From NCBI GenBank assembly GCA_003694545.1, contig RFKD01000051.1, positions 4,505-68,504 on the forward strand: a stretch of 64,000 nt of DNA, in the 5' to 3' direction. Made by a program: the position numbers and the translations under genes. The notes under the pieces were generated by a model. That model worked only from the letters and a program-made list of their open reading frames with translations. It did no database searches and was not told where the DNA came from. Positions 1 through 64,000 of this stretch are shown here, one piece after another (the stretch's first letter is position 1; the number at the start of each line of letters is the position of its first letter). This stretch comes from Candidatus Parcubacteria bacterium. Lineage in GTDB: Bacteria; Patescibacteriota; Minisyncoccia; Phycocordibacterales; UBA12088.

Positions 1-1
1 T

Positions 2-916
2 GGAGATGCGGCAACCACCGCGTTCGAATTGGCGCATGAAGGCGATAAGATGGGAGATGTCTTATCGGCGGCTTTGTTGGCGCCGCCTTCCTCTGGCGGA
101 GTGCTTGGAGGCCCCGCTGTCCCTGTTGTTGATGGGGTGGCGCTTGCCGCTGAGGGGTCAACAGGGAATGATGTTTTGGCATCAGACATCCCCGCTTCGG
201 ACCGCATCGCGTCGTATATCGTGCGCGAAGGTGATACCCTTTCGCAAATCGCGGAAATGTTCGGAGTGACTGTCAACACGATCCGTTGGGCAAACAACCT
301 CACTTCGGCCGACCTCATCACTCCGGGCCAAGAACTTCTCATTTTGCCGGTGAGCGGGGTGCGCTACACCGTTAAAAAAGGAGACACGCTTGAGAGTGTC
401 GCCAAGGAACTGCATGGCAATGTGCGCGAAATTATCACATACAATGGGCTCAAAGAAGGAGAGCCTTTGCGGCCGGGGACCACGATTGTCGTCCCGGGTG
501 GGGAATTGCCTGAAGTACACCACCGCACGCCCCACAAGGCTTCCACGCCGGTACGCAATGTTGCAGGCAATTACTTTATTCACCCCGTGCCGGGCGCGGT
601 GCGCAGTCAGGGCTTGCACGGATGGAACGCTGTTGATTTAGCGGCGCCAATCGGTACCCCCATTCTCGCCTCCGCGTCAGGCAAGGTTATTGTCGCCCGT
701 CCTTCAGGTTGGAACGGGGGCTATGGAGCGTATATTGTGATTGAGCACGACAACGGCACACAAACCTTATATTCGCACCTTTCCAAGGTGGCCGTGTATG
801 TCGGGCAAAGCGTCGTGCAGGGGCAAGTCATTGGGTATGTAGGCTCCACAGGTCGCTCGACGGGCCCCCACCTTCACTTTGAAGTGCGCGGAGCCCCAAA
901 CCCGTTTGCGTACTAA
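2..916 (+). CDS. LysM-LysM-M23 family peptidase (partial; reading frame is open to the window start, so the 5' end probably lies upstream)
   Basis: Two LysM repeats (YIVREGDTLSQIAEMFGVTVNTIRWANNL and YTVKKGDTLESVAKELHGNVREIITYNGL) followed by an M23 catalytic core (YSHLSKV...GYVGSTGRSTGPHLHFEVRG). The frame has no stop before position 29 (TTG), and an ATG lies at 50. Confidence 0.85.
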   Translation, partial: GDAATTAFELAHEGDKMGDVLSAALLAPPSSGGVLGGPAVPVVDGVALAAEGSTGNDVLASDIPASDRIASYIVREGDTLSQIAEMFGVTVNTIRWANNLTSADLITPGQELLILPVSGVRYTVKKGDTLESVAKELHGNVREIITYNGLKEGEPLRPGTTIVVPGGELPEVHHRTPHKASTPVRNVAGNYFIHPVPGAVRSQGLHGWNAVDLAAPIGTPILASASGKVIVARPSGWNGGYGAYIVIEHDNGTQTLYSHLSKVAVYVGQSVVQGQVIGYVGSTGRSTGPHLHFEVRGAPNPFAY

Positions 917-1347
917 ATAAACCAAAAACATCTCGCTTGCTTGCAAAGAGGCAGAAGGAGGGTTACCTCTCCTCCGGGGCGGAGAGATCGAGCCAGAGAT
1001 CTGATCCTTTTTCGGCAAAACAGAGCGCAAAGTTATACCACACTTTCAAATGAGAGCGCTGGTGGCTAACGGTCGCGAGAATGGTGTAACACCCGAGTTC
1101 TCGCGCTTTTTCTACAGCGGCACGCATGAGCTGCGTGCCCACCCCTCTTGCGGTGCGGAGGGTGCACGAACACTTCCTCCAAAAGGGTGTATCACCCTTT
1201 TGAGTTATGGACCAGAAAAAGAAAACAAAACCTAACTCCTCTTTGTATTCCTTTAAGAAAATACGAAGGGCGGTGGCGACAAGGGGGAACATTCAACCTG
1301 CACGGCAAGACCTCCTTACCGCGGCATCCATTTATCCTATCCAACAT

Positions 1348-2145
1348 TCACTCCGCTTCCCTAGTTACCCACCCTTCTTGCGCTGCAAGGTGGTGGCACG
1401 CCACCGCGGCGGCTGCGGCAACATTAATGCTGGACACTCCCTTGCGCATTGGAATGCGAAGCCCCTGGGTGGCGAGCTTCGCCAGCTTGGGTGGCGCGCC
1501 GCGCCGTTCGCCGCCAAGGATGAACCACCCGCGCTGGGGAAGCGGTGTGGTGGGGGAAAGCGGCGTTGTTTGTTCCCCACACGCGAGCACAACGCGCGGT
1601 TCCGGGCGTCCTGACAAGAACTTTGCGGCTTCGGATTGAGAGAGGGTGACAACCGGCAGCGCCCACTGCAGCCCCGCCGCCGCCCGCACGACGAGCGGGT
1701 GCCAGAAAGAAGGCGTATCTACACCCACGATCCCGCCCCAGCCAAACGCCGCGGCTATGCGCACGCAAGCGCCAACATTGCCGGGATGCGTCAGGTTCGC
1801 GAGAACCAATTTTGCCCGCTCAGAGCTCTCCATTTCCTCAAAGCTCCACGCACGTTTGCGCGCAAGTGCAATAACCGGTGACGGAATCTCTCTACCTAAA
1901 GTGGCGCGCGCAAATGCATCAGGAGAAACAGGCTGAAGGAGCGCCCCAAGGCGCTCGGCAATATCAGGGGCGAGCGTCGAGGCAAGCCTATGCACCTTTT
2001 TCGGCTCTGGTGAAAACACACCAAACACTTCAGCCCCAAATCGCAAGGCGTGCTTCAGGGGCTGTATGCCTTCAATAAGCGCCACATCGCCCCTGCCGTG
2101 GCGCGCGTCATCGCACTGTTGTATCCATAACGGGGGCGCGCTCAT
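1348..2145 (-). CDS. TrmH/SpoU-family RNA 2'-O-methyltransferase
   Basis: SpoU motifs LVLANLTHPGNVGACVRIAAAFGW and VVRAAAGLQWALPVV. The ORF overlaps the next gene by 4 nt. Confidence 0.75.
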   Translation of the reverse strand: MSAPPLWIQQCDDARHGRGDVALIEGIQPLKHALRFGAEVFGVFSPEPKKVHRLASTLAPDIAERLGALLQPVSPDAFARATLGREIPSPVIALARKRAWSFEEMESSERAKLVLANLTHPGNVGACVRIAAAFGWGGIVGVDTPSFWHPLVVRAAAGLQWALPVVTLSQSEAAKFLSGRPEPRVVLACGEQTTPLSPTTPLPQRGWFILGGERRGAPPKLAKLATQGLRIPMRKGVSSINVAAAAAVACHHLAAQEGWVTREAE

Positions 2146-3644
2146 ACGGGAAAAAGCCCGCGCGGGCGGTACGCGATTGCTTCTTCAATATGCTCCCGCC
2201 GAATGATATCGCTTTCTTCCAAATCTGCGATGGTGCGCCCCACGCGTAGGACCTTATGATAGGTGCGCGCCGAAAAACGCAAACGCTGAGCCGCGGCGCG
2301 CAACAGAGAAAGAGCGGTATGTTCCGGTGCGAACAGCGACACATCGCGCGTCGGAAGGCGGCTATTGAGGCAGCCGCGTTGTTTCTGCCGGGCGCGGGCG
2401 CGCATCACCCGTTCGCGCACGGCGGCAGACGGCTCCCCTTGCGAGGCACCTTCGAGAGTTTCGGGGGGCACCTCTCCAACCTCCACCCACACATCAATAC
2501 GGTCGGTAATGGGGCCAGAAATGCGTTTTGCCACACGGGCCCGTTCGCGCGGATCAATAAGCTCTGTGTCGCGTTCGTGTCCGCGCGTGGGGTTAAAGGC
2601 CACAACCACCAAGGCTTGAGCGGGATACACCACACTGCCCCGGGCGCGCGCGACGGTGATGTGCCCGGATTCCAACGGCTCGCGCAAGGCGTCAATGGCG
2701 CGGCGATCAAACTCACTTAATTCGTCCAAAAATAAGACGCCACGGTGCGCCAGCGTTATTTCACCAGGGCGCAGGGCGCTCCCGCCGCCAACCAATGCCG
2801 CCACCGAAGCCGTGTGGTGGGGGGATCGAAAGGGTGGTGTGTCGCAGAGCGCGCCGTCGGGGAGATTCCCTGCAAGGGAATGGATAGCGGAAACCTCTAG
2901 CGCCTCATCGCGCGACAGCGGGGGGAGAATACCCGCAAGGGCTCGAGCGAGCATTGTTTTCCCTGTTCCCGGCGGCCCCCATAAGGCAATGTGGTGGTTT
3001 CCCGCTGCGGCAATTTCAAGGGCGCGTTTTGCGTGGGGGTTGCCGCGAATGTCGAGCATATCAACTTCTGGCGCACTGGCCGGCGTTGCAGGGCACGGCG
3101 CGGCCGGAGGAAGCAGCTGTTCCTGAGAAAGATGACGCAGAACATCTTGCAGTGAGGAAGCGCCGTACACTGTAAGCTGATCGACCAAGGCGGCCTCCGG
3201 AGCATTCTGGGCTGGGACGACAAGTTCTCGTATGCCCCGGCGTGCGAGCGTGCGCGCGGCCGCTAACACTCCCCGAATGGGGCGCAACGAGCCGTCAAGC
3301 GCCAATTCTCCCAAAAAGGCCATCTCCAAGGGAGGCGAAGTGATGCAGTTGTGCGTCGCCAAATACGCAAGCGCCAAGGGCACATCAAACACCGCCCCTT
3401 CTTTGCGCACATCCGCGGGGGCAAGGGCGAGCGTTGTGCGCTTGGGGCGCGTTGCCGGGGTAAAGCCGCATGAGCGAACTGCCGCGCTAATGCGGTCGCG
3501 CGCTTCGGCGACCGCCTTATCAGGAAGTCCGATGATGGAAAGCGAAGCGGGGATAGCGTCTGTTGTCTCCCCTTCAATGGTGATGACAACGCTTTCAGGG
3601 TAGGCGGGTTGGGCGCTCATGACGCGCGCAATGCCCATACGCAC
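2142..3644 (-). CDS. YifB/ComM family Mg-chelatase-like AAA+ ATPase
   Basis: N-terminal Lon-like domain (VITIEGETTDAIPASLSIIGLPD), Walker A ALWGPPGTGKTMLARALAGILPPL, Walker B VLFLDELSEF, and a ChlI-like C-terminus. Confidence 0.85.
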   Translation of the reverse strand: MRMGIARVMSAQPAYPESVVITIEGETTDAIPASLSIIGLPDKAVAEARDRISAAVRSCGFTPATRPKRTTLALAPADVRKEGAVFDVPLALAYLATHNCITSPPLEMAFLGELALDGSLRPIRGVLAAARTLARRGIRELVVPAQNAPEAALVDQLTVYGASSLQDVLRHLSQEQLLPPAAPCPATPASAPEVDMLDIRGNPHAKRALEIAAAGNHHIALWGPPGTGKTMLARALAGILPPLSRDEALEVSAIHSLAGNLPDGALCDTPPFRSPHHTASVAALVGGGSALRPGEITLAHRGVLFLDELSEFDRRAIDALREPLESGHITVARARGSVVYPAQALVVVAFNPTRGHERDTELIDPRERARVAKRISGPITDRIDVWVEVGEVPPETLEGASQGEPSAAVRERVMRARARQKQRGCLNSRLPTRDVSLFAPEHTALSLLRAAAQRLRFSARTYHKVLRVGRTIADLEESDIIRREHIEEAIAYRPRGLFPV

Positions 3645-3658
3645 TGCGTCTCTCCAAC

Positions 3659-4078
3659 CTACAAGGGGAGCACCTCTTCTTCCTCACGCTCGGCAATAGT
3701 TGTTCGCGCGGCTGGGTCTGCGAACAAGCGCTCCCGCTCAATTGGTTTGCCGGAGATTTCTGAAAAACCGTAAGAACTCTCTTCCATCTTACGCAAGGCG
3801 CGTTCTATTTTCGCGCGGCGCACTTCCAGCTCGCTCAAAATGGCATTGTTGTCGATAAGTTCCTCAAACTTATCCGCAACCTCACTCTTATCGGAAGCGT
3901 CTATTTCTATATCTCCCACGGAAGGCTCCCAATCTGCTTTATTGGTAGGATCTCGCGCTCCGAATTGGGCAAGCTGCTTTTCCACCTCGGCAAGCTCGGC
4001 TTCCAGCATGGCGCGCAGTTCGCGTAAATCTTCGGGGCTGAGATTTGGATGTTGTTGCATAAGCGTATAGTAGCGCAA
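3659..4078 (-). CDS. DksA/TraR-like small protein lacking the C4 zinc-finger cysteines
   Basis: Coiled-coil N-terminus and a C-terminal segment YGFSEISGKPIERERLFADPAARTTIA that aligns to the DksA motif yGxCexCGxxIxxxRLxAxPxAxxCxxC with every Cys replaced. Confidence 0.45.
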   Translation of the reverse strand: MRYYTLMQQHPNLSPEDLRELRAMLEAELAEVEKQLAQFGARDPTNKADWEPSVGDIEIDASDKSEVADKFEELIDNNAILSELEVRRAKIERALRKMEESSYGFSEISGKPIERERLFADPAARTTIAEREEEEVLPL

Positions 4079-4084
4079 GAATCG

Positions 4085-5422
4085 CTAGGGCGCAATTTGC
4101 TGGGAGCGCCGCAAACGGGAGAGAATTTCGTAGTAGGTGGTGCTGTTGGTAGTGATGATAAGGTGTCTGCGGTCGGCAAAACCGTATACCACGCGCTCTT
4201 GCTCTTGCGCGTCGCGCAAAATGCGCACATCGTTGTTGCGTACCAGCGAGTCTTTAAACTGAGCATTTTCGCGCTCCTGCGCAAGTGGCGCGCCGAAAAG
4301 CGGGGAGAAATCCGCAAGGAGGTATGGTTCCCACGAGAGCATACCACGAACGCCTTCTTCAAATGAGCGAACGCGCAGAATTACGTACGAAGGCTTGTTG
4401 CGGTAGCCGTGGAAGCCGAACATAAACGGTTGCTCAAGAACAAGCTGGAGCGACTCAGGAATATGTGCCCTCAACAAAGAAAGGAACTCGGCGGCGCTTA
4501 TGGGCCGTTGCGACTGCCGTTCTGGTTTTACCGGATATACCGCTGCCACGCTGCCGAGCGCGAGTTCTGATGCTTGGCGGGTTTTTTCCAAATCCTGCAA
4601 GATGATTGTTCGATTTACTTGTGGCGAAAGTTGGTAGGTGAGAATAATGTCCGGTTTAAAAAATTGTGGCAGGGCGCGGTCAGGTCCTTCGGTTATGAGA
4701 ACTGGGGCTGAACGAAACAGGAATGCCCAACCTAACAATCCCGAGCCTCCCAAAACAAAAAGGGCCGAGAGCGCGGCAAGCGCTATGTCGCGCGGCCTCC
4801 AATGTTTTTTCCTCGGCGACGCGGATGTGTCAGCGCTCTTTTCACGCGCTTGACGCTCGGCTTCCAAGGCTGCGACGGTTGTCATGCGCAATTTGCCTGT
4901 GCGGACGACTCGGTCTATGTCTTGCTGGAAGGTGTGTATCGGGCTCACGCCTGCACGAATGGTTTTGCGAATTTCGTGGCCTGGTGGCTCTTGGGCCTCT
5001 TCTCGAGGTTGGGTGCTTTCTGTGGAGGAGGGCGCCACCTTGTTGCCGGGAGGTGGCGCTGGAGGGAGGTGACGTGCAGGGCGCTGAGAAGGAGGGGGTG
5101 GCGCGGGAGGCAAGTGGCGGGTGTTGGGGGCGCCGAACCGTGTCCCGCTGAGGAGCGTGTGTTTGATTGTGCTCCAGCGGGAAGAAGAGTCCGGACGCTG
5201 CTTTGAGGATCGCGGCCGACGGTGCGGAGGGTCAACAAACACACGCGCCGTTCTCTCGTCCAACCCCTCTACGGCGTCATCTTGCAGGGTAGTTTTGAGT
5301 TCTCTTTCGCTCCTTGCAAGGAGAGAATGAAGCGCCGCTGTTTCATCAACGCCTTGAGCGTCCTGCTGGCTCGGTGGCTCTGTTGAACTGTGTCGGCCGG
5401 GCGTGTTGGGGACATCGGCCAT
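4085..5422 (-). CDS. hypothetical proline-rich membrane-anchored protein
   Basis: ORF 4085..5593 trimmed to the internal Met (MADVPNTPGRH) at 5422 so it does not overlap the pnp 3' end. It has a PPAPPPP-rich region, a TM segment (IALAALSALFVLGGSGLLGWAFLF) and a C-terminal globular part. Confidence 0.5.
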   Translation of the reverse strand: MADVPNTPGRHSSTEPPSQQDAQGVDETAALHSLLARSERELKTTLQDDAVEGLDERTARVFVDPPHRRPRSSKQRPDSSSRWSTIKHTLLSGTRFGAPNTRHLPPAPPPPSQRPARHLPPAPPPGNKVAPSSTESTQPREEAQEPPGHEIRKTIRAGVSPIHTFQQDIDRVVRTGKLRMTTVAALEAERQAREKSADTSASPRKKHWRPRDIALAALSALFVLGGSGLLGWAFLFRSAPVLITEGPDRALPQFFKPDIILTYQLSPQVNRTIILQDLEKTRQASELALGSVAAVYPVKPERQSQRPISAAEFLSLLRAHIPESLQLVLEQPFMFGFHGYRNKPSYVILRVRSFEEGVRGMLSWEPYLLADFSPLFGAPLAQERENAQFKDSLVRNNDVRILRDAQEQERVVYGFADRRHLIITTNSTTYYEILSRLRRSQQIAP

Positions 5423-5429
5423 ACGACGG

Positions 5430-7637
5430 TTACGCGTGACGGCTCCGCGGTTGGTTATAGCGGTCGCGGTCGTGACGGGATTGGTCGCGATTGGGTTGAT
5501 GGGTGTGGTTGTGGTAAGGGGTGATGCCCTTGCGGCTTGCGAACTCAGGATCAGCCATTTTAATTGAGAGACTAATGCGGTCTTTTTCGTCAATTCCTTT
5601 AACTACCACCGGCACGCGTTCTCCAACCGCAAGCACATCCTCCACCTTTTCTATGCGAAACGGCGCGATTTCTGAAATATGCACCAACCCTTCAGCGTTG
5701 GGTCCGATTTTTACGAACGCGCCGAAATCAGTAAGGCGCACCACTTCTCCTTCCAAACGATCTCCAACTGCGAAAACACGCGTCAGTTCTTCTATTTCTG
5801 TTTTTGCCTTCTCCGCCGCTTCCGCTTTGCCAGCGATATATACCACGCCATCATCTTCAATGGTGATGTCGTCAACTCCCGTGCGATCTTTAATGCCGTT
5901 GATAGTTTTTCCGCCGGGGCCAATCACGAGGCCGATCATATCTTTCGGAATGGTGATAGTGATGAGGCGCGGCGCTAAGGGGGAGAGTTCTGGCCGGGGG
6001 GCGCTGATTGCCGCTTCCATAACATCCAAAATATGCGCCCGCGCTTCTTTGGCTTGCGCAAACGCTTCCGCGAGGATGGGGAGCGGGACCCCCGCTATTT
6101 TAACATCCATCTGGACGGCGGTAACGCCGTTGCGCGTTCCGGCGACCTTAAAATCCATGTCTCCATGATGGTCTTCCGGGCCTTGAATATCTGTCAGCAC
6201 AGTGTGCTTTCCTTCCCACAACATCAATCCCATCGCAATCCCCGCAACGTGGCGCGCGACAGGAACGCCGCCATCCATCAAGGCGAGCGATGAAGCGCAC
6301 ACGCTCGCCATTGAACTGGAGCCGTTGGAAGTCATCACTTCAGACACGAGACGAATAGTGTATGGGAACACCTCTTTTGGCGGGATGACGGGGAGCAGTG
6401 CCCGCTCCGCAAGAGCTCCGTGACCCACAGCGCGTCGGTTAATCCCGCCAAGACGCCCCGTTTCCCCCGTGCTATACGGGGGGAAGTTGTAGTGGTGTAT
6501 AAACCGTTTCGGGGTGCTGTGGTGCTCGATAGTGTCTAAGATTTGCGCGTCGCCGGGTCCGCCGAGAGTGAGCGCGCTAAACACATGGGTGTCGCCGCGG
6601 TAAAAAATGCCAGCCCCGTGCGTCATTGGCGCGATGAGGTTAGTGTAGGCTTTGATAGGGCGCAGTTCGTTGTGTTTTCGGCCGTCGGGACGTTTCCCCT
6701 CCTCCACCACGAGCCGGTGCAACGTTTTGTCGGCTTCTTCTTCAAACAACGCTCCCGCACAGCGCGCTTCCTCAGGAGGAAGCGCGCTGTGCGCTTCTTT
6801 GACCCATTCCTCCTTACACGCGTTGAGCGCGTGGGACCCAGGAGTGTTTGTCATCAGCGCTGCCTCCAATTTTCCTGGAGCAAGGATGCTTTGCGTGAAG
6901 AGCCGTCGCAGCGCGTCGGGGTAATCGGCGAAGCTCAAGGCGCGCTTTTGCTTGCCGATGCGCTCGATGATGTCGTGTTGCCAAGCTTGGAGCCGCCGGT
7001 GGATCTCTTGGGCGGCCTTCATTGCTTCCAAAATTTCTTCCTCGGAAACCTCTTTTGCGCCAATCTCAATCATATTGATAACTGCGCCGTCGCCACACGC
7101 CAGCAGTTCGTAGCGGTAGTCGGCATGTTCACGCTCAGTATAAGTTGGATTCACGATGCCCGCGCCGTTGTTGGAGCCAATGCGCACCGCGCTTATTGGC
7201 CCGTTCCAAGGAATGTCGGAGGTCGCCAAAGCAAGCGAAGTGCCAATGATTCCCAACACATCAGGGTCGTCCTCATCTATGGAGAGTATGGTCACCACCA
7301 CTTGCACCTCGTTGCGCAGGCGGTGGTCAAACAGGGGGCGAATAGCTCGGTCGACCACTCGGGCGGACAGAATAGCTTCTTCCGATGGGCGTCCTTCTCG
7401 GCGCATAAAGCGCGAGCCAAGGATTTGCCCGGCCGCGTAGTATTTTTCTTCGTATTCAACTGTGAGAGGGAAAAAGTCAATTCCCTCCCGCTCTGGCCCC
7501 ATAACGGCGGTAACCAACACAACGCTGTTGCCGTAGCGCAACACCACCGATCCGTTCGCCTTTGCGGCAAGGTCGGGGAACGAGGCGGTGAGCGTTTTTC
7601 CGCCGATATCAATGGTAAAAGTAGGGGCGTTTTCCAT
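5430..7637 (-). CDS. pnp: polynucleotide phosphorylase (PNPase)
   Basis: Two RNase PH domains (the mid-protein motif FMRREGRPSEEAILSARVVDRAIRPLF and the second-core GGINRRAVGHGALAERAL), a KH domain and an S1 domain (EGEVVRLTDFGAFVKIGPNAEGLVHISE). Start placed at the MENAPTFTIDIGGKTLT Met. Confidence 0.95.
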   Translation of the reverse strand: MENAPTFTIDIGGKTLTASFPDLAAKANGSVVLRYGNSVVLVTAVMGPEREGIDFFPLTVEYEEKYYAAGQILGSRFMRREGRPSEEAILSARVVDRAIRPLFDHRLRNEVQVVVTILSIDEDDPDVLGIIGTSLALATSDIPWNGPISAVRIGSNNGAGIVNPTYTEREHADYRYELLACGDGAVINMIEIGAKEVSEEEILEAMKAAQEIHRRLQAWQHDIIERIGKQKRALSFADYPDALRRLFTQSILAPGKLEAALMTNTPGSHALNACKEEWVKEAHSALPPEEARCAGALFEEEADKTLHRLVVEEGKRPDGRKHNELRPIKAYTNLIAPMTHGAGIFYRGDTHVFSALTLGGPGDAQILDTIEHHSTPKRFIHHYNFPPYSTGETGRLGGINRRAVGHGALAERALLPVIPPKEVFPYTIRLVSEVMTSNGSSSMASVCASSLALMDGGVPVARHVAGIAMGLMLWEGKHTVLTDIQGPEDHHGDMDFKVAGTRNGVTAVQMDVKIAGVPLPILAEAFAQAKEARAHILDVMEAAISAPRPELSPLAPRLITITIPKDMIGLVIGPGGKTINGIKDRTGVDDITIEDDGVVYIAGKAEAAEKAKTEIEELTRVFAVGDRLEGEVVRLTDFGAFVKIGPNAEGLVHISEIAPFRIEKVEDVLAVGERVPVVVKGIDEKDRISLSIKMADPEFASRKGITPYHNHTHQPNRDQSRHDRDRYNQPRSRHA

Positions 7638-7791
7638 AGGGTTGTCATTACGCGTCAAAAGGGTAAACTCCAAAAACACCGCACAAGCCGATCGCGGCGT
7701 CTTACTGACTTAGGGTAGCAAATTACGCGCGAATCGGCTACTCGCACAACAGCAAGGCGCTGTTGCTTGCACGCATGAGGAAGAAGGTTGT

Positions 7792-8334
7792 TTATAGCCC
7801 GGAGCGGCGAGGTCTTGAAGTGGTTTTAGGGCGCAGTGTGTAACGTCGAGGGTCGGCGTCCATGTCGGTAAAAATATCTGCTGCCTCCTTAAGCGCGAGG
7901 GCGGTGGATCTCCCAAACGATATGATTTCCACTTGGCACCCTTCGCGCATTTTGAGGTAATGAACTAAAGGAACAAAGTCGCCGTCGCCAGAGGCGATAA
8001 CCACAGCGTCAAGTTTGGGCGCGAGTTTAATGGCGTCCACCGCCAATCCCACATCCCAATCAGCCTTCTTCTGTCCCCCCACGAACACTTGAAGGTCTTT
8101 TTCTTTTGTTTCAATGCCTAGTTTGGAGAGGGCCTCAAAAAACGATCGTTCCTCCTCCCCTTCCGTCCGGATGACATACGCGACCGCCCGCACCAACTGT
8201 CGCTGGGTGATGGCTTCTTTGAGAAGTTCGGCAAAATTAACCCGCGTTTGATACAAATGCTTCGCGCTGTGGTAGAGATTTTGCGTGTCGATGAACACGC
8301 CAACACGTTGGGCGGGGTGCCGTGCGGCGGCCAT
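7792..8334 (-). CDS. NYN-domain (LabA-like) protein
   Basis: RVGVFIDTQNLYHSAK...DWDVGLAVDAIKLAPKLDAVVIASGDGDFVPLVHYLK, a typical NYN/LabA signature. It lies between rpsO and pnp. Confidence 0.75.
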   Translation of the reverse strand: MAAARHPAQRVGVFIDTQNLYHSAKHLYQTRVNFAELLKEAITQRQLVRAVAYVIRTEGEEERSFFEALSKLGIETKEKDLQVFVGGQKKADWDVGLAVDAIKLAPKLDAVVIASGDGDFVPLVHYLKMREGCQVEIISFGRSTALALKEAADIFTDMDADPRRYTLRPKTTSRPRRSGL

Positions 8335-8338
8335 ACGG

Positions 8339-8605
8339 TTATTTACGCAGACCCAGCTTCTTCACGATCGTGTTATAGCGTCGGGCGCTTTCTCGCTTGA
8401 GATACTGTAAGTGGCGCCTGCGATCGGCGACCAACCCCAACAGGCCGCGGCGCGAATGGATGTCGCGGGGGTGCTTTTTCAAATGTTGCGAAAGCTCATT
8501 GATGCGCTCCGTCAGGATGGCAATTTGCACCTCGGGAGACCCTGTGTCCTGCTCGTGCGTCTGCGTTTGCGCGATAAGTTTCGCCTTCTTTTGTTTCGTG
8601 ATCAT
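8339..8605 (-). CDS. rpsO: 30S ribosomal protein S15
   Basis: [70 protein letters not shown], full-length S15 similarity. Start at the MITKQ Met (rc 'cat' at 8603-8605). Confidence 0.92.
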
Positions 8606-8876
8606 ATGCAAAACAAGGTAGCACAAGACGAGCCTCCGCGCAAGATGCCCTTACCTCAGTTGGGCGGCTCTTTGGCGGTGGCAGGTTTTTCATTGGCGAG
8701 CGGTGAGGAGATTAATGAGGGGGTTGTTATGTTGTGCGACATTGCCTGTGCTATTCTTAATAAGTGGCGGGGGTTATGCGTAAAGTATCGGCGCCACGTT
8801 TTGAGACCTGTTACGGCTCACCTTGCGTTCCCATAGCATCCTACTACCTGTCTTTTTCATCACATGTTTCCTCAAT

Positions 8877-9812
8877 ATGCCGCGCGAGGCGACGCAACTT
8901 GCCAAGCTCAAACAAGCCTTTCTTGAGCACTTAGAGCTCGAGCGCGGTCGAGCCGTGCCTACCATTGCGGCTTACGACCGCTACCTCTCACGTTTTTTTG
9001 CTTTTTCTGGCGCCCGCGCCCCCGCGGATATCACCGAGCAAGCTATCCGCGATTTCCGCTTTTGGCTCAACCGCCAGCCGGGGCGCGAGCGGGGCGCAAC
9101 GGTTAAGCGGCGGACGCAAAACTACTACCTTATTGCGCTTCGCGCCTTTTTGAAATTTTTGCGACGGCGCGGCATTTCCGCGCTTTCTCCAGAGCGCATT
9201 GATCTTGCGAAAGTTGGCGAGCGAGACATTGAAGTTTTGTCTGTCGCGGAGCTCGAGCGCTTATTGGCGGCTCCTGAGGGGAGCGACATCCGTTCGTTGC
9301 GCGATAAGGCGCTCCTTGAGCTTTTGTTTTCCACGGGATTGCGAGTGGGAGAGCTCACGCGCCTCAACCGCGACGACATTGATCTTTCACGCGACGAATT
9401 TTCCGTTCGCGGCAAGGGCGATAAGGTGCGCATTGTGTTCCTTACGCCTGCTGCCAAGGAAGCACTGCGGGCGTATCTAGACGCCCGCGGCGATGTAAGT
9501 GAGGCGTTATTTGTTCAGCATGGGCCGCGGGCGCGGGGCGGACGGGAAACCCGCCTTACTTCCCGCTCGGTGGAGCGCCTCATCAAACATTATGCCGCGA
9601 AAGCGGGCATTGTGCGGCGCGTAACCCCCCATATGATCCGCCACTCGTTCGCGACCGATCTACTGATGAACGGCGCCGATATTCGAGCGGTGCAGGCGCT
9701 TTTGGGCCACGCGCACCTCGTTACCACGCAAATCTACACCCATGTCACTGATCGGCATTTGCGCGAAGTGCACAAACAATTCCACTCGCGCAACCGCGCG
9801 CGCAAGATGTGA
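8877..9812 (+). CDS. tyrosine site-specific recombinase, XerC/XerD family
   Basis: N-terminal SAM-like core-binding domain and a catalytic C-terminus with RHSFATDLLMNGADIRAVQALLGHAHLVTTQIYTHV (R..HxxR..Y active-site pattern). ATG at 8877 (MPREATQ). Confidence 0.9.
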   Translation: MPREATQLAKLKQAFLEHLELERGRAVPTIAAYDRYLSRFFAFSGARAPADITEQAIRDFRFWLNRQPGRERGATVKRRTQNYYLIALRAFLKFLRRRGISALSPERIDLAKVGERDIEVLSVAELERLLAAPEGSDIRSLRDKALLELLFSTGLRVGELTRLNRDDIDLSRDEFSVRGKGDKVRIVFLTPAAKEALRAYLDARGDVSEALFVQHGPRARGGRETRLTSRSVERLIKHYAAKAGIVRRVTPHMIRHSFATDLLMNGADIRAVQALLGHAHLVTTQIYTHVTDRHLREVHKQFHSRNRARKM

Positions 9813-9826
9813 TAGAGTACGCGTTA

Positions 9827-10600
9827 ATGCGCCTCGTCTCATGGAATGTTAACGGTTTGCGCGCGGTGGTGCGCAAGGGGGCGTGGCGGCCGTTTCTCCA
9901 GCGTTTTGCCGAGGCTGATGTAATCGGCCTTCAGGAAATAAAAGCCACCCCTGATCAGCTCCCTCCAGAGGCGCGCGCTCCAGAAGGGTGGCGCGCCTAC
10001 TTTCACCCCGCGAGCGTTAAAAAAGGCTACAGCGGTGTTGCGCTTTACACCCGGCGGGAGCCTGATGAAGTGCGCTATGAAATGGGATTTACCGACGAAG
10101 AAGGCAGAATTCTTGGAGCTCGCTTTGGCGATCGTTGGGTATTTTCCGTCTACTTTCCCAACGGAGGAGGCGCGCCCGAGCGCTTTACCTACAAACTTGA
10201 TTTTTACGCCCGCGTGCGTGACGAAGCGGCGCGTTTGACGCAAAGCGGATTTTCCGTTGTGTTGATGGGGGACTTTAATGTCGCGCACCAGCCGATCGAT
10301 TTAGCCCGCCCCAAGGAAAACGAAGGAATGATTGGCTTTCACCCCAAGGAGCGTGCGTGGTTCTCTTCCCTTCTTGCGGCGGGATTCGTCGACTCGTTTC
10401 GCCACTTGTCTCCCGCCCAAGAAGGCGCCTATTCTTGGTGGGATCTTATTACCCGCGCTCGCGAGCGCAATGTGGGCTGGCGCATTGACTACATTGTCGT
10501 GCCGCGGCAAGACGCAGCGGGCATACAGGAGGCCCAAGTGGTGCAGGATGTGCTCGGCTCGGACCACTGCCCGGTCGCACTTACGCTTGATGAGGTATAA
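9827..10600 (+). CDS. xth: exodeoxyribonuclease III (AP endonuclease, ExoIII/APE1 family)
   Basis: MRLVSWNVNGLRA..., DVIGLQEIK, FPNGGG, VLMGDFNVAH, WRIDYIVV, GSDHCPVALTL: all ExoIII family motifs. Confidence 0.92.
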   Translation: MRLVSWNVNGLRAVVRKGAWRPFLQRFAEADVIGLQEIKATPDQLPPEARAPEGWRAYFHPASVKKGYSGVALYTRREPDEVRYEMGFTDEEGRILGARFGDRWVFSVYFPNGGGAPERFTYKLDFYARVRDEAARLTQSGFSVVLMGDFNVAHQPIDLARPKENEGMIGFHPKERAWFSSLLAAGFVDSFRHLSPAQEGAYSWWDLITRARERNVGWRIDYIVVPRQDAAGIQEAQVVQDVLGSDHCPVALTLDEV

Positions 10601-11464
10601 AGGACACAAAGAAAACATAAAAGACAGTTATCCACAGGTTTGTCCTTTACAACTATTCCCCGCAGGTGTAATATCTTCTTCGGATCATAAATTAAGAGTG
10701 TGTCGCCACCACATTCGTTTGTTCTTTCTGTTCTTTGCGGGATCGTTGGACCAAGGGCGAGTTGGAGAGAGGTTTCCCCCTTCTCAACTCAACAAGCTCG
10801 AAAAGGTAGCGATCCACGAGCGGCTTTCAGCCGCAAGAGCGCCTGCTGTCCATAGATGGAGCGGGGTCTGGGAGGTGAAAAAATCCCCTCGCCTTTTCAC
10901 CTTCGAGATCCCGCCCCATCACGGGCACATTGCAGGCGCTCTTTTGCGTTTTTTAGGGCAGATTATGCAATTTTTTCAATCCATTTTCCACCATTGATTT
11001 GTTTGTTCCTTGTTGAGAAAATATAGCAAATGTTTCTTAAGAAACAGCGATAATTTACCGAATTTTCGCGAAATATGTTTTCACGTGAAAACACCGGCGC
11101 CCATATGCACGCTCTACCCTTTGGGCCTTTCGGTGTACGGCGTTTTTTTTTGGAACCTCCAGCTAATGATGTTTAAAAGAAAGCAGCTAACTGGGTGTAT
11201 AGTTCTATTTTGGCTTTATTTTACAAGAAATTTTTTAAAATTTGAAAACTTTCACGATTCTGAGGAGGCTGTGTCTCTTCTCGACTGCATTTTTAATTGT
11301 TTTTTATATTTTGATATGGGATTTATCAGTAAATTTTTATATGGTTTCTTAAGAAACAACACTTTTGTTTTCACGTGAAAACTAAATGATAACGCAATAA
11401 AAAAGCGACTACCTACATTCCAAACCATCCCTGTTTCTTTTTGGCTTGCGTTTGGAAGTGCTCG

Positions 11465-12949
11465 CTACACCACGCCGTATTTTTTCAAAATCTCCTTTGT
11501 GGCGGCCTCTTCTGCCTCTTCTTTGGTTTTTTTGCCTTTTTCTCCAATCTGCCGCAGTTCTTCCTCTGGGAGAGCAAGGAGTTCTTGAGCTCGCGCGAGA
11601 AGGTACTCTCTGTTGTTTTTGGAAGGGTCTTCAAGTATCTCTTCGAGCAGAGCATGGAGCACCCAGCCAATCGCAGGCCCTGGTTTCACGTGAAAATGTT
11701 CCATAAGATTCGTCCCGTTGATAGCCAACATACTCACGGAAATCGGATCGCGCAGCGCCTGCTCCACCATTGCGGTGTATTTACGAAGCCGAAACGGCTG
11801 CTCTTTGGGTTTGCCGCTTCCAATGCGGTCGCACATACGCAGGTGGAGAAGATCCCAAATGTTTTCTTTTCCTACACGCTGGATGATGCGCCGAACGGCA
11901 GAGAGGGTAATTTTCTCGGGGTCAGCGAAAAACATATGCCAACGGACAAGCGCCACAACCTTATCCCGCAAGTCGTGGGGAAACTTTAGGCGGTCAAGCG
12001 CGCGTTTCGTGATCGCCGCCCCAACCACCTCATGGTTGTAGAATGTGTGGTCTCCCAAGGCCGGATCGTATGCTTTTGTGGCGGGTTTGCCGATGTCGTG
12101 GAGAAGGGCGGCAAGACGCACCGCAAGAGAAAAGTTTCGGTCGGCGGCATGCTGTACGGAGCGCACAAGATGCTCAAACACATCGTAAATATGGGAGCGG
12201 TTTTGCCCAACATCATAGGTTTCCTCAAGCTCGGGTAACACATAGCGCATAAGGCCGGTTTGGCGCAGCAACGCCATGCCAACTGCCGGGCTGGGGGAGG
12301 CAATAATGCGGATAAACTCATCACGAATTCGCTCGCGAGAAATGTGCTCAAGCAGGGGGGCGTTTTGCGCAATAGCAGTGAGCGTTTCCCCTTCAATGGC
12401 AAGGTTCAATTCAGCGGCAAGCCGAATGGCTCTCAACATCCTTAGTGCGTCTTCAGAAAACCGCTGATTTGGATCTCCTACCGCTCGGATAATTTCCCGG
12501 CGTAAGTCCTCCAATCCGCCAAAGGTATCTATTAAATTTTCACGTGAAATAGAGTACGCCATCGCGTTGATGGTGAAATCGCGCCGCGCGAGGTCTTCTT
12601 CAAGGGAATCCGTAAAAGACACCTCTAAAGGACGCCGAAAATCTGCGTAAGTCCCCTCTGTCCTATACGGCGTTACCTCCACCACTTCGGTGGCTGGGTT
12701 GCCGCTCTCTGTCACCACACCCACGGTTCCAAATTCGTTGTTGTAGTAGGTGTGAGGAAAAAGCCGCTGAATTTTTTCCGGCGTGGCGTTCGTGGTGATG
12801 TCCCAGTCTTTCGGCTCTTTCCCCAAGAGAAGATCCCGCACGCATCCCCCAACGAGGTAGGCTTCGTAACCAGCCTTTTCAAGAGCTTGGGCGACTTCTT
12901 TCACCTCTGGGGGTATGTTGGCAGGAGGAATGGTGGAGGCGGCACGCAT
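11465..12949 (-). CDS. cca: CCA tRNA nucleotidyltransferase / poly(A) polymerase family protein with HD domain
   Basis: GGCVRDLLLGKEPKDWDITTNATPEKI (Pol-beta-like NTase head), RDFTINAMAY, and an HD domain (LLHDIGKPAT). Confidence 0.88.
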   Translation of the reverse strand: MRAASTIPPANIPPEVKEVAQALEKAGYEAYLVGGCVRDLLLGKEPKDWDITTNATPEKIQRLFPHTYYNNEFGTVGVVTESGNPATEVVEVTPYRTEGTYADFRRPLEVSFTDSLEEDLARRDFTINAMAYSISRENLIDTFGGLEDLRREIIRAVGDPNQRFSEDALRMLRAIRLAAELNLAIEGETLTAIAQNAPLLEHISRERIRDEFIRIIASPSPAVGMALLRQTGLMRYVLPELEETYDVGQNRSHIYDVFEHLVRSVQHAADRNFSLAVRLAALLHDIGKPATKAYDPALGDHTFYNHEVVGAAITKRALDRLKFPHDLRDKVVALVRWHMFFADPEKITLSAVRRIIQRVGKENIWDLLHLRMCDRIGSGKPKEQPFRLRKYTAMVEQALRDPISVSMLAINGTNLMEHFHVKPGPAIGWVLHALLEEILEDPSKNNREYLLARAQELLALPEEELRQIGEKGKKTKEEAEEAATKEILKKYGVV

Positions 12950-13024
12950 ATTGCTATGCGTCTACCTTACCGCACCCTCAGTAAAAAACCAATGGTCCGA
13001 ACATTCTTATCGCGCTCCACGTTT

Positions 13025-13576
13025 CTAAGCGCTTTCGTTGTTGTCTGAGCCGCTGTCGGAAGAAGGGGGTATTATTGGACGAAAGGCGATGCTTTGGATT
13101 TCTGCATAAATGTTGTCCAGAGTAGCCAAGTCCTGTTCGAGAATTTGTCGAGTTTCTTGAACCCTTTTGAGGGAATTTTGATATTGATGCTTTTCCACAG
13201 AGTTGGGCGGCAGGGAATCTATCTGCTGTTGTATCGCGGTCTCTAACTTAACCAGAAACTCGTGATACTTTTGCCACTCCTGCTGAATGGGTTGGACTGT
13301 GCGCTGAAACACTGGCCAATCGATAGCATGCAGTTCGTTGAGTAGGTTTTGAATTCGAATAGTCAGGCTGATTTCGCGTTCTTTGAGTATTTGCCAAATT
13401 AGTTGTGCTCTTGTGTCTAAGATAGGAAGCTCTGCTACCTTATCAAGACGTAGGCGCACCTTAGTTAGATCCTGAAGCATCAGTTCCGCCACTTCGCGAG
13501 TTTTTCGCACATCTTCAGCGGTAAAGGCTACAGACACGGGCACTTCACCACCCTTTGGAGATTTTGGTTTTTCCAT
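13025..13576 (-). CDS. hypothetical protein (coiled-coil)
   Basis: ORF 13025..13768 trimmed to Met65 (MEKPKSPKGG; rc ATG at 13576), because the upstream extension is simply the reverse translation of tRNA-Arg. No recognisable domain. Confidence 0.4.
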   Translation of the reverse strand: MEKPKSPKGGEVPVSVAFTAEDVRKTREVAELMLQDLTKVRLRLDKVAELPILDTRAQLIWQILKEREISLTIRIQNLLNELHAIDWPVFQRTVQPIQQEWQKYHEFLVKLETAIQQQIDSLPPNSVEKHQYQNSLKRVQETRQILEQDLATLDNIYAEIQSIAFRPIIPPSSDSGSDNNESA

Positions 13577-13609
13577 CGCAAATATGATAGCATACTCCCG
13601 CGCCCGTAG

Positions 13610-13682
13610 CTCAATGGATAGAGCGTCTGGCTTCGGACCAGAAGGCTGGGGGTTCGAGTCCTCCCGGGCGCGCAAAACAAGG
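13610..13682 (+). tRNA. tRNA-Arg (anticodon TCG)
   Basis: GCGCCCG TA GCTC AATGGATA GAGC G TCTGG CTTCGGA CCAGA AGGCT GGGGG TTCGAGT CCTCC CGGGCGC G. Full cloverleaf with a 7-bp acceptor stem and a T-loop TTCGAGT. CCA is not encoded. Confidence 0.9.
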
Positions 13683-13693
13683 AGGCGAACGCG

Positions 13694-13714
13694 AAGCGTT
13701 CGCCGACTGTGTCT
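13694..13714. terminator. GC-rich hairpin just downstream of tRNA-Arg (GGCGAACGC-GAA-GCGTTCGCC)
   Basis: Perfect 9-bp stem with a 3-nt loop, 12 nt after the tRNA 3' end. There is no clear U-tract. Confidence 0.35.
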
Positions 13715-14039
13715 TTGCGCTGCCCGGGGGGCCTCGAACTGAGCGCGCCACGAAGTCGCCCCGCGCACGCGCGGGGCGGGCGCGCGAAGCCGGGGTCGCG
13801 AGTTCTTAGGGGACGCACGGAGCGAGAGGCACCACTTCTCTTTTGACGCATAACACTCCCAATCGTTTCATACACAAAGGAGACCCGGTGTCTCGTGGTG
13901 ATTCTGACACACCGCGGCGGTTTATTTGGAAGTGGTAAGAGCCCTCAGCCGCCCGGTAGGGTATCGACAAAACGCTTGTCGAGTTTGCTAAGATGAGGGG
14001 GTGGGTGAGTGAGATTAGCAGGGTAGTGTTTTTTGCGCT

Positions 14040-14669
14040 ATGACGCTTGGCTTTATTGCTTCTCCTGTTTTCGCGCATGGGTTGGCGGAAAAAGGAGGCG
14101 GCAGCGGGTGGGACTTCCTGTTTCGTCACAACCCGCCGTTTGAGACAGTAAGTGGAACGCTGATGGTGGGGGCACTGGTGATAGCGGTGGCTGTGGGTCT
14201 CTTCCTCTTTTGGCGGCAATGGAGGACGGGGCGGGCTTCTTGGGTACAGTACAGCGCGTGGGCTTACGCAGCGATGTTTTTCCTTACAACAGCACTCACC
14301 TACATCCCCGGCGTCTCGGACGCGGAGGGAAATTTTCTCGGTTTATTCCGGCTCGATCTTATTGATGACCTCCTGCATTTCGGTTCCGGGGTGTGGGCAA
14401 TGCTTGCTGCGTGGCATTCCACTCGCGCGTCGCTCGCCTACTTCCGCATCTTTGGAAGTCTGTACCTCCTTGACGCGGCGGTCGGATTGGTTACCCAACG
14501 GGGGATTCTCGATTTAGGCGTTTTTCTCGCCGAATATCCCAACCTTTCGGTGTGGGAAACAGTCGGAGCCAACCTGCCCCATATTCTGATTGGCGGCATT
14601 GCGGTGCTCATCGGCTTTGTTTGGGGGCGCAACACGCAAGGTCGCCCTAACGCAACGCGCGACGCGTAA
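14040..14669 (+). CDS. hypothetical integral membrane protein
   Basis: Several hydrophobic helices (LMVGALVIAVAVGLFLFW, AYAAMFFLTTALTYIPGV, ILIGGIAVLIGFVWG). No recognisable family. Confidence 0.5.
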   Translation: MTLGFIASPVFAHGLAEKGGGSGWDFLFRHNPPFETVSGTLMVGALVIAVAVGLFLFWRQWRTGRASWVQYSAWAYAAMFFLTTALTYIPGVSDAEGNFLGLFRLDLIDDLLHFGSGVWAMLAAWHSTRASLAYFRIFGSLYLLDAAVGLVTQRGILDLGVFLAEYPNLSVWETVGANLPHILIGGIAVLIGFVWGRNTQGRPNATRDA

Positions 14670-14671
14670 GC

Positions 14672-15871
14672 ATGTTTCGCGACCTTCTTCACCTTTTCCA
14701 AAAAGGGTGGGGGCGCTTACAAGAGCGTGTGGGTCGCTTTGCGGCGCGATGGCGGCGTGTTGGTGCGAGAAGGCGGCGATGGATCTGGTGGGGAACCGGA
14801 GTCCTTCTTTGCTTTTTGGCGTCGCCGTTGGTGAGCTTTTTTGTTGTGTGGGGCATTTGTCGACAGGAGGAAGTCCCCCCGATTGTTGCTCAAACGGACG
14901 CGAGTGGGGAATTTGCGCGCCGGGTTGCCCCCCGGCCGCTCCGGCCAGAGGCGGCAACCCTGCTTACCTTTCCCGAATGGTATATCGTGTATAACGCTCG
15001 TGAATACGCGGAATTTCTCGAGAACAATCCCCCGTCACGCTTCCCGTACGCTCGGGCAATAGGGGCGTATTGGCAATCCGTGTGCCGCACCACGGCGGCG
15101 ACACGCGAGACCTACCCCCTTTCCCAGCTTCGTGACGGATTGATCACGCTTCATGTGATAGGGCCAAGTTTCACGCTCGAAACTATCCTGAGTGGCGCGT
15201 ATGAAACGACGCTGGGGCGACTGGTTTTTTGGTTAGGAGGAAGTTATACCGAAGAAGATCAGATAGCGGGAGAGGTCGCGCGCGAGTACGCGGTCTTTTT
15301 GGAGTATACGCCATGGTACGAGTTTCCTTACATGCAGGCGCTTGCCCGCCTCTGGACGGAGGCATCGTGGTGGGGGCCCCATGTGGCACGGAAATGGGAG
15401 CGGAAGATCGCGTTATCACTTGGATACGGAGCGAAAGCGTTGTATGCTGGGGTTATGCGCTGGGTAACGCGAACAACCTATGGCGTGCAGGACCCCACAA
15501 CCTATGCGGTTATTGCGGCTCCAGAGCCGCCTTCAATCCCTCCTGAAGTTGAGGTGGTTGCCCGGAGCGATGACTATGTAGTGCTCCGGCTGCCGCGCTA
15601 TGCTGCCCTTGTTCCCGCCGTGGTGGCGTTGGCGCAGGAAGGGGCCACATTCCTTTCTCTTGAGGGCAATAACTCCATTGCGGCCTCGTTTCTCGTGCCA
15701 AAAGGGGAAGCGATTCCTCCCGCGTGGGGGCAGGAAGTGGTGCGACTTGCGGTTTTGTCACGCCCGGGGGTAGAGCGGGTGCTGGTTGTGTTGCCGGTGC
15801 GACGTTTGGCAGAGGTGTTGCGCGCGGCGCAGCACAGCCCCATGCAACTGGATCATGTGTATGACTACTAG
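14672..15871 (+). CDS. hypothetical membrane-anchored protein
   Basis: N-terminal Arg-rich segment followed by a TM helix (WWGTGVLLCFLASPLVSFFVVWGI), then a roughly 330-aa soluble domain. It is translationally coupled to neighbours at both ends. Confidence 0.5.
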   Translation: MFRDLLHLFQKGWGRLQERVGRFAARWRRVGARRRRWIWWGTGVLLCFLASPLVSFFVVWGICRQEEVPPIVAQTDASGEFARRVAPRPLRPEAATLLTFPEWYIVYNAREYAEFLENNPPSRFPYARAIGAYWQSVCRTTAATRETYPLSQLRDGLITLHVIGPSFTLETILSGAYETTLGRLVFWLGGSYTEEDQIAGEVAREYAVFLEYTPWYEFPYMQALARLWTEASWWGPHVARKWERKIALSLGYGAKALYAGVMRWVTRTTYGVQDPTTYAVIAAPEPPSIPPEVEVVARSDDYVVLRLPRYAALVPAVVALAQEGATFLSLEGNNSIAASFLVPKGEAIPPAWGQEVVRLAVLSRPGVERVLVVLPVRRLAEVLRAAQHSPMQLDHVYDY

Positions 15872-16943
15872 CCCGCTACCGCAGACACAATCACGATCGG
15901 GGCGCATCCGATTTCATTTTTTTGGACAGCGGTGGGGAAAGCGCCTCGGGAAGGCGGGCTTGGTTGCGCTTGTTTGTCTGATAGCGACTCTCTGGGGTTT
16001 TTGGGGTTGGAGCGTGGTGCGAGAACGCGAAGACCCCCACCGCAGCGCGCCCCCGTCAGGAGCGTTTGTGGAGAGCGACGACGGGGTGATGGTGTTTTAT
16101 CAGACTCGCGCAGAGCCGACGAACCCTGCCGTCCTTCTCTTGCATGGGACAGAGGTATGGAGTGCTTCGTGGGGCTTGCTGCTTGATGATCTTGCTGAGG
16201 AAGGTTTGTTTGTCGTCGCGCCGGACCTGCCCCCGTTTGGATTTTCCACCAAGCTGAAAGATCCCCACAGCTACACGCCCGAAGCGCAAGTACGCCGCAT
16301 TTACGCGCTTCTCACCCACCTTGGGGTGAGGCGGGTTCATCTTGTGGCACATTCAGCCGGAGCCCCAGTCGCACTCGCTTTCGCGCGCGCCTATCCCCAG
16401 CAGGCGCAATCGTTGACACTCATTGCGCCAGCGATCGGCTTGTTGCCCAACGATCCGTTCGTGGTTGATGAAACCGCACGCACATCTTCGCCGTTTCTCC
16501 GGGTGGTGTTTGGGTGGGATCAATTGCGCGATGTGCTTGTGGCTGCCGTGGGCACCAACCCTTGGCTCACGCGGCTTTTGTTCGCCCGGCTTGTAGCAGA
16601 CCCCGCGAGCATTACCGAGAAGGATATCGCGCTGGTACAACGGCAATTTACCCTTGCGCAGTTTACTCCCGCTTTTGCCAGCTGGTTGGAACAGCTCCTT
16701 CTCCTTCAGACCCCCGCGGATAACGCGCTCCTTGATTATCTTGACGCGACTGGCATTCCCATTCTTTTCGTATGGGGAACCAAAGACCCGTTAACGCCAT
16801 TTGCTCAGGCTTTGTGGTTGCGCGAGCGCCTGTCGCGTGCGACACTGGTGACGATACCGGATGTGGGGCACATTCCCCAGCTGGAGGCGTATGCGCAAGT
16901 GCGGGATGCGGTGGCGCAATTTGTGCGCAAGCAAGCTTCCTAA
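15861..16943 (+). CDS. alpha/beta-fold hydrolase
   Basis: LLLHGTEVWSASW (HG oxyanion region), the nucleophile elbow HLVAHSAGA (GxSxG variant) and a C-terminal DVGHIPQLE motif. The ATG at 15861 overlaps the upstream stop (ATGACTACTAG). Confidence 0.75.
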   Translation: MTTSPLPQTQSRSGRIRFHFFGQRWGKRLGKAGLVALVCLIATLWGFWGWSVVREREDPHRSAPPSGAFVESDDGVMVFYQTRAEPTNPAVLLLHGTEVWSASWGLLLDDLAEEGLFVVAPDLPPFGFSTKLKDPHSYTPEAQVRRIYALLTHLGVRRVHLVAHSAGAPVALAFARAYPQQAQSLTLIAPAIGLLPNDPFVVDETARTSSPFLRVVFGWDQLRDVLVAAVGTNPWLTRLLFARLVADPASITEKDIALVQRQFTLAQFTPAFASWLEQLLLLQTPADNALLDYLDATGIPILFVWGTKDPLTPFAQALWLRERLSRATLVTIPDVGHIPQLEAYAQVRDAVAQFVRKQAS

Positions 16944-16961
16944 TCGCGGTTCTTCACCGGT

Positions 16962-18671
16962 ATGACGCGGCTCAAGGAGCCTCGGTTGTTTCGAAGGGTT
17001 TTGCGGATGCGGGGAATTCGCAAACCCGCCGTTCTTGCCTCTGTCGTGTTGCTTGCCGCAAGCGTTTTTGCGGGAAAGCGCATTGCAGAGCTCGCTACTG
17101 ATCCCCGTGGCGAAAAAACCTGTCCGCCTCTTTTTCCGGAATGGCTCGAAGGAGACGAAAGTCGCATTATTTTCGCTCCGCACCCCGCGACGCTCCCATG
17201 GCGCCAAATCAGGGGATACATTGATGACGCCAGTTGCCTCGATCGAACGGCGGTTTATGGCATTGTTGCCGTTCGTACCGAAGAGGATATCCGCAACGCG
17301 CTGGCTTTCGCCCGGGAGCATAACCTCAAAGTGTCGCTGGCGGGTGTGCGTCACTCTATGGGCGGGCACGCGTTTGCTCGCGGCGCGCTCGTTCTTGATA
17401 TGCGAGGCTACAACCAAATGCGACTCGATGAAGAACGCAAAATTCTCACGGTCCAGAGCGGTGCCACATGGCACGACATCCAAAACTTCCTCCATCCGCG
17501 TTTCGCTGTGCGCGCGATGCAGTCGAGCGATATTTTTACGGTTGGGGGTTCTCTTGCCGTTAACGCGCACGGAATGGATCATCGCGTGGGGTCGCTTGCA
17601 AACACCCTCAAGTCCTTCCGGCTGATGTTGCCGGATGGGTCTGTCGTGCGGGTGAGTCGAACCGAAAACGCCGAGCTCTTTCCGCTGGTGGTGGGTGGAT
17701 ACGGGTTGTTTGGGGTTGTGCTTGACGCTGAGATAGAAGTCACGGAAAATCCCGTGCTCGAGTCACGCCGCGAACTTATTGATTACCAACAATTTCCACG
17801 AGTGTTTCAGGAGCGCATTGAGCCGGATCCCAGCATAGAGCTCTTTTACGGGCACCTTTCCACCGCTCCCGGCAAGACCTTCTTGCGCGAGCTGCTGCTG
17901 TACACCTATGTGCGGAAAGCCGATGCGGAGAATCTGACAATTCCGCCCTTAGAGGAAGTGCGCGGGGTAAAACTACGCCGTTTCATTTTCAACCTTGCCA
18001 AGCAGGGGGCGATCCCTATGAAGCTTAAATGGTGGGCAGAAAAGCGCGTTGAGCCGCTTTTTGAAAGCTGCGCGGTTTCGCGCAATCAGGCAATGGCTTC
18101 GGGCGAGGCGTGCCTTGTCTCGCGCAATGAGCCTATGCACGATTCTGTGCCGTACTTGCGCAACAACCTTCGCAACGAAACGGATATTTTGCAGGAATAC
18201 TACATTCCTCGCGGCGAATTTGTGGGGTTTGTGGACGATGTGCGCCGCGTGTTGGAGCGGTACCCCACCATTCGTCTTCTCAACGCTTCCGTGCGAGTTG
18301 TGCACGCGGAGCGGGACATCCTGCTGAATTACTCTCCGCAAGAATCGTTTGCCATTGTTCTGTATCTCAACCAACCGACAACCCCCGAAGGGAACGCCAT
18401 TATGCGCTCGCTCACCCAAGAACTTATCGATGCGGTCCATAAGCACGGGGGAAAGTTTTTCCTTCCTTACCAACCTCACTACACCACAGAGCAGCTTCTC
18501 ACCTCCTACCCGAACCTATGGGAGTTTCTTGCTGCCAAGCTCCACTACGACCCGCACGAGGTGCTGGAAAGCAACTTCTACCGCATGCTCAAAGAACGGC
18601 TTCAGGCGCTGGGAGTATGGCCTCTCCAACCAACCGAGGATAACAACGCCACAACCGCGCGCACGACATAA
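16962..18671 (+). CDS. FAD-binding (PCMH-type, FAD_binding_4) oxidoreductase with N-terminal TM anchor
   Basis: AVYGIVAVRTEEDIRNALAFAREHNLKVSLAGVRHSMGGHAF...LDMRGYNQM is a typical FAD-linked oxidase N-domain. The C-terminal region is lactone-oxidase-like. Confidence 0.7.
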   Translation: MTRLKEPRLFRRVLRMRGIRKPAVLASVVLLAASVFAGKRIAELATDPRGEKTCPPLFPEWLEGDESRIIFAPHPATLPWRQIRGYIDDASCLDRTAVYGIVAVRTEEDIRNALAFAREHNLKVSLAGVRHSMGGHAFARGALVLDMRGYNQMRLDEERKILTVQSGATWHDIQNFLHPRFAVRAMQSSDIFTVGGSLAVNAHGMDHRVGSLANTLKSFRLMLPDGSVVRVSRTENAELFPLVVGGYGLFGVVLDAEIEVTENPVLESRRELIDYQQFPRVFQERIEPDPSIELFYGHLSTAPGKTFLRELLLYTYVRKADAENLTIPPLEEVRGVKLRRFIFNLAKQGAIPMKLKWWAEKRVEPLFESCAVSRNQAMASGEACLVSRNEPMHDSVPYLRNNLRNETDILQEYYIPRGEFVGFVDDVRRVLERYPTIRLLNASVRVVHAERDILLNYSPQESFAIVLYLNQPTTPEGNAIMRSLTQELIDAVHKHGGKFFLPYQPHYTTEQLLTSYPNLWEFLAAKLHYDPHEVLESNFYRMLKERLQALGVWPLQPTEDNNATTARTT

Positions 18672-18674
18672 GGT

Positions 18675-19259
18675 ATGAGAGGGAAACTGCTCGTTTTTGG
18701 GCTCTACAGCGCCGGAATTGCTGTGGTGCTGGTTTTTGGTTGGGTTGCGACGTTTTCGTCGGGTGAGGAGAGCGAAGCGCCCACACCAACCTCCTCCCCC
18801 TTACTGATTCCTACCGCACCACTACCGCCCCTTCTCGCGGCGCATCCGGCGCTCACCATTCCGCTCACCACGCTCGAAGACACACCAACTGCCCTGCAAC
18901 GATGGGGGCGGGGAACCGTAGTAGTGTTACTATGGGCGAGCTGGTGTGAGGTGTGTGTGGGGGAACTGGATGAACTGGCGCAAGCTGCCGCGCAGATGAG
19001 CCCGCGTGTCACCTTTGTTGTCGTCAACCGGGCGGAACCACTTGAAACCACAAAAGAAGTAAAACAGAAAATCGAGCTTGCGCAAAAGGGCAGAACGGAA
19101 AATCTCGTCTTTCTTTCAGACCCTCGCGACGCGCTGTTTGGGAGCTTCCAAGGAAGGGGGATGCCGCTTATTGTTGTGTTGCGTGACGGAAAAGAAGTGG
19201 CGCGCTTTGAGCGCTTCGCTGACGAAGAGGAAATACGCGCTGTTGTTGGTGCGCTGTGA
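18675..19259 (+). CDS. TlpA/redoxin-like thiol:disulfide oxidoreductase (thioredoxin fold, CxxC)
   Basis: N-terminal TM helix, then VVLLWASWCEVCVGELDEL (WCxxC active site) and the GMPLIVVLRDGKEV C-terminal motif. Confidence 0.75.
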   Translation: MRGKLLVFGLYSAGIAVVLVFGWVATFSSGEESEAPTPTSSPLLIPTAPLPPLLAAHPALTIPLTTLEDTPTALQRWGRGTVVVLLWASWCEVCVGELDELAQAAAQMSPRVTFVVVNRAEPLETTKEVKQKIELAQKGRTENLVFLSDPRDALFGSFQGRGMPLIVVLRDGKEVARFERFADEEEIRAVVGAL

Positions 19260-19309
19260 GCAACAGGAGGCCCCCCAAGCAAATCTAGCGGGCTGTTTCG
19301 GGTTTCACC

Positions 19310-19870
19310 TCAATATTGGCGGGATACGCCGCCTTGCCCCCCTGTGATAAGCCATTCTGATGATGCGTTGGGGTCATTCCAAGGCGAATCCATACAGGCA
19401 TCCCCTGAAGGACCAGCTGAAACCAACCCCCTCACGAGCAGCATATAGCGCGCTGGGCACCCCCAATAGGTGCCGTTCCACGCGTAGTAATGGGGAGTGT
19501 AGCCTTGAGGAAATTGAGGTATTTTAGGCAAAAAGGCAACATTGTTGGGATTTACCACCCTGCCACCCCCGATATCAACGCGGCCCTCCAAAAACCTCAT
19601 AAAACCATTGCCATTGGTAGGTGTATCCCAACAGCACGAGTTGCCCACATCGTAACCGCCTGTGGGGACAGGGTAAAATCCATACTCAGCATAAAACATC
19701 TCCAAAGCTTTTTGTAATTCGCGCAATGAAGCAAGCGCGTAGGCATCTCTTGCTTTTGCCCGGGCGCTGTTCACCGAGGCAAACACAATTGAAGAAAGCA
19801 ATCCAACAATCGCTATCACTACGAGAAGTTCTATGAGGGTGAATCCTGTGCTTTTCGTATGAATCGGCAT
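19310..19870 (-). CDS. type IV pilin-like protein (prepilin N-terminal methylation motif)
   Basis: GFTLIELLVVIAIVGLLSSIVFAS class III signal peptide immediately after a short leader. Start trimmed to MPIHTKST. Confidence 0.8.
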   Translation of the reverse strand: MPIHTKSTGFTLIELLVVIAIVGLLSSIVFASVNSARAKARDAYALASLRELQKALEMFYAEYGFYPVPTGGYDVGNSCCWDTPTNGNGFMRFLEGRVDIGGGRVVNPNNVAFLPKIPQFPQGYTPHYYAWNGTYWGCPARYMLLVRGLVSAGPSGDACMDSPWNDPNASSEWLITGGQGGVSRQY

Positions 19871-20329
19871 ATATGCGCTCATCATAACGACCACAGCGAA
19901 GCTGTCAACACACCGTCAGCAGGTCCGTTGCTTTGTGGCGGTAACGAAAAACAACTTTTGTTCTCCCTTTCACAAAGGCACGATTCTTGACCTGGAGTTT
20001 TGAAGTTTTGATATGTTGCAGGTTTTACGAGCTGGCGTCATAGATGTTTGAAGGTATGTTTCCCCATCTCCTTGATTTTGTGCAGAATACTGGAAAAATA
20101 GCTCAAAATGCCCCCGCCGCCGAGGTGGCGGTTGCTGGCTCGGTGCGTCCGGCTCAAACAATATCGAACTCGGCGAAACCGCTCCGCTGACAATATCAAA
20201 TTTTTGGCGGACTAGGTACGAGCGTGCCGAGCACACACAATTCTGTTCTGTTCTTTCAAAAAATAAGAGCCGCGTCACGAGGAATGCGGCTCGACTAGAG
20301 AACACTATTGCGTTTCTTCTTCGCGTTCG

Positions 20330-20959
20330 TTAGAAGGTCATGCGGGGGACGGTAAGAGTCATCACTCCAATGGCCCTGACCGCGGTGGCCATATGGTCTA
20401 TGACACCGCGAATCGTGGAGAGCGTTTCCTTCAGAATTTGATCGCACTTCGCGAAGTCGTGCTTCTCGCTCTCGGAATTACAGTAGTCAGACTGAACGAC
20501 GCGTTGCGTTGCCCAGCGCCCGGCAGTCTCTCCAGCATCGGCTGACATGACCAGCACTTCGCCAGCAAATGAGGCCCAGTCATTGATCTTCTCGACGAGA
20601 GACTGCGGCACGGGTGTACCTGGCACGCCATCCTTCATCTCGTCGAGAAGCTCCTGGCCGCGAGCGACCACGACTTCGCTGAGCAGAACCACTTGTGCGT
20701 ATTTGTCGAGTGTCTCGGCGTAAAGCCGCGACACCTCGGTGCCGTCCTGATTCGCGTCCTCGCGGGCGCGGAGGGCGGACAGCATCGTATGCAGGTAGAA
20801 TTCGGCGGTCTTCTCGGATACGCCGAACTGGGCGACGATCTCGGGCTTCTTCTGATTGACGAATACCGTGACCTTGTCCTTGCTCTGAGCGTTGGCTGAG
20901 AGCGGGGCAAGAGTCGCGAACGCGATGGCAAAGATCGTGTAGAGCGTGCGAGCAGACAT
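20330..20959 (-). CDS. hypothetical secreted protein
   Basis: Sec-type signal peptide MSARTLYTIFAIAFATLAPLSANAQ. No known domain. Confidence 0.5.
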   Translation of the reverse strand: MSARTLYTIFAIAFATLAPLSANAQSKDKVTVFVNQKKPEIVAQFGVSEKTAEFYLHTMLSALRAREDANQDGTEVSRLYAETLDKYAQVVLLSEVVVARGQELLDEMKDGVPGTPVPQSLVEKINDWASFAGEVLVMSADAGETAGRWATQRVVQSDYCNSESEKHDFAKCDQILKETLSTIRGVIDHMATAVRAIGVMTLTVPRMTF

Positions 20960-21187
20960 GATGCCCTCCCTGTTGCTCGTGGCAGTTCATTAATATTGTA
21001 CACCTAAATCACTCCCGTGTCAAGTATTTACGATGCACTAGAAATTGCCTTATTTAGCAATATATTTTGGATTGTATGTCCCAAAATTCCTTTTTCCCAA
21101 TGCAAAACCAATATTCAAATGGGAGTGTGGGCATATTGCGCGAGCCGCGGAGCGAAGTTAAGCGGCAAGCGCTGGATAGCATTCCTG

Positions 21188-21387
21188 TCTGGTGCGGGTA
21201 GGGGAAATCGGTCGCCAGTTCTAAGCAAATTCACCGCCTGCGGCGTCTCATTTGCTAAGAACTTGCGACCCCGGCTTCGGAGCAACCCAAACGCGAGTTT
21301 GGGGATCCGCTGCGCCTCAGTTCGATTTCCCCATCGAGCTACAAAATCATAGTTGGCGAATGCTTCGCATCCACCTCCTTGATTTTG
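21188..21387. repeat. tRNA-Gly-associated palindromic repeat element, copy 1 (homologous to 51915-52124)
   Basis: Begins with a copy of the last roughly 17 nt of tRNA-Gly as it appears on the + strand (tgcgggtaggggaaatcgg). It contains a conserved core CCAGTTCTAAGCAAATTC-N-GAATTTGCTAAGAACT (14-bp imperfect inverted repeat around a CCGCCTGCGGCG mini-hairpin) and an inverted T-arm/acceptor-like segment (CTCAGTTCGATTTCCCC...CAAAATCATAG). It ends at the real tRNA 3' end. Confidence 0.6.
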
Positions 21388-21458
21388 TGCGGGTAGGGGG
21401 AATTGAACCCCCGTCTCATCCATGGCAAGGATGCGTTCTACCACTAAACTATACCCGC
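21388..21458 (-). tRNA. tRNA-Gly (anticodon GCC)
   Basis: Reverse complement reads GCGGGTA TA GTTT AGTGGTA GAAC G CATCC TTGCCAT GGATG AGAC GGGGG TTCAATT CCCCC TACCCGC A. Clean cloverleaf, CCA not encoded. Confidence 0.9.
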
Positions 21459-21797
21459 CCAATCTTTAGCGTAGCAAACACGCAAGCTTAGTTCAAGCAA
21501 GCACGCTCGGGCGCATCTCGCAGGGGAGGGGGAGAGCGGCCAGGTGCTTCGGAAACGGCGGCGTTTATAAAAACGCCAAAAAGTCTCAAAACGCCAATGT
21601 CCTTGTGGATAGCGCTGTGGATAGGTGGATAAATCGAAGTCTCCTATGAAAAACAAGGGTTTTTTATAGGTTGTAAGTTGTCTTTAACCTTTACATGCCG
21701 TCTTTTCCGGATCGTATAACCACGCGAGTTGTTGATAACTGAAGGTGTGTCTCACTTGCTGGTCTGCGGAAGCGGGTGTGCTACAGTACTTTCGCGT

Positions 21798-22226
21798 ATG
21801 CGAAACAGGCGCGCCCAACGCCGGTTTGGCCTCTTGGCGCAGGCGCTCGCGGAGCGGTTTTTGGTGGAACGCAAAGGGTGGCACATTTTGGCGCGCAACG
21901 AACGCTCCGGTAGAGCGGAAGCAGATCTTATTGGAAAAGCGCCGGACGGATCACTGCGCGCGGTGGAGGAGAAGGGGGCGCGCGGTGCGATTGACGGGGA
22001 GGGGAATGTTCTGCGCGCTCCGTCCATCTTGCCCGTTGAACACCTCACGCGCGAGCAAATGGCGCGCGTGGCGCGCGTGCTGCGCGATTGGCGGGTAAAA
22101 GGCGGCGCTCACAAAAAGGCGGGCGCGGGGAAATGGGCCGTGGATGTGTGCCTCGTTATTGTTGACGAGCAAACCGCTCGCGCCCGCGTTGAACATCTGG
22201 AAGCTCTGATTGAGGGGCAGGGGTAA
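21798..22226 (+). CDS. YraN (UPF0102) family putative endonuclease
   Basis: AERFLVERKGWHILARNERSGRAEADLIGKAPDGSLRAVEEKGARG matches the YraN core (..GE.DLI.......VEVK.R). Start set to the Met at 21798. Confidence 0.65.
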   Translation: MRNRRAQRRFGLLAQALAERFLVERKGWHILARNERSGRAEADLIGKAPDGSLRAVEEKGARGAIDGEGNVLRAPSILPVEHLTREQMARVARVLRDWRVKGGAHKKAGAGKWAVDVCLVIVDEQTARARVEHLEALIEGQG

Positions 22227-22289
22227 GGTCAAGCTAGAGGTAGGGGGGAATATTCCTTTTAGAGGCGTTTTGTGGCATAGTGCAAGAGG

Positions 22290-22363
22290 CGGGGTGTGGT
22301 GTAATGGTAGCACGCATGCTTTGGGTGCATGTAGTCCGAGTTCGAGTCTCGGCACCCCGACCA
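22290..22363 (+). tRNA. tRNA-Pro (anticodon TGG), CCA encoded
   Basis: CGGGGTG TG GTGT AATGGTA GCAC G CATGC TTTGGGT GCATG TAGT CCGAG TTCGAGT CTCGG CACCCCG A CCA. The AT-rich island begins immediately downstream. Confidence 0.9.
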
Positions 22364-22485
22364 GATGCAACTTTTATTAATTCTGCGAGAAGATGTTTGC
22401 TCGCTCCGCCTCGCTAACGCTCGGCTCCGCTCGCATTTTTCCTTATATTTCGAGATTAAATCAAAGGGCTTTTGAAAATCAAAAA

Positions 22486-22782
22486 TCAGTTTTCTATCCA
22501 GCAGGCGGCGGTTCGTTCCAATTTTCCCGCAACAGATTTTATTTCATCAAAAGCGTCTGACGAAGCCAGTTCTTCAGCGTGATGAGCGGATAAAATCCAC
22601 TCTTTCAATGGTTCAATCCAATTGTTTCCCTTTCGCCCAAAATCAGCCTTTCTTTTGTTAAGGTCTGTTTTTGTTTTAATGAGCTCGTCTTTTTTGGCAA
22701 GATACGTTTCTTTTTCAATACTGCCGTCCAAAAAGGCGTTGACCAATCTATTCAACTTTTGCTGGGTTTCCTCTTGTCCCAA
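22486..22782 (-). pseudogene. 5'-truncated remnant of a large serine recombinase (C-terminal coiled-coil segment only)
   Basis: NRLVNAFLDGSIEKETYLAKKDELIKTKTDLNKRK resembles the C-terminal coiled-coil of large serine recombinases (..AYLDGxIsKEEYlxKKxELexexxeL..). There is no catalytic N-domain. It lies 120 nt from the tRNA-Pro 3' end. Confidence 0.4.
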
Positions 22783-22822
22783 TCTTCCCGTGCGCGGGCG
22801 ACAAAGTGGAACTCCCTATTTG

Positions 22823-22851
22823 TTGACTAAAGCAAAAATAATTCATATACT
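22823..22851 (+). promoter_or_regulatory. sigma70-like promoter for the XRE gene and the downstream defence operon (TTGACT-17 nt-TATACT)
   Basis: -35 TTGACT at 22823-22828, a 17-nt spacer, and -10 TATACT at 22846-22851, about 55 nt upstream of the XRE start. The region is AT-rich, so a chance match is possible. Confidence 0.35.
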
Positions 22852-22907
22852 ACCAATATAAGCAAGAACTTGAGTATACATAACTATATTAATAAAGTTT
22901 TATAATT

Positions 22908-23117
22908 ATGCCAAAGAGTAAAGCAACTATCGGCGAGAATATACGGAAGTACCGCCTGCAAAAAAATATGTCGCAAGACCGCCTGTCTAAATTGGCGGAT
23001 GTCGCTTTTCATACCATCGTCAAGATAGAATCCGGCGAGACGCCAAATCCTACAATAGAAACGGTCAGGAAAATCGCCGCCGCGCTTGGCGTGAGTATTG
23101 ATGATTTAATGAAGTAA
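22908..23117 (+). CDS. XRE-family helix-turn-helix transcriptional regulator (Cro/C1-type)
   Basis: IGENIRKYRLQKNMSQDRLSKLADVAFHTIVKIESGETPNPTIETVRKIAAALGVSIDDL, a canonical HTH_XRE. Its stop is 2 nt before the start of the next gene. Confidence 0.85.
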   Translation: MPKSKATIGENIRKYRLQKNMSQDRLSKLADVAFHTIVKIESGETPNPTIETVRKIAAALGVSIDDLMK

Positions 23118-23119
23118 CT

Positions 23120-26100
23120 ATGACGAACCATTCCGATCTCACATTTATCACAAACGAAGAAGGACAGAATCTCCTCGAGCGTTTCAGGGTGTTGATAAAA
23201 GACACCGAGTTCTTTGATGTCCTTGTAGGCTATTTCTATACCAGCGGCTTTTATACCCTATATAAATCATTGGAGAAAACTAAAAAAATCAGGATTCTTA
23301 TCGGCATCAGCACCAACCGGCAGACACTTGATCTGATAGAAAAGGCAGAGCAACAGGAGCTTACATTCTCCCATGCGGAGACGAAGGAACACTTTTCCAA
23401 TCTGCTTGCTGGAGAAATGGAGAGCGCGGAGGACAGCAGAAAAGTAGAAGAAGGGGTTACAAAGTTTATGGAGTGGTTGCAAAACGGAAAACTCGAAATC
23501 AGGGCGTATCCGACAGAAAATATCCACGCCAAGCTTTACATTATGACTTTTGTAGAGAGCGACAGAGACGTCGGGAGGGTCATCACAGGTTCAAGCAATT
23601 TTACCTACTCAGGCTTAGTGGAAAATCTTGAGTTCAATGTGGAGTTGAAAAACCGCGCTGATTATGAATTCGCCAAAGAAAGATTTGAGGAGCTTTGGAA
23701 AGAAGCTGTTGACGTCAGCGAAAAATACATTCAGACGATTCAGGAAAAAACCTGGCTCAACCCGAATGTAACCCCCTATGAGCTATACCTAAAATTTCTG
23801 TACGAATATTTTAAAGACGAGTTAAGCCAAACCGATGAAATGTTTTGTCGCTACTTACCCCACGACTTCAGGAAACTTGAATATCAGGAGCAAGCGGTTT
23901 TAAACGCCAAAAAAATCCTCGAGGAATACGGTGGTGTATTCATTTCGGATGTTGTGGGTTTGGGAAAGACTTACATTTCAGCCATGATCGCCGGTCAGCT
24001 TGACGGCAGAACGCTGGTCATCGCTCCGCCGGTTTTGCTTGACAAAACAAATCCCGGCTCATGGCCAAATGTGTTTTCCGATTTTCGGATTTCGGCGGAC
24101 TTTGAGTCCATTGGAAAATTAGACGATATCCTGCGCAGAGGAACAGAAAAATACAAGAACATTATTATAGATGAAGCCCATCGATTCCGCACGGAAACCA
24201 ACATCACCTACGAAAAATTAGCCGAAATCTGTCGAGGCAAGCGAGTGATTCTGGTCACAGCCACGCCGTACAACAATTCCCCAAAAGACATCTTAAGCCA
24301 GATAAAGCTGTTCCAAAAAGCAAGGAGAAGCACGATTCCCAATCTGCCTGATTTGGAAGGCTTCTTTGGAGGATTGGAGAGGAAGCTTAAAAAGCTCGAC
24401 AGGCAAAAAGATTACTCCGAATACATCAGAGTAGTTAAAGAGAATGCCAAAGAAATCCGCGAGAAGGTGCTCAAGTATTTGATGGTGCGTCGCACCAGAA
24501 CTGAAATCTTAAAATACTTTCCCGATGATTTGGCTAAGCAAAATCTCAAGTTTCCGGATGTCGATGATCCAATGCCGCTTTTTTACCAGCTTAATGAAGA
24601 AGAAGACAAAATATTCAACACAACCATAGAGATGATTACCAAAAAATTTACTTACGCTCGTTACACGCCACTTTTGCCAAAATACTATAAAGGTTCAATT
24701 GACCTTTTTGAGGAACAATCCCAGAAGAACATGGGTAAGTTCATGAAGATTCTTTTGGTGAAACGGCTTGAGAGCAGCTTCTTTGCTTTCAAGCAATCAA
24801 TTGGCCGCTTTATCTCCTCTTATGAGATGTTTATCAAAGAGTTCAAAAAGGGACATGTTTATATCAGTAAAAAATACGCGAACAAGATTTTTGAATATCT
24901 GGAAAATGATGATGACGAAGCCATCCAAAAGCTGATCGATGGGGGTAAAGCCGAAAGATACGACAGCGAGGATTTTACCGAAGACTTTATCAAAGATCTG
25001 GAAAGCGATCTCACTATATTGACCACTATCTTATCTCTCTGGCAAAACATTAAACGAGATCCCAAACTACTCACGTTCCTTGATGAACTTTCAAAAAATA
25101 AAATACTCCAAAATAAGCTCATCGTTTTTACCGAATCAAGAGAAACCGCCGAATATCTGGCAAGAAATATCAATAATAAATTTGGAGACATCACGCTTTG
25201 TTTTACTGGCAGATCAGAAGAAGCCACCCGCGATAAAGTGATCGATAATTTTGATGCAAAAGTGCGCCATCCCAAAGACGATTATCGCATTCTGGTTTCG
25301 ACCGAGGTCTTGTCAGAGGGCGTCAACCTGCATCGCTCCAATGTGGTCGTAAATTATGACATACCCTGGAATCCAACCCGCATGATGCAAAGGGTCGGAC
25401 GCATCAACAGGATCGATACGACGTTCGACAAAATCTATACTTTTAATTTTTTCCCAACCAAACAATCGAACGACCAGATCAAACTCAAAGAAGCGGCAGA
25501 GGCTAAAATCAATGCTTTTCTTACATTGCTAGGCGGCGATGCGGCGTTGTTAACTGAAGGCGAACCGGTTGACTCACATGAGCTTTTCAATCGGTTAATC
25601 TCCAAAAAGACCCTGATTGGCGAAGACGAAACCGAAGAAAGCGAGCTTAAGTATTTGCAAGTGATTAAAAATATTCGGGACAAAAACCCTGACCTATTTG
25701 AAAAAATCAAGCGTTTGCCCAAGAAAGTCCGGACAGCAAAAAAGGATGTTGGACATCGAGATTCACTGGTAACTTATTTCAGGCGTGGCAAGCTACAGAA
25801 ATTTTTTATAGCTGATCAAAGCTCGGTTGCCAGGGAACTTGATTTTATAAGTGCTGCACGTATACTCGCAAGTGCCAGTGATGATAAAAAACAAAAACTG
25901 CCGGAAAAGTTTTTTGACCTTCTGGATAAAAATAAAGAGGCTTTTCTTCGTGCCACTACCGAAGAGATGGTTGAACCCGTAAAAAAACGTGGTCATGACA
26001 GCGCCGCACAATTGCTCAAAATTCTCAAAGCTACAGTGGGGAACACACAACCGTTCACGGACGAGCAGGAGCAGTATATTAAACAGGTCATCGTCCAGTT

Positions 26101-26308
26101 GGAGGAAGGCGGTTTACCTAGGCAAACAGTCAAAGAAACCCTCAAGGCGCTGAATGAACTCAAGCAGGATTTAATTAACCCGTTTAAAGTGCTGGCTACA
26201 CTGCAAAGCCACATCCCCGAGCAATTTTTACGACAGCACTATGCAGAGCAGAATCCGCGTTCAGTCGGGAAAAGGGAAGTGATTCTATCAATGTATTTAA
26301 CAGGATAA
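23120..26308 (+). CDS. PLD-family (HKD) nuclease domain fused to an SNF2-family helicase (putative restriction / DNA-translocase subunit)
   Basis: N-terminal PLD-like region (KKIRILIGIST...NIHAKLYIMTF...VITGSSNFTYSGL: HxK...GSxN). SNF2 motifs I GLGKTYIS, II IIIDEAHRFR, III VILVTATPYNN, and helicase-C motifs LVSTEVLSEGVNL and NPTRMMQRVGRINR. Confidence 0.85.
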   Translation: MTNHSDLTFITNEEGQNLLERFRVLIKDTEFFDVLVGYFYTSGFYTLYKSLEKTKKIRILIGISTNRQTLDLIEKAEQQELTFSHAETKEHFSNLLAGEMESAEDSRKVEEGVTKFMEWLQNGKLEIRAYPTENIHAKLYIMTFVESDRDVGRVITGSSNFTYSGLVENLEFNVELKNRADYEFAKERFEELWKEAVDVSEKYIQTIQEKTWLNPNVTPYELYLKFLYEYFKDELSQTDEMFCRYLPHDFRKLEYQEQAVLNAKKILEEYGGVFISDVVGLGKTYISAMIAGQLDGRTLVIAPPVLLDKTNPGSWPNVFSDFRISADFESIGKLDDILRRGTEKYKNIIIDEAHRFRTETNITYEKLAEICRGKRVILVTATPYNNSPKDILSQIKLFQKARRSTIPNLPDLEGFFGGLERKLKKLDRQKDYSEYIRVVKENAKEIREKVLKYLMVRRTRTEILKYFPDDLAKQNLKFPDVDDPMPLFYQLNEEEDKIFNTTIEMITKKFTYARYTPLLPKYYKGSIDLFEEQSQKNMGKFMKILLVKRLESSFFAFKQSIGRFISSYEMFIKEFKKGHVYISKKYANKIFEYLENDDDEAIQKLIDGGKAERYDSEDFTEDFIKDLESDLTILTTILSLWQNIKRDPKLLTFLDELSKNKILQNKLIVFTESRETAEYLARNINNKFGDITLCFTGRSEEATRDKVIDNFDAKVRHPKDDYRILVSTEVLSEGVNLHRSNVVVNYDIPWNPTRMMQRVGRINRIDTTFDKIYTFNFFPTKQSNDQIKLKEAAEAKINAFLTLLGGDAALLTEGEPVDSHELFNRLISKKTLIGEDETEESELKYLQVIKNIRDKNPDLFEKIKRLPKKVRTAKKDVGHRDSLVTYFRRGKLQKFFIADQSSVARELDFISAARILASASDDKKQKLPEKFFDLLDKNKEAFLRATTEEMVEPVKKRGHDSAAQLLKILKATVGNTQPFTDEQEQYIKQVIVQLEEGGLPRQTVKETLKALNELKQDLINPFKVLATLQSHIPEQFLRQHYAEQNPRSVGKREVILSMYLTG

Positions 26309-26312
26309 TAAT

Positions 26313-29147
26313 ATGGACAGACAACAAGCTCAAAAGCTGATTAAAGAAACTTTTGAAAATCCTTTTGATAAAGGCAAATTTGCCCGTTTTATAAAAAATC
26401 TCCTTAACCGAGTTGAAGACGCCCCTTTCACGTACCAAGGCAATTATATCCCCGAAGCTTACCAACCTTACATCTCATCGTTGGAGCGTCTTTACAAATA
26501 TTCAGGCGGAGAACATAAGATTGACATACTTGTCGTTCAACTGAAAAAACAAACTTCGCTGGAACGCGCCCGTACCATGCAGCGCAATTTCATTGCCCGG
26601 TACTTAAACGGCAGCCGTGGCGGTGAAATGAAAGATGCCGCGCTGGTTGCCTTTGTTTCTCCTGGTGAAGTGGACTGGCGTTTTTCGCTGATTACAATGG
26701 ACTACCGTTTTGAAGAAACAAAAGACGGAAAAGTAAAAGTCAAAGAAGAATTTACTCCGGCAAGGCGCTGGTCGTTTCTGGTAGGAAGCAACGAAGCCAG
26801 CCACACCGCCCAGAGCCGACTGGTGAACATTCTCGTCGATGATGAGCACCATCCCACACTCCAGCAACTGGAAGAAGCCTTCAACATTGAAACTGTTACC
26901 AAAGAGTTCTTCATCAAATACCGCGAGATGTTTATCCGTACGAAGGAAGAACTGGATACAGTGGTGGCACGAGACGCCAAAATCAAAGCCGATTTTGATG
27001 CCAAAGGTATTGACACGGTCAACTTTGCCAAAAAGCTGCTCGGCCAAATCGTCTTTCTTTATTTTCTGCAAAAGAAAGGCTGGTTTGGCGTCAAGCGGGA
27101 CGCCAAATGGGGTACGGGCTCCAAACATTTTTTACGAGAACTTTTCGAAGGCAAATATGGCAGCTATAACAATTTTTTCAACGATATTCTTGAACCTCTC
27201 TTTTATGAAGCGTTGCGCATCGACCGCAGTCATGACGACCATTATTACAGCCGGTTCAATTGTAAGATTCCGTTTCTGAACGGAGGGCTGTTTGATCCTA
27301 TCGGCAATTACGACTGGGTACACACGGACATCAACATACCGAACGAGCTTTTTTCCAACACAGTAAAAACCAAAGAAGGCGATATTGGTAACGGTATTTT
27401 AGATATCTTTGACCGCTACAACTTTACGGTCAAGGAAGATGAGCCTTTGGAAAAAGAGGTCGCCATCGATCCGGAGCTTTTGGGTAAAACGTATGAAAAA
27501 TTCAACGCTATCCGTCCGGATAATTTTGAAGAATACAAGGCGGCTTTAAAGAGCGGGCAAAAGGGTGCTGAAAACAAGTTCAACAAGACATTTGGTGTTT
27601 ACTACACCCCGCGGGAAATCGTGCATTACATGTGCAAGCAGAGCCTGATTAATTATCTTTTCACTAAGGCGGAAGAAGAGGGGATTTCTAACGATATTAA
27701 AAAGCAAGACATCGAAGACCTGATCGAAATCGGCGAGATGATTACCGAACACGAGGCAACCGCTCTTAACAAAGAGGATAAAATTAGAAACGGCATCCAG
27801 AAATCCACGAAATACGAGAGGCTTTCATCCGACAGTATACGAAAAAATGCCAAAATCATAGATAACTGGCTGGCTGACATTACCGTGTGCGATCCGGCAG
27901 TGGGTTCCGGCGCCTTCCCGGTGGGCATGATGCATGAAATTGTCAAGGCTCGTAATCTCCTTTCCACATTTATTCAAGACCCTAACCGCACCATTTATAC
28001 CTTCAAACGCGAATGCATCGAAAAATCCCTCTATGGCGTGGACATCGACCCCGGCGCGGTGGAGATTGCCAAACTGCGGCTCTGGCTGTCGCTGGTGGTG
28101 GATGAGGATGATATCCGCCAGATCAAGCCTCTGCCGAATTTGGATTATAAAATTGTGTGCGGAAATTCGCTGCTGGGTGTGGAGAAGAATTTGTTTAATA
28201 ACCAACTGTTTGCCGAACTGGAACGACTGAAGCCGCTTTACTTTCATGAAACCAATCCCACAAAAAAGCAGGAATACAAAAAGGAGATTGATGACTTGAT
28301 TAGCCAAATTACCAACGGACATACGGAATTTGATTTTGAGGTCTATTTTTCCGAGGTGTTTCATAAGAAGGGCGGGTTTGATGTGGTGATTGGAAATCCG
28401 CCGTACATCCAACTTCAAAAAGCGATTGATGATAAGCAAAAATACGCTGATCTCTATAAAAATGCATGCTACGAGACTTTTGATAGGTGCGGAGATATTT
28501 ACTGCCTCTTTTATGAAAAAGGCATACACATTCTCCGACCCAATGGCGTTTTGTGTTTTATCACCAGCAATAAATGGATGCGGGCAGGCTACGGCAAATC
28601 TCTCCGAAGATTTTTCCTCAAGCATAATCCCAGACTTTTGATTGATTTAGGTCCCGGCGTTTTTGAAAGCGCGACCGTGGATACCAATATTCTCATAATG
28701 CAAAAATCCGAGGAAAAACCCGCCCCGGTGTGTCTCGATGCTGTTACCTTAACTGAAGAGGCAAAAGAATCGGACATTGCTTTGTATATTAAGAAGAACA
28801 GAAAACGCTTGACGGCTCTGAGCGAGAATGCTTGGTTTATTGGCAGCGCTGCTGAACAGCAACTCAAAGAAAAAATCGAACGCATAGGTAAACCACTGAA
28901 AGATTGGGATGTGAATATTTATTATGGTATTAAAACCGGCCTAAACGAAGCCTTTATCATCACTACTGAAAAGCGTAATGAAATACTAGCAAACTGCAAA
29001 GATGAAGAAGAAAGAAAACGCACCGAAGCCATCATCAAACCTATTTTACGAGGCAGAGATATCAAGCGATATTATCAAGCGATATTATTACGAATGGGCA
29101 GGGTTTTGGGTGATAGTAATTCCAGCAGGCTGGACAAATGTAAATAA
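26313..29147 (+). CDS. gamma-class N6-adenine DNA methyltransferase (Eco57I/PglX/type IIG-like), interrupted near its C-terminus by a frameshift
   Basis: FGVYYTPREIVHYMCKQSL (motif X), CDPAVGSGAFPVG (motif I), VIGNPPYIQLQ (motif IV NPPY), and a long N-terminal domain typical of PglX/type IIG enzymes. The reading frame ends KPILRGRDIKRYYQAILLRMG... just after the ILRGRDIKRY TaqI_C hallmark. Confidence 0.85.
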   Translation: MDRQQAQKLIKETFENPFDKGKFARFIKNLLNRVEDAPFTYQGNYIPEAYQPYISSLERLYKYSGGEHKIDILVVQLKKQTSLERARTMQRNFIARYLNGSRGGEMKDAALVAFVSPGEVDWRFSLITMDYRFEETKDGKVKVKEEFTPARRWSFLVGSNEASHTAQSRLVNILVDDEHHPTLQQLEEAFNIETVTKEFFIKYREMFIRTKEELDTVVARDAKIKADFDAKGIDTVNFAKKLLGQIVFLYFLQKKGWFGVKRDAKWGTGSKHFLRELFEGKYGSYNNFFNDILEPLFYEALRIDRSHDDHYYSRFNCKIPFLNGGLFDPIGNYDWVHTDINIPNELFSNTVKTKEGDIGNGILDIFDRYNFTVKEDEPLEKEVAIDPELLGKTYEKFNAIRPDNFEEYKAALKSGQKGAENKFNKTFGVYYTPREIVHYMCKQSLINYLFTKAEEEGISNDIKKQDIEDLIEIGEMITEHEATALNKEDKIRNGIQKSTKYERLSSDSIRKNAKIIDNWLADITVCDPAVGSGAFPVGMMHEIVKARNLLSTFIQDPNRTIYTFKRECIEKSLYGVDIDPGAVEIAKLRLWLSLVVDEDDIRQIKPLPNLDYKIVCGNSLLGVEKNLFNNQLFAELERLKPLYFHETNPTKKQEYKKEIDDLISQITNGHTEFDFEVYFSEVFHKKGGFDVVIGNPPYIQLQKAIDDKQKYADLYKNACYETFDRCGDIYCLFYEKGIHILRPNGVLCFITSNKWMRAGYGKSLRRFFLKHNPRLLIDLGPGVFESATVDTNILIMQKSEEKPAPVCLDAVTLTEEAKESDIALYIKKNRKRLTALSENAWFIGSAAEQQLKEKIERIGKPLKDWDVNIYYGIKTGLNEAFIITTEKRNEILANCKDEEERKRTEAIIKPILRGRDIKRYYQAILLRMGRVLGDSNSSRLDKCK

Positions 29148-29718
29148 AGGTGAAGTCACCGCAGAAAAATTTATAAACATGAAGTTTCCTGCATTAATGC
29201 AGTATTTGAAAATATATGAAGAAAAAGCCAGAAAACGCGATGATCAAGGTGATTATTGGTGGGAATTACGCCATTGTGCCTACTACCCCGAATTTGAGAA
29301 AGAGAAGGTGGTGTGGAGTGATATTGCCTCAGAACCAACTGTTACCGTTTTACCTAAGGGATTATATTTCAATAATACCGTTTACATGGTTTCTTCAAGA
29401 ACCCCACGCTATTTTGCCGGTATTTTAAATTCTCGCGTGATAAAATGGTATTTCTCTAAAATAGCAACGGATCTAGGAGAAAAAGGTCGGCGCTTTTTTA
29501 AAATCTTTGTTGAGGTTATGCCTTTGATACCCATCACCCCTGCCAACCAGCCCATTGTTCAGCAAATAGAGGCATTGGTAGATAAAATCCTTGCAGAAAA
29601 GAAACAAAACCCGCAAGCAGACACCAAAGAATACGAACACCAGATTGACCAGCTCGTCTATAAACTCTACGATCTGACACCGGAGGAAATTAAGATTGTG
29701 GAAAATTCACGATCGTGA
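29002..29718 (+). CDS. C-terminal TaqI_C-like target-recognition segment of the methyltransferase, in the +1 frame (continuation after the 13-bp duplication)
   Basis: The +1 frame gives DIIKRYYYEWAGFWVIVIPAGWTNV...WWELRHCAYYPEF...YFAGILNSRVIKWYF, which matches the TaqI_C / type IIG specificity-domain pattern (WxELR..YY, LNS.v..wy). Confidence 0.7.
   Translation: MKKKENAPKPSSNLFYEAEISSDIIKRYYYEWAGFWVIVIPAGWTNVNKGEVTAEKFINMKFPALMQYLKIYEEKARKRDDQGDYWWELRHCAYYPEFEKEKVVWSDIASEPTVTVLPKGLYFNNTVYMVSSRTPRYFAGILNSRVIKWYFSKIATDLGEKGRRFFKIFVEVMPLIPITPANQPIVQQIEALVDKILAEKKQNPQADTKEYEHQIDQLVYKLYDLTPEEIKIVENSRS
29064..29089 (+). repeat. perfect 13-bp tandem duplication (caagcgatattat x2) causing a +1 frameshift inside the methyltransferase
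   Basis: Read directly from the sequence: 29064-29076 equals 29077-29089. Removing one copy restores ...ILRGRDIKRYYYEWAGFWVIVIPAGW..., the expected TaqI_C continuation. Confidence 0.9.
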
Positions 29719-31967
29719 ATATGATCACTCGCGTAATAAAAATTAAAAACTGTGCGTCATTTGTTGATTTTGTACCGGGTGCCGACCTGCCGGCATTTAG
29801 GAAATACAACTTAATTTACGGATGGAATGGATCGGGTAAAACCAATTTTTCACGAGTATTACGTTCTTTTGAATTACGGGAAAATTATTATGCTGACTTG
29901 AATAATCCAACAGAATTTGAATTTCAACTTGATAATGGTACAGCAATAAGTCAACAAGATTTAACGGTTTTCCCAAATATTCGAGTGTTTAACAAGGATT
30001 TTATCAATGAGAGCGTTTTTTGTACCGGCGGACCAAAGCCGATTTTCTTTCTGAGTAAAGAAAGTAAGGAAGACCAAGAAAAAATCATGCAACTAGGGAA
30101 TCAATTACGGAAATTGAGAGAAGATTTAGATTTTAAAAGAGCACTCCTTGATAAAGCTAAAATAAGAAAAGAAAAAATGCTTTCTGATAAAGCGCGTGAT
30201 ATTAAAACCGCTCTCACAACATCTCGTAGTGATAAGTACAGAAATTATGAACGGCCAAATCTAGAAAAAGCAATTCAGGACAACGTGAATGAACTTAAAA
30301 GCAATGTCGATAAATATAAATTGGCAGGGGATAGAGTTGCCATTCTCCAAAAGACAATACAACAAACGACTAAGCCAAAAGTTGAATCTTTGGCATTCCC
30401 AGATTTTGATATTTCTGAAACTGTAAGTGAGGTAAAAAAAGTTTTACAGACTACTGTTACTTCTCATATTATTGAGAGTCTTAAATTGGATGAGATGCTG
30501 AATAAGTGGGTAGAGCATGGGCTTTCTATTCACAAGGAAAGAGGGCTGAAAAATTGCGCTTTTTGTAATCAAGTAATCCCGCATCATAGATTTTCGGAAC
30601 TAGAACAACACTTTAACGATGATTACCAAAGGCTTATTGAGGAGCTGAGTAGCTTAAAGCAAACACTTGAAGGTAAAAAAATTTCAATTTCTTTTCCAGA
30701 CGCTTCAAGTTTTTATGACGATTTAATAGAAGAGTATTTAAACGCCAAAAAAGAAGCTGAAGAAATAGTTAAGAAATTTAATCAAAACATAGATTCTCTT
30801 ATTTCTGCTCTTGTGCAGAAGGAGCAAAGGCCATTTTCAAAAGTAGATTTAGAAGAATGGAAACAAGTTGAAATAAGGCCATTTGAAAATATAAACATTA
30901 TTATTTCAAAGCATAACGAAAGGTCAGACAATTTTGATAAACAAATAGATGAAAGTAAACACATTTTAGAGATGCACTATATTGCAGATTTTATCCATTC
31001 TTATTTTGAACAGATGGATGAAATAGAAAAACTAGAGAAAGAAGTTTCGGAATTAGAGAATGAAATAAAAACTAACGAGACGAAAGAAAACGAGTTAAAA
31101 AACTCACTCATAAGTCATCGCATTCCCGCTAATCGGATTAACGAAGACTTGAAGCATTTTTTGGGACGTGATGATATTCGCCTAGTTGCTACCGATAAGG
31201 AGGAAGGTTATCAGATTTTCCGTAACGGAACGCTTGCAAAAGATTTAAGCGAGGCCGAAAAAACTGCATTGGCGCTCGTATATTTTCTGACAAAAATACA
31301 CGAGAAAGGGTTTGACTTGAAAAATGGTGTGATTGTTATGGATGATCCGGTTTCAAGCTTTGATTCTAATTCAATTTTTCAAGCATTTGGGTTTATCAAA
31401 GAGTCAATCAAAGAGGCAAAACAGATTTTTATTTTGACACATCACTTTGACTTTTTTAGACAAGTGAAAAATTGGTTTTCGTATTACAAGGAAGATGAAC
31501 GAGAATTCTTTATGATGGTATGCGGCAAAGAAGATTCAGTGAGAAAGTCCCGAATTGCAACAATCGACAAATTACTGATTGGCTATGAATCCGAATACCA
31601 CTTTTTGTTTAGCATTTTGTACAGATTTGCGAAAAATAATGAAGTACAATTGGAAAACGCATATCCAATTCCAAATATTGCGCGTAAATTTCTTGAGAGT
31701 TTTTTGGCTTTCAGAGTACCTGTTTTAGCAAACGGACGACAAAAAGAGCCGAACTTGTACCATAGATTGGAAAAAATTGATTTTGATAAAAAAAAGAAGG
31801 AACGTATTCTCCGGTTTATTGAAACTCACTCCCATCCGCGATACGAGTCTGGAGTACAAGATTTTGACATGACTATTTTGGGAGAGACGAAAGAAATCGT
31901 GAATGATTTACTTGCTTTAGTAGAGCACGAAGACAAAAAACACTTTGAATTTTTAGTGAAAAGTTAG
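29715..31967 (+). CDS. RloC/PrrC-like AAA_13 family ATPase (restriction-linked anticodon-nuclease-type protein) with coiled-coil CxxC zinc-hook
   Basis: Walker A NLIYGWNGSGKTNFSRVL at the N-terminus. A roughly 400-aa K/E-rich coiled-coil contains NCAFCNQVIPHH (CxxC). ABC-signature-like LSEAEKTALALVYFL, Walker B/D-loop VIVMDDPVSSFDSNS, H-loop IFILTHHFDF, and a C-terminal R/E/H-rich segment (KKERILRFIETHSHPRYE). GTG at 29715 overlaps the upstream stop (GTGA); an alternative ATG is at 29721. Confidence 0.75.
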   Translation: MNMITRVIKIKNCASFVDFVPGADLPAFRKYNLIYGWNGSGKTNFSRVLRSFELRENYYADLNNPTEFEFQLDNGTAISQQDLTVFPNIRVFNKDFINESVFCTGGPKPIFFLSKESKEDQEKIMQLGNQLRKLREDLDFKRALLDKAKIRKEKMLSDKARDIKTALTTSRSDKYRNYERPNLEKAIQDNVNELKSNVDKYKLAGDRVAILQKTIQQTTKPKVESLAFPDFDISETVSEVKKVLQTTVTSHIIESLKLDEMLNKWVEHGLSIHKERGLKNCAFCNQVIPHHRFSELEQHFNDDYQRLIEELSSLKQTLEGKKISISFPDASSFYDDLIEEYLNAKKEAEEIVKKFNQNIDSLISALVQKEQRPFSKVDLEEWKQVEIRPFENINIIISKHNERSDNFDKQIDESKHILEMHYIADFIHSYFEQMDEIEKLEKEVSELENEIKTNETKENELKNSLISHRIPANRINEDLKHFLGRDDIRLVATDKEEGYQIFRNGTLAKDLSEAEKTALALVYFLTKIHEKGFDLKNGVIVMDDPVSSFDSNSIFQAFGFIKESIKEAKQIFILTHHFDFFRQVKNWFSYYKEDEREFFMMVCGKEDSVRKSRIATIDKLLIGYESEYHFLFSILYRFAKNNEVQLENAYPIPNIARKFLESFLAFRVPVLANGRQKEPNLYHRLEKIDFDKKKKERILRFIETHSHPRYESGVQDFDMTILGETKEIVNDLLALVEHEDKKHFEFLVKS

Positions 31968-32416
31968 TGGAAAGTGTTACCCAACTCGTTTGAGAATCTT
32001 TTTAAGAGTTTCTGTTGTCTCCCGAAAACCCGGGCGAAGCCCGAAGGCGAGTGGGCAAAAAGAAAAGGGGGAATGGGGGAAATGAATTTTTGCCTGCTCG
32101 CCAATACCGCGCCGCAGGCGCGGCAGGGGTGGGAAGCGGCTCGTCTCTGCTCAAGCCAGAGAAACAAAGCCCGCAAAGCGCGTTTCCTTAATTGAAAAAG
32201 AGTTTTGCGCGCGCCCGTTAAAAGAAAAAGAAATTGTTGCGTGCTTTACTTGCCGCCGTCAGGCGGCGAGCCGCTGGGCGGGTTCTGCGCCCGTCAGGGC
32301 GCAGATTGTCGCTCAAAGAAAGTTCGAGCGGCGTTCAGTAATTGCGACTAAGGGAATGAAAGAGAGGTGTTGCAAGTATTGCTTTATTCACTCTTCACAA
32401 CAGGGGGGTCAAACGG

Positions 32417-33868
32417 TTGCGGAGCAAGAAACTACGCTGGGAAAAAGAACCGCAACGATTGTTTGAGGCTAACCTTGAGGAACTCCTAGACATCTTTTTG
32501 GCATCCGAATTTTGCACGAGCTTCGGTGCAAGAATTGACACCCTCGGGAGAGAAAAAATGGCGCGCCGGTGCTCATGGGAGACCTACCACTGCTTCAAAC
32601 GAATCTTGCATTTCTTACAAAATCCAGAACCACGCGAGCTAGCAAAGTCCACATTGCGCGATGTGGCGGTGTGGTACAGTTGCGGCATGCTCCATGTGTG
32701 GTGGCAAGACGACTTACCCCAACGCGAGGGATCGTTGGTGCGGAGGATTCTGTCGCTCGCGGCGGGGGGCGAAATTATTTCGTTTGCCGGCGGGTTGCCG
32801 AACGCGAAGCATTTTCCCGTGCAGGAAGTGGGGGAGGTGCTTGCCGCGATTTCGCAAGAGCCGCCCTTGATGCGCCTTGCCTTGCAGTATGGGGAAACCG
32901 ACGGCTACTATCCTTTGCGGGAAATTATTGCTGAAAGCTACGCGCGCAAAGACAATTTACCTATTAAGCCAGAACAGGTTGGAATTACCACTGGCTCTCA
33001 GCAGGCAATTGATCTTCTCTCGCGCGTTTTGCCGCGCGGGAGCGTTGTCGCGGTTGAGCGTCCCACCTATCTCGCGGCGCTCTCGGCGCTGCGCTTGGGG
33101 GAGCACGATTTTGTGGAGGTAGTGCTTGAAGAAGAAGGGCCCGAGGTTGGCTCGCTGCCGGAACGCGCTGCTGCCTTCTATGCTGTTCCTAACTTTCAAA
33201 ATCCTTCTGGTATCACGTGGAGCAACGCGCGGCGCGAGGCGATCGCCAGGTGGGCCCACGAACGAGGGGCGCTTTTGGTAGAGGACGATCCGTATGGCGA
33301 AATCCGCTTTCGCGGCGATCGCCAGCGGCCGCTTGCGGCGTTTGCTCCGAAGCACACACTCTTGCTCGGCTCCTTTTCAAAAATTCTCGCGCCGGGGATG
33401 CGGGTGGGGTGGTTTGTGGCGCCGGAAGGGGGTGGGCGCCTCTTTGAGGAAATGCGCTTCGTGAAGGAATCCGCCGATTTGCACACGAGCACCTTCGCGC
33501 AAGTGGTGATTGCCGAGTACTATCGCCGCGGCTTCGCGCAAGCGCACATTGAGGCTGTGGCGCGCGCGTATGGCAAGCGGGCGGCGCTGATGCGCGAACT
33601 GTTCCATGAGCTTCTTCCCGAGGTGCGCACGACGGACCCGGAAGGAGGTATGTTCCTCTGGGCGGTCCTGCCGGAAGGGATGGATGCGCGCGAACTGTTT
33701 ACCATCGCACTAGAAGAAGGGGTGGCGTTCGTTCCGGGGGATGTCTTTTACGCTTCCGCGCCCGAGAGGCGCACGCTACGGATCAATTTTACGGCGGAGG
33801 ATGAAGGAGGCATTGAGGAGGGGGTGCGTCGTCTTGCGCGCGCGTACGCGCGCTGTCTGCGGCGGTAG
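32417..33868 (+). CDS. PLP-dependent aminotransferase (class I/II fold) family protein
   Basis: LVRRILSLAAGGEIISFAGGLPN, the PLP-lysine region FSKILAPGMRVGWFVAP, and C-terminal GGMFLWAVLPEG. The start is uncertain; alternative Met codons at 32558 and 32687. Confidence 0.75.
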   Translation: MRSKKLRWEKEPQRLFEANLEELLDIFLASEFCTSFGARIDTLGREKMARRCSWETYHCFKRILHFLQNPEPRELAKSTLRDVAVWYSCGMLHVWWQDDLPQREGSLVRRILSLAAGGEIISFAGGLPNAKHFPVQEVGEVLAAISQEPPLMRLALQYGETDGYYPLREIIAESYARKDNLPIKPEQVGITTGSQQAIDLLSRVLPRGSVVAVERPTYLAALSALRLGEHDFVEVVLEEEGPEVGSLPERAAAFYAVPNFQNPSGITWSNARREAIARWAHERGALLVEDDPYGEIRFRGDRQRPLAAFAPKHTLLLGSFSKILAPGMRVGWFVAPEGGGRLFEEMRFVKESADLHTSTFAQVVIAEYYRRGFAQAHIEAVARAYGKRAALMRELFHELLPEVRTTDPEGGMFLWAVLPEGMDARELFTIALEEGVAFVPGDVFYASAPERRTLRINFTAEDEGGIEEGVRRLARAYARCLRR

Positions 33869-34003
33869 CGCGTTGGCGCGTCACGCATACGTCTTTTTCA
33901 GCAAAACATGGCAGAGGCGAAGAGGAGCGTAACGCGTAAGTATATCGAGGTTTGCGGTATTTTGCTGGTTGCGGTGTAAGGTGTTATAACATACCTACCT
34001 GTT

Positions 34004-34402
34004 ATGGAGCAGAAACCAACTTTGCGCCTTCCAGCAGGCGAAGTGGCCTATTGGCGCGCCCGACAATTGAGCAAAGCCGCTGGCGATCACTCGTGCCCGC
34101 TGTGTCGCTCGCCGTCTCTCCGCGAGTTTTCTTTCTGGCGCCTTATTCTCAACGATTTCCCCTACGACAAGATAGCCCGCACGCACCATATGCTCATTCC
34201 CAAGCGGTGCGTGCCCCAAGAAGCGCTGACTTCACAAGAATCCGCCGAACTTGAGGACATCAAAAAGCAGCTCGCTGAAAACTACCATTACTATATCGAA
34301 GCAACACCGCAACAGCGCTCTGTTCCTGGGCACTACCATTTACACTGCGTTGAGCTTGGAGGCCCTTGTTCACAACCTGATCATAACCCGGAGCGCGAGT
34401 AG
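34004..34402 (+). CDS. HIT (histidine triad) family protein
   Basis: HIT motif GHYHLHCV (HxHxHxx) near the C-terminus, and a CPLC motif near the N-terminus. Confidence 0.6.
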   Translation: MEQKPTLRLPAGEVAYWRARQLSKAAGDHSCPLCRSPSLREFSFWRLILNDFPYDKIARTHHMLIPKRCVPQEALTSQESAELEDIKKQLAENYHYYIEATPQQRSVPGHYHLHCVELGGPCSQPDHNPERE

Positions 34403-34465
34403 CATAATTGAGTAACATAATATTGCCGCTCTGCGCTTCGTGAAGTTTGGGCCGCTTTCAGTTAT

Positions 34466-35413
34466 TTGTTGCGTATGATCCGCCTTGCCTATCAAACCCT
34501 GCGCGACACCCGCCTCAGAACGCTGGACCACGATAGCCTTCGGGCTGGAGCTTGGGTGTACGCCGTCTGTCCTTCTGAAGAAGAGATTGCGTGGCTCAAG
34601 GAGCGTTGCGGTTTGGACGAGGATTTTGCGCGCGACGCGCTCGATCCGTTTGAAATGCCTCGCTATGAGGTATACGACGGCGTTGTATATTTTTTCTTGC
34701 GGTTTCCGCTTGAGAGGGAAGGAGAAAACATTACTGCGCCTGCCCTGCTTGCCGTCACGCCAGAATATGTTGTTACGCTTGCCCAAGAGCGAATTCCCGC
34801 GTGGGAAGCGCTTTTTGCCGACTCAACCACTATTGTGAGCGAAGTTCCCACGACCCAGCGCACGAAATTCTTTCTCTATCTTTTGCGGCGCGTGGTTGAC
34901 GCCTACACGGCTTCGCTGAACCATATGCAACGGCAAGTGCAACGCTACCGCACACACCCCCGCCATCTCACCGAGCGAACCATAGATATTTTTGTGCATT
35001 ATGAAAACACGCTCAACGAGTTTTTAAGCGCGCTTGTGCCAATGAGCGCCGGCATTGACCAGTTGTTGCGCAAAGCAGGGGTTCCGCTGTTTGAGGAGGA
35101 TGTTGATTTTGTTGAGGACCTCCAGCTTGCCGTCGGGCAACTGTTGGAGCGATGCCGTGCCGTCTTGAAGACAACGCAAAACATCCGCAATGCCTTCAGC
35201 GCGATTGCCACCAATCGCCTCAACCTTATCGTGAAGCGCTTGACGACGCTCACGGTTATCCTTGCGATTCTTACGGTAGTCACCTCGCTGTGGGGAATGA
35301 ATGTCCCCGTACCGTTTGCGGAGCATCCGCGGGGGTTTTGGATTGTCCTTGCGTTGGCGATGGCCATTGCAGGAGGGGTAGGGTGGTGGTTTGCGAAAAT
35401 TAGGTGGTTGTAG
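34466..35413 (+). CDS. corA: CorA-family magnesium/cobalt transporter
   Basis: C-terminal two TM helices with the signature LWGMNVPVPF (GMN motif) and an N-terminal cytoplasmic funnel domain. Confidence 0.85.
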   Translation: MLRMIRLAYQTLRDTRLRTLDHDSLRAGAWVYAVCPSEEEIAWLKERCGLDEDFARDALDPFEMPRYEVYDGVVYFFLRFPLEREGENITAPALLAVTPEYVVTLAQERIPAWEALFADSTTIVSEVPTTQRTKFFLYLLRRVVDAYTASLNHMQRQVQRYRTHPRHLTERTIDIFVHYENTLNEFLSALVPMSAGIDQLLRKAGVPLFEEDVDFVEDLQLAVGQLLERCRAVLKTTQNIRNAFSAIATNRLNLIVKRLTTLTVILAILTVVTSLWGMNVPVPFAEHPRGFWIVLALAMAIAGGVGWWFAKIRWL

Positions 35414-35441
35414 AAGATGGAGAAGGTAGGGGGCGAAGGCG

Positions 35442-36284
35442 GTGCTCTCGAGGTGTACAAAAACGTTTTGCGTGAGCTTTTCAAGGTGTTGTGCTACAAA
35501 TGCTACCATGCTAATTCATATTTGGCGTATCCGCACATACAATGGCGTTATCGCGGAAGTTGCGCCCCCTGCGCGGCGCGGGGCGCGAGGGCTGGTGGTG
35601 CTTGCGCCCGGCTGCCCCTCGGTTCCCTGTGCCAAGGAGGCGCTCATGTTTCTCGTGCGCGAGGGATTTTGGGGCGCCTATGTGCGCTATGGAGGGAGCT
35701 GGGAAAGCGAGGGGGCGTTTCTCGAGCGAGAACCCACGGATGATGTACTCGCGGTTGCCGCGGCACTGCGAAAAGGGGCGCGTGATGCGTGGAGTCGCGA
35801 AGTTGTGCGCGTGGACAATAACTTGCCGCTCTTTGTTGTTGGTGGCAGTTTTGGGGGGCCGGCCGCCTTGTTTGCCTCCGGTCGCACGGAAGTTGCCCGC
35901 GCTGTGGCGCTCTCCCCCGTGGTTGATTGGCGGGCGACACAGCGCGGCGTTGAACCCCCGCGCGAATGGCTGCGATTGTTGCGCGAGGGGTTTGGCGGAG
36001 CGTATCGGGATATTCATCAAGCGCACCTCCGCGCTCTTTCGCGCAATAGATGGTACACACCAGTTGGGGAGCCGGAGCGCGTTGATCCACGGAAAGTGCT
36101 CGTGATTCACGCGCAGGACGACCCTGTTGTGCCTTTTGAGGAAGTTGCCGCGTTCGCGCGGAAGCAGCTTATTGCGCTCACGCTCTATCGGCGCGGGGGG
36201 CATTTTGGGGTGAGTGATATCGCGCGCAACGCGCGCCTGTGGGCGCGCGTTGCGCGCTTCCTTGCAAGAACGGAGCACCCATGA
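35442..36284 (+). CDS. alpha/beta hydrolase (dienelactone hydrolase / peptidase S9-like)
   Basis: Nucleophile elbow FVVGGSFGGPAALFAS (GxSxG) and C-terminal DDPVVPFEE...GGHFG (catalytic Asp/His region). Confidence 0.65.
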   Translation: MLSRCTKTFCVSFSRCCATNATMLIHIWRIRTYNGVIAEVAPPARRGARGLVVLAPGCPSVPCAKEALMFLVREGFWGAYVRYGGSWESEGAFLEREPTDDVLAVAAALRKGARDAWSREVVRVDNNLPLFVVGGSFGGPAALFASGRTEVARAVALSPVVDWRATQRGVEPPREWLRLLREGFGGAYRDIHQAHLRALSRNRWYTPVGEPERVDPRKVLVIHAQDDPVVPFEEVAAFARKQLIALTLYRRGGHFGVSDIARNARLWARVARFLARTEHP

Positions 36285-36317
36285 AGTTTTCTTGCCAATT
36301 TGCTACTATAGCGAGGT

Positions 36318-37127
36318 ATGCACGTCACCATCATCAACGACTCGTCAGACGCGAATGCTGCCGGCCGCCAGCTTACCCGCGCGGGTGTGCTTATTAAAGA
36401 AGCATCGCTCGCGTTTGTTGGTGTTCCGGCGTTTTCTGACCTTGCGGCAGCAGGTAACCTTGTTGACGCTTTGGACGCGGCAATGGGGGAGTCAGCCGCG
36501 ATCATCGTTAATGTCGCGCCGCGGCACACGCCGCAAGCGCGCAAGCAAAAGAACGGCACCCCGTTTTGCTACTTTTTTGTTGGCGGCACACTCGTGATTT
36601 CCACGATGGAAGGTTTTACGCTTTCACTCGTAAAGAAGGTTGGCGCCTTGCGCGAAAGCACCATTCATCTTCTCGATGTGGAGCAAGTCGCGCAGGATCT
36701 CAACGCGAAAGGTAAACTCACCGCTGTTGAAGCGGCTTGGGTGAGCAACACGCAGTTTCGCAGTTATGAATTTGCGCCCCGCCTTGCTGCACGCCTTTTA
36801 GAAGGATACGAACCGCCGTCGCATTCGCTATCTGCCGATGATGTCCCCGACGCGCCGCTTGCCGTGTGGTGGATTGATAATTTTGGCAACCTCAAAACCA
36901 CTGCGCTTCCGGAAGATATCGATTTTACTCCGGGCGCAGAAATAGAAACCGCGCTTGGCACCCTGCGGTGCTATGAACAGCTGGCGCATGTGCCGCCCGG
37001 AGAGCTCGCGTGCGTGGTGGGGAGCTCCGGCTATGGAGAGCTGCGTTTCGTGGAGATTGTCGCGCAGGGCGAACGTGCTGCTGCCCTCTTAGACGGGCAC
37101 ATTGGGCAGGTATTACGTAACAGGTAG
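36318..37127 (+). CDS. SAM hydroxide adenosyltransferase (DUF62; fluorinase/chlorinase-like SAM hydrolase) family protein
   Basis: VTIINDSSDANAAGR, IIVNVAPRHTP, and WWIDNFGNLKTT (the family D-x-FGN motif). Confidence 0.65.
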   Translation: MHVTIINDSSDANAAGRQLTRAGVLIKEASLAFVGVPAFSDLAAAGNLVDALDAAMGESAAIIVNVAPRHTPQARKQKNGTPFCYFFVGGTLVISTMEGFTLSLVKKVGALRESTIHLLDVEQVAQDLNAKGKLTAVEAAWVSNTQFRSYEFAPRLAARLLEGYEPPSHSLSADDVPDAPLAVWWIDNFGNLKTTALPEDIDFTPGAEIETALGTLRCYEQLAHVPPGELACVVGSSGYGELRFVEIVAQGERAAALLDGHIGQVLRNR

Positions 37128-37173
37128 TAAACCGCAGTTTTGGATCGCGTGTTCGGCCACATCACCTCCTTGG

Positions 37174-37917
37174 CTAAGCAACACGAACAAGCTTCTGTTG
37201 TAACTCCGCGAGGGCGCGATACCACGCTGTTACCTGCTCATCTTCACGCACCGTTTTTACTCCTCCTTCCTCGGAGGAGTCGGAAAAGGGGGTGTCGGAT
37301 TCGCTGGTAAGGTTGCGTGCAACATTTAAAAACTCCCCGTGCACCGCTCGCCAGAAGTTCGCGATGGCCTCTAAAAGAAGTGTGGCGTAATTGACATAGT
37401 TCGCTTGCGGTTCAAAAAACCTGTGGCGCTCTAAAAGTTGGACGGCTTCGTGAGTGGCTTCCTTTACCTGGGCGAGCCTCTCCCCCACCTTACGTAAGGC
37501 ATCATCCCACCCCGCCTCTCCTGTTTGCAATTTTTGAAGCGAATCGCTGAGGTTACTGATTGCGTTTGAGAGGGATTCCAAGACCGTTCTGAGTTCTGCG
37601 GGGATGGAATCCTGCGCAGGGTTGCGTGTGAGTGCCTCAAAATTGGCAAGGGCGCGCCCGAGTGGCGCGAAAGGATTCAGAAGAGCCTGTAGTTGTTTTA
37701 CGCTGCCCAATTCGCGATTGCGCGCGTTCCCAACAAACACCCCCCACACCTTTTCTTTGAGCATTTCATTGGGGGTGGAAGCGAGGATGTTGAAAAAGTC
37801 GCGATATGCGCGGAGCGCCTCTTGAGATGCGTAAGTTTCCACCACCCGCTTCCACAGCCTTGCCTCTGCCTTAAGAGCGCCCCACACTTGGTCTAGTTCG
37901 GAAGGTTTACGCTCCAT
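37174..37917 (-). CDS. hypothetical protein
   Basis: ORF trimmed to MERKPSELDQVW. No recognisable domain; predicted helical. Confidence 0.4.
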   Translation of the reverse strand: MERKPSELDQVWGALKAEARLWKRVVETYASQEALRAYRDFFNILASTPNEMLKEKVWGVFVGNARNRELGSVKQLQALLNPFAPLGRALANFEALTRNPAQDSIPAELRTVLESLSNAISNLSDSLQKLQTGEAGWDDALRKVGERLAQVKEATHEAVQLLERHRFFEPQANYVNYATLLLEAIANFWRAVHGEFLNVARNLTSESDTPFSDSSEEGGVKTVREDEQVTAWYRALAELQQKLVRVA

Positions 37918-37937
37918 ATGTCGCAGGATCACGCGCG

Positions 37938-39197
37938 CTACACCACAAACTCGCCGTCGGCGTAAAGGAGGAGGGTGCCGCCTTGTTTCAGGTGCGCCGT
38001 AACCCGACGGCGAGTGGTGGAAATGATGTCGGTGTGGACCGCCGAGTCGTTGTAGCCAAGTCGCTGCCACTCTTCTTCAGAAACCTCTGCGGGGTTGCCG
38101 TCGTGCGCGTCGCGATAGGCTTTACCGAGCGCGATATGCATGTTGCCCCAGCGGCCACCCACATTCTCGTCGTAGAGTGTGTTTGCCATAAACTTCGTGA
38201 TGCGGGAGAGGCGCCGATCTGTGAGAGAAAATTCGCCGACCTTATCGGCGTTCGCCACCTTCAGCATCGCTTTAAGGTGCGCCTCGTTCGTGCGGGAGCG
38301 CGCTTTCACCACCCGCCCTTTTTCAAACCACAACTCAATCCCTTCGATTTTAACCCCTTGGCGATATAGCGGCTGGTTAAAGCGAATCCACCCTTCCGTC
38401 CCGCGCCAATCAGGGGAAGTGAATACCTCAAACGAGGGGATATTGCGGCCAGAACCGCCAAGCCAGCTCCGTTTTTCGCCGGGCACGATCTTGAGGCGCA
38501 CATCGAGCCCCTCCACCATCAGGTGGTCGACGACGGGGGTGAGCTTGTTGAGCTTGCGGACCACGTGGTCGATTTGGCGCTGAACGGCCCGCCAGCGCGC
38601 AACAGGATCCGCCTCGTCAAGAAAGCAAGCGCGAATAATTTGCCGCCAGTATTCCTTCAGAGACATTCCCGCCTCCTTGGCATAGCCTTCCGTGCCATAC
38701 AGCGCAAGGGTCCAGGTGAGCTTGCCTTCGAGTTCTTTTTGCGTGCGCCAGTCCATAAAAATCTTGCGGGCGGTTTGCGCGCGCATAATCTTCTTAGGGT
38801 CAATCCCTTCCAGCTCGCGCGGGTCGTCTTCTCCCAAGAGGTAGATGTAGTGGGTCATTTCGTCAACGAGGCCGCGGAAGTAGCGTTTGGGGGTCCAATC
38901 GAGCTGGTGCGGCTTCGCAAGCTCGAAAAAATCGCGAGAAAACTGCCAGCGATCCCAACTCTCGGGTATAAAGTTGGAAATCACATTGCCACCCGCTTTG
39001 AGAATTTCGCGGCGCACCGCCAAAAATAGCGGCTTGGTTGCCTCCGCGCCCACCAAATACACCACTTCTCCCTTGCGGATTCCCTTGCCGCCCCACAGCG
39101 CAAAGCGCACCAACACCTGCGCGTAGCGCTCAAGGACGCGGCAGGGAGGGGTGTAAGAGGTTGCGGTGGTTTGTGGTTGTTGTGAAGAGGGACTCAT
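37938..39197 (-). CDS. M29-family (AmpS/aminopeptidase T-like) aminopeptidase
   Basis: RYAQVLVRFALWGGKGIRKGEVVYLVGAEATKPLFLAVRREILKAGG at the N-terminus and a C-terminal metal-binding region (HIALGKAY...HTDII), in the AmpS/AmpT family. Confidence 0.65.
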   Translation of the reverse strand: MSPSSQQPQTTATSYTPPCRVLERYAQVLVRFALWGGKGIRKGEVVYLVGAEATKPLFLAVRREILKAGGNVISNFIPESWDRWQFSRDFFELAKPHQLDWTPKRYFRGLVDEMTHYIYLLGEDDPRELEGIDPKKIMRAQTARKIFMDWRTQKELEGKLTWTLALYGTEGYAKEAGMSLKEYWRQIIRACFLDEADPVARWRAVQRQIDHVVRKLNKLTPVVDHLMVEGLDVRLKIVPGEKRSWLGGSGRNIPSFEVFTSPDWRGTEGWIRFNQPLYRQGVKIEGIELWFEKGRVVKARSRTNEAHLKAMLKVANADKVGEFSLTDRRLSRITKFMANTLYDENVGGRWGNMHIALGKAYRDAHDGNPAEVSEEEWQRLGYNDSAVHTDIISTTRRRVTAHLKQGGTLLLYADGEFVV

Positions 39198-40175
39198 AAG
39201 TTCAAGGGACTACGCTTACTTGATTGAGCCTTGCGTAATTCAAAAATAGCGTCTTTGCCATTAATACCGAAGTAACTATAACAGCAATTTCTAATGAGGC
39301 AACATCAGGAATGAGTCGCGCGCCCTAAATTTTAGATAGGATGCTCGCAGAGGAAGTTTTTCTCTCAAGCGCAGGGCGGAGCGGGAGTTTTTCCAACATT
39401 TTTCTCCGTAGGGCCCGTTTATTCTTGAGTTCCCGCTGAGCTTGAGGATGAACGACCCGGCGGGGTCGTCATCCGGTGGAAAGAGAGAGCCACCGTAGCA
39501 TGTTTTTGTAGAAGGAGAAAAACAGATGGTTGCCCTTGCTGAGGAGTATTTGAAAAAGGGCGGCGAGATATCGCCAGTGTGGAAAAACTTTACTGAGAAA
39601 GCGCGAGAGGGGGTACGAGCGCGTCGGCTTTTCTCACTCCCTGAGCGCCTCGAGAAGCGGCGCACGCCAGAAGAGCAAGCAACTCTTGCGATCTCAATGG
39701 CAAAAAGAGGTGGGGCGCTTCAAAGAGCGAGCCGCTTCTCCTCAAGCGCAAGAGAAGTTGGAGTGCGAATCGAAGGGGGCGGAACCAGCTCAGCCCAGCG
39801 GCGTCGCGCGTTGGAGGACATATACGGGAGACCGAACCTCCGCCGTACTATTTGATCTCGGACTGGAGGTGAAGCTGCGTATCTATGGTTTGGTCACATT
39901 ACGTAACAACGAGAAGCTCCAAGAAGTGTTAGAAAAGTAGCTTCGCGTGTGCGAAGCTGTTGCTTAACGAAGCAACAGGCAAAGTAGAAGCGCTTCCGAT
40001 TGATGAAGTGCAAGACCGAGGCGTGTGAGAAATGATCGCAGCCCACGCATGATGCGTCATGGGGCATAACGCTTATTTGCGGGAACGAGGGTTAGGCAAA
40101 AACCATCTGCAGGAGGTGGTGGGTAAGACTATCTTCCGACCTGCCTTGAGTGGGAATGGAAGAGTGTGTTAGTTT

Positions 40176-41102
40176 TTGGCGCACGGTAGTATGTTTTCAC
40201 GGACGCTTACCAAACTTATTTCTTCGCGTAAAAAGGGCCCCCGAGTCCTTGTGGTGGGCGGGATGCATGGCAATGAGCCTGTTGGGGTGCGGTGGTTTGA
40301 AGCGTTTCAAGAGAAACTCGCGCGGGGCGAATTAACCCTCACGCGCGGGGAAGCACACTTCCTCTTTGGCAATCCTGAGGCGTTCGCGCGGGGGGTGCGG
40401 CACATGGGGTTTGACCTTAACCGGGCGTTCCGCCCGTCTCTGTTGGAGCAAAGCCCGCCCGCGAGCGCGGATGTCGCGCGGGCGCAGGAAATCGCGCGCC
40501 TGTTGGAAGGCGAGCAGTATGACGCGGTGGTGGATTTTCATTCCGTGAGCCGCGGGGATGTGGCGATGGTTGTAACGCGGGTGGAACGGGAAGATGACGA
40601 CAATGTGATAGCTGAAACCGCCGTCGGTGTTCCCCCTGCCTTTCCCATTATTTTTGCGTACCAAGAGGGTGATGTGCCAGGTATGTTTGTTGACTGGGCA
40701 CGTAAGCATTTGAAGGCGGAACAAGCCTATGCTGTTGAGTGCGGCAACCACACTTCGCAGTTGGGAGTTGGGCGTGTATGGGCGTTTGTGCGATGGCTCC
40801 TCGGAGAGCGGCTGGCGATGGTGGAAGGCGCATGGCCCGAGGATGCGTCGCTCGCGAACGCGCAAACAAGCCGCAAAGTGTATCGCGTGGTTGCGCGCAT
40901 TGACGCGAGTGCGGATTTTCGCTGGGAACTCCCCGAAGAACGGCTCCATTCAGAAGAGTTTGTGGAGGAGGGCGAAGTGTACGCACGACGAGAAGGGAAG
41001 GCCTTGTGCGCTCCAGAGCCTTCCTATTTGATGATGCCTGCCGTCACTTTCGCGCCGCAGGACGAAGCCATCGCGTTTTTGTGCCGTAAGGTGGGAGGGT
41101 GA
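40176..41102 (+). CDS. succinylglutamate desuccinylase / aspartoacylase (AstE/AspA) family zinc hydrolase
   Basis: KKGPRVLVVGGMHGNEPVGV (GxHGNE zinc-binding motif), FHSVSRG, and a C-terminal beta-domain. Confidence 0.7.
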   Translation: MAHGSMFSRTLTKLISSRKKGPRVLVVGGMHGNEPVGVRWFEAFQEKLARGELTLTRGEAHFLFGNPEAFARGVRHMGFDLNRAFRPSLLEQSPPASADVARAQEIARLLEGEQYDAVVDFHSVSRGDVAMVVTRVEREDDDNVIAETAVGVPPAFPIIFAYQEGDVPGMFVDWARKHLKAEQAYAVECGNHTSQLGVGRVWAFVRWLLGERLAMVEGAWPEDASLANAQTSRKVYRVVARIDASADFRWELPEERLHSEEFVEEGEVYARREGKALCAPEPSYLMMPAVTFAPQDEAIAFLCRKVGG

Positions 41103-41115
41103 TGCTATACTCCTT

Positions 41116-42210
41116 GTGATGCGGCGCATTGCTCTTCCTTTTTTACGACAGCGGGAGATGTTGCTTTGGCACAAGCCAGAAGCGTGCGAATTTGCGGATA
41201 TCGCCTATCTCACCGGTTTTCGGGGAACAACTGCGTGGGCCGCCGCAACGCCGCGGGGTGTTTGGCTTTTTGTTGACGCGCGCTATCACGAACGCGCGCG
41301 GAACGAGGCGCACGAAGGAGTGCGGGTGGTTGAAGTGCCAGCGGGAGCCAAGCCTCTTGAAGCGGTCGCGCACTTCGCGCGCGCAAAGCGCGCGCGAAGT
41401 GCGCTTGTGGACCCCTCTATTCCCGCCCTTGTGTTCCGTAGCTTGCGTCGAAAGTTGCGTGCAAGCGGCATAACAACGCGTCTTGCGCGCAAACCGCTTT
41501 TGCGCGAGGCGCGTTCGCGCAAGCGCCCCGAGGAAATCGCGGCCCTTGAACGGGCGCAAGCGCTCACTCAAGCCGCAATAGAAGCGGCGCTCGCGTCCCT
41601 TGCGCCCGGCAAAACGACCGAGCGCGAACTCGCGCTCGAGCTCGAGTGGCAGGGAAGGCGGCGGGGAGCGGAGCGCGCCGCCTTCCCTCCCATTGTTGCT
41701 TTTGGACCCAACAGCGCCTTGCCGCATGCGACGGCGCGCGACGCGCGCGTCGCACAGCGTGGCGCCCTGCTGATTGACGCCGGATTCGTGCTTGACGGCT
41801 ACTGCGGCGATTGCACGCGCACCTTTTGGATCGGCGGCAAACCCGAGCAGATGTTCCTTGCGGCGTACAACACCGTCTTTCGCGCCTACGAAGCTGCGCG
41901 TCGCGCGGCAACCTTCGCGCGCAGCGCAGAAGCGCGCGCCATTGACGCGGCGGCGCGCCAAGTGATTGACGCAAGCATCTTTCGCGGCGCCTTTCTCCAC
42001 AGCACGGGGCACGGCGTTGGGTTGGAAATTCACGAATCCCCGTTCCTTTCTCGCTGGAGCGATGAAGTTCTGGGCGGCGGAGAGGTCGTGACCATCGAGC
42101 CGGGGATTTACCTTTCGGGCAAGTTCGGCGTGCGCCTTGAGGATATGGTTGTCGCGGGAGAAGGGCGGGTGTTGGGGTCGGAGGTTCCGCGCGAGGTGAT
42201 GTGCAGGTAG
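41116..42210 (+). CDS. M24-family Xaa-Pro aminopeptidase / creatinase-fold peptidase
   Basis: Pita-bread domain motifs LLIDAGFVLDGYCGDCTRTFWIG, HSTGHGVGLEIHESP, and VVTIEPGIYLSGKFGVRLEDMV. Confidence 0.85.
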   Translation: MMRRIALPFLRQREMLLWHKPEACEFADIAYLTGFRGTTAWAAATPRGVWLFVDARYHERARNEAHEGVRVVEVPAGAKPLEAVAHFARAKRARSALVDPSIPALVFRSLRRKLRASGITTRLARKPLLREARSRKRPEEIAALERAQALTQAAIEAALASLAPGKTTERELALELEWQGRRRGAERAAFPPIVAFGPNSALPHATARDARVAQRGALLIDAGFVLDGYCGDCTRTFWIGGKPEQMFLAAYNTVFRAYEAARRAATFARSAEARAIDAAARQVIDASIFRGAFLHSTGHGVGLEIHESPFLSRWSDEVLGGGEVVTIEPGIYLSGKFGVRLEDMVVAGEGRVLGSEVPREVMCR

Positions 42211-42359
42211 CTTCTTGACCAATCGGGAGATGTTTGTTAGGATACGATCGCGCTATGAATTGCGCTTCTTTCGCACAACTCCGCTTCATTTGGATTCTCC
42301 TTAGTGGGGGGCGGGGTGCTGTGCGCATGCAATTCTAGCGCACAGGAGAGATTTCAGAA

Positions 42360-42402
42360 AAACACCCTGCCCCCTCTTCCAAAAAGAGGGGGCAGGGTGT
42401 TT
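42360..42402 (+). terminator. intrinsic-terminator-like hairpin (19-bp perfect stem AAACACCCTGCCCCCTCTT / AAGAGGGGGCAGGGTGTTT, 5-nt loop) followed by a T-rich tract
   Basis: Read directly from the sequence. Followed by gttggtctttttggtctttg. It lies downstream of the M24 peptidase gene. Confidence 0.55.
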
Positions 42403-42601
42403 GTTGGTCTTTTTGGTCTTTGATAACGATACATCGCTAAAAAGGCCCCTTGGCAACTTTCTCTTTGTCTGCCTCTTTGACACTGATGTGTGCCGGTTTT
42501 TGAAAGGTCGAGGGAGCGCGCGCTGTTACCAAAACACAACGCGCTCCCTCGCCCTTTCCCGGCACCGTGGTGGTGTTGGGCGGCGAGGCAAAGAGGGGAA
42601 G

Positions 42602-43684
42602 AAGATGGCTCAGATAAAGGTCGTGGAGCGACGCGATCATCATCTCTGCCCTCTGTTTCTGAAGGAGGGCGATACTGCTTGGCCCGAGTGGGCAAAGCGG
42701 AAGTTATGCAACGTCACACTCCCAAAATATAGCCAGGGTTGGAAGAACTATCTTTATCAGCATCGTCCGGGGGAATTCAACCCCCCAGCATTGCACGGGG
42801 GAATGTTCGTGCAGGTGGATTGCTTCCTCCTAGAGGATGGCCGAGAAATCGTAATCTGCGAGATAGAAAACTCGATCGCCGGCTACGATTTGCTTAGGAT
42901 CCTCCACCCGAATTTGGGAGATGCGTGGAGAGAGGCTCTTAACAAATGGGCCCCTGCTGGTGTGTGGGTTGTTTTCTCGCATCCCGAGAAAAAACAAAGT
43001 ACGCTGTACTTTGAATGGGGTGGTAAGCCCACTCGAAAGCAACTAGAAATGAGTGGTTTCGTCGGGATCGTTGGACCCGGCGACCCTCTTCCTCATGAGG
43101 GAAGCTTTCAGCCCAGAACTTCACGCCCTCTCTCTTGGCTCAGGCGTCCGGGCCCATACTCAGATGTGCTGCAGGACCTCTATTTAAGGCGTGCGATTTC
43201 GGAGCGTAGCATGGTGCCGAATGTGGACGACCCGAGGTGGTCTCTTTGGGACTCACGGGTGGTGAATGATTCTAAGGCGCCGTACCTTTCCCTTATTGAC
43301 GCTCAAGTTTTGGAGAGCGTCGAGGGATTCGAGGGAAAGTTCGAATATACTTGTCGCGCGAAGCCGCTTCGTGACCACTACGGTGGGTACGGGCACATCA
43401 CGATCACGCAGGACGGAAAAAGGAAAAAAAAAATCGCAGAACTCCGGCACGAGTTGAAGTGTCGTGGTCCTTACGCGATACAGAAAGAATATACTCCGCC
43501 ATCTTGTGACATTCCGGGGATCGGCCGATGCGTATATATCGACCGGGTGTTTTGTGCGCTCGACACCGACTTGCGGTGGAAATATGCTGGCGGACTACGG
43601 TGCTACATGCCGGCTTCCTGCCGGGAAGCACAGCGCAACAGAATACACGGAAACCCCGAAACTATTTGGGCTTGCATATGGTAA
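42602..43684 (+). CDS. hypothetical protein, Cys-rich C-terminus, no recognisable family
   Basis: ORF 42401..43684 trimmed to MAQIKVVERRDHHLCPLF. The C-terminal third has many Cys (CRAKP..C..C..C..C). Local GC looks lower than in the flanking genes. Confidence 0.45.
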   Translation, partial: KMAQIKVVERRDHHLCPLFLKEGDTAWPEWAKRKLCNVTLPKYSQGWKNYLYQHRPGEFNPPALHGGMFVQVDCFLLEDGREIVICEIENSIAGYDLLRILHPNLGDAWREALNKWAPAGVWVVFSHPEKKQSTLYFEWGGKPTRKQLEMSGFVGIVGPGDPLPHEGSFQPRTSRPLSWLRRPGPYSDVLQDLYLRRAISERSMVPNVDDPRWSLWDSRVVNDSKAPYLSLIDAQVLESVEGFEGKFEYTCRAKPLRDHYGGYGHITITQDGKRKKKIAELRHELKCRGPYAIQKEYTPPSCDIPGIGRCVYIDRVFCALDTDLRWKYAGGLRCYMPASCREAQRNRIHGNPETIWACIW

Positions 43685-43779
43685 GAGCCCACAAGACCCA
43701 AGCGTTTGCTTGGGTCTTCTTTTTGCTTTCAAAAACTCAAGATTTATAGTATTGTTGTGTTGAGTTCATTTGTATTTGT

Positions 43780-44910
43780 ATGAGAACAGTGCTTTCGCCC
43801 GTTGTTCGAAACGATATACTCCACCTTACGCGGCGCCTTGTCCAAATTCGATCTGTAGATGGCGATAGGAAGGCGCTCGAACAAGCCCTAGAAACTGCCG
43901 TGCAGACGCTTAAGTCAGTAGGTTTTACCATTGAGCGCTTTGTGAGCAACGGATATCCAAGCGTTTTGGCATATCCGACAACCCACCGCCCAAAGCGTTT
44001 CCGACTTTTGTTTAATGGACATCTGGATGTTGTTCCCGGGAAGGCGCATCAGTATCACCCAACGATAGCAGGCGGCAAGCTGTATGGGGTTGGCTCTATG
44101 GACATGAAGGCGAATGTTGCCGCTATGGTGCATGCTTTGCAGGGGTTTGCGCGTTCTCAGGTGCCTGTAGGAATTCAGTTGGTTACCGATGAACAAGTGG
44201 GAGGAGTGCACGGAACCCTCCATCAAATTCAAAAAGGGGTGCGGGCTGATTTTGTTATTGCGGGTGAGTCCACAAATCTCAACATAGCTCACGCCAGTAA
44301 AGGGATTCTGTGGCTCCAGCTACGCGCGCAAGGCAAATCAGCGCATGGCGCTTACCCTTGGCGAGGAAAGAACGCTCTGTTGTTGATCACGGAAGCGGTA
44401 CAATCTCTTATCCGAGAATTTGAAGAAGGTTTTCATGGCAGAGGATTGAATCATTGGGTCTCCACTTTAAATGTCGCGCGTATTGAGACCCCCAACACGG
44501 CGTATAACAAGGTTCCTGATGAAGCCTTCGCCTATTTAGATGTTCGTTTTATTCCCGAGGAGGGTCGGGGTAATGTGTTGGGTCGCGTTCGTCGCGCTCT
44601 TCCTTCGGGAGTACGGGTAACTCTTGTGATGGATGAACCCGCGATGTGGACCCCTGAGGATCTGCCTGATGTTATGTTGCTGCAACAAGTCACGCGACAA
44701 GTGGTAGGAAGGCGTCCTCGCTTATATCGAGCACAAGGATCTTCTGACGCGCGACATTTCGCACGTGTGGGGGGATTTGGTGTAGAATTCGGTCCTGTTG
44801 GAGGCGGACGGAATACGGATAGAGAATGGGTAGACATAGAAAGTGTATTTCGGTTCGCGGAGGTTCTTTCGCGCTACATCCAGGCGGTTATAGCAAACAA
44901 GGCTCACTAG
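43780..44910 (+). CDS. M20-family metallopeptidase (ArgE/DapE/succinyl-DAP desuccinylase-like)
   Basis: LLFNGHLDVVPG, GVGSMDMKANVAAMVHAL, and a dimerisation-domain insertion, in the M20 family. Confidence 0.85.
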   Translation: MRTVLSPVVRNDILHLTRRLVQIRSVDGDRKALEQALETAVQTLKSVGFTIERFVSNGYPSVLAYPTTHRPKRFRLLFNGHLDVVPGKAHQYHPTIAGGKLYGVGSMDMKANVAAMVHALQGFARSQVPVGIQLVTDEQVGGVHGTLHQIQKGVRADFVIAGESTNLNIAHASKGILWLQLRAQGKSAHGAYPWRGKNALLLITEAVQSLIREFEEGFHGRGLNHWVSTLNVARIETPNTAYNKVPDEAFAYLDVRFIPEEGRGNVLGRVRRALPSGVRVTLVMDEPAMWTPEDLPDVMLLQQVTRQVVGRRPRLYRAQGSSDARHFARVGGFGVEFGPVGGGRNTDREWVDIESVFRFAEVLSRYIQAVIANKAH

Positions 44911-45111
44911 GGGAAGCGCTGCGAGAAGCGAGGCTATTTCTGAAATAGTACGCCAGCTTATCGATAAGAAGTGTTGAGCGTTGCGTTTCTCCGGCGCAAA
45001 TTCCTTACCGAAGGATCATGAAAAGTAGCTAGATACCTCCCTGTACCCTCCGGAACTTTTTTCGTGAAGGGAGTTTGCTTATCACACCTAGTCTGCTAGG
45101 ATAGAGACTGT

Positions 45112-46236
45112 ATGTTGAACGGAAGCGCGCGGGCGATAGAAAGCGCTATTGCGCGATGGGGAGAAGGGGTTGGTTTGGATCTCTCTTTTGCCGTTTTTGG
45201 GCACACGCTTGCGGAGTATTTCGCGAGCGTGGTGGTGTTCGCGGCCGCGTTTGTTGCCTTTAAGGTTTTGCAATGGCTCGTTTTGCGCAAGGTAAAGGCG
45301 CTTGCCGAGCGCACGGCAACAGAGTTGGACGATACTTTCGTGAAGATGGTGGCAAGCTTCCGCCCGCCGTTTTACGCATTTTTGGCGTTTTGGCTTGCTG
45401 TGCAATACTTGGGGGCGCACGGCGTGTGGGCGAAAATCCTGACGGCGGTTGCGATCGTGTGGGCGGTTTATCAGGCGGTCATCACGCTTGGGATTCTCGT
45501 TGAAGATCTCCTCCTCAAAAAGATCGCGAAGGATAAGGATCCCAACACGCAAGCCGCGTTGCGCCTTCTGGCAAACTTCGGCAAGGGGGCGCTGTGGGGG
45601 CTTGGCATCGTTCTTTTGCTTGCCAATTTGGGCGTGGATGTTTCTTCCTTGCTTGCGGGGGTGGGGATTGGCGGTATTGCGATCGCGTTTGCCGTGCAGG
45701 GCATCCTTTCGGATCTTTTTAATTCCTTTTCCCTTTACTTCGACAAGCCGTTTGTCGTGGGCGATTTCATTGTCCTGCCCGACGGCAAGATGGGGACGGT
45801 CAAACACATTGGCTTGAAATCCACCCGCGTTACCTCGCTGACGGGGGAAGAGATTGTCGTTCCTAACTCCGTTCTGACAGGTTCTTCTATCCAAAATTTC
45901 AAGCGAATGCAGGAGCGCCGCATCACCTTTACACTTGGGGTGGGGTATCACACATCGGTGGACAAACTGCGGCGTGCCCTACAAGTCGTGCGCGAAGCCA
46001 TTGAAGCGCGTGATCAGGTGCGGTTCGATCGCGTGCACTTCAAGCAATTTGGCGACTTCGCGCTCATAATTGAGGCGGTGTATTACCTTCAAAACCCCGA
46101 CTACACCTTCTATATGGACACGCAGCAGGCAATTAATTTCGCTATCAAGGAAGCGTTTGAAAAAGAGGGGATTGCAATTGCGTTTCCCACGCAAACCGTT
46201 TATTTGCGTAAAGACGCTGGCGATTTATCTTCTTAA
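45112..46236 (+). CDS. MscS-family mechanosensitive ion channel
   Basis: TM helices followed by PFVVGDFIVLPDGKMGTVKHIGLKSTRVTSLTGEEIVVPNSVL (MscS beta-domain). Confidence 0.85.
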   Translation: MLNGSARAIESAIARWGEGVGLDLSFAVFGHTLAEYFASVVVFAAAFVAFKVLQWLVLRKVKALAERTATELDDTFVKMVASFRPPFYAFLAFWLAVQYLGAHGVWAKILTAVAIVWAVYQAVITLGILVEDLLLKKIAKDKDPNTQAALRLLANFGKGALWGLGIVLLLANLGVDVSSLLAGVGIGGIAIAFAVQGILSDLFNSFSLYFDKPFVVGDFIVLPDGKMGTVKHIGLKSTRVTSLTGEEIVVPNSVLTGSSIQNFKRMQERRITFTLGVGYHTSVDKLRRALQVVREAIEARDQVRFDRVHFKQFGDFALIIEAVYYLQNPDYTFYMDTQQAINFAIKEAFEKEGIAIAFPTQTVYLRKDAGDLSS

Positions 46237-46257
46237 AACCTCGCAAGGCGCGGTTTT

Positions 46258-47550
46258 CTAGCGTTCCTTGCGCAGAAGCGCTTCGCGCACTCGGGGTAAG
46301 ACGCCTTCACGAAACCATTCCTCGCGCTCATCGAGATCTCCCGCGAGCACCGCTTGGAGGCCCATCCCCGTTGCGTGCCGCAAGGACAGATCAACAGACG
46401 ACAACGAAAGAGCGTAAAGCACGCGATCGCCCGTTGAAGCGGCGGAGATTCCCCCTGTGGTGATGATTCCCGTGAGCGCGCCGCTTTCGAGAAACACGCC
46501 GCCTCCCGATGCTCCCTTTTGGGCGAGAATCACCCCTGGCAGGGAAAATATCGCCGCAATGGAAGGGTCGCTTGAAAAGGCATAGCGCTCCGCGACGGTT
46601 GCGATAGTGCTCACGGGATACAACGCCCGCTCAATGATTTCGGGGGAGTAAAACTCCACAGGATACGCCGCAACGAGCACCTCTTGTCCTTTTTGCGGGA
46701 TAGTCGGCAGCCACGGCGCGGCGGTGCGCGTTGTGAGGTCGGCGCCTGGAGCGGCGCTCTTGAGGCGCAAGAGGGCGTAATCATACTCGCCCGTGGAGAG
46801 ATAGGATTCACGGGTTGTTGCAATGGCGGCGTTTTCCTGTGCCCACGCAAGCGGCAAGAACAACAGCGACGCTTCGCCCAAGGGGCGCGCCGGGGCGCCT
46901 GAGCGCACCTCACAACGCACATCTCCAAACTCCGGCGTTCCGGAAAGCGCAAGCGGGTAGGCAATATGGGCATTGGTGAGGATTACGCCGCGCTGGTCGA
47001 TGAACACGCCAGATCCTGAAATAGATGAGACGAGGACGCCTTGCGTGGTGGTTGCCTGCCGTATACAGCGGATATTCACCAGAGACGAGCGTGCTTTTTG
47101 GTTGATGACGCTCCATTGGGCAGGGGGTTGTGGCTGGGAGGAGGGGGTGGAGACGGGTATGTTTGGCGTTGTTGTTGAGGTGGGCGCGCGGGAAGGTTGA
47201 TCGGAAGGCGGGCGCGCTTGCGCGCTTTTGCCGCCTCGGGCAGAAGCGGGGGAAGTTGTGGCTTGCGTTCGCGGCGCGGGCGCTGAGAGTTCGGGGGAAG
47301 CGTCTGGTTGCGGTTGCGGGGGTGTTTGATTCGAAGAGGAGGGGTGAGTTAGGAGGGTGGGCATTGCGTCTGCCGCGGTATCCTCGCGCGAAGCCTTGGC
47401 GGCTTCTTCTTGCGCATTGGCTGGCGCGTTGCCTTGCGTCTCTTGCCGCGTTTCCGGTTGCCCTATTCCCACAAAGCCGGCAAGGGCGGCGATAACGCCG
47501 AGAAACCACGCAATAATGGCTTGCGTCATAGCCGTTACCATAGCACACAC
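46258..47550 (-). CDS. S1-family (trypsin/HtrA-like) serine protease with N-terminal TM anchor and Pro/Thr/Ser-rich linker
   Basis: Catalytic motifs GSGVFIDQRGVILTNAHI (His), ...DYALL (Asp region), and GASGGGVFLESGALTGIIT (GDSGG-like Ser). No PDZ domain is evident. Confidence 0.8.
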   Translation of the reverse strand: MCAMVTAMTQAIIAWFLGVIAALAGFVGIGQPETRQETQGNAPANAQEEAAKASREDTAADAMPTLLTHPSSSNQTPPQPQPDASPELSAPAPRTQATTSPASARGGKSAQARPPSDQPSRAPTSTTTPNIPVSTPSSQPQPPAQWSVINQKARSSLVNIRCIRQATTTQGVLVSSISGSGVFIDQRGVILTNAHIAYPLALSGTPEFGDVRCEVRSGAPARPLGEASLLFLPLAWAQENAAIATTRESYLSTGEYDYALLRLKSAAPGADLTTRTAAPWLPTIPQKGQEVLVAAYPVEFYSPEIIERALYPVSTIATVAERYAFSSDPSIAAIFSLPGVILAQKGASGGGVFLESGALTGIITTGGISAASTGDRVLYALSLSSVDLSLRHATGMGLQAVLAGDLDEREEWFREGVLPRVREALLRKER

Positions 47551-47728
47551 GCCAGCCTTGCGGCGAGAAAGGGGTGATGGTATTTGTCAACTCTTGACAA
47601 AACTTAAAAATGTTTTATAGCTTGATTTTTTGACCTTCTGAGGCTACGATACAAATACCCCAAAAGGTCGTAAGTGGGTGGGTTTTGCAGACCCATTACC
47701 GGCATTATAGGCGTTAACGCTTTTTGCT

Positions 47729-47947
47729 ATGACAACGACAACTGATCTTGAACTCCTTACCACCCTCGTTGTTGCTGAGGAAGAGGAAGAAATTGATCCG
47801 GAAGAAGAGCCGACAGAAGACCCAGAGGAAGCTGCTGATGAGGGCGACCAGGAGGAGGAGGAAGAAGAAGCTCCTTCTTCTGAAGAGTTTGCTGAAGATG
47901 AGGGTAACCTCGAGGAGGAAGAAGATGGTGAAGAAGAGGACAACTAA
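47729..47947 (+). CDS. possible small, extremely acidic protein (Glu/Asp-rich)
   Basis: MTTTTDLELLTTLVVAEEEEEIDPEEEPTEDPEEAADEGDQEEEEEEAPSSEEFAEDEGNLEEEEDGEEEDN. Low-complexity sequence; coding status is uncertain. Confidence 0.3.
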   Translation: MTTTTDLELLTTLVVAEEEEEIDPEEEPTEDPEEAADEGDQEEEEEEAPSSEEFAEDEGNLEEEEDGEEEDN

Positions 47948-48096
47948 ACTACTTTCCCACCTCATTTGAAGGTTTTTGCACCACCCCCGCCTTTTAGGCG
48001 GGGGTGGTCTTTGGTTTGTTGATGGGAAAAGCGCTGGTGCAAAGCTTGGGGAGAAGGAAGCTGAAAAGGGAATGGGAAGAAGGGGCCGGCAGGCTT

Positions 48097-49215
48097 TTAC
48101 GCTTCTTTCTCATGCACGGCGCTTTCTAGCCGTTCGCGCAGAGAAGCCTTACGACTGCGCCGGTCCTTCAAGCGTGTGAGAGCGCGTAAGGCTAGCCAGA
48201 GGAAGGTTGCTGCGCCCAGAATAAGGATCGCCCAACCAATCCACGCCTGCCGGAGCACCGCCGCCGCGGCGCTGAGCGCCGCGGCGGCGGTGCGTCGCCA
48301 CCAGAGGGAGAAGGGCTCAGATTCACGAGAAGGCAGACCTTGGCGCTCTGCTTCCCACGCGCGCGCGAGCGCTTGGGCCTGCGTCTCAAGGCGTTGCGCC
48401 CCTTGCCGCGCGAGAGAATTCACACCCTCCGCGATAGGCGCCGCGCGTGATACCGCCGTACGAGCAAAGGAGCGCGCCGTCGCGCCGCTTATCGCTCGGT
48501 TGGAAGGCAAGAGATCCTCTCCGTCGACAACGCCGTCGCCGTCGGTATCGGCGTCAAGGGGGTTGGTGTCCTTGCGCGCCTCTTCCCCGTCGGTAAGTTT
48601 GTCGCCATCTGAATCAGCCTTGAGTGGGCTTGTGCCGCCCGCGAGCTCTTCGTTATCGGAAAGTCCATCACCATCTGTGTCGGGGTTGCGGGGATTGGTG
48701 CCAAGCTCTCGTTCTTGTTCGTCGGGAATGCCGTCATTGTCGTCGTCCGTATCTTGGTTGTCGCCAAAACGATCGTCATCAGTATCCCGGTCGACAATGA
48801 GAGTCATTGGGGGTGTAGTGGTCTCATTGTTTTCGGGAATCGGGAGGGGTGTTTTGCCGAGGATAGTTTTGCGGGCAACCCGAACGATCCGGACTTTCAG
48901 GGTGTAATCGCCTTCTTGCGCGGTCCATAACATTCTTGCGACAGCGCTTCCTTGAGGACCAAGTTCTACGGTTGTGGTCGCCACAACCGACTCATCAATA
49001 AAGACTGCCACCTCCGCCTCACGCGTTTCTTCGCTCGTGTTCCACAGGGGCACAAAGATTTTCACCTGCTCTCCCGCAAAAAACTCCGAAGGCTCGATCC
49101 ACAGTGGTCGGTTTATGATAGCAACAGGAGAGGCCGCAACGGCATATTCCCCGCCTGCCCACACGAGCCAAGCAAGCAGCGCGCTTCCCACGAAGAAGTT
49201 CCATTTGTCGCGCAT
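48097..49215 (-). CDS. membrane-anchored protein with thrombospondin type-3-like calcium-binding Asp-rich repeats
   Basis: N-terminal signal/TM, a beta-rich domain, then tandem D-x-D-x-D-G-x-x-D repeats (DTDDDRFGDNQDTDDDNDGIPDEQE, NPDTDGDGLSDNEE, DSDGDKLTDGEE, DADTDGDGVVDGED), and a C-terminal TM helix. Confidence 0.65.
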   Translation of the reverse strand: MRDKWNFFVGSALLAWLVWAGGEYAVAASPVAIINRPLWIEPSEFFAGEQVKIFVPLWNTSEETREAEVAVFIDESVVATTTVELGPQGSAVARMLWTAQEGDYTLKVRIVRVARKTILGKTPLPIPENNETTTPPMTLIVDRDTDDDRFGDNQDTDDDNDGIPDEQERELGTNPRNPDTDGDGLSDNEELAGGTSPLKADSDGDKLTDGEEARKDTNPLDADTDGDGVVDGEDLLPSNRAISGATARSFARTAVSRAAPIAEGVNSLARQGAQRLETQAQALARAWEAERQGLPSRESEPFSLWWRRTAAAALSAAAAVLRQAWIGWAILILGAATFLWLALRALTRLKDRRSRKASLRERLESAVHEKEA

Positions 49216-49382
49216 AGCGCTTTCACCTTACCATACGCGCGCCAGCGAGGTGTTTCCTGTGTGTGCCGCTTTGATGGCGCGCTTTAGAGCGTGGCCGTGA
49301 AGATCGGTAAACGGGAGATGTGTGCTCCTCTCCGCAACGCTCTTTGATGCTGACCGCGCAAGAGGAGAAAACAGAGTGCAAC

Positions 49383-51791
49383 CTATTGGAGAGAATAAAG
49401 ATATTCCAATGTGGCGCGAGCCACCACCTCGAGACTTTTGTCGCTACACCGATCGAGAGTGTCGTTTGTTGTATGGTGCGCGGGGAATCCGGCGTCAATA
49501 AGGAGGATGCTTGGAATGTCGGCTTGGTTGAGGGGTATGTGGTCATCTTGCACACTGGGTCCTATATTGTTTTGAAACACTGAACCATCCACCTTTTGCG
49601 CCACCGCCCAAAACGATTCCACCAAATCTTCGGCGTACCGAAGAGAAAATGGCTCCTTTTGTATGCGAATGTTTTTACCACATACCATATCGAGGACTAT
49701 TGCGCCCATTGGCTTTGTGTCCCCATATACTTCGTGTATATGTTCAGCAAAATACGTTGACCCCAAAGGCCGCCAATTACTGTAGTCACCGCGTTGGTTA
49801 ATGTCACCTTCTTCTCCATCAAAGAAAACCAGGTCAACACCAATTTTGGGCGTTACGGAGGCGTTGCTTACTACCCGCGCAAGCTCCAACAGAACTGCAA
49901 CTCCAGAAGCGGAATCGTTAGCTCCAGGCACCGGCTGATCAAACCTTGTCTTATCCTTGTCGGCGAAACGTTTACTGTCGTAGTGGGTTGCAATAATGAT
50001 GCGCCTGTTTTGCTCAGGGAAGAGGCGCCCAACAATGTTCGTTAAGGTGTACGTGTTACCGTCTGTGGCTGGGTACTCCCACGACTGCGCAATGACTTCG
50101 TCAGTATAGGTGCGCATTTCCGCCAACAAGGCTTTTTGCACACTTTTATGCCCTCGTGAACCCATATACCGAGGGCCATAGCGAAGCTGTTGGTCTATTA
50201 TTGCCAGCATTTCGTTGCCGTTGATGGAGTCGTGTTTACTTAATTGGCGCGCAAGCACTTCGGCCGTAAGATATTCAACGGGAGCATAATTATCGGTCAG
50301 GATTGGGTAAGGGCTTAATTCGTATCGTTCGAGATTAATAGTTTGTGAGGGCAGAGACCGTATTAGAGGATGTGCGCTTCTCGTAACCTCAACTGATTCC
50401 ATATCGACAATACGAATGCTGTTGTACCCAACGAAAATGATGTTTTGCGTGTGGGTGTTTTTGGGGGTTTCAACTGCGAAAAAATAACTATTCGGGAAGA
50501 CCTGTTGAAATGTCTTGATCTCAGAAAAGAGCAAAGACGGCTGCTGCCGTGACAAGTCTCCAATGATATTGGCAATAAATACACCGTTTGGAGCAAGCTT
50601 TTCCTTTGCAAGGCTAAAAAATTCGCGCGTTGTAAAATGCGCCGGGATGGAAAAGAGTGAAGAATATACATCGCTGAAAATTACATCGTATGTCTGGTTG
50701 GTGTCTCGAAGAAGATGGCGGCCATCTGTTATGTGGTTATGCAAGCGGGGTGTTCCCTTCACGCTGAAATATTGTTGCGCCAGGGGGTAGAGAGATGGCT
50801 CTATTTCTGCCACATCTACGATTACGTTCGGTAGTTCCGCCAACAGAGCCTTTGGTATGGAGTAAGCGCCTCCGCCTATCACCAGCGCGCTTCGGACATC
50901 CGGCTGAAAGAGTTTATAGAGCGCATAGTACTTTGTGTATTCATATGCTAAATCCGTGGGGTCGTTTGTATCAAGAAACATTGCGCCGGAAGAACTTCGA
51001 TCTTGTTGCAAAACCCGTACTGGCCTTCCCTGCTGCTGGCTGTCGTAGATTGTTATTTTTTCGTAAATGCCATCTTTGTGGTAGAGCGCGGCGCTGTAAG
51101 CTTGCGAGTTGATAAACATTGCGGCGCCGACGAGCACGATGACCACCAAGGCGGTTTTTGCAAGCAGGTTTTTGTTGTCACTGAACACTATAAGCGGGAT
51201 GAGACCAAGTGTACACAAGGTAATTCCAGTGGAAATAAAAATAAGATCCACGCCGAGTTTGGGAATAAGCACGAAGCCGGTAAGCAAACTCCCGCTGATA
51301 CTACCAAGCGTTGACCAGAAGAAAATGCTGCCAGAGACACTGCCGATACCTTGTGCGGGGGCGTAAGCGCTGTGGAGTTTTATCGCGTACGGCGACAAGA
51401 TTCCAAGTAGCAATGCGGGCAGAAAGAAAAGGAGCAAAGAGGCAACAAGAGGCCCGTTCACTGGCGATAGTGCTATGCCTAAGATGGGGAGAGTAAGAAC
51501 GCTCAGGAAGTGCACAGCCAACACTAGGACGCCGCTTGCGAGAATGATTCCGAAAAACCGTTGAGGGGAGGGGAGCCTATCAGCGAGGTTGCCTCCAATG
51601 TGGTACCCAACACTGAGGGCCGCAAGCACCACACTGATGACGCTGGAGACCGTGAAGATGGTATTGCCGTAGTATGGTGACAACGCGCGCACTGCCACAA
51701 TTTCAATAATTAAAACACACGCGCCTGTGACAAACACGACAAAGGGAAACAAGTTCTTTTTTATGCATTCATGCATATCGTGCGCTGGCAA
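49383..51791 (-). CDS. fusion protein: polytopic membrane domain + spermidine-synthase-like (class I SAM MTase fold) domain + M28-family peptidase domain
   Basis: About 7 N-terminal TM helices, then ALVIGGGAYSIPKALLAELPNVIVDVAEIEPS (SpeE-like), then IIATHYDSKRF...GANDSASGVAVLLELARV...VDLVFFDGEEGD (M28 zinc-ligand pattern). Confidence 0.7.
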   Translation of the reverse strand: MPAHDMHECIKKNLFPFVVFVTGACVLIIEIVAVRALSPYYGNTIFTVSSVISVVLAALSVGYHIGGNLADRLPSPQRFFGIILASGVLVLAVHFLSVLTLPILGIALSPVNGPLVASLLLFFLPALLLGILSPYAIKLHSAYAPAQGIGSVSGSIFFWSTLGSISGSLLTGFVLIPKLGVDLIFISTGITLCTLGLIPLIVFSDNKNLLAKTALVVIVLVGAAMFINSQAYSAALYHKDGIYEKITIYDSQQQGRPVRVLQQDRSSSGAMFLDTNDPTDLAYEYTKYYALYKLFQPDVRSALVIGGGAYSIPKALLAELPNVIVDVAEIEPSLYPLAQQYFSVKGTPRLHNHITDGRHLLRDTNQTYDVIFSDVYSSLFSIPAHFTTREFFSLAKEKLAPNGVFIANIIGDLSRQQPSLLFSEIKTFQQVFPNSYFFAVETPKNTHTQNIIFVGYNSIRIVDMESVEVTRSAHPLIRSLPSQTINLERYELSPYPILTDNYAPVEYLTAEVLARQLSKHDSINGNEMLAIIDQQLRYGPRYMGSRGHKSVQKALLAEMRTYTDEVIAQSWEYPATDGNTYTLTNIVGRLFPEQNRRIIIATHYDSKRFADKDKTRFDQPVPGANDSASGVAVLLELARVVSNASVTPKIGVDLVFFDGEEGDINQRGDYSNWRPLGSTYFAEHIHEVYGDTKPMGAIVLDMVCGKNIRIQKEPFSLRYAEDLVESFWAVAQKVDGSVFQNNIGPSVQDDHIPLNQADIPSILLIDAGFPAHHTTNDTLDRCSDKSLEVVARATLEYLYSLQ

Positions 51792-51914
51792 GTATACTCA
51801 AGACGGCGCTGCTTAGTCAGGCGCTTATGGTTGATTGTATCATTTATCTTTGCCGCAGTCTCTCGTTCTCCTGTTTCTCTCGCACTTCACAATACTTAGC
51901 AAGGCTTCGCCTTT

Positions 51915-52124
51915 CGCTCCTTGATTTTGTGCGGGTGGGGGGAATCGGTCACCAGTTCTAAGCAAATTCGCCGCCTCCGGCGTCTCATTTGCTAAGAACT
52001 CGCGACCCCGACCTCGGCGCCCGCCACGCTTCGCGTGGCGACTTCGTGGCGCCTCGGTTCGATTCCCCCACCGCGCTCCAAAATCATAGTCGCGCGACGC
52101 TTCGCCTCGCGCTCCTTGATTTTG
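51915..52124. repeat. tRNA-Gly-associated palindromic repeat element, copy 2 (homologous to 21188-21387)
   Basis: Flanked by an exact 33-bp direct repeat cgctccttgattttgtgcgggtggggggaatcg (51915-51947 and 52110-52142), which is the last 18 nt of tRNA-Gly(TCC) plus 15 nt of 3' flank. The interior shares CCAGTTCTAAGCAAATTC...ATTTGCTAAGAACT and the inverted GGTTCGATTCCCCCCACCGCGCTCCAAAATCATAG with copy 1. Confidence 0.65.
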
Positions 52125-52195
52125 TGCGGGTGGGGGGAATCGAACCCCCGACCTCAGCTTGGAAGGCTGATGTTTTACCACTAAACTACACCCGC
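52125..52195 (-). tRNA. tRNA-Gly (anticodon TCC)
   Basis: Reverse complement reads GCGGGTG TA GTTT AGTGGTA AAAC A TCAGC CTTCCAA GCTGA GGTC GGGGG TTCGATT CCCCC CACCCGC A. Confidence 0.9.
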
Positions 52196-52266
52196 GCTGT
52201 GCATACTATACCACAAACCCCCGCTTTTGCGGGGGTTTGTGGGAGTCACCGTGGACCTGCCGCGCC

Positions 52267-52548
52267 TTAGCGGCCTTGAGCCACGCGGTCTTTAAATCCC
52301 TTGGCTGGAGTGAATTTCGGCATTTTTGTTGCCGGAACTTGCACTGTTTCTCCGGTGCGCGGGTTGCGTGCCGTGCGCGCTTTACGCTCGCGTCGGCGGA
52401 AGGTGCCCAAACCGGCGATGGAAACTTCCTCGCCGCGGGCGACCGCCCCGACTACAGCGTCGACAACCGCTTCCACGGCGCGCTCCGCGTCTGCTCGGGT
52501 GCTCCCCAAAACATCCCGAACGCGGTCTACAATATCTTGCTTGTTCAT
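52267..52548 (-). CDS. hup: HU-family nucleoid-associated DNA-binding protein
   Basis: MNKQDIVDRVRDVLGSTRADAERAVEAVVDAVVGAVARGEEVSIAGLGTFRRRERKARTARNPRTGETVQVPATKMPKFTPAKGFKD, full-length HU/IHF fold. Confidence 0.9.
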   Translation of the reverse strand: MNKQDIVDRVRDVLGSTRADAERAVEAVVDAVVGAVARGEEVSIAGLGTFRRRERKARTARNPRTGETVQVPATKMPKFTPAKGFKDRVAQGR

Positions 52549-52769
52549 AGTGTCAATGCATTAGGTGTTCTGGTAATGTGATGCGCCTCCTTGTGAGGCC
52601 TGATAATACCGCAGGATATTGTAAATAAAGGCGTAAAAAAGCGCAATAGCCGGAGCTGCCCGGTATTTTAATTGACATATTATATATTTTGTGATTTGAA
52701 AACAGGTCGCTGCGCGCGAGATGTGCGTGACAAGGAGAGCAGGGGCGGGTTGCCAATACCCGACGATTT

Positions 52770-53657
52770 GTGGCACCATTCGGCGGTATGGCTCACCCTG
52801 TTGTTTTTTTCCAAGGTCAGCGCGGCGCGTATTCCGAAGAGGCCGCGAGCGTTATCTTTCCGGGCGCGACGATGGTTGCTCAGCCGACATTCCGCAAGGT
52901 GTTTGAAGCGCTTGCGGCTCAACCAGAAGCATTTGCGTGCTTACCAATCGAGAATACCACGGCAGGGCGGGTAAGCGATGTTCAGCTTTTGTTGCCCCGT
53001 TTTGGCTTTCAAATCATCAAGGAGCATTTTTTGCCCGTGCGGCACCAGTTACTGGGTGTTGTCGGCGGGTCTCTTTCCCGCGTGCGCGAAGTGTTGAGCC
53101 ACCCACAGGCGCTCGCGCAGTGCGAACGCTTTTTAAAAGAGCACAACCTGACTCCTATCCCTTTTGAAGATACGGCTGGCGCGGCGGCGGAGGTCGCTCG
53201 CCGAAACGATCCAACGCTAGCCGCGATTGCTTCGCGCGCGGCACAGCAACACTATCGTCTCAAAGCTTTTGCCGAAGATATCCAAGATGAGACGCACAAC
53301 ACCACGCGGTTTATCGTTCTTGCTGGCTCTCCTCAGCCTATTGAGCCGCCTGATCCGTCGCGCGCCTTTATTACCGCAATTTGGTTCACGCTCAAAAGCG
53401 TCCCAGCCGCGTTATACAAAGCGATAGGCGGGTTTGCGACCGCCGCCTTAAACCTCACAAAGATTGAGTCGCACCTTACGGGTCACCGCTTCACGCGCGC
53501 CCAGTTTTACATTGAAGTTGAAGGTCATCCGGAGACAGACGCGATGCGGCACGCGATGCGGGAGCTTACGTTTTTTGCTGATGATGTGCGGGTGTTGGGC
53601 GTATTCCCAGCCGACCCCTATCGTTACAACGGCCATCCTCAAGAAATCGTGCTTTAA
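52770..53657 (+). CDS. pheA: prephenate dehydratase (PDT + ACT domains)
   Basis: VVFFQGQRGAYSEEAA (N-terminus of the PDT domain), the TRF motif TRFIVLAG, and ACT domain AFITAIWFTLKSVPAALYKAIGGFATAALNLTKIESH. An alternative start is at 52788. Confidence 0.85.
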   Translation: MAPFGGMAHPVVFFQGQRGAYSEEAASVIFPGATMVAQPTFRKVFEALAAQPEAFACLPIENTTAGRVSDVQLLLPRFGFQIIKEHFLPVRHQLLGVVGGSLSRVREVLSHPQALAQCERFLKEHNLTPIPFEDTAGAAAEVARRNDPTLAAIASRAAQQHYRLKAFAEDIQDETHNTTRFIVLAGSPQPIEPPDPSRAFITAIWFTLKSVPAALYKAIGGFATAALNLTKIESHLTGHRFTRAQFYIEVEGHPETDAMRHAMRELTFFADDVRVLGVFPADPYRYNGHPQEIVL

Positions 53658-53720
53658 AGAGACTTTTCGAGCCTTTGCGCGGTTTGGCTCATTGAGATCC
53701 ACGCTTTGCGCGATGTGCAC

Positions 53721-55253
53721 TTAGCGCGCGTACTCCACGATGCGGTTTTCTCGGATCACATGGACTTTAATTTCGCCAGGGTAGCGCAGTTCATCTTCAA
53801 TACGCTTGGCGATGTTGCGCGCTAGTGTCCGCGCGCCGACATCTGAAACAGCTTCCGGCTGGACAAATACACGGACTTCCCGCCCCGCAGAAAGAGCGTA
53901 CGCCTTTTGCACCCCCTCAAACGAGGTGGCAATCGCCTCAAGATCCTCCAAGCGCTTAATGTACTGCTCGACGCTATCACGCCGCGCGCCGGGCCTCCCT
54001 CCGGAAATGGCGTCAGCCACCTGCACGATGACCGACTCGACGGTTTCGTAGGGGTATTCTTCGTGGTGCGCTTGCATTGCTTTGATAATGCGCTCGTCTT
54101 CGCCAAATTTCATCAAGATTTTCCTGCCAATTTCCACATGGGACCCTTGCACCTCGTGGTCTAGCGCTTTTCCGATGTCGTGCACCAACCCTGCAGCTTT
54201 CGCGATTTGCACATCCGCCCCCAATTCTTCAGCCAGCATTCCTGCTAAAAGCGCGACTTCCACCGAATGTTGGAGCACATTTTGTCCGTAGCTCGTTCGG
54301 AAATACAGTCGCCCGAGTATCATCAGGGTTTTCGGGTTTAGATTAAACACACCCGCCTCGTACGCGGCCTCCTCCCCTTTTTGTTTAATGATCTTATTGA
54401 TTTCTTCTTTCGCTTTTTCAACCACCTCCTCGATTCGCGCGGGTTGGATGCGCCCGTCGAGAATCAAATTTTCCAAAGCGACGCGGGCAATTTGGCGGCG
54501 TATTGGGTCAAACGATGAGATCATTATTGTTCCAGGCGCGTCATCAATCACCACTTCCACGCCGGTGGCACGCTCGAACGCCTTAATATTTCTCCCTTCC
54601 TTTCCAATAATTTTCCCCTTGATGTCATCGGAAGGTATGGGGACAACCGTTGACATAACATCTGGCGCAACAGAGTTGCCGAGGCGGTGAATAACGGAAG
54701 TAAGGATCTCCTGCGCTTTGCGCTCAAAGCGCTCCTCCCCCTCTTGCGCCAATTTATAGAGACGCTTCGCGATATCTTCCTCGTATTCTCGTTCTATTTG
54801 TGCGTAGAGTTCCTTGAGAGCCTCATCGCGCGTCATTCCAGCGACTCGCTCGAGCGCTATCTCCATTTCCTCTTGCGCTTTGCGCAACGACGCTCGGTCA
54901 GCCTCGAGCGCCTCTCGCTCTTGGGTGAGCGTTTTTTTTGCAGCTTCATGTTCGGCAAGGCGCTTGTCGAGCGCTTCTTCGCGCGCCAACAAGCGCTCTT
55001 CCAACTTTTGGACACTACGTTCTCGCTCAGCGATAGTCTCGAGCCGCTCATCAATAATGCGTTGCGCCTCCGTTTCCGCGCGCTCAACAATCTTGGAAGC
55101 CTCTTCCTTTGCTTCCAAGAGGCGCTGTTTAATTTCAAGCTCCATTGACCCGCGCTTGGAAAGCGCGATAGCCCAGCGGAGCACATAGCCAACCACCCCT
55201 CCTACGAGGAGCGCTCCGAACATAGCAAGGAGGATGGTAAAAGACATACGCAA
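53721..55253 (-). CDS. rny: ribonuclease Y
   Basis: N-terminal TM helix, long coiled-coil, KH domain (GKIIGKEGRNIKAFERATGVEVVIDD), and HD domain (GLVHDIGKALDHEVQGSHVEIG). Confidence 0.92.
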   Translation of the reverse strand: MRMSFTILLAMFGALLVGGVVGYVLRWAIALSKRGSMELEIKQRLLEAKEEASKIVERAETEAQRIIDERLETIAERERSVQKLEERLLAREEALDKRLAEHEAAKKTLTQEREALEADRASLRKAQEEMEIALERVAGMTRDEALKELYAQIEREYEEDIAKRLYKLAQEGEERFERKAQEILTSVIHRLGNSVAPDVMSTVVPIPSDDIKGKIIGKEGRNIKAFERATGVEVVIDDAPGTIMISSFDPIRRQIARVALENLILDGRIQPARIEEVVEKAKEEINKIIKQKGEEAAYEAGVFNLNPKTLMILGRLYFRTSYGQNVLQHSVEVALLAGMLAEELGADVQIAKAAGLVHDIGKALDHEVQGSHVEIGRKILMKFGEDERIIKAMQAHHEEYPYETVESVIVQVADAISGGRPGARRDSVEQYIKRLEDLEAIATSFEGVQKAYALSAGREVRVFVQPEAVSDVGARTLARNIAKRIEDELRYPGEIKVHVIRENRIVEYAR

Positions 55254-55506
55254 CCGCTTACAATATGGGCAGCGGCGCGCAGAAAGAAAGCGTTATGTTT
55301 TTTGCGTCACTGTCGTGCGTGTGCGAGGTTCGTGCTCCAATCGCACTCCTCACGCATCCGAGGATGCACTCTGTTCGCGCAAGGCAGGGAAAAATAGGCT
55401 TTCTGCGCCCAAAGCTGCTGCCGCATACTTGATGGATAACAATACACCAACACAAAGGCCCTACTGGGGAGCCTCCACACGAGGGTACCACACTTCTTGC
55501 GGCGCT

Positions 55507-56118
55507 TCAACAGCGGGTTTTTGGCTGTTTTCCCTTGGAAGGAGCCAGGACTGTGTCAACGATGCCGTAGGCAACCGCCTCCTCGGCCGTCATAAAGAAA
55601 TCGCGATCTACATCCTTTTCAATGCGGGAAAGTTTTTGGCCAGTGTTTTCCGCGAGGATCTTGTTGAGCCGTTCGCGGGTGCGCAAGATATGCCGCGCGG
55701 TGATTTCTATATCCGAGGCTTGCCCTTCCACGCCGCCCCACGGCTGGTGGATCATCACCTCCGCATTGGGGAGAATGTAGCGCTTACCGCGCGCTCCCGC
55801 CGACAACACGACAGACGCCATCGAAGCGCAGATACCAAGACAAACGGTGGCGACAGGGGGTTTGATGTGCCGCATTGTGTCGAGTATCGCAAGGCCAGAG
55901 GAAACCACGCCGCCTCCCGAATTGATGTAAAGCCAAATGTCCTTTTTGGGATCCTCAGCCTCGAGGAACAGCAACTGCGCCACGACGGTGTTTGCCACCG
56001 CGTCGTTAATTGAGCCACCTAAAAACACAATGCGCTCCTTGAGAAGGCGCGAGTAGATGTCGTAGGCGCGTTCGCCGTAGGTTGTTTTTTCAATGACGGT
56101 AGGAATGAGGTAGGTCAT
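55507..56118 (-). CDS. clpP: ATP-dependent Clp protease proteolytic subunit
   Basis: [64 protein letters not shown]...CASMASVV (catalytic Ser), and IHQPWGG (His). Confidence 0.95.
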
Positions 56119-56177
56119 ACGGCAGATACTCTACCTACATTATGCTGCTTGCGCAACACAACGCAGGCTCGGCGGGG

Positions 56178-57332
56178 TTACTTTTCGCTATTTCCCTTAT
56201 TTTCAGCCAAAGACGCCATTGGGGTATCACGCTCGGCTTTATTATGCAGTTCTTCGCCCAACAACCTTCGAAACGCCGCCTCATTGCGCATACGCTGGCG
56301 CAGAAATGCTTCAACGGATTCTCGCTCAAGCGAAGGGTTATGGGAAAGAATATGGTCTGTCTCGCGCTTCACCGCTTCGGCGTCTTCCGTTATGTGCTCG
56401 GCTTCAGCAATAGCTTCCAGGATGAGCTGAGCCTTAACGCGGCGCGCGGCTTCTTCTTGCCAAGCCTGCAGGAGAGCTTCTCTCTTTTCTCCCAAGTCAT
56501 CAAGGAATGCTTCCATTGTTTTGCCGAGAGCTGCGAGTTGGGCAGCGACTTCTTCCATTATCCGCATCAGTTCTAGCTCAACAAACACAAGCGGGACTTC
56601 AAAATCGGTTTCCTTCAGCAAAGCATCAAGGAGCGATTTGCGCGCTGTTTCCGTGCGCTCCCGCGTCAGGAACACGCCGATATCTTTTTGGAGGGCATCT
56701 TTCAGTTCGGCAACACTTTGAAAAGGTCCAAGATTTTTAGCGATTTCGTCGGTAAGAGGCGGAAGGCTGTCTTCGGATATGTCGTCGAGCGTGGAAGTAT
56801 CTTGTGGATTGAGTGCTTTTCGCGCTTTGAGCGCGTGCTCCTTGCGCAGGAGCGTCAAGGCGCGTTCGAGTGCTTCTTTTTGTTCTTTTTCGCTGTGAGG
56901 TTGTGCTCCGCCAAGCACGCGTGCGGCAATTGCGCGATAGTCGGGAAGGGGGATGTCGGGATAGACGGGAACAGCAAGCGTGAAAACGATACCTTCTTCA
57001 TCTGCCTCTTCTTTTACAAAAACACGAGGGGCAGCAACCGCTTTTGGCGCGTGTTCGTCAAGCAGGTGCGGCAGGTGAGGCTCCAGCGCAATGCGCACGA
57101 CTTCCCGCACAATGTCGTTTTCCTTGAGATGTTTCTCGGCAACATGAGGCGGCACTTTGCCCGGGCGGAAGCCGTCAAGCACCAGCGTCTGCGCGAGGGT
57201 TTGTATAGCCTTAGGGCGGACGGCGGCAATGGTTTCGTTAGGGACAACACCTTCAAGGTGCACTTCACTGTGGGGCGCTTGCTCCACGGAGCGCACGACA
57301 ATAGGGTGGCGAGTTGCGTCTTGCTGTGTCAT
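56178..57332 (-). CDS. tig: trigger factor (short form, lacking the C-terminal extension)
   Basis: Ribosome-binding N-domain with the GFRPGKVP signature motif and an FKBP-like middle domain. It is adjacent to clpP, as in the conserved tig-clpP arrangement. Confidence 0.85.
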   Translation of the reverse strand: MTQQDATRHPIVVRSVEQAPHSEVHLEGVVPNETIAAVRPKAIQTLAQTLVLDGFRPGKVPPHVAEKHLKENDIVREVVRIALEPHLPHLLDEHAPKAVAAPRVFVKEEADEEGIVFTLAVPVYPDIPLPDYRAIAARVLGGAQPHSEKEQKEALERALTLLRKEHALKARKALNPQDTSTLDDISEDSLPPLTDEIAKNLGPFQSVAELKDALQKDIGVFLTRERTETARKSLLDALLKETDFEVPLVFVELELMRIMEEVAAQLAALGKTMEAFLDDLGEKREALLQAWQEEAARRVKAQLILEAIAEAEHITEDAEAVKRETDHILSHNPSLERESVEAFLRQRMRNEAAFRRLLGEELHNKAERDTPMASLAENKGNSEK

Positions 57333-57361
57333 ACCGTGCTACCCTACCACACCGCGCACCT

Positions 57362-57402
57362 CACCACAAACCGCGCGCCCTTGGGGCGCGCGGTTTGTGG
57401 TG
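57362..57402. terminator. very stable GC-rich hairpin (19-bp perfect stem CACCACAAACCGCGCGCCC / GGGCGCGCGGTTTGTGGTG, loop TTG)
   Basis: Read directly from the sequence. It sits between the 3' end of ORF 57426-57788 and the tig start codon, on the minus-strand transcription path. There is no U-tract. Confidence 0.45.
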
Positions 57403-57425
57403 CTGGGCACTACGGCGTCTGCAGC

Positions 57426-57788
57426 TTAAAATTGGAGTTCCCCCTCAATATTTCGGAGTTCCGCGTCAAGGTTTTCCGTGTCAAACTGTAATTCAGCTTC
57501 AATAGTGTCGAGGTCATCGTTCTCGCTCACTTGTTGAAGTTCTTCCGGGCTAGGGCCCTCTAGCGTTTCTGCGGCTGGGACACCAGCGTTCTGTTGGGCC
57601 TTATCGTTGGATTTGCTGCCCCAGTAGTACAAACCGCCGATTGCCAAGACGGCCACGACCACGATTGCCGCGACAACAGGCCCAATCGGCGCCTGATCTT
57701 GCGTTGCGTTCATAGAAGACTGTGTACCTTGCTCGGACATGCCTGAAGGGGCCCCGGGTTGTTGTGTCTTCATAGGTTTTTGTTCCAT
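57426..57788 (-). CDS. hypothetical small membrane protein
   Basis: One TM helix (IGPVVAAIVVVAVLAIGGLYYWG) flanked by acidic/polar low-complexity segments. Confidence 0.45.
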   Translation of the reverse strand: MEQKPMKTQQPGAPSGMSEQGTQSSMNATQDQAPIGPVVAAIVVVAVLAIGGLYYWGSKSNDKAQQNAGVPAAETLEGPSPEELQQVSENDDLDTIEAELQFDTENLDAELRNIEGELQF

Positions 57789-57878
57789 AAGCGTTGTAAG
57801 TTAGTGGGTGTTGGTGGTTAATAACGCATTACAATTACATAAGCCCTCGGTCAGTCAGGATTCCCTTATTCTTCCCCG

Positions 57879-58940
57879 TCAGTTGGAGATGGAAGGGTGG
57901 TCCTCAGTAGAGACTTTAGCTTCAGTTTCTCCGGCTGTTGTGCTGGTTTCGCCCGAGCCGCTTTGCGTTTGGGCGCGCACGGACCCTAACGCGGCGCGAA
58001 CCTCACGCGTTGCGGCAACCAGTGCGGCGTGCGCGCGCTTGATGGCCTCGATGGGTTCGCGCGCCTGTTCTCGGCGCGCCTGCGCCTGCTCGCGCAGCTG
58101 CGCAGCGAGATTGTTCATTGTTTCGGCTGTATTTGTAGTCTGATCGTCTGCAGACACATTAACATCAGCCTCGACTTCAACATTCAGCGCAGCCACCACT
58201 CCTTTTGCTTGCGCGATTGCGTTGCGTGCTTCTTGTAGTTTTGCGCGAGCGGCCGTCCCGTCGAAGCCGCGTTCACGAAACCCTTCTTCCAATTCGGCTA
58301 TGCGGCGCTCTAATTTATCAGCTAGTTTTTCCAGGCGCACCACTGCCGCCTCCAGCCGTTCTTTCACACGACGGAACATGTCGGCAAGGTTATTGCGTGC
58401 ACGCTCAAGAATTTGCTCCTTTCGCGCCTCTAATCGCTCTTGCGCCTTTTCTTTACGCTCTTCAAATCGCTCTTTCGCTTTTTCCCTGCGTTCTTCAAAC
58501 CGCTCATGAGCTTTATCTTTGGGGTTTTCCATCTCTTGCTTTTCGGCAAGAGGAACCACATTGTCTCTTCCTCTGGGTGGGTAGCTCGGCGGCAGGGTGG
58601 GGGAGTGATCACCTGCCGACGCCGGACGCGCCTCACCGTCTCCCGGTTTCCCTACCGGCTTACCATCACGCGACGGCGGTAGCGGGACTGGGAGGTGCGG
58701 TTTCTCGCGGGAGGGCTTTACCTCCCCTTCGACTTCTGCTTTCACAGACACAGGATCGTCTTGAGCTTTTTCGGATACCACCGCTTCGCCTCTGGCAGAG
58801 CCTCTGGCAGATGTTTCTTGCGCGTACGCGCTTTGAGCGAAGACGGTGAGCGACGCAATGCACACTGCCGCCGCGAAGCCGGCAAAGCCCAACAAGTGTG
58901 TGCGGGAACGCTGGGCAAGGGTAAGGTAGGAGTATGACAT
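57879..58940 (-). CDS. hypothetical secreted coiled-coil protein with ERFEERxEKA repeats
   Basis: Signal peptide (LLGFAGFAAAVCIASLTVFAQSAYA), a Pro-rich segment, then repeated KAKERFEERKEKAQERLEARKEQ heptad-like units. Confidence 0.5.
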   Translation of the reverse strand: MSYSYLTLAQRSRTHLLGFAGFAAAVCIASLTVFAQSAYAQETSARGSARGEAVVSEKAQDDPVSVKAEVEGEVKPSREKPHLPVPLPPSRDGKPVGKPGDGEARPASAGDHSPTLPPSYPPRGRDNVVPLAEKQEMENPKDKAHERFEERREKAKERFEERKEKAQERLEARKEQILERARNNLADMFRRVKERLEAAVVRLEKLADKLERRIAELEEGFRERGFDGTAARAKLQEARNAIAQAKGVVAALNVEVEADVNVSADDQTTNTAETMNNLAAQLREQAQARREQAREPIEAIKRAHAALVAATREVRAALGSVRAQTQSGSGETSTTAGETEAKVSTEDHPSISN

Positions 58941-59192
58941 ACGGAGTGTTACGTTAAATTATTGCTAAGGGGTCTGGTAACATAAGTCGCATTACTCGTA
59001 TTGCAACACGTAACGCTTGCTCAACTACTTGGTTTGCTGTAGGTAGTATACTCACCCGTAAGAGAGCGGACAATACACAGGTTGTGTATAACGGTTGCCC
59101 ACAAAATGGGCGCCGCTTTTGTGCCTTTCCAAGTGTGAGCTCCCTGTGCGGCAGATGGAGCGTTTTTGTCGTTGACCTTGTGCATCGCTGCG

Positions 59193-59717
59193 TCACGAAG
59201 CAAATTTTTGGCGATATAAATCTTTTGCGCGCTCAACGGCTTTTCGGGCGGCTTGCGCCCCCTCAAACCCTTTCACCACCACTTCTTTATTTTGAAGCGC
59301 TTTGTAGGTGGAAAAGAAGTGTTCCATTTCTTTGAGCGTGTGAGAATTAATGTCGTTGAGGTCTTTTACCCCCGCGAATCGCGGGTCTTCGGCGGGAACC
59401 GCGATGAGCTTGTGGTCGTCTTCCCCGTCGTCCGTCATTGCCATAATGCCAACCGGGCGCGCTTCAACGAGTATGCCAGGCAAGAGAGGATATGTGGTGA
59501 GCACAACAACATCCAACGGATCAGCGTCGTCCCAGTAGGTTTGCGGTATAAACCCGTAGTCAAACGGGTAATCCTGCGCGGTGTGCATAGGCCGATCCAG
59601 CTTGATAAGACCGGTTTCTTTGTCAATCTCGTATTTATTCTTGGAAAAACGCGGAATTTCAATAATAACATTCACAATTTCCGCGTCTCCTGCAGGAACA
59701 TCATGCCAAAGGTTCAT
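59193..59717 (-). CDS. ppa: inorganic pyrophosphatase (family I)
   Basis: EIVNVIIEIPRFSKNKYEIDKETGLIKLDRPMHTAQDYPFDYGFIPQTYWDDADPLDVVVL, the family I PPase core. Start at MNLWHDVPAG. Confidence 0.9.
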   Translation of the reverse strand: MNLWHDVPAGDAEIVNVIIEIPRFSKNKYEIDKETGLIKLDRPMHTAQDYPFDYGFIPQTYWDDADPLDVVVLTTYPLLPGILVEARPVGIMAMTDDGEDDHKLIAVPAEDPRFAGVKDLNDINSHTLKEMEHFFSTYKALQNKEVVVKGFEGAQAARKAVERAKDLYRQKFAS

Positions 59718-59837
59718 AGAGGAATGGTGCATAAAGCCAGTAAGACGTATAACGGTGCTTTGGCGCACAACGCCGCTTCAACAATACGCCACAGCGCGCT
59801 CGGGCGCAACATGTTTTCGGCGTAGTTTCTCTTGCTA

Positions 59838-61160
59838 TTACGTGCTTTGGGCGGCACTTTTGGATTCCTCGGCCTCTCCCTTCTCATTCAGCGTCTTGCT
59901 TGCCAATTGAGAAGGTGCTTGCGATGTTTGGGGCGAGGCGGTTTCTTTGGGCTGTTCGTTTGATTTGGGAGTTGCCTCCTCTCCTTGTTGCGCCGTCTCA
60001 TTGGCAGGCGCAAGCGAGTTGACCAGATCGGAAAGCTCGGGTGACAGCACTTCTTTCATGTTTGCTCCTTCCGCTGGTTTTATGTCTATTTTCCAGCCGG
60101 TCAGCTTGGCGGCAAGGCGGACATTTTGCCCGCCACGGCCGATCGCAAGCGAAAGTTGGTCTTCGCTCACGGTTACATGGGCTATGCGGTTTTCCTCATC
60201 AAGGGCGATGTCCATCACACGCGCCGGCTGGAGCGCCTCTTCAATAAAGTAAGCGGGGTCGTCGCTCCACTCCACAACATCGATTTTCTCTCCGCCCAGC
60301 TCGCTGATGACCACGGAAACCCGCACGCCCCGACTGCCCACGAGGGAACCGACCGGGTCGATGTGTTCGTCAAACGAAACTGCGGCAACCTTGGAGCGGC
60401 TCCCTGGTTCGCGGGCAATTGCGCGGATAGCCACTGTTCCGTTGCGCAACTCAGGAACCTCCTGTTCGAACAATTTTGCCAAGAAGCGCGGGTGTGCCCG
60501 GGAAAGCCGCAGGTAAATGCCCCGCGGGCTTTCGTCCACTTTCATTAAAAGAGCGCGAATGCGCTCGCTCGGGCGGAAGCGTTCCCCGGGAATTTGTTCT
60601 TCACGCGGCAAGACGCCAGTTGCCTTGCCGAGCTCAACAAACACCACACCGCGCTCAACGCGCTGAACAGTGCCAGTGACTATTTCGCCTTCTTTGCTTG
60701 CGAATTCAGCAAACACCGATTCGCGCTCTGCCTCGCGAATTTTTTGGATGATGACTTGCTTTGCGGTTTGGGCAGCAATGCGGCCAAACGACTCTTTGGT
60801 TTCCAAAGGGAACAGGATTTCATCTCCCGGCTGCGCCTCGCGTTTAATGTGCCGCGCGTCTTCCACGAGAATGTGTTGCTCGGGGATAAAGCGGATTTTT
60901 TCTTCCTGAAGCGACTCTTCCTCTTCCGGCATACGGACTTCGTCGGGCGACACGACCTTTTTGACTTGCACGAATTCCACATCGCCTGTCTCGGCGTTGA
61001 AAAACGCGCGCACAACCTGCCCGCGGCTGCCATACTCTTTCTTGTACGCAGTTGCCAGCGCCGCTTCAATAGCAGCCAAGGTGCGGTCGCGCGGGATACC
61101 GCGCTCGGCTTCTAACTGCTCAACAACGGCGTTGAGCACTTTCATGTCGAATAAAGGCAT
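59838..61160 (-). CDS. nusA: transcription termination/antitermination factor NusA
   Basis: N-terminal RNAP-binding domain (MKVLNAVVEQLEAERGIPRD), an S1 domain, two KH domains (..GRGGQNVRLAAKLTGWKIDI), and an acidic C-terminal tail. Confidence 0.9.
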   Translation of the reverse strand: MPLFDMKVLNAVVEQLEAERGIPRDRTLAAIEAALATAYKKEYGSRGQVVRAFFNAETGDVEFVQVKKVVSPDEVRMPEEEESLQEEKIRFIPEQHILVEDARHIKREAQPGDEILFPLETKESFGRIAAQTAKQVIIQKIREAERESVFAEFASKEGEIVTGTVQRVERGVVFVELGKATGVLPREEQIPGERFRPSERIRALLMKVDESPRGIYLRLSRAHPRFLAKLFEQEVPELRNGTVAIRAIAREPGSRSKVAAVSFDEHIDPVGSLVGSRGVRVSVVISELGGEKIDVVEWSDDPAYFIEEALQPARVMDIALDEENRIAHVTVSEDQLSLAIGRGGQNVRLAAKLTGWKIDIKPAEGANMKEVLSPELSDLVNSLAPANETAQQGEEATPKSNEQPKETASPQTSQAPSQLASKTLNEKGEAEESKSAAQST

Positions 61161-61463
61161 ACGTAATGATTTAATTTATTATGTTGATGGTTAATGTGTT
61201 GTCTCGGTGTGTTCCGTAGTGACCGTTGTCGAGAATAAAGTGTGTTGGTTATGTGTGGCGCTAGAGAAGTTTCCTGTTAATTATTGGGTTACCGTGGGGC
61301 ATCTTGTCTGCGGCAGTATGGGTCGAGTTTTGCGGTGTGCTTAGCGCGGAGGAAAACTTTCCTCGTTTGCCAACTTTCGCGTTGTGCCCGTCGCGACACC
61401 CGTGCGCGGCATTATACCGCACTTGCTGTTGATACACAAGGCGCTTAAGGAAGCGCTATAATA

Positions 61464-64000
61464 ATGGCAATGGCGCAAAGACCAAAAATGCCGCACGGCG
61501 GCCATGCGGCAGAAGAAGAGGCGCGCTATCTCCACGCGGAACTCGCAAAGCGCGCAAAGGCACTCGAAGGTGCTTCGCCGGAAGCGATCACGCGAATGGA
61601 GCGGGAGGTTGTCGAGCAGTACCGCGCCACGCCGCACCACCGCACTCCCGCCACCCAACCCGCGCTTTCCCATGAAGAGATAGAAGCTCAGCGGGCAATC
61701 GTGCTTGCCATTCCTCCGGATAGGCATGATGAGGTCATTTCGTCCCTCGTTGACATAATGCTCACAAAAGGCATCAAAAATATGTTAACGGTTGCGGAGC
61801 GTTCTGGTCCACACATTCTTGATGACGCGCACCGTTTTCTGGTCGCGTATCTCAAAGCGGGCTACCCCGTGTATGGCTTGCGCGAGCGTGATCCAATGCA
61901 ACGGACGCTAAGAATGACCTTGTATGAAGTGCGTGTTGCGACCGCACTGCCGGAAGAGGAAAAAGCTGCGGATGCGGTGCTCGCGAAAATGATGCAGCTG
62001 TACGCCGGTCTTCTTGCCTTGTACGACGAAAAGGAACAAATGGGGCATAGCGTCCTTGAAATCGCCGTACCCGAGGACGCGGATACCATCGGCTTTTACA
62101 TTGCCGTTCCAACGGCGCAAAAGAACGCGTTTGAAAAGATGCTCTCCTCCTTGTTTCCTCACGCAGTGTTTGAAGAAGTTCCGGGCGATTACAATCCTTT
62201 TTCCGAAAAGGGCGGGGTTGCGGTTTTGGAAGGGAGCCTCAAAGCTCCCTGGGTGCTTCCCATTGCAACATACGAAGACATTAAAGGGGATCCCTTGCGC
62301 GTTTTGTTAGAATCGTTCACGCGGCTTGAGCGGCAGGGAGTTGGTGCCGCGCTGCAGGTTACCGTCGCACCGGCGCCAGAAGATGCGCTTACCTGCGCCG
62401 TGAAAACCCTTGAGAAGTTGGATGAAGGAGAGACGCTCCAAAGCGCGTTTCGAGAAGTCTCGCGCGGGACGCTCACAAACGTGATTGTGGAAATTGGGAG
62501 GGCCCTTAAGGATTTAGCGTTTTCTCAAGAAGACAACGAGAACCACGACGCGAAGAAACCCAAAGAGCGCAATCCCGCGGTTCGTGAACTCATCCAAAAA
62601 AAGATTAAGACGCCTTTGGTTTCCGTGGGGGTGCGCATTATCGCGTCGGCTGACGACGCGGCCACAGCAACTTCTGCCGCCCGGGACATAGTCGCGGCCT
62701 TTAGCCAGTTTGCTAACCCGCTCGGCAATCGATTTGCGTTTGAGCCGGTATCGCTCCGTCGCCAAGCGGAAGTTGTGCGGGCATTTGTGCTGCGCTCGCG
62801 CATTCCATCACGGGAAATGGTTCTTTCTTTAGAGGAGCTTGCCTCCGTCATTCACATACCGTTTGACGCGAAGGCGGTTCCCGAATCAATGCGGCAGAGT
62901 CGATCCCGGGAAGCTTCCTTGCCACAAGGTGTTCCCACGCAAGGCGTTTTGTTGGGGGAGCATATCTACCAAGGCGTGCGCACCCCTGTTGCCATGCTGC
63001 CGCAAGATCGCTTGCGGCACCTGTATGTTATCGGCCAAACCGGCACCGGTAAGACTTCGCTCCTCAAGAACCTTATCGTGCAGGATATTCGCAACGGCGA
63101 GGGGGTGTGTTTTATCGATCCTCACGGCGTGGATGTGGACGAAGTACTCTCGCAAGTGCCGCCAGAGCGGTATGATGATGTGATTTACTTTGACCCCGCC
63201 AACACTGCGTATCCATTCGGCTTGAATATGATGGAGTACGACCCGTCGCGCCCGGAAGAAAAAACGTTTGTCGTCAACGAGCTTCTGTCTATCTTTAAAA
63301 AGTTGTACTCCCATGTCCCCGAGAGTATGGGCCCGGCATTTGAGCAATACTTCCGCAACGCCGCCTTGCTCGTGATGGAAGACCCGGAAACTGGGATGAC
63401 GCTCCTTGATATCGCACGCGTGTTTGCCGATGAGGTGTATCGAGAACTGAAACTGCGTCGGTGTAAAAACCCGACGGTGGCGCAGTTTTGGCGGGACATC
63501 GCGCTGAAGGCGACGGGAGAAATGGGGTTGCAAAACTACGCGCCCTACATCACCAACAAAATTGATGTGTTCACCACGAACGACATTATGCGCCCCATCA
63601 TCGCGCAGGAGCGTTCCTCGATCCGCTTTAATGAAATTATGGACACACGCAAGATCCTTCTCGTGAACCTTTCTAAAGGGCGACTTGGCGATATCAACGC
63701 GCACCTTATCGGCTTGGTGCTTGTTGGGAAGTTTTTGATGGCGGCGCTCGCGCGCACCGGCCGGGGCGACTACCCTCCGTTTTACTTGTATTTGGATGAG
63801 TTTCAAAATGTGACGACGGACTCCATCAGCGTTATCCTATCGGAGGCGCGCAAATACAAGCTCGCGCTCATTCTCGCGCACCAATTCTTAAAACAACTTG
63901 ACGACCCCATCCGCAACGCGGTATTTGGCAATGTTGGCTCTATGGTTGCGTTCCGTATTGGCACCCACGACGCGCAGGAACTCGAGCCTTTGTTCGCGCC
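61464..64000 (+). CDS. VirD4/TraG/TraD-like type IV secretion coupling-protein-type ATPase (3'-partial; runs off the window end)
   Basis: Manual translation from the ATG at 61464 gives an uninterrupted frame to 64000. It has Walker A YVIGQTGTGKTSLLKNLI, CFIDPHGVD, and Walker B FYLYLDEFQNV, with an N-terminal soluble domain of about 400 aa. It is not in the supplied ORF table because no stop codon occurs. Confidence 0.7.
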   Translation, partial: MAMAQRPKMPHGGHAAEEEARYLHAELAKRAKALEGASPEAITRMEREVVEQYRATPHHRTPATQPALSHEEIEAQRAIVLAIPPDRHDEVISSLVDIMLTKGIKNMLTVAERSGPHILDDAHRFLVAYLKAGYPVYGLRERDPMQRTLRMTLYEVRVATALPEEEKAADAVLAKMMQLYAGLLALYDEKEQMGHSVLEIAVPEDADTIGFYIAVPTAQKNAFEKMLSSLFPHAVFEEVPGDYNPFSEKGGVAVLEGSLKAPWVLPIATYEDIKGDPLRVLLESFTRLERQGVGAALQVTVAPAPEDALTCAVKTLEKLDEGETLQSAFREVSRGTLTNVIVEIGRALKDLAFSQEDNENHDAKKPKERNPAVRELIQKKIKTPLVSVGVRIIASADDAATATSAARDIVAAFSQFANPLGNRFAFEPVSLRRQAEVVRAFVLRSRIPSREMVLSLEELASVIHIPFDAKAVPESMRQSRSREASLPQGVPTQGVLLGEHIYQGVRTPVAMLPQDRLRHLYVIGQTGTGKTSLLKNLIVQDIRNGEGVCFIDPHGVDVDEVLSQVPPERYDDVIYFDPANTAYPFGLNMMEYDPSRPEEKTFVVNELLSIFKKLYSHVPESMGPAFEQYFRNAALLVMEDPETGMTLLDIARVFADEVYRELKLRRCKNPTVAQFWRDIALKATGEMGLQNYAPYITNKIDVFTTNDIMRPIIAQERSSIRFNEIMDTRKILLVNLSKGRLGDINAHLIGLVLVGKFLMAALARTGRGDYPPFYLYLDEFQNVTTDSISVILSEARKYKLALILAHQFLKQLDDPIRNAVFGNVGSMVAFRIGTHDAQELEPLFA

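Follow-up and report, generated by a model that had tools for sequence, protein, structure and literature searches.

The capsule genes cap3A, cap8E and tts of S. pneumoniae show reversible phase variation by tandem duplication (Waite et al., 2001, 2003, as cited in PMC4243769). In Campylobacter jejuni, the Type IIG enzyme Cj0031 phase-varies by means of a poly-G tract (PMC4889913). Furthermore, Cj0031-like Type II genes with a PLD+SNF neighbour vary by programmed inversions of segments of the recognition domain (Milman et al., 2023; PMC9881135).

The window analysed here, i.e., the whole 64-kb stretch of DNA, contains a perfect 13-bp tandem duplication that disrupts the reading frame of a predicted methyltransferase gene. 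This duplication is probably not a programmed switch but a recent loss-of-function mutation of the slippage type, in a gene that was inactivated in parallel at least three times. Taken alone, it would be an ordinary case of a defence gene that lost its function very recently by mutation. The main added value, which is modest, is that three genomes silenced one methyltransferase by different frameshifts while the nuclease-helicase was kept.

A methyltransferase gene broken by a tandem duplication

The methyltransferase gene lies in a low-GC island (Table 1). In each of the three sister genomes, this island has a UPF0102 gene on one side and an aminotransferase gene on the other. Within the island the gene order is HTH, PLD-SNF2 helicase-nuclease, methyltransferase and AAA_13 ATPase. 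The PLD-SNF2 gene, presumed to encode the translocase-nuclease partner of the methyltransferase, was located directly upstream of the methyltransferase gene in five out of five diverse loci, with gaps or overlaps of 4 nt. The AAA_13 gene begins 3 nt past the stop codon of the repaired methyltransferase gene, and its partnership is not conserved in other genomes. The module itself is made up of two genes, one for the PLD-SNF2 nuclease-translocase and one for a methyltransferase that resembles Eco57I, MmeI and PglX and carries TaqI_C as its recognition domain. None of the four genes of the island is a BREX or DISARM partner gene; for Class 1 DISARM, DrmA and DrmB were absent from the island, while the DrmD and DrmMI models matched weakly, far below the NCBIfam cut-offs.

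Table 1. Positions of the island, its genes and the sequence features of the methyltransferase gene in the window.
Feature	Position	Strand	Remarks
Low-GC island, four genes, 9.5 kb	22500..32200		GC 0.33-0.47 vs ~0.55 in the flanks
HTH_3 protein, 69 aa, controller (C) protein-like, directly 5' of the helicase gene	22908..23117	+	
PLD (HxK...GSxN) + SNF2 helicase fusion, 1062 aa, intact	23120..26308	+	
Truncated methyltransferase ORF, 944 aa	26313..29147	+	Exact protein (P0001) in two assemblies
SNP-dense patch in the methyltransferase gene, ~45 differences from L006 in 440 nt	28568..29004	+	
Perfect tandem duplication, 13-nt unit TATCAAGCGATAT x2 + TAT	29060..29088	+	Sequence and Tandem Repeats Finder
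Out-of-frame methyltransferase remainder, most of TaqI_C and the C-terminal helices	29089..29718	+	Open frame within ORF 29002-29718
AAA_13 ATPase, 748 aa, PADLOC candidate PDC-S06	29721..31967	+	

Judged by its sequence, the gene belongs to the gamma-class N6-adenine methyltransferases of the Eco57I/MmeI/PglX superfamily with a TaqI_C recognition domain. The repaired protein matched the Pfam families Eco57I (5e-43) and TaqI_C (4e-15), and PADLOC assigned the methyltransferase to REase_MTase_IIG (PDLC03596, 1487 bits). Both the AdoMet-binding motif DPAVGSGAF and the catalytic motif GNPPY are present, and TaqI_C is in frame only when one repeat unit is removed. The repaired full-length protein is collinear with more than 60 intact homologues. 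Foldseek searches with the whole protein retrieved CamA (4e-20), PglX (5e-16), MmeI (7e-14), BpuSI (1e-12) and DrdV (4e-12), and the segment lost by the frameshift aligns to the DNA-recognition domain of CamA. Pfam recognised no domain in residues 1-500, the structure model shows an alpha/beta N-terminal domain, and D71 is invariant in 61 homologues, with no conserved (D/E)xK seen after it.

At the duplicated site, TATCAAGCGATAT is followed by a second TATCAAGCGATAT and then by TAT. Tandem Repeats Finder gave a period of 13, 2.2 copies, 100% matches and a score of 58, and found no other repeat in the methyltransferase gene. The initial annotation had described a tandem repeat of caagcgatattat; this unit does occur twice in tandem, but its coordinates had been set one base too high (the copies are at 29063-29075 and 29076-29088). 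The repeat is more than chance, as the expected number of 16-base match runs at lag 13 is ~0.001 per 64-kb window, and the 64 kb contain two perfect tandem duplications with a period of at least 10 compared to 0.08 per composition-preserving shuffle.

The second copy adds 13 nt and thus causes a +1 frameshift. In the 26313 frame the protein ends with ...RGRDIKRYYQAILLRMGRVLGDSNSSRLDKCK and a stop codon at 29147, whereas deletion of one copy yields an ORF of 1130 aa up to 29718, which reads ...RGRDIKRYYYEWAGFWVIVIPAGW...; translation and in silico removal of one copy confirmed these previously claimed reading frames. The 944-aa ORF comprises the N-terminal domain of unknown function, the methyltransferase core (DPAVGSGAF, NPPY), the start of the recognition region and a tail of 27 out-of-frame residues. 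In the repaired protein, TaqI_C as delimited by Pfam spans residues 909-1065; the frame breaks after residue 917 and hence 8 residues inside this domain. Its out-of-frame remainder contains no stop codon or further indel, and differs at only 1 base from the sister alleles. As the window allele has no second lesion, the gene appears inactivated but not yet decayed.

Parallel frameshifts in the sister loci

The comparison of orthologous loci suggested by the initial annotation proved informative. Synteny was common to all three sister loci, from GCA_026004575.1 (L004), Logan DRR290133 (L014) and GCA_039803485.1 (L006). Each of these has a single copy of the 13-mer, and KPILRGRDIKRYYYEWAG is in frame in every one of the 61 homologues that were aligned. 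The single copy in the sister loci, implied also by these homologues, shows that the one-copy state is ancestral and the duplication derived. The earlier suggestion of a recent inactivation is supported by this ancestry and by the undamaged out-of-frame remainder.

The sister alleles are frameshifted as well, but by lesions of their own. In L004 and L014, one C (position 29378) has been lost, so that ACC reads AC; in L006, represented by a single MAG assembly, the loss of one G (position 27594) has turned TGGT into TGT. These deletions sit in a CC and a GG dinucleotide, neither of them in a repeat tract, and the sister alleles break at residues ~1018 and ~434. A three-way alignment of 12.35 kb contained five indels, and all three frame-disrupting ones are in the methyltransferase gene; of the remaining two, one (GGC) keeps the frame and the other (a G) is intergenic. 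By comparison, the three alleles of the PLD-SNF2 gene differ by 3 SNPs and are free of indels, with an identical protein in the window and L004, and the DNA of the AAA_13 gene was identical in all three. Over 23 kb, the window and L004 differ by 24 SNPs. The probability that three random frameshifts in ~10.5 kb of coding sequence all land in the 3.4-kb methyltransferase gene is ~0.03, and a sample of three lesions is too small to prove selection.

An intact allele with at least 90% identity was not found among 5.8 billion protein clusters, and an exact look-up showed that the repaired 1130-aa protein was absent from the collection. The next best full-length match was 76% identical. The 26-nt left flank of the duplication gave no hits in a metagenome and a genome contig collection, but since neither contains this contig, the result has no bearing on heterogeneity. 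In a 72%-identical homologue (L007), the recognition domain is broken multiply while the adjoining helicase gene is intact. An 89%-identical homologue (P0073), in which one A is missing from an A5 run, was considered as a fourth frameshift and rejected, as a contig coverage of 2.6x is too weak. Just upstream of the duplication, the SNP-dense patch (Table 1) is probably a recombination tract. Its changes are mostly synonymous, and L004 and the window differ at 10 positions in the sub-patch 28871-28933.

Our preferred explanation is that a one-off replication slippage or microhomology-mediated event would have converted TAT-CAAGCGATAT-TAT into two units, recently in this lineage. The one-copy allele offers only the 3-nt TAT...TAT microhomology. 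Hairpin-promoted slippage via ATATC-AAGC-GATAT in the unit was considered and rejected, since the predicted DNA hairpin (-1.7 kcal/mol, z = -0.9) was non-significant. The duplication frameshifts the gene for the putative methyltransferase/specificity subunit in a restriction-modification module of two genes that is coupled to a helicase, and the 944-aa product retains the catalytic core while ~210 residues of the DNA-recognition/C-terminal region are gone. Since this region is missing, sequence-specific methylation, as well as restriction targeted by the methyltransferase subunit, would most likely be lost.

The recognition domain may also direct the PLD-SNF2 protein, as the initial annotation considered. 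This is a reasonable view: the two genes are adjacent, and genomes with a broken methyltransferase and an intact nuclease evidently persist. Our results suggest that restriction in a module of PLD-SNF2 and an Eco57I-like enzyme depends on the methyltransferase/recognition subunit, and because of this dependence loss of the methyltransferase would not be suicidal. If so, the viability of such genomes would be a genetic indication from nature that, on its own, the PLD-SNF2 nuclease does no harm. An active system may be costly to carry in hot-spring populations. Nearly identical genomes, each from a different hot-spring sample, carry at least three independent frameshifts of one gene, which points to an inactivation that is tolerated or favoured. 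A further possibility is that the methyltransferase/specificity gene acts as a preferred and safe 'off button' in wild hot-spring populations, silenced repeatedly by selection via any frameshift that occurs, with the duplication allele alone able to flip back on by precise slippage. We consider this improbable.

Reversible switch, split enzyme or artefact

The initial annotation also raised the possibility of a phase-variable switch, and this is not supported by our results. Long homopolymers and many-copy repeats of a 2-7 nt unit, which would form a hypermutable tract, are absent from the gene; it contains just 2.2 copies of the 13-mer. A switch of the pneumococcal capsule type would be turned off by duplication and on, at a useful frequency, by precise slippage loss, and could provide bet-hedging between defence and DNA uptake. 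Indeed, the duplication is perfect, removal of one unit restores the ORF exactly and the downstream frame carries no further lesion. Moreover, perfect tandem duplications by their nature revert more easily than point indels do, and a return from off to on may occur. However, there are only two copies, and from a one-copy allele with 3-nt microhomology the change from on to off would probably be rare. The literature on quantitative reversion rates of short tandem duplications offered nothing directly usable.

Precedents for such a switch exist in the reversible in-ORF duplications of the S. pneumoniae capsule genes (cited in PMC4243769) and in phase-variable relatives within the enzyme family (PMC4889913, PMC9881135), but inverted repeats or silent, spare recognition-domain cassettes for inversion-type variation were not convincingly present at the locus. 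The one-copy alleles of the 13-mer are themselves off because of other lesions, and an on allele was found nowhere. The other two populations are off through unrelated 1-bp deletions outside repeats, which are not readily reversible, rather than through a spectrum of different duplications. In addition, the Logan assembly passes through the site with two copies and without a break. A contig break in Logan DRR290133 was examined as a possible bubble between one-copy and two-copy sequences and rejected, as it lies at 29012-29030 instead of the expected 29060-29075; downstream of the break, this contig carries the one-copy allele with the deleted C. Because two sister strains broke their methyltransferase at other sites, repeated gene loss is preferred over a built-in on/off switch. 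A reversible switch is thus unlikely; if true, it would represent a capsule-type duplication switch on the defence system of an uncultivated thermophile.

Alternatively, the enzyme might be split but functional: a C-terminal recognition fragment would be translated on its own and reassemble with the 944-aa core, and the two would still methylate or target DNA. Restriction enzymes with separate specificity subunits exist, as in BcgI and the S subunits of Type I systems, and gene callers predict a downstream TaqI_C ORF of 179 aa (ATG at 29179, JGI call). Yet, no Shine-Dalgarno-like sequence precedes this ATG, and the 179-aa fragment would lack the first ~60 residues of the TaqI_C match, with the nearly invariant RGRDI on the other piece. 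Since the sister alleles break elsewhere, a common split architecture is not indicated, and all intact homologues are single-chain. This makes a split enzyme very improbable, and the 944-aa and 179-aa ORFs should be annotated as a single broken gene. Least likely of all is a sequencing or assembly artefact in a genome with truly one copy: the source is a metagenome assembly, and the identical two-copy sequences in JGI 3300014796 (contig Ga0181962_1121741) and in the Logan assembly of SRR7905025 may come from one sample, but these were produced by two different assemblers, a clean and perfect 13-nt duplication is atypical of short-read or de Bruijn graph errors, and the locus is recorded a third time in the window, which differs from the JGI contig at 1 base only (at 21970, 7 kb from the duplication).

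Comparison with known systems

The locus shares with the pneumococcal capsule genes a perfect tandem duplication within an ORF, which causes a frameshift and whose precise excision restores the gene. It differs in that a mixture of on and off states, alternative duplications or a switching rate were not observed here, and in that the other off alleles are point deletions. Similarly, the Type III mod phasevarions and Cj0031 have the same kind of target, a methyltransferase/specificity gene of a restriction-modification system, where the off state would silence both methylation and restriction, and the superfamily of the window methyltransferase is related to Cj0031. In contrast to these systems, the window gene has no homopolymer, multi-copy short repeat or repeat-number polymorphism at a shared tract. 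The Cj0031-like loci with PLD+SNF neighbours have the same gene-pair architecture as our module, in which we found no invertible repeats or spare cassettes.

The protein shares its methyltransferase-plus-recognition fold with MmeI, BpuSI, DrdV and BREX PglX. However, the conserved D...ExK nuclease motif of the Type IIG/IIL enzymes (MmeI, BpuSI, DrdV) is not evident in its N-terminal domain. The module has a separate PLD nuclease gene, adjacent in every locus examined (n = 5).

The locus also resembles the frameshift pseudogenes of methyltransferase and specificity genes of restriction-modification systems that result from ordinary decay of defence islands, which likewise have a broken frame in a low-GC, horizontally acquired island and independent lesions in sister genomes. 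The more distant homologue L007 would then represent a later, multiply broken stage. In the window allele, by contrast, decay would have only just begun, as the single lesion is a perfectly revertible duplication and secondary damage is absent. A second difference is that the methyltransferase is hit in all three sampled strains while the nuclease gene is intact.

The 13-nt duplication and the domain it removes

The window sequence at the duplication reads ...GGCAGAGA TATCAAGCGATAT TATCAAGCGATAT TAT TACGAATGG..., and Tandem Repeats Finder reported 2.2 copies of period 13 with 100% matches at 29060–29088. The initial annotation had given the unit as caagcgatattat, which is this repeat read in a different register, but had placed it one base too high; the two copies lie at 29063–29075 and 29076–29088. 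A 16-base match run at lag 13 is expected only ~0.001 times in 64 kb, and the window contains 2 perfect tandem duplications with a period of at least 10, versus 0.08 per shuffle. An assembly artefact is an unlikely source, because the identical two-copy sequence recurs in JGI metagenome 3300014796 (contig Ga0181962_1121741) and in a separately built Logan assembly of SRR7905025, a hot spring metagenome (PMC7674949), and the only base that differs between the window and the JGI contig, at 21970 (A vs. T), lies 7 kb from the duplication. The T at 21970 is also found in the sister loci L004 and L006, so the window represents a different record of this population, perhaps the MAG that contains RME29809.1. 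The strongest tandem array of the window is an unrelated 33-nt-period repeat at 58432–58520 (2.7 copies, 76% matches, TRF score 108).

The frame opening at 26313 runs for 944 codons to a stop at 29147, the final 27 codons being out of frame. In-silico removal of one 13-nt unit yields a 1130-aa reading frame ending at 29718. In Pfam, this repaired protein matches Eco57I (5e-43), N6_Mtase and MmeI_Mtase, with TaqI_C at residues 909–1065, and the PADLOC model REase_MTase_IIG PDLC03596 matches it in stretches along its whole length (1487 bits). Its homologues number in the thousands and are mostly 1100–1160 aa long. In a 61-sequence alignment, the KPILRGRDIKRY motif directly before the break is almost invariant, and past EWAG the sequence turns variable. 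The predicted structure of P0002, an intact homologue with 76% identity (mean pLDDT 82.8), matches CamA, BREX PglX, MmeI, BpuSI and DrdV. By sequence comparison, CamA residues 158–514 align with residues 688–1051 of the repaired protein, which from about residue 875 on aligns with C-terminal CamA (residues ~350–514), presumably the DNA-recognition region of that enzyme. Given the TaqI_C match and the CamA alignment, the frameshift after residue 917 costs the protein most of its recognition domain together with the C-terminal helices. The truncated product keeps the catalytic core motifs DPAVGSGAF and NPPY. The anatomy first proposed, namely a core truncated at the start of TaqI_C that regains its frame when one copy is removed, is correct.

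Parallel frameshifts in sister loci

The helicase protein encoded upstream is identical in L004 (GCA_026004575.1, contig BPJK01000002.1), and a close variant occurs in L006 (GCA_039803485.1, JBDRYR010000055.1). Both loci are flanked as in the window, by the UPF0102 gene upstream and the aminotransferase gene downstream, and over 23 kb, 24 SNPs distinguish L004 from the window, along with three internal indels. As the initial annotation had suggested, these orthologous loci were compared. Each carries a single copy of the 13-mer, which places the duplication as derived in the window lineage, yet both are frameshifted elsewhere in the same gene. In L004, a C is missing at window position 29378 (ACC to AC), giving a 1033-aa product (GIW68768.1); L014, an independent contig from the Logan assembly of DRR290133, confirms this deletion. 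L006, known from a single assembly, has lost a G at position 27594 (TGGT to TGT), which splits the gene into 444-aa and 691-aa parts (MEO0272779, MEO0272780).

The three-way alignment of 12.35 kb contains five indels, and all three frame-breaking ones are in the methyltransferase gene, each in a different lineage. Its neighbours are much less affected: the helicase-nuclease gene shows three SNPs and zero indels across the three alleles, and the AAA_13 gene is 100% identical. The repaired window protein was not found in a collection of 15 billion sequences. The best full-length match was only 76% identical. Since the sisters are frameshifted too, every sampled allele of this system is predicted to be OFF, each by a different lesion. 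The probability of all three frameshifts landing by chance in the methyltransferase gene is about 0.03. This parallel inactivation in three lineages is of modest interest, and three events are too few as proof of selection. A possible fourth frameshift, in the homologue P0073, was left out of the count; its contig has 2.6x coverage.

The two remaining indels are an intergenic G at 32403 and an extra in-frame GGC at 22101–22103 (GGCGGC) in the UPF0102 gene, present in the window only and not in L004 or L006; the latter is a second small slippage-type insertion of the window lineage. Against L006, two SNP-dense patches interrupt otherwise almost identical sequence, one with about 45 differences in 440 nt (28568–29004, methyltransferase gene) and one with about 22 in 60 nt (33316–33373, aminotransferase gene). 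L004 has a smaller patch at 28871–28933 (YYGIKTG to YRGVLTG). The patches resemble short tracts acquired by recombination with diverged alleles. In the Logan assembly of DRR290133, a break between contigs L005 and L014 lies at window position 29012–29030, inside a purine-rich GAAGAAGAAAGAAAACG stretch 30–48 nt upstream of the duplication site, with a 19-nt overlap; a one- versus two-copy difference does not account for a break at that position. NCBI assigns these syntenic, almost identical loci either to 'Candidatus Parcubacteria bacterium' (GIW68767, RME29809) or to 'candidate division WOR-3 bacterium' (MEO0272778), so one or more of the taxonomic labels must be wrong.

The island and its probable partner nuclease

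The methyltransferase gene belongs to four co-oriented, closely packed genes in a low-GC island (GC 0.33–0.47, versus about 0.55 outside). The island occupies the same position in each of the three sister genomes, and neither an integrase nor clear flanking direct repeats were seen there. It lacks DrmA and DrmB, which rules out class 1 DISARM.

Coordinates of the low-GC island and its genes
Feature	Position	Remark
Low-GC island	22500–32200	between UPF0102 gene and aminotransferase gene
HTH protein	22908–23117	69 aa
PLD(HxK...GSxN)-SNF2 helicase fusion	23120–26308	1062 aa
Methyltransferase gene	start 26313	
AAA_13 ATPase	29721–31967	748 aa; PADLOC candidate PDC-S06, 710 bits

The AAA_13 gene starts 3 nt past the stop of the repaired methyltransferase. 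Its product has a CxxC motif (NCAFCNQ) within a long coiled-coil-like middle part and was weakly matched by PrrC and MADS mad3; in other genomes, its position is taken by different genes or none.

The PLD-SNF2 gene lies directly upstream of the methyltransferase gene, with 4-nt gaps or overlaps, in every one of the five loci that were examined, namely the window, L007, L008, Thermodesulfobium acidiphilum CP020921 (L009) and Thermocrinis minervae LT670846 (L010); the third gene differs from locus to locus. The nuclease of the module is probably the PLD domain of this partner, because no Pfam domain matches the first 500 residues of the methyltransferase and, in the 61-sequence alignment, the invariant D71 is not followed by a conserved (D/E)xK. 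Intact PLD-SNF2 genes evidently persist in genomes whose methyltransferase is broken, from which we infer that the nuclease would need the methyltransferase/recognition subunit to find its target, in the manner of Type I and Type III systems. On that view, losing the methyltransferase would shut down the entire module and not lead to self-restriction.

Loss of function versus a switch

The one-copy allele reads TAT-CAAGCGATAT-TAT, and the duplication is the product expected of slipped-strand or microhomology-mediated misalignment between the two TAT triplets. The hairpin within the 13-nt unit is small and not significant. Precise loss of one of the two direct repeats would restore the gene, making the lesion reversible in that narrow sense.

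The initial annotation proposed either a phase-variable switch or recent inactivation. Recent inactivation fits the downstream frame, which is undamaged and carries a single substitution (at 29231), implying that the duplication event was recent. The switch lacks the features of a contingency locus: the locus has no hypermutable tract, the strains compared share no polymorphic repeat, and no ON allele was found in the sister loci or the 15-billion-sequence collection. Point deletions, neither of them in a repeat, account for the other two OFF alleles, and a search for invertible repeats or for spare recognition-domain cassettes found none. The evidence is read most economically as recurrent loss of function, whether tolerated or favoured, of which the duplication is one instance. 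L007, from another metagenome (JGI 3300059600 contig Ga0587145_17998, 6190–6820), shows a later stage of such loss. Its 72%-identical methyltransferase homologue has a +1 frameshift (an additional G or A at GCAGGGATTG) that lies 15 nt downstream of the duplication position; the recognition domain is interrupted by several more stops and frameshifts, and the PLD-SNF2 gene (1064 aa) next to it is intact.

Inactivation by frameshift is commonplace among restriction-modification genes. The methyltransferase locus was tested for the defining feature of the simple-sequence-repeat phasevarions and does not have it, and hence is not a member of that class. A neighbouring PLD+SNF helicase gene is also on record for Cj0031-like Type II restriction-modification loci (Milman et al. 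2023, PMC9881135). Cj0031, a Type IIG enzyme, is phase-variable by poly-G (PMC4889913), and reversible duplications within reading frames are described for pneumococcal capsule genes (Waite 2001 and 2003, as cited in PMC4243769). Our finding is a fresh instance of an already known type of event.

Follow-up and report, generated by a model that had tools for sequence, protein, structure and literature searches.

A probable RloC-family anticodon nuclease encoded at the end of a restriction-modification operon in a Parcubacteria defence island

The last gene of a four-gene restriction-modification operon of a Candidatus Parcubacteria bacterium probably encodes an RloC-family anticodon nuclease. 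The gene (29721..31967; 748 amino acids plus stop; forward strand, like all features below) lies in a window of 64,000 nucleotides, i.e. positions 4,505 to 68,504 of contig RFKD01000051.1 (assembly GCA_003694545.1). Judged by its sequence, the product is typical of RloC, a known protein family in which a Rad50-like ATPase is joined to a domain that cuts RNA. RloC is widespread, two enzymes have been characterised, and bacteria are thought to halt translation with it during phage attack. RloC of Geobacillus kaustophilus (GkaRloC) is the only one known to excise the wobble nucleotide of tRNA, cutting first 3' and then 5' of it.

The maximal open reading frame, which a sequence-only reading of the window had described as the gene, starts with a GTG at 29715, ends at 31967 and encodes 750 amino acids. 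Public gene calls and the N-termini of homologues favour the ATG at 29721 (protein P0001, 100% identity). The GTG, which overlaps the stop codon of the upstream gene, is also possible, and no clear Shine-Dalgarno sequence was seen upstream of the ATG. Residues are numbered according to the 748-residue form, which equals the 750-residue form minus 2. The protein contains an N-terminal Walker A motif, a helical insert of about 370 residues with a central CAFC, an ABC signature, a Walker B/D-loop, an H-loop and a C-terminal domain, in this order. It has five cysteines in all, and its AlphaFold2 model has a mean pLDDT of 85.6.

Davidov and Kaufmann (2008) screened RloC candidates for ABC-ATPase motifs, a CXXC and an anticodon-nuclease triad, which they defined as Arg-X3-Glu-X36-52-His, often with a Ser before the His, in proteins of 658-897 amino acids. 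The length of 748 residues falls inside this range, and all three features were found here and in 75 of 80 full-length relatives from species-representative genomes. BLASTP against the RloC orthologue of Cupriavidus metallidurans CH34 gave a full-length alignment with 32% identity (E 2e-125) in which every motif is collinear; the CH34 protein is no. 37 of Table S1 of Davidov and Kaufmann (2008), its identity being confirmed from the fragments in their Fig. S1. Pfam AAA_13 covers residues 13-733 (E 3.6e-143). The best PADLOC model is PDC-S06 (3-749, E 1.3e-213), hence the protein is a PDC-S06 member, and the PADLOC PrrC model matches between Walker B and the beginning of the C-terminal domain (E 3.5e-7). 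Homologues with 48-72% identity are annotated as 'wobble nucleotide-excising tRNase' by JGI. Searches of the PDB with the single sequence and with profiles returned no solved RloC or PrrC, just weak matches to Rad50/ABC heads.

Walker A, GWNGSGKT (29820..29843), occupies residues 34-41 (36-43 in the longer form), and G34, K40 and T41 are invariant among 67 homologues. The motif LSEAEK (31245..31262; from 511 in 750-residue numbering) begins 475 residues after Walker A, close to the figure of about 500 in the sequence-only reading; it was first taken for a Q-loop or a signature and is the ABC signature (C-loop), not the Q-loop. The Walker B/D-loop segment VIVMDDPVSSFD (31329..31364; VIVMDD from 539 in 750-residue numbering, followed by VSSFD) has D541, D542, S546 and D548 invariant in the 67 homologues, the same pattern as D215 D216 ... 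SSLD222 of E. coli PrrC (EcoPrrC). The H-loop FILTHH (31428..31445; LTHH from 574 in 750-residue numbering) has an invariant H574 and resembles KFIITTH251 of EcoPrrC. Thus Walker A, signature, Walker B, D-loop and H-loop are all present and invariant in the clade except for one residue: the signature carries an Ala (codon GCC) where the family has Gly. Gly occupies this position in 66/67, 88/89 and 71/73 relatives of three homologue sets, and the change to Ala is unique among about 160 relatives. Replacement of a near-universal Gly could weaken the ATPase needed for activation.

The ATPase domain is split by an insert (30063..31169, residues 115-483) that is almost entirely helical in the AlphaFold2 model, where long helices, 115-165 and 405-463, flank an apical region of several helices. 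The only CxxC of the protein, CAFC (30555-30566; residues 279-282, or 281-284 in the longer form), lies close to the middle of the insert, in the loop that joins helices 258-274 and 288-297, as the sequence-only reading had proposed for a zinc hook. Within the hook region WVEHGLSIHKERGLKNCAFCNQVIPHHRFSELEQHF (30507..30614), W263, G267, C279, C282 and H297 are invariant, both cysteines being present in 67/67 homologues. The region aligns to ...WVREGLGLHKGLECAFCGNKI...LDRHF of GkaRloC with 30% identity over 155 residues (E 1e-12), the GkaRloC query being an OCR-derived fragment that covers the hook segment only.

The C-terminal domain (31563..31964, residues about 615-748) is predicted to adopt the alpha-helical HEPN fold and to act as the anticodon nuclease. 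The Arg and Glu of the putative triad lie in R655-K-F-L-E659 (31683..31697; R657/E661 in the longer form) within IARKFLESF, which aligns to IARRLLES of the CH34 orthologue; R655 is found in 67/67 and E659 in 66/67 homologues. The His belongs to R698-FIETHS-H705 (31812..31835; H707 in the longer form), an Rx6H motif (RFIETHSH) that fits the HEPN pattern Rx4-6H and carries a catalytic Ser-His, where S704 and H705 are present in 67/67 and R698 in 56/67 homologues. R655-X3-E659-X45-S704-H705 fits the RloC definition, and R698 and H705 are the counterparts of R349 and H356 of EcoPrrC. The triad had been suspected in the cluster KKERILRFIETHSHPRYESG, which does contain the catalytic His and the HEPN Arg but not the other two triad residues; these, an Arg and a Glu, lie 45 residues upstream. 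The sequence-only reading had staked its RloC assignment on an alignable nuclease motif in this domain, and such a motif is present. Together with the alignments to CH34 RloC, the GkaRloC hook and the PrrC model, the full set of features bears out the proposed layout.

H295, R349 and N352 of PrrC are reported to be conserved in RloC. The equivalent of H295 is H627 (62/67 homologues), while that of Asn352 is a Glu here, variable across the clade and a His in CH34 RloC. The isolated C-terminal domain matched AAA_13 and PDC-S06 only, but no PrrC or named HEPN family, in PADLOC and Pfam at E values up to 10. The PrrC model falls short of this domain in the protein itself and runs through the nuclease part in close relatives. 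Matches of the C-terminal-domain profile with 420-460 residues were considered as PrrC-sized proteins and rejected, since they are RloC fragments that lack the N-terminal part (about 300-737 on the PDC-S06 profile).

Two other identities were discarded. PrrC is a compact protein of about 340-416 residues that lacks an ATPase insert, carries an Arg right after the GKT of Walker A and is expected in a type Ic hsd locus, whereas we found 748 residues with an insert of about 370, GKT followed by Asn, and no hsdR, hsdM or hsdS among the neighbours. Rad50/SbcC is contradicted by the HEPN domain and by the lack of an Mre11/SbcD partner gene in the island.

The RloC gene belongs to a low-GC island bordered on the left by a tRNA-Pro(TGG) (22290..22363; ARAGORN, Rfam), just downstream of which GC drops from 52-57% to 33-47%. 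The island is horizontally acquired; it contains no integrase and no flanking att-type direct repeat was found. Four co-directional genes (22908-31967), separated by just 2-4 bases or overlapping, make up the operon with the RloC gene as the last one, in agreement with the first description of the locus. The first gene (22908..23117) encodes a 69-residue HTH_3 regulator of the Xre/Cro type (Pfam E 1.9e-15), probably a controller-like protein, and is found in all three near-identical assemblies that we compared. The second (23120..26308) encodes a 1062-residue PLD-family nuclease fused to an SNF2/SF2 helicase (Pfam PLDc_2, ResIII, SNF2-rel_dom and Helicase_C; PADLOC 'HKD+Snf2', E 7.7e-49) with HAK...GSSN, GLGKT at 280 and DEAH at 351, the presumed restriction motor-nuclease. 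The third (26313..29718) is a Type IIG-like N6-adenine methyltransferase/specificity gene with Eco57I and TaqI_C domains and an NPPY motif. Promoter and terminator scans gave no signal above the shuffled expectation; the best promoter-like site for the operon is at 22823-22851, such sites overall being no more frequent than by chance.

The order PLD-SNF2, Eco57I-type methyltransferase, RloC-family gene recurs in four lineages, the window and loci L007, L005 and L011. Methyltransferase stop and RloC start are 2 bases apart in the window (with the GTG start they overlap); in L007 the overlap is 4 nucleotides. Across these loci the restriction-modification genes are 28% to 72% identical, the RloC proteins 56-64%; thus the association is not simple co-inheritance. 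A close relative at L008 adjoins a Type III restriction-modification system instead, those at L006 and L009 stand beside a serine recombinase without any restriction-modification genes, and in at least 70 of 80 more distant relatives neither of the two restriction-modification genes has a homologue within 9 kb. Linkage in cis was seen in 5 of 8 sampled contexts of this clade, plus one remnant, and has been reported for 8 of 72 RloC genes.

The methylase gene is broken. In the window a 13-bp tandem duplication, ATCAAGCGATATT (29060..29072), causes a frameshift that splits it into reading frames 26313-29147 and 29002-29718, which match consecutive stretches of a single PADLOC model, REase_MTase_IIG, and the Pfam domains that belong to them; removal of the duplication restores a single frame of 1130 residues. 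The other two assemblies (L002 and L003) lack the duplication and have 1-nucleotide deletions, at window positions 29378 and 27594. Accordingly, each of the three has a different methylase frameshift, and RloC is identical in all; the PLD-SNF2 frame is also intact. Because the three lesions differ and most substitutions near them are synonymous (35 nucleotide differences, 8 amino acid differences), the decay is recent. Phase variation of the methylase was considered and rejected, since neither 1-nucleotide deletion falls in a homopolymer tract; both are in runs of just two bases. In MANTIS loss of the methylase is not toxic, which would explain why the frameshift is tolerated here.

The sequence-only reading had predicted cleavage of tRNA when the restriction machinery is disabled. 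This is the PrrC model, and it sits badly with a linked methylase that is frameshifted in all three assemblies next to an identical RloC: evidently the cell survives without an intact restriction-modification partner.

By homology with the Geobacillus and Acinetobacter enzymes we suggest instead that RloC dimerises via its ATPase heads and is normally latent, and that ATP hydrolysis and DNA, above all its ends, would jointly relieve a block that depends on the zinc hook. In published work on RloC, mutation of any triad residue abolishes nuclease activity and toxicity, and mutants in the ATPase residues K44 and D572 of GkaRloC lose activity; activation by linear DNA is far stronger than by circular DNA, and the switch is uncoupled when the hook carries C291G. 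The HEPN domains would then cut the anticodon loop 3' and subsequently 5' of the wobble nucleotide, and its excision would stop translation by damage that phage tRNA repair cannot easily reverse. RloC would be a second-line abortive-infection module behind the restriction system, running on its own internal switch.

A HEPN RNase of this architecture might be active with another substrate or trigger, i.e. cleave mRNA or rRNA, or be held in check by its restriction-modification neighbours in the manner of PrrC and released by phage anti-restriction factors. HEPN RNases do target tRNA, mRNA and rRNA, the clade is only about 30% identical to the two characterised RloC enzymes, the Asn352 equivalent differs, and linkage in cis, a hallmark of PrrC, is much commoner in this clade than among RloC genes at large. 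We consider this unlikely, as the zinc hook, an internal switch specific to RloC, does not vary in the clade, Walker A is not followed by the Arg of PrrC, and all three genomes keep RloC beside a truncated methylase, which speaks against obligate silencing by an intact complex.

The broken methylase and the unique signature Ala could also mean that the whole island is decaying and that the RloC copy survives by chance only, as a weakened or inactive remnant; the lack of integrase and att repeats would agree with this, and coincident inactivation of PrrC and its restriction-modification system has been reported. However, the 748-codon frame is uninterrupted and does not differ between three independent assemblies, no catalytic residue is missing, the PLD-SNF2 frame is open, and the methylase lesions are recent and mutually different, so that a mere remnant is improbable. 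A role as an indispensable third subunit of the PLD-SNF2/methyltransferase system, as an ATPase that loads or regulates methylase or nuclease like MtsA/BrxC in MANTIS/BREX or the ATPase in Hma, is very unlikely: the tight packing, the recurrent gene order beyond simple co-inheritance and the need for ATPase partners that PLD-helicase/methyltransferase pairs can have, as in MANTIS, would fit, but relatives occur with Type III systems or with none, the conserved HEPN RNase site would be superfluous in a loader, MtsA/BrxC are AAA+ proteins of the ORC/Cdc6 clade and unrelated to the ABC/Rad50 class, no Hma or Gao_RL model of PADLOC matched, and RloC is unchanged where the methylase is broken.

Returning to an autonomous RloC, a bolder extension is that this clade is wired in cis to PLD-SNF2/Eco57I-type cassettes, such that DNA ends made by the restriction motor-nuclease are the physiological signal which switches on the Rad50-like ATPase and licenses tRNA cleavage in a four-gene, two-layer system. 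On this view the three independent methylase frameshifts and the unique Gly to Ala change would be traces of selection for disarming both layers in a Parcubacteria lineage with a small genome. We put this forward as a speculation that is unlikely to be right.

Our understanding of RloC itself is unchanged by these data. They add a well-documented member, placed on a defence island of a candidate-phyla-radiation genome and, in at least four lineages, inside an operon type not previously discussed with RloC, plus a testable idea on its coupling to restriction-generated DNA ends. The methylase broken in three ways beside an untouched RloC amounts to a natural experiment, which argues that RloC needs no intact restriction-modification partner to stay silent.

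Among known systems, the MtsC/MtsD pair of MANTIS (Gao_RL), an N6-adenine methyltransferase and a PLD-nuclease/SF2-helicase effector, resembles the neighbours. Genes for MtsA (BrxC-like AAA+) or MtsB (DUF3870) are absent here and the helicase is of the SNF2 type; for lack of such genes and of matching PADLOC models we rejected Hma and MANTIS/Gao_RL as labels for the operon. PDC-S06 is a defence-island-enriched PADLOC candidate family, a computational label to which no function has been assigned and which the papers we found list only as a prediction; the sequence evidence equates this branch of it with RloC. Compared with Rad50, SbcC and SMC ATPases the insert of about 370 residues is much shorter; Rad50 lacks a C-terminal HEPN nuclease domain, and no Mre11/SbcD gene is nearby.

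EcoPrrC (396 residues), an anticodon nuclease for tRNA-Lys, has similar motifs, i.e. LSKGE for LSEAE, DDP.SSLD for DDPVSSFD and KFIITTH for QIFILTHH, its H295, R320, E324, R349 and H356 have counterparts here, and both genes are embedded in restriction-modification operons. PrrC is half the size without the coiled-coil/zinc-hook insert, has the Arg after Walker A and a LARP motif, is always found inside a type Ic hsd locus, is silenced by a restriction-modification protein and makes a single nick in tRNA.

The listed CH34 orthologue (Cupriavidus (Ralstonia) metallidurans; YP_587691 / Q3RRA9, 792 residues) is nearly identical in its C-terminal motifs, YESEYH, PNIAR(K/R)(F/L)LESFL(A/S)FRVP and RF(I/L)(E/H)THSH. 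About 40 additional residues lie in its insert and past the H-loop, and its flanking gene is a transcriptional regulator, not a restriction-modification gene (Davidov and Kaufmann 2008). The characterised wobble-nucleotide-excising enzyme, GkaRloC (strain HTA426, YP_146738, 804 residues), is 56 residues longer, has a Glu-to-His spacing of 40 versus 45 and a signature Gly versus Ala, and its gene is not part of an intact operon but has a transposase and a fragment of a type I hsdR as neighbours. The order of parts is the same in both proteins: K44 corresponds to K40, D572 to D541/D542 and the triad R692-E696-H737 to R655-E659-H705, and the hook CAFC is identical.

The longest reading frame at the locus runs from a GTG at 29715 to a TAG at 31965-31967 and comprises 750 codons, which confirmed the gene proposed in the sequence-only reading. 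The ATG at 29721 is the start in the public annotation of three independent assemblies and also agrees with where homologues begin. The resulting protein of 748 amino acids (29721-31967, + strand; its numbering is used throughout) is labelled hypothetical in the database, with a Candidatus Parcubacteria MAG as its source. The Walker A motif GWNGSGKT (residues 34-41), a single CxxC motif (CAFC, 279-282) among five cysteines in total, LSEAEK (509-514), the Walker B/D-loop VIVMDDPVSSFD (537-548) and the H-loop FILTHH (570-575) were all found where they had been predicted. The designation of LSEAEK as a Q-loop was incorrect; it is the ABC signature or C-loop and the counterpart of LSKGE in E. coli PrrC (EcoPrrC). 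Matches to Pfam AAA_13 (residues 13-733, E 3.6e-143) and to the candidate defence family PDC-S06 of PADLOC (E 1.3e-213) were far above chance. An AlphaFold2 model built from a 67-sequence alignment (mean pLDDT 85.6) predicted a beta-rich N-terminal lobe carrying Walker A and a second ATPase lobe with signature, Walker B, D-loop and H-loop. The insert of residues 115-483 was modeled as nearly all helical: a 51-residue helix (115-165) leads outward and a 59-residue helix (405-463) leads back, with a multi-helix apical part between these arms; the CAFC loop was placed between helices 258-274 and 288-297.

The assignment to the RloC family was examined by comparison with named members. In a tblastn search of a plasmid collection the top match was on a megaplasmid of Cupriavidus metallidurans CH34. 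Its ORF of 792 amino acids, counted from the first methionine, includes the fragments that the RloC-defining paper (Davidov and Kaufmann 2008) shows for Q3RRA9_RALME in its Supplementary Fig. 1 and is therefore orthologue no. 37 of Table S1 there (YP_587691, 792 aa). BLASTP aligned the window protein with this orthologue over the full length with 32% identity (E 2e-125), such that Walker A, CxxC, signature, Walker B, H-loop, YESEYH, IAR.LES and RF..THSH were all in register. The part of Geobacillus kaustophilus RloC (GkaRloC) given in the same figure, rebuilt from its rows with some OCR noise, was 30% identical to residues 228-377 (E 1e-12), an alignment that takes in the hook region ...WV.EGL..HK....CAFC..I....LD/E.HF... 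and a downstream SFY motif. The three features on which candidates were screened in the defining paper, i.e. ABC-ATPase, CXXC and triad motifs, are all present, and homologues of 48-72% identity are named "wobble nucleotide-excising tRNase" by JGI. We conclude that the window protein is a member of the RloC family, as had been proposed; the finding is ordinary in kind, the family also being labelled AAA_13, COG "wobble nucleotide-excising tRNase" and PADLOC PDC-S06 in public databases.

RloC nucleases carry the motif Arg-X3-Glu-X36-52-His, in which the histidine is often preceded by serine (defining paper). The triad corresponds to R320, E324 and H356 of PrrC and to R692, E696 and H737 of GkaRloC, and mutation of any one of these residues abolishes nuclease activity and toxicity. 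In the window RloC it reads R655-KFL-E659 followed, at a spacing of 45 residues, by S704-H705. R655, S704 and H705 were invariant in 67 homologues and position 659 was Glu in 66 of them and Asp in one. The R/E/H cluster suggested earlier, KKERILRFIETHSHPRYESG, does contain the catalytic histidine, but the Arg and Glu of the triad lie 45 residues upstream in PNIARKFLESF. R698, also within KKERILRFIETHSHPRYESG, forms an HEPN Rx6H motif with H705 and corresponds to the essential R349 of PrrC. H627 in YESEYHFLF is the counterpart of PrrC H295, which is reported to be conserved in RloC. The position of PrrC N352 is occupied by Glu in the window RloC and by His in the CH34 orthologue and varies across the clade; thus conservation of this residue may not be general. 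With the window RloC, the PrrC model of PADLOC gave an alignment confined to the stretch between Walker B and the beginning of the C-domain; in close relatives the alignment extended through the nuclease part, to about position 343 of the 372 of the profile.

A profile of the C-domain was searched against 1.84 billion cluster representatives and matched 1576 clusters at E <= 1e-3, of which 253 remained at E <= 1e-30. Full-length matches were nearly all 740-790 amino acids long with the domain at the C-terminus. Shorter matches proved to be truncated fragments. Among species-representative genomes relatives came from a broad range of bacterial phyla, several Patescibacteria among them, and from one archaeal MAG; Walker A, a central CxxC and the triad were all present in 75 of 80 full-length relatives.

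One conserved position deviates in the window RloC. The fourth residue of the signature was Gly in 66/67 aligned homologues, 88/89 retrieved proteins and 71/73 genome loci with a recognizable motif, overall in about 225 of the 229 relatives examined, and Ala was seen solely in the window RloC. The codon of A512 (GCC, 31254-31256) is the same in all three assemblies. A512 occupies the position of the second Gly of LSGGQ, which touches the gamma-phosphate across the ABC ATPase dimer. Because activation of GkaRloC requires the ATPase, we infer that the exchange could weaken ATPase and activation of the window RloC.

The gene is the last of four co-directional genes. A 69-aa HTH_3 regulator (22908-23117) is followed by a PLD nuclease/SNF2 helicase of 1062 amino acids (23120-26308; motifs HAK...GSSN, GLGKT and DEAH), a Type IIG-like N6-adenine methyltransferase (26313-29718; Eco57I and TaqI_C domains, NPPY motif) and RloC, which bears out its earlier placement at the end of a restriction-modification-like operon. 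The approximately 500 N-terminal residues of the methylase (residues 1-520, 26313-27870) are devoid of a Pfam domain and match the N-terminal part of the PADLOC Type IIG REase-MTase model. The GC content of 22400-32000 is 33-45%, compared with 52-61% on both flanks, and is lowest in RloC (33-36%). Since the block is low in GC and starts directly 3' of a tRNA-Pro(TGG) gene (22290-22363), we regard it as a horizontally acquired island; neither an integrase nor an att direct repeat was found there. An ORF of 98 amino acids (22486-22782, -) between the tRNA and the HTH gene was called in all three assemblies and gave no significant match in a family search. The housekeeping surroundings encode PNPase (5430-7679, -), a CCA-adding enzyme with an HD domain (11465-12949, -), RNase Y (53721-55253, -) and NusA.

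A 13-bp tandem duplication, ATCAAGCGATATT (29060-29072), within the GRDIKRY motif divides the methylase gene of the window, and removal of one copy restored a single ORF of 1130 amino acids. Two further assemblies encode an identical RloC protein, and the duplication is absent from both; each has instead a deletion of one nucleotide in the methylase, GCA_026004575.1 at window position 29378 and GCA_039803485.1 at 27594. Neither deletion is located in a homopolymer tract; both may be assembly errors. In the 9.2-kb alignment of the three assemblies all three indels fell into the methylase gene, RloC showed no differences and the PLD-SNF2 gene three substitutions. One of the other two loci has 35 substitutions packed into 28367-29004 (640 bp of the methylase), as opposed to about three elsewhere in the 9.2-kb operon. 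Because only 8 of the 35 change an amino acid, this segment seems to have been brought in by recombination with a functional allele that had diverged. The simplest reading is that the methylase/specificity subunit was lost recently and recurrently. In MANTIS (Gao_RL), which includes a methylase and a PLD-helicase effector (MtsC/MtsD), knockout of mtsC is not toxic. By analogy, loss of the methylase would be tolerable if the nuclease needs this subunit for targeting.

Linkage to restriction-modification genes was sampled in eight distinct contexts of relatives with at least 50% identity. PLD-SNF2 and Eco57I-type methylase genes were upstream in four of them (the window and loci L005, L007 and L011); in L007 the methylase overlaps RloC by 4 nt. 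A Type III res/mod pair (L008) and an MmeI_N remnant (L004) occurred once each, and a serine recombinase alone twice (L006, L009). Additional genes are interspersed in these cassettes, namely a vapBC toxin-antitoxin pair in L007 (5925-6537) and unannotated ORFs in L011 (3286-4599 and 7903-8880) and L005 (8552-10004), with the order PLD-SNF2, MTase, RloC being kept. In the four linked loci the restriction-modification proteins are 28-72% and the RloC proteins 56-64% identical to those of the window; therefore the linkage is more than co-inheritance of one cassette. A 9-kb screen around relatives of 29-38% identity, covering homologues of the window's restriction-modification genes and Type III-like genes, almost never detected the former and found the latter in a few. 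In the defining paper 8 of 72 rloC genes were located in type I or III loci, and neighbors of type IIS or related to Eco57I appear in its Table S1 as well. That this clade is repeatedly linked in cis to PLD-SNF2/Type IIG-like cassettes is of modest interest, as are the three independent methylase frameshifts, the signature substitution and the Parcubacteria host.

Architecture, conserved sites and homology of the window RloC are established here. Its mode of action would follow GkaRloC and A. baylyi RloC, the characterised enzymes from which the RloC mechanism is derived. By this analogy the ATPase heads would pair as a dimer and the nuclease would stay latent until DNA-stimulated ATP hydrolysis, linear DNA being much more effective than circular DNA, a switch that zinc-hook mutations would bypass. 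The first cut in the tRNA would fall 3' of the wobble base and the second 5' of it, and the loss of the base excised in this way would be poorly handled by phage Pnk/Rnl1 repair. As an attractive extension, DNA ends generated by the PLD-SNF2 nuclease may be the putative activating signal. The sequence-only reading had proposed activation upon disabling of restriction, which is the mechanism of PrrC; here restriction-modification is genetically disabled and RloC is kept unchanged. The compact architecture, the Arg after GKT and the type Ic hsd context of PrrC are missing. Because restriction-modification is already disabled while RloC is unchanged, an internally gated enzyme of the RloC type fits better than a PrrC-type trigger, and an attenuated enzyme fits equally well.

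Follow-up and report, generated by a model that had tools for sequence, protein, structure and literature searches.

The open reading frame at the end of the analysed DNA (a stretch of 64,000 nucleotides from a Candidatus Parcubacteria bacterium, hereafter the window) is the beginning of a genuine gene, whose product is an orphan VirB4/VirD4-hybrid ATPase of ~936-938 aa belonging to the DUF8128 family. The protein is a soluble P-loop motor, presumably ring-forming, and its family is related to both of these type IV secretion system (T4SS) ATPases. The gene is chromosomal, vertically inherited and widespread in ultra-small CPR bacteria, and is not the cargo of a conjugative element. As regards function, the scales stand close to level for the reading preferred here, that of a cytoplasmic, T4SS-related DUF8128 motor which most likely feeds or energises a CPR T4SS encoded elsewhere. 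For annotation, the upshot is that no conjugative element or mobile region is to be placed at the window edge.

The gene, its putative promoter and its divergent neighbour occupy the following positions:

59838..61160, minus strand: nusA, the divergent neighbour, 83% identical to an orthologue with the NusA_N/S1/KH_NusA Pfam domains

61433..61462, plus strand: promoter-like site TACACA-18 nt-TATAAT, 10/12 matches, putative in function

61464..64000, plus strand: 5' 90% of the DUF8128-ATPase gene; the frame is open at the window edge, and the remaining ~280 nt lie beyond it

Translation from the ATG at 61464 gives 845 codons without a stop up to the window end, an event with a chance probability of ~1e-15, given roughly 4% stops per random codon. 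The observations on which the original prediction was built hold throughout: the frame is stop-free to the window end, all three motifs that had been named (Walker A, CFIDPHGVD and FYLYLDEFQNV) are found in the translation, the gene diverges from nusA, the hexamer TATAAT precedes the ATG at 61457-61462, and the frame is missing from the ORF table, for the sole reason that it overruns the window end. This -10 hexamer is accompanied by the -35-like TACACA 18 nt further upstream, promoter-like sites being found twice against 0.4 +/- 0.7 in shuffles. Judging from sequence comparison, the true start is more likely 61470 than 61464, because the start ATG of an 82%-identical orthologue aligns with this second ATG of the window and because in both genomes a -10-like hexamer lies 7-8 nt upstream of it (TATAAT in the window, TATACT in the orthologue). 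With a start at 61470, the mRNA is possibly leaderless. According to Rfam, the 303-nt nusA intergenic region holds no RNA element, and the whole window contains four tRNAs only.

The missing 3' part is supplied by a contig (L001) that differs from window positions 60535-64000 at 3 of 3466 nt (99.9% identity) and completes the product, P0001, at 938 aa, or 936 aa from the second ATG. P0001 has a precomputed Pfam match to PF26449 (DUF8128), as have 27 of the 28 other homologues found. Species-representative genomes contain over 600 stretches that match the family, and the best 80 of these all come from Patescibacteria MAGs, bar one labelled Bdellovibrionales, many of them on contigs of 0.1-0.8 Mb. 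A literature search on DUF8128 found no papers, and a cluster look-up returned only the name “hypothetical protein”.

Immediately downstream of the ATPase gene, L001 carries pilB, pilC and a pilin-like gene, in that order (T2SSE 414 bits, MshEN 51 bits, T2SSF 199 bits; the third ORF has a pilin-like hydrophobic N-terminus), while the ATPase itself, which shows no T2SSE match in Pfam, is not of the pilus kind. The start of pilB lies 29 nt after the gene in L001, and 29-43 nt after it, on the same strand, across the window/L001, L002 and L003; the gap contains a strong SD sequence and nothing that resembles a terminator or a promoter. In the lineage of the window the gene heads a pilB-pilC-pilin operon, with which it is probably co-transcribed. 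The forecast of a DNA-uptake or secretion apparatus just beyond the window was correct in so far as this operon begins there, but T4SS genes are absent from it, and extension of the sequence in search of VirB4 or a relaxase found neither downstream in L001-L003, where pilus genes stand instead. A conjugative or otherwise mobile region past the window, as had also been suggested, is contradicted by these pilus genes, by the native GC content of the gene and by its housekeeping synteny; it was rejected after the contig extension and the survey of 80 other species. The outcome is largely the one that the original prediction had set against itself, an isolated gene with best matches of the DUF type, the isolation being from T4SS genes, though pilus genes adjoin.

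In the 80 other species, the gene is embedded among housekeeping genes, preceded by map, adk and secY and followed by ndk and an RNase J-like gene. In 26-28 of the 83 analysed loci it holds a fixed slot, where the ribosomal-protein/secY-adk-map cluster ends and ndk and the RNase J-like gene follow. The neighbour clusters comprise map, adk, secY, ndk, the RNase J-like gene and rplT, along with a small multi-TM protein (133 aa) in 15 loci, and all large Walker-A neighbours in the CPR loci are housekeeping proteins. The adjacency to nusA is lineage-specific, nusA not being near the gene in any of the other 80 species. Within 10 kb on either side, 87 related CPR loci show neither VirB4 nor a relaxase nor any conjugation gene, and therefore genomic context gives a T4SS partnership no support. 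VirB3-, VirB6- and VirB8-like genes, beside which VirB4 is encoded, do not adjoin the DUF8128 gene either, with the reservation that divergent VirB3-like proteins could be missed.

The operon in the window lineage would fit a motor that assists the type IV pilus or DNA uptake and works with PilB-PilC, for instance in drawing in or passing on DNA acquired via the pilus and ComEC, or in powering a pilus-linked export step. CPR bacteria depend on type IV pili and are capable of natural transformation (PMC10633639), and the archaeal DNA-import ATPases CedB and CedD are among the weak NCBIfam matches of the protein. Against a pilus motor stand the conserved neighbours, which are map, adk, ndk and rnj, and the rarity of the arrangement: pilB/pilC lie within 10 kb of the gene in one of the 80 other species (L009, ~3.6 kb away), compared with a chance expectation roughly estimated at 2-5% for genomes <1 Mb, and therefore there is no enrichment. 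A general linkage to type IV pilus genes was accordingly rejected, as it is confined to the window lineage and this one species. No type IV pilus or Com system, moreover, is known to employ a VirB4/VirD4-type ATPase, and we regard a pilus role as rather improbable.

The protein has four parts, namely a helical N-terminal extension, an alpha/beta module resembling the N-terminal domain of VirB4, an ATPase of VirB4/VirD4 type with a helical insertion, and a short C-terminal helical tail. Those encoded in the window, with the two nucleotide-binding motifs, are:

61503..61856, plus strand: helical N-terminal extension of six helices, aa ~14-131 (AF2 models, consensus)

61881..62873, plus strand: DUF8128 alpha/beta core, aa ~140-470, whose fold resembles that of the VirB4 (TrwK) N-terminal domain

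62931..64000, plus strand: P-loop ATPase domain, aa ~490-880, cut by the window edge at aa 845

63033-63056, plus strand: Walker A, GQTGTGKT, aa 524-531, invariant in 27 homologues

63783..63800, plus strand: Walker B, YLYLDE, aa 774-779, invariant in 27 homologues and followed by invariant F780 and Q781

The segment YVIGQTGTGKTSLLKNLI (aa 521-538) includes the Walker A core, CFIDPHGVD corresponds to aa 549-557, and FYLYLDEFQNV to aa 773-783, with D778/E779 at nt 63795-63800. Across the 27 homologues, down to 28% identity, G524, T526, G527, G529, K530, D552, P553, H554 and G555 are invariant, as are D778, E779, Q781, R796, K797 and Q807. From the invariant Walker A and B motifs together with R796, K797 and Q807, the ATPase is predicted to be catalytically competent. 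An all-helical insertion (aa ~599-727 in the AF2 model) separates Walker A from Walker B; VirB4 C-terminal domains have a helical insertion as well.

Two DUF8128 subfamilies exist in CPR bacteria, one soluble (median 917 aa) and one TM-anchored (median 806 aa, with a single N-terminal TM helix). The N-terminal extension, which carries the conserved motif KGIxN...PHxxDDFHRxLVxY (consensus), is confined to the soluble subfamily, where it takes the place of the TM helix of the paralogous one. In the protein under study no N-terminal TM anchor is present (the Kyte-Doolittle maximum over 19 residues is 1.33 in the first 400 residues), nor does any of the 20 orthologue-group members have one (20/20); the only window of residues exceeding 1.6, at 744-762, lies within the ATPase core.

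The VirD4/TrwB/TraD/DotL coupling proteins are the group to which the DUF8128 ATPase has its best sequence-profile affinity. Searched against PDB sequences, the family profile retrieves TrwB (1.5e-6) and DotL (9e-4) and does not retrieve VirB4; in NCBIfam, SXT TraD is matched at 4e-12, and TraD and VirD4-like families outscore those of VirB4. TrwB is also a top structural match, with 357 of its 420 residues aligned and the Walker A/B nucleotide-binding domain, of FtsK/HerA type, superposing on it. At the level of superfamily, the original designation as a VirD4/TraG-like coupling ATPase is upheld, but the membrane anchor of a coupling protein is missing and a module like the VirB4 N-terminal domain is present in its stead. 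The HMM comparison that had been proposed gave a similarly divided answer: TrwB_AAD_bind, at 22.4 bits against a Pfam gathering score of 20.5, is the sole profile that reaches its cut-off, with a match restricted to profile positions 9-53 of 387 on the P-loop stretch, but TraG-D_C stays below (19.7 bits vs 22), and T4SS-DNA_transf is not reported on the window protein and is “faint” in the precomputed homologue matches. The other coupling-protein families likewise remain below cut-off, with SXT_TraD at 45 vs 366, TOL TraD at 32 vs 648 and the CD1115 VirD4-like family at 23 vs 250; none of the curated thresholds of PF02534, PF12696, TIGR03743, TIGR03754, TIGR02759 and NF045973 is exceeded. All T4SS and DUF87 HMM matches are weak and limited to the P-loop region or to a 43-residue stretch, DUF87 itself covering just residues 498-555, with 23.0 bits where 23.2 would be needed.

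Two further differences separate the protein from the coupling proteins: it has an extra N-terminal region of ~470 residues with a fold like the VirB4 N-terminal domain, and its gene is unlinked to relaxase and MPF genes in CPR genomes. The N-terminal membrane anchor that VirD4, TraG and TraD possess, and that this soluble ATPase lacks, usually consists of two TM helices. TraJ of pIP501, an accepted coupling protein, has been proposed to be anchored through a separate protein, TraI (PMC12857230), and offers a precedent for a soluble coupling protein.

A relative that occupies a coupling-protein position is WP_121549396.1, a “DUF87 domain-containing protein” of a 24.7-kb B. subtilis plasmid (NZ_CP032854.1), which matches residues 377-883 by BLASTP (E 3e-37). 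By tblastn, residues 47-712 of the plasmid protein align to a CPR locus. Homology between the two proteins extends from the final portion of the N-terminal module through the entire ATPase, at ~25% identity, and the plasmid protein too lacks a TM segment; it differs in leaving the CPR-specific helical extension unaligned (the BLASTP match begins at residue 377) and in sitting in a plasmid conjugation module, where its gene is directly upstream of a gene of the replication-relaxation family (relaxase-like), followed by TcpE, a VirB4-like ATPase and conjugal transfer proteins. When the Bacillus relaxase, VirB4, TcpE and conjugation proteins were used as tblastn queries, zero matches were obtained in the 87 CPR loci and the window.

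The weak TrwB_AAD_bind, TraG-D_C and TraD matches, the rank of TrwB among structures and the adjoining relaxase of the Bacillus relative are what can be said for a canonical VirD4/TraG coupling protein that opens a conjugative element, a T4SS locus or a mobile region. With no TM anchor, no counterpart of the Bacillus transfer genes in CPR loci, pilB, pilC and a pilin-like gene in the place of VirB4 or a relaxase on the 99.9%-identical contig, native GC and a housekeeping setting in 80 other species, this reading retains hardly any probability.

The DUF8128 ATPase shares with VirB4/TrwK/TraC a common layout at fold level, an N-terminal alpha/beta domain followed by a C-terminal ATPase, and the layout of its TM-anchored paralogues may be likened to that of VirB3-VirB4 fusions. 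Sequence membership in VirB4 nevertheless fails, with TIGR00929 at 13.2 bits vs 643 and NF045975 at 14.8 vs 590, and hhalign of the family profile against the VirB4-like protein of the Bacillus plasmid returns a probability of 0.8%. The same plasmid, NZ_CP032854.1, carries both the DUF8128 relative and that separate VirB4-like ATPase. A divergent VirB4 orthologue was rejected by sequence (TIGR00929, the PDB sequence search and hhalign), although fold and architecture are VirB4-like.

Coupling-protein homologues without a T4SS neighbourhood have been described in CPR bacteria. According to passages of Quinonero-Coronel et al. (2025; PMC12102498), 5,713 VirD4-type homologues occur in 2,918 of 3,035 CPR genomes, 148 of them near virB4, and are suggested to have been exapted; T4CP homologues are present in 96% of CPR genomes vs 80% for VirB4, and in S. 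epibionticum the T4CP homologue is non-essential and the T4SS essential. To go by these passages, the greater frequency of T4CP than of VirB4 and the dispensability in S. epibionticum argue that the homologues are at least partly independent of the T4SS. The gene of the window is probably one of these “T4CP homologues far from virB4”, of which there are ~2 per CPR genome; its distribution, orphan context and two subfamilies agree with the picture reported there. The passages concerned make no mention of a module like the VirB4 N-terminal domain, of a split into soluble and anchored forms or of housekeeping synteny. If the two sets are the same, the orphan T4CP homologues have a VirB4-like docking domain, soluble and anchored forms and a fixed housekeeping position.

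Under the preferred reading, that of a cytoplasmic motor serving a T4SS encoded elsewhere, ATP would be hydrolysed by an oligomer, while the VirB4-like N-terminal module would dock on a partner in the membrane, part of a machine that spans the envelope and whose genes lie elsewhere. The best candidate for this machine would be the chromosomal monoderm-type T4SS of CPR bacteria, in which the DUF8128 ATPase might act as a substrate-feeding or energising ATPase and replace the classical membrane-anchored coupling protein. The T4SS cluster of the one genetically tractable CPR species has no recognisable coupling protein or relaxase (PMC10633639). CPR bacteria need the type IV pilus and the monoderm-type T4SS, both envelope machines, for their epibiotic life. 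The present reading gives testable hypotheses on what energises or feeds this T4SS, and the family may bridge VirB4 and VirD4 in evolutionary terms. It is tempting to go further and to see in DUF8128 a third lineage of T4SS-type ATPases, combining a VirB4 docking domain with a coupling-protein-like motor, a living VirB4-VirD4 intermediate and the “missing” ATPase that couples or energises the T4SS of Patescibacteria, which is essential and has no relaxase. Soluble and anchored paralogues would then serve different substrates or machines, with a tie to the type IV pilus, physical or regulatory, in the lineage of the window; this extended form is a conjecture that we consider improbable as a whole.

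Other readings lie outside secretion. One is that of an anti-phage defence NTPase of mad8 (MADS), HerA or DndH/DptH type, MADS being an 8-gene operon (bioRxiv 10.1101/2023.03.30.534895). PADLOC matches mad8 at E 3e-15 over residues 518-819, that is, the ATPase domain only, with HerA and DndH weaker, and a defence island is present elsewhere in the window. The likeness is nonetheless limited to the common ATPase fold, no mad1-7, Sir2, nuclease or dnd/dpt partner genes adjoin in the loci examined, and native GC and a conserved syntenic slot are the opposite of the patchy, island-borne pattern of defence genes; unlike HerA, DndH (DptH) and mad8, the DUF8128 gene resides in a conserved core-gene context. 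An assignment as mad8, HerA or DndH was rejected on these grounds, and a defence role is very unlikely. With respect to HerA in particular, the protein has no HAS-barrel, its N-terminal half matching the VirB4 N-terminal domain instead.

Alternatively, the protein could be a housekeeping translocase or remodeller of nucleic acids, acting in repair, recombination or DNA clearing and segregation, that was exapted from a T4SS ATPase ancestor. The fixed slot beside the secY-adk-map cluster, the near-equal structural matches to HerA and DndH, relatives in lytic phages and non-mobilizable plasmids and, as far as the cited passages of PMC12102498 go, a distribution more ubiquitous than that of VirB4 and a homologue dispensable for the epibiotic growth of S. 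epibionticum are all consistent with such a role. On the other hand, synteny in reduced genomes is weak functional evidence, no NurA, Sir2, DUF4297 or other nuclease partner is adjacent in the loci examined, and the VirB4-NTD-like module and the TM-anchored paralogue suggest a membrane machine. Canonical FtsK, with alpha, motor and gamma domains, is encoded in the same genomes, and a substitute for FtsK was rejected because its canonical genes occur in the same loci. We hold a housekeeping translocase to be doubtful, while according it appreciable weight.

Relatives of the protein extend to phages and plasmids. Among the plasmids that carry them, 215/273 are predicted to be non-mobilizable, which also weighs against a T4SS partnership. 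A phage protein family, phrog_5156, is matched at E 1e-74 over residues 203-912, beyond the helical N-terminal extension; it comprises proteins of lytic SPO1-like Bacillus phages and of phage G (gp156), which have the same architecture in the absence of any T4SS, an observation that speaks against a T4SS role.

Translation of window positions 61464-64000 on the forward strand gives 845 codons without a stop, as the original prediction of an open frame at the window edge had it, and the three motifs quoted for that frame are found at residues 521-538 (YVIGQTGTGKTSLLKNLI), 549-557 (CFIDPHGVD) and 773-783 (FYLYLDEFQNV). The frame is indeed missing from the ORF table, for the sole reason that it runs past the window end, and nusA is its minus-strand neighbour (59838-61160). 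The reported TATAAT hexamer lies at 61457-61462, with TACACA 18 nt upstream, the pair having 10 of 12 matches in a consensus scan. In-frame ATGs occur in the window at 61464 and 61470; the start of an 82%-identical orthologue aligns with the second only, and a -10-like hexamer stands 7-8 nt upstream of the conserved ATG in both genomes (TATAAT in the window, TATACT in the orthologue), which makes 61470 the probable true start. Judged from sequence, the spacing between hexamer and ATG suggests a leaderless mRNA.

A word-indexed protein search returned the complete product, P0001 (938 aa, essentially identical to the target), together with 28 further homologues, and precomputed Pfam annotation places PF26449 (DUF8128) on all of these homologues except the most distant, P0029. 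Contig L001 differs from window 60535-64000 at 3 of 3466 nt (99.9% identity) and is effectively the same genome; in it the gene ends about 280 nt past the window edge. Where a type IV secretion system (T4SS), relaxase or mobile element had been expected to begin, L001 and the 82%-identical orthologue instead carry a type IV pilus operon:

L001 3776-7255 (past the edge; with window numbering continued, about 64310-67789), same strand as the ATPase gene and directly 3' of it: pilB-pilC-pilin-like operon
First gene after the target, same strand: PilB-type ATPase, 594 aa (T2SSE 414 bits, MshEN 51 bits)
Second gene, same strand: PilC-type platform protein, 405 aa (T2SSF 199 bits)
Third gene, same strand: pilin-like protein with a pilin-like N-terminus

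Of the genes anticipated downstream, those of a pilus are thus present, and VirB4 and relaxase are absent there. Successive gaps in the run from the ATPase gene to the pilin-like gene of L001 are 29, 5 and 4 nt; the first, in which neither a terminator-like nor a promoter-like site occurs, holds a strong Shine-Dalgarno sequence. Gene order around the orthologue is the same, with nusA divergent and pilB, pilC and the pilin-like gene following. In L003, a further locus of this lineage, the pilin-like protein extends into a CarboxypepD_reg-like domain. A separate type IV pilin-like gene lies within the window about 42 kb from the operon (19310-19894, minus strand; 194 aa, whose N-terminus carries the prepilin methylation sequence GFTLIELLVV; the N_methyl profile of Pfam matches at E 7e-8).

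This arrangement is the sole basis for assigning the ATPase to the pilus or to DNA uptake, and its distribution makes such a role improbable. Scanning one genome per species yielded over 600 stretches that match; the 80 top-ranked loci, many on contigs of 0.1-0.8 Mb, all belong to Patescibacteria (CPR) MAGs except one labelled Bdellovibrionales. Among these 80, pilB/pilC occurs within 10 kb of the target in a single locus (L009) and nusA is near it in none, so that the target's position in front of the pilus genes is peculiar to the window's lineage.

Clustering of four genes on each side of the target at 83 loci with a complete target ORF revealed housekeeping surroundings, with methionine aminopeptidase (28 loci), adenylate kinase (17) and SecY (8) recurring upstream, and nucleoside-diphosphate kinase (26), an RNase J-like beta-CASP protein (20) and L20 (8) downstream. 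Large Walker-A neighbours are likewise all housekeeping proteins (UvrB, FtsH, FtsK, Pif1, SMC, IF-2, UvrA or ABC-F). Whereas a relative on a 24.7-kb B. subtilis plasmid is embedded in a conjugation module, no such genes were detected in the CPR loci: the plasmid's relaxase, VirB4-like ATPase, TcpE and conjugal transfer proteins have no tblastn match in 87 CPR loci or the window. The GC content of the target gene equals that of its genome. Housekeeping synteny, the lack of conjugation genes and native GC therefore identify a vertically inherited chromosomal gene, contradicting the idea of a conjugative or mobile region. In 15 of these 83, the soluble DUF8128-ATPase is followed 2-4 genes downstream by a gene for a small multi-TM protein (about 133 aa, without a Pfam match; e.g., L034 13566-13967), which may be a membrane partner or an unrelated syntenic gene.

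The protein itself comprises the following parts, its helical extension and insertion being read from AF2 models:

Residues ~14-131: helical extension
Residues ~140-470: VirB4-NTD-like module
Residues ~490-880: ATPase with a helical insertion
After the ATPase: C-terminal helices

It has no membrane anchor. Two of the three coupling-protein profiles proposed earlier do match, yet weakly and at the P-loop only (TrwB_AAD_bind 22.4 bits, residues 511-555; TraG-D_C 19.7 bits), as does DUF87 (23.0 bits). NCBIfam matches (SXT-TraD E 4e-12, TOL-TraD 5e-8, CD1115 VirD4-like 2e-5, VirB4 families 0.004-0.02) are far under curated cut-offs. Against PDB sequences, a 27-homologue profile matched TrwB (1.5e-6) and DotL (9e-4) and did not match VirB4; identity of the family with VirB4 by sequence is ruled out, hhalign against the Bacillus plasmid VirB4-like ATPase giving a probability of 0.8%. 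The PADLOC mad8 profile spans the ATPase domain (E 3e-15), but a defence role, based solely on this shared fold, is very unlikely. Catalytic motifs are invariant across the family. A soluble ATPase of many CPR lineages, VirB4-like in architecture and coupling-protein-like in its motor, is well supported.

Used as query in an exhaustive HMMER search, the N-terminal half returned 651 cluster representatives. Of the 59 DUF8128 proteins 700 aa or longer, 58 have the Walker A motif, which means that fusion of DUF8128 to this ATPase is virtually universal. Two classes are apparent: soluble (41/59; median length 917 aa, with Walker A around residue 518) and anchored by one N-terminal TM helix (18/59; median length 806 aa, with Walker A around residue 409). 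In the soluble class the helical extension stands where the other class has its anchor. Anchored paralogues also have housekeeping surroundings (gyrB-gyrA, ribosomal proteins). A mini-cluster of membrane and secreted proteins is kept in two of three such loci (L007 9554-16485 and L091 575-6680; the third is L090 5923-10536): upstream lies the gene for a proline-rich protein (~140 aa), and a tail-anchored protein (185-190 aa) and an N-terminal-TM-helix protein (495-637 aa) are encoded convergently, followed by gyrB-gyrA; save for PKD domains in one, its proteins have no Pfam assignment.

Relatives extend beyond CPR. The phage family phrog_5156, of no assigned function, matches residues 203-912 (E 1e-74), and tblastn locates its members in phage G as well as in SPO1-like phages of Bacillus. 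These lytic and giant phages encode ~900-aa proteins with a DUF8128-like module and ATPase as in the target, outside any T4SS context (Bacillus phage SP8, L092 4050-6770; phage G gp156); one relative is annotated 'VirD4 component-like' amid hypothetical genes. Relatives of the ATPase half occur in 273 plasmid records, 215 of them predicted non-mobilizable, from Bacillus, Streptomyces, Staphylococcus, Clostridium, Sulfolobus, haloarchaea and a few proteobacteria. The closest plasmid match of this half (708 aa, 35% identity; L088 8044-10170), on the non-mobilizable megaplasmid p131_1 of Bradyrhizobium sp. 131, is named a 'T4SS DNA-binding domain' protein and lies between CHAT-domain and TPR proteins with no T4SS; it may be part of a cluster for signalling or defence and not of a T4SS. 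The most informative relative is that of the B. subtilis plasmid, a soluble 886-aa protein (E 3e-37 over residues 377-883; its residues 47-712 covered by a CPR locus in tblastn). Its gene lies directly 5' of that for a replication-relaxation protein, with TcpE, a second, VirB4-like ATPase and conjugal transfer proteins encoded after it, and thus occupies the coupling-protein position. Precedent for a soluble coupling protein exists in TraJ of pIP501, whose proposed anchor is a separate small protein (PMC12857230, a 2025 T4SS review).

As a catalogued Pfam DUF the family is already known, the target being a further member in that sense, and the literature searched does not mention DUF8128. Quinonero-Coronel et al. 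2025 (PMC12102498) report VirB4 in 2,417 of 3,035 Patescibacteria genomes and 5,713 VirD4-type coupling protein (T4CP) homologues across 2,918 genomes; just 148 of these homologues lie near virB4. CPR DUF8128 proteins have very probably been counted among these orphans; some two homologues per genome agrees with soluble and anchored subfamilies, presuming that the sets coincide. The literature searched describes neither the VirB4-NTD-like module, nor the split into soluble and anchored forms, nor the conserved synteny with housekeeping genes; with these features the protein is a variant of the known T4SS ATPase kinds and not simply another member of one of them.

The favoured reading, based on the plasmid homologue in coupling-protein position, the VirB4-like docking module and the anchored paralogue, is that the ATPase would dock on and energise a membrane machine whose genes lie elsewhere, with the CPR T4SS as the most plausible candidate. 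In S. epibionticum the T4SS and type IV pilus are essential, the T4SS cluster has no recognisable coupling protein or relaxase, and competence needs ComEC (Wang et al. 2023, PMC10633639). A secretion-independent nucleic-acid motor is a serious rival, in line with the missing genomic linkage to T4SS genes, the same architecture in lytic phages and, in PMC12102498, a spread of T4CP homologues wider than that of VirB4 and a non-essential S. epibionticum homologue, for which exaptation 'cannot be ruled out'. The family offers CPR and T4SS specialists testable hypotheses, though it is less surprising than a new system would be.

Elsewhere in the window, positions 22400-32000 have a GC content of 0.34-0.45 against ~0.56 for the genome, with two tRNA genes at the left edge (21388-21458, minus strand; 22290-22360, plus strand) and these ORFs:

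23120-26308, plus strand: PLD-nuclease/SNF2-type helicase, 1062 aa
26313-29147, plus strand: Eco57I/MmeI-type N6 DNA methylase, 944 aa
29715-31967, plus strand: AAA_13 ATPase, 750 aa (479 bits)

By composition and gene content this stretch looks like a horizontally acquired restriction/defence island.
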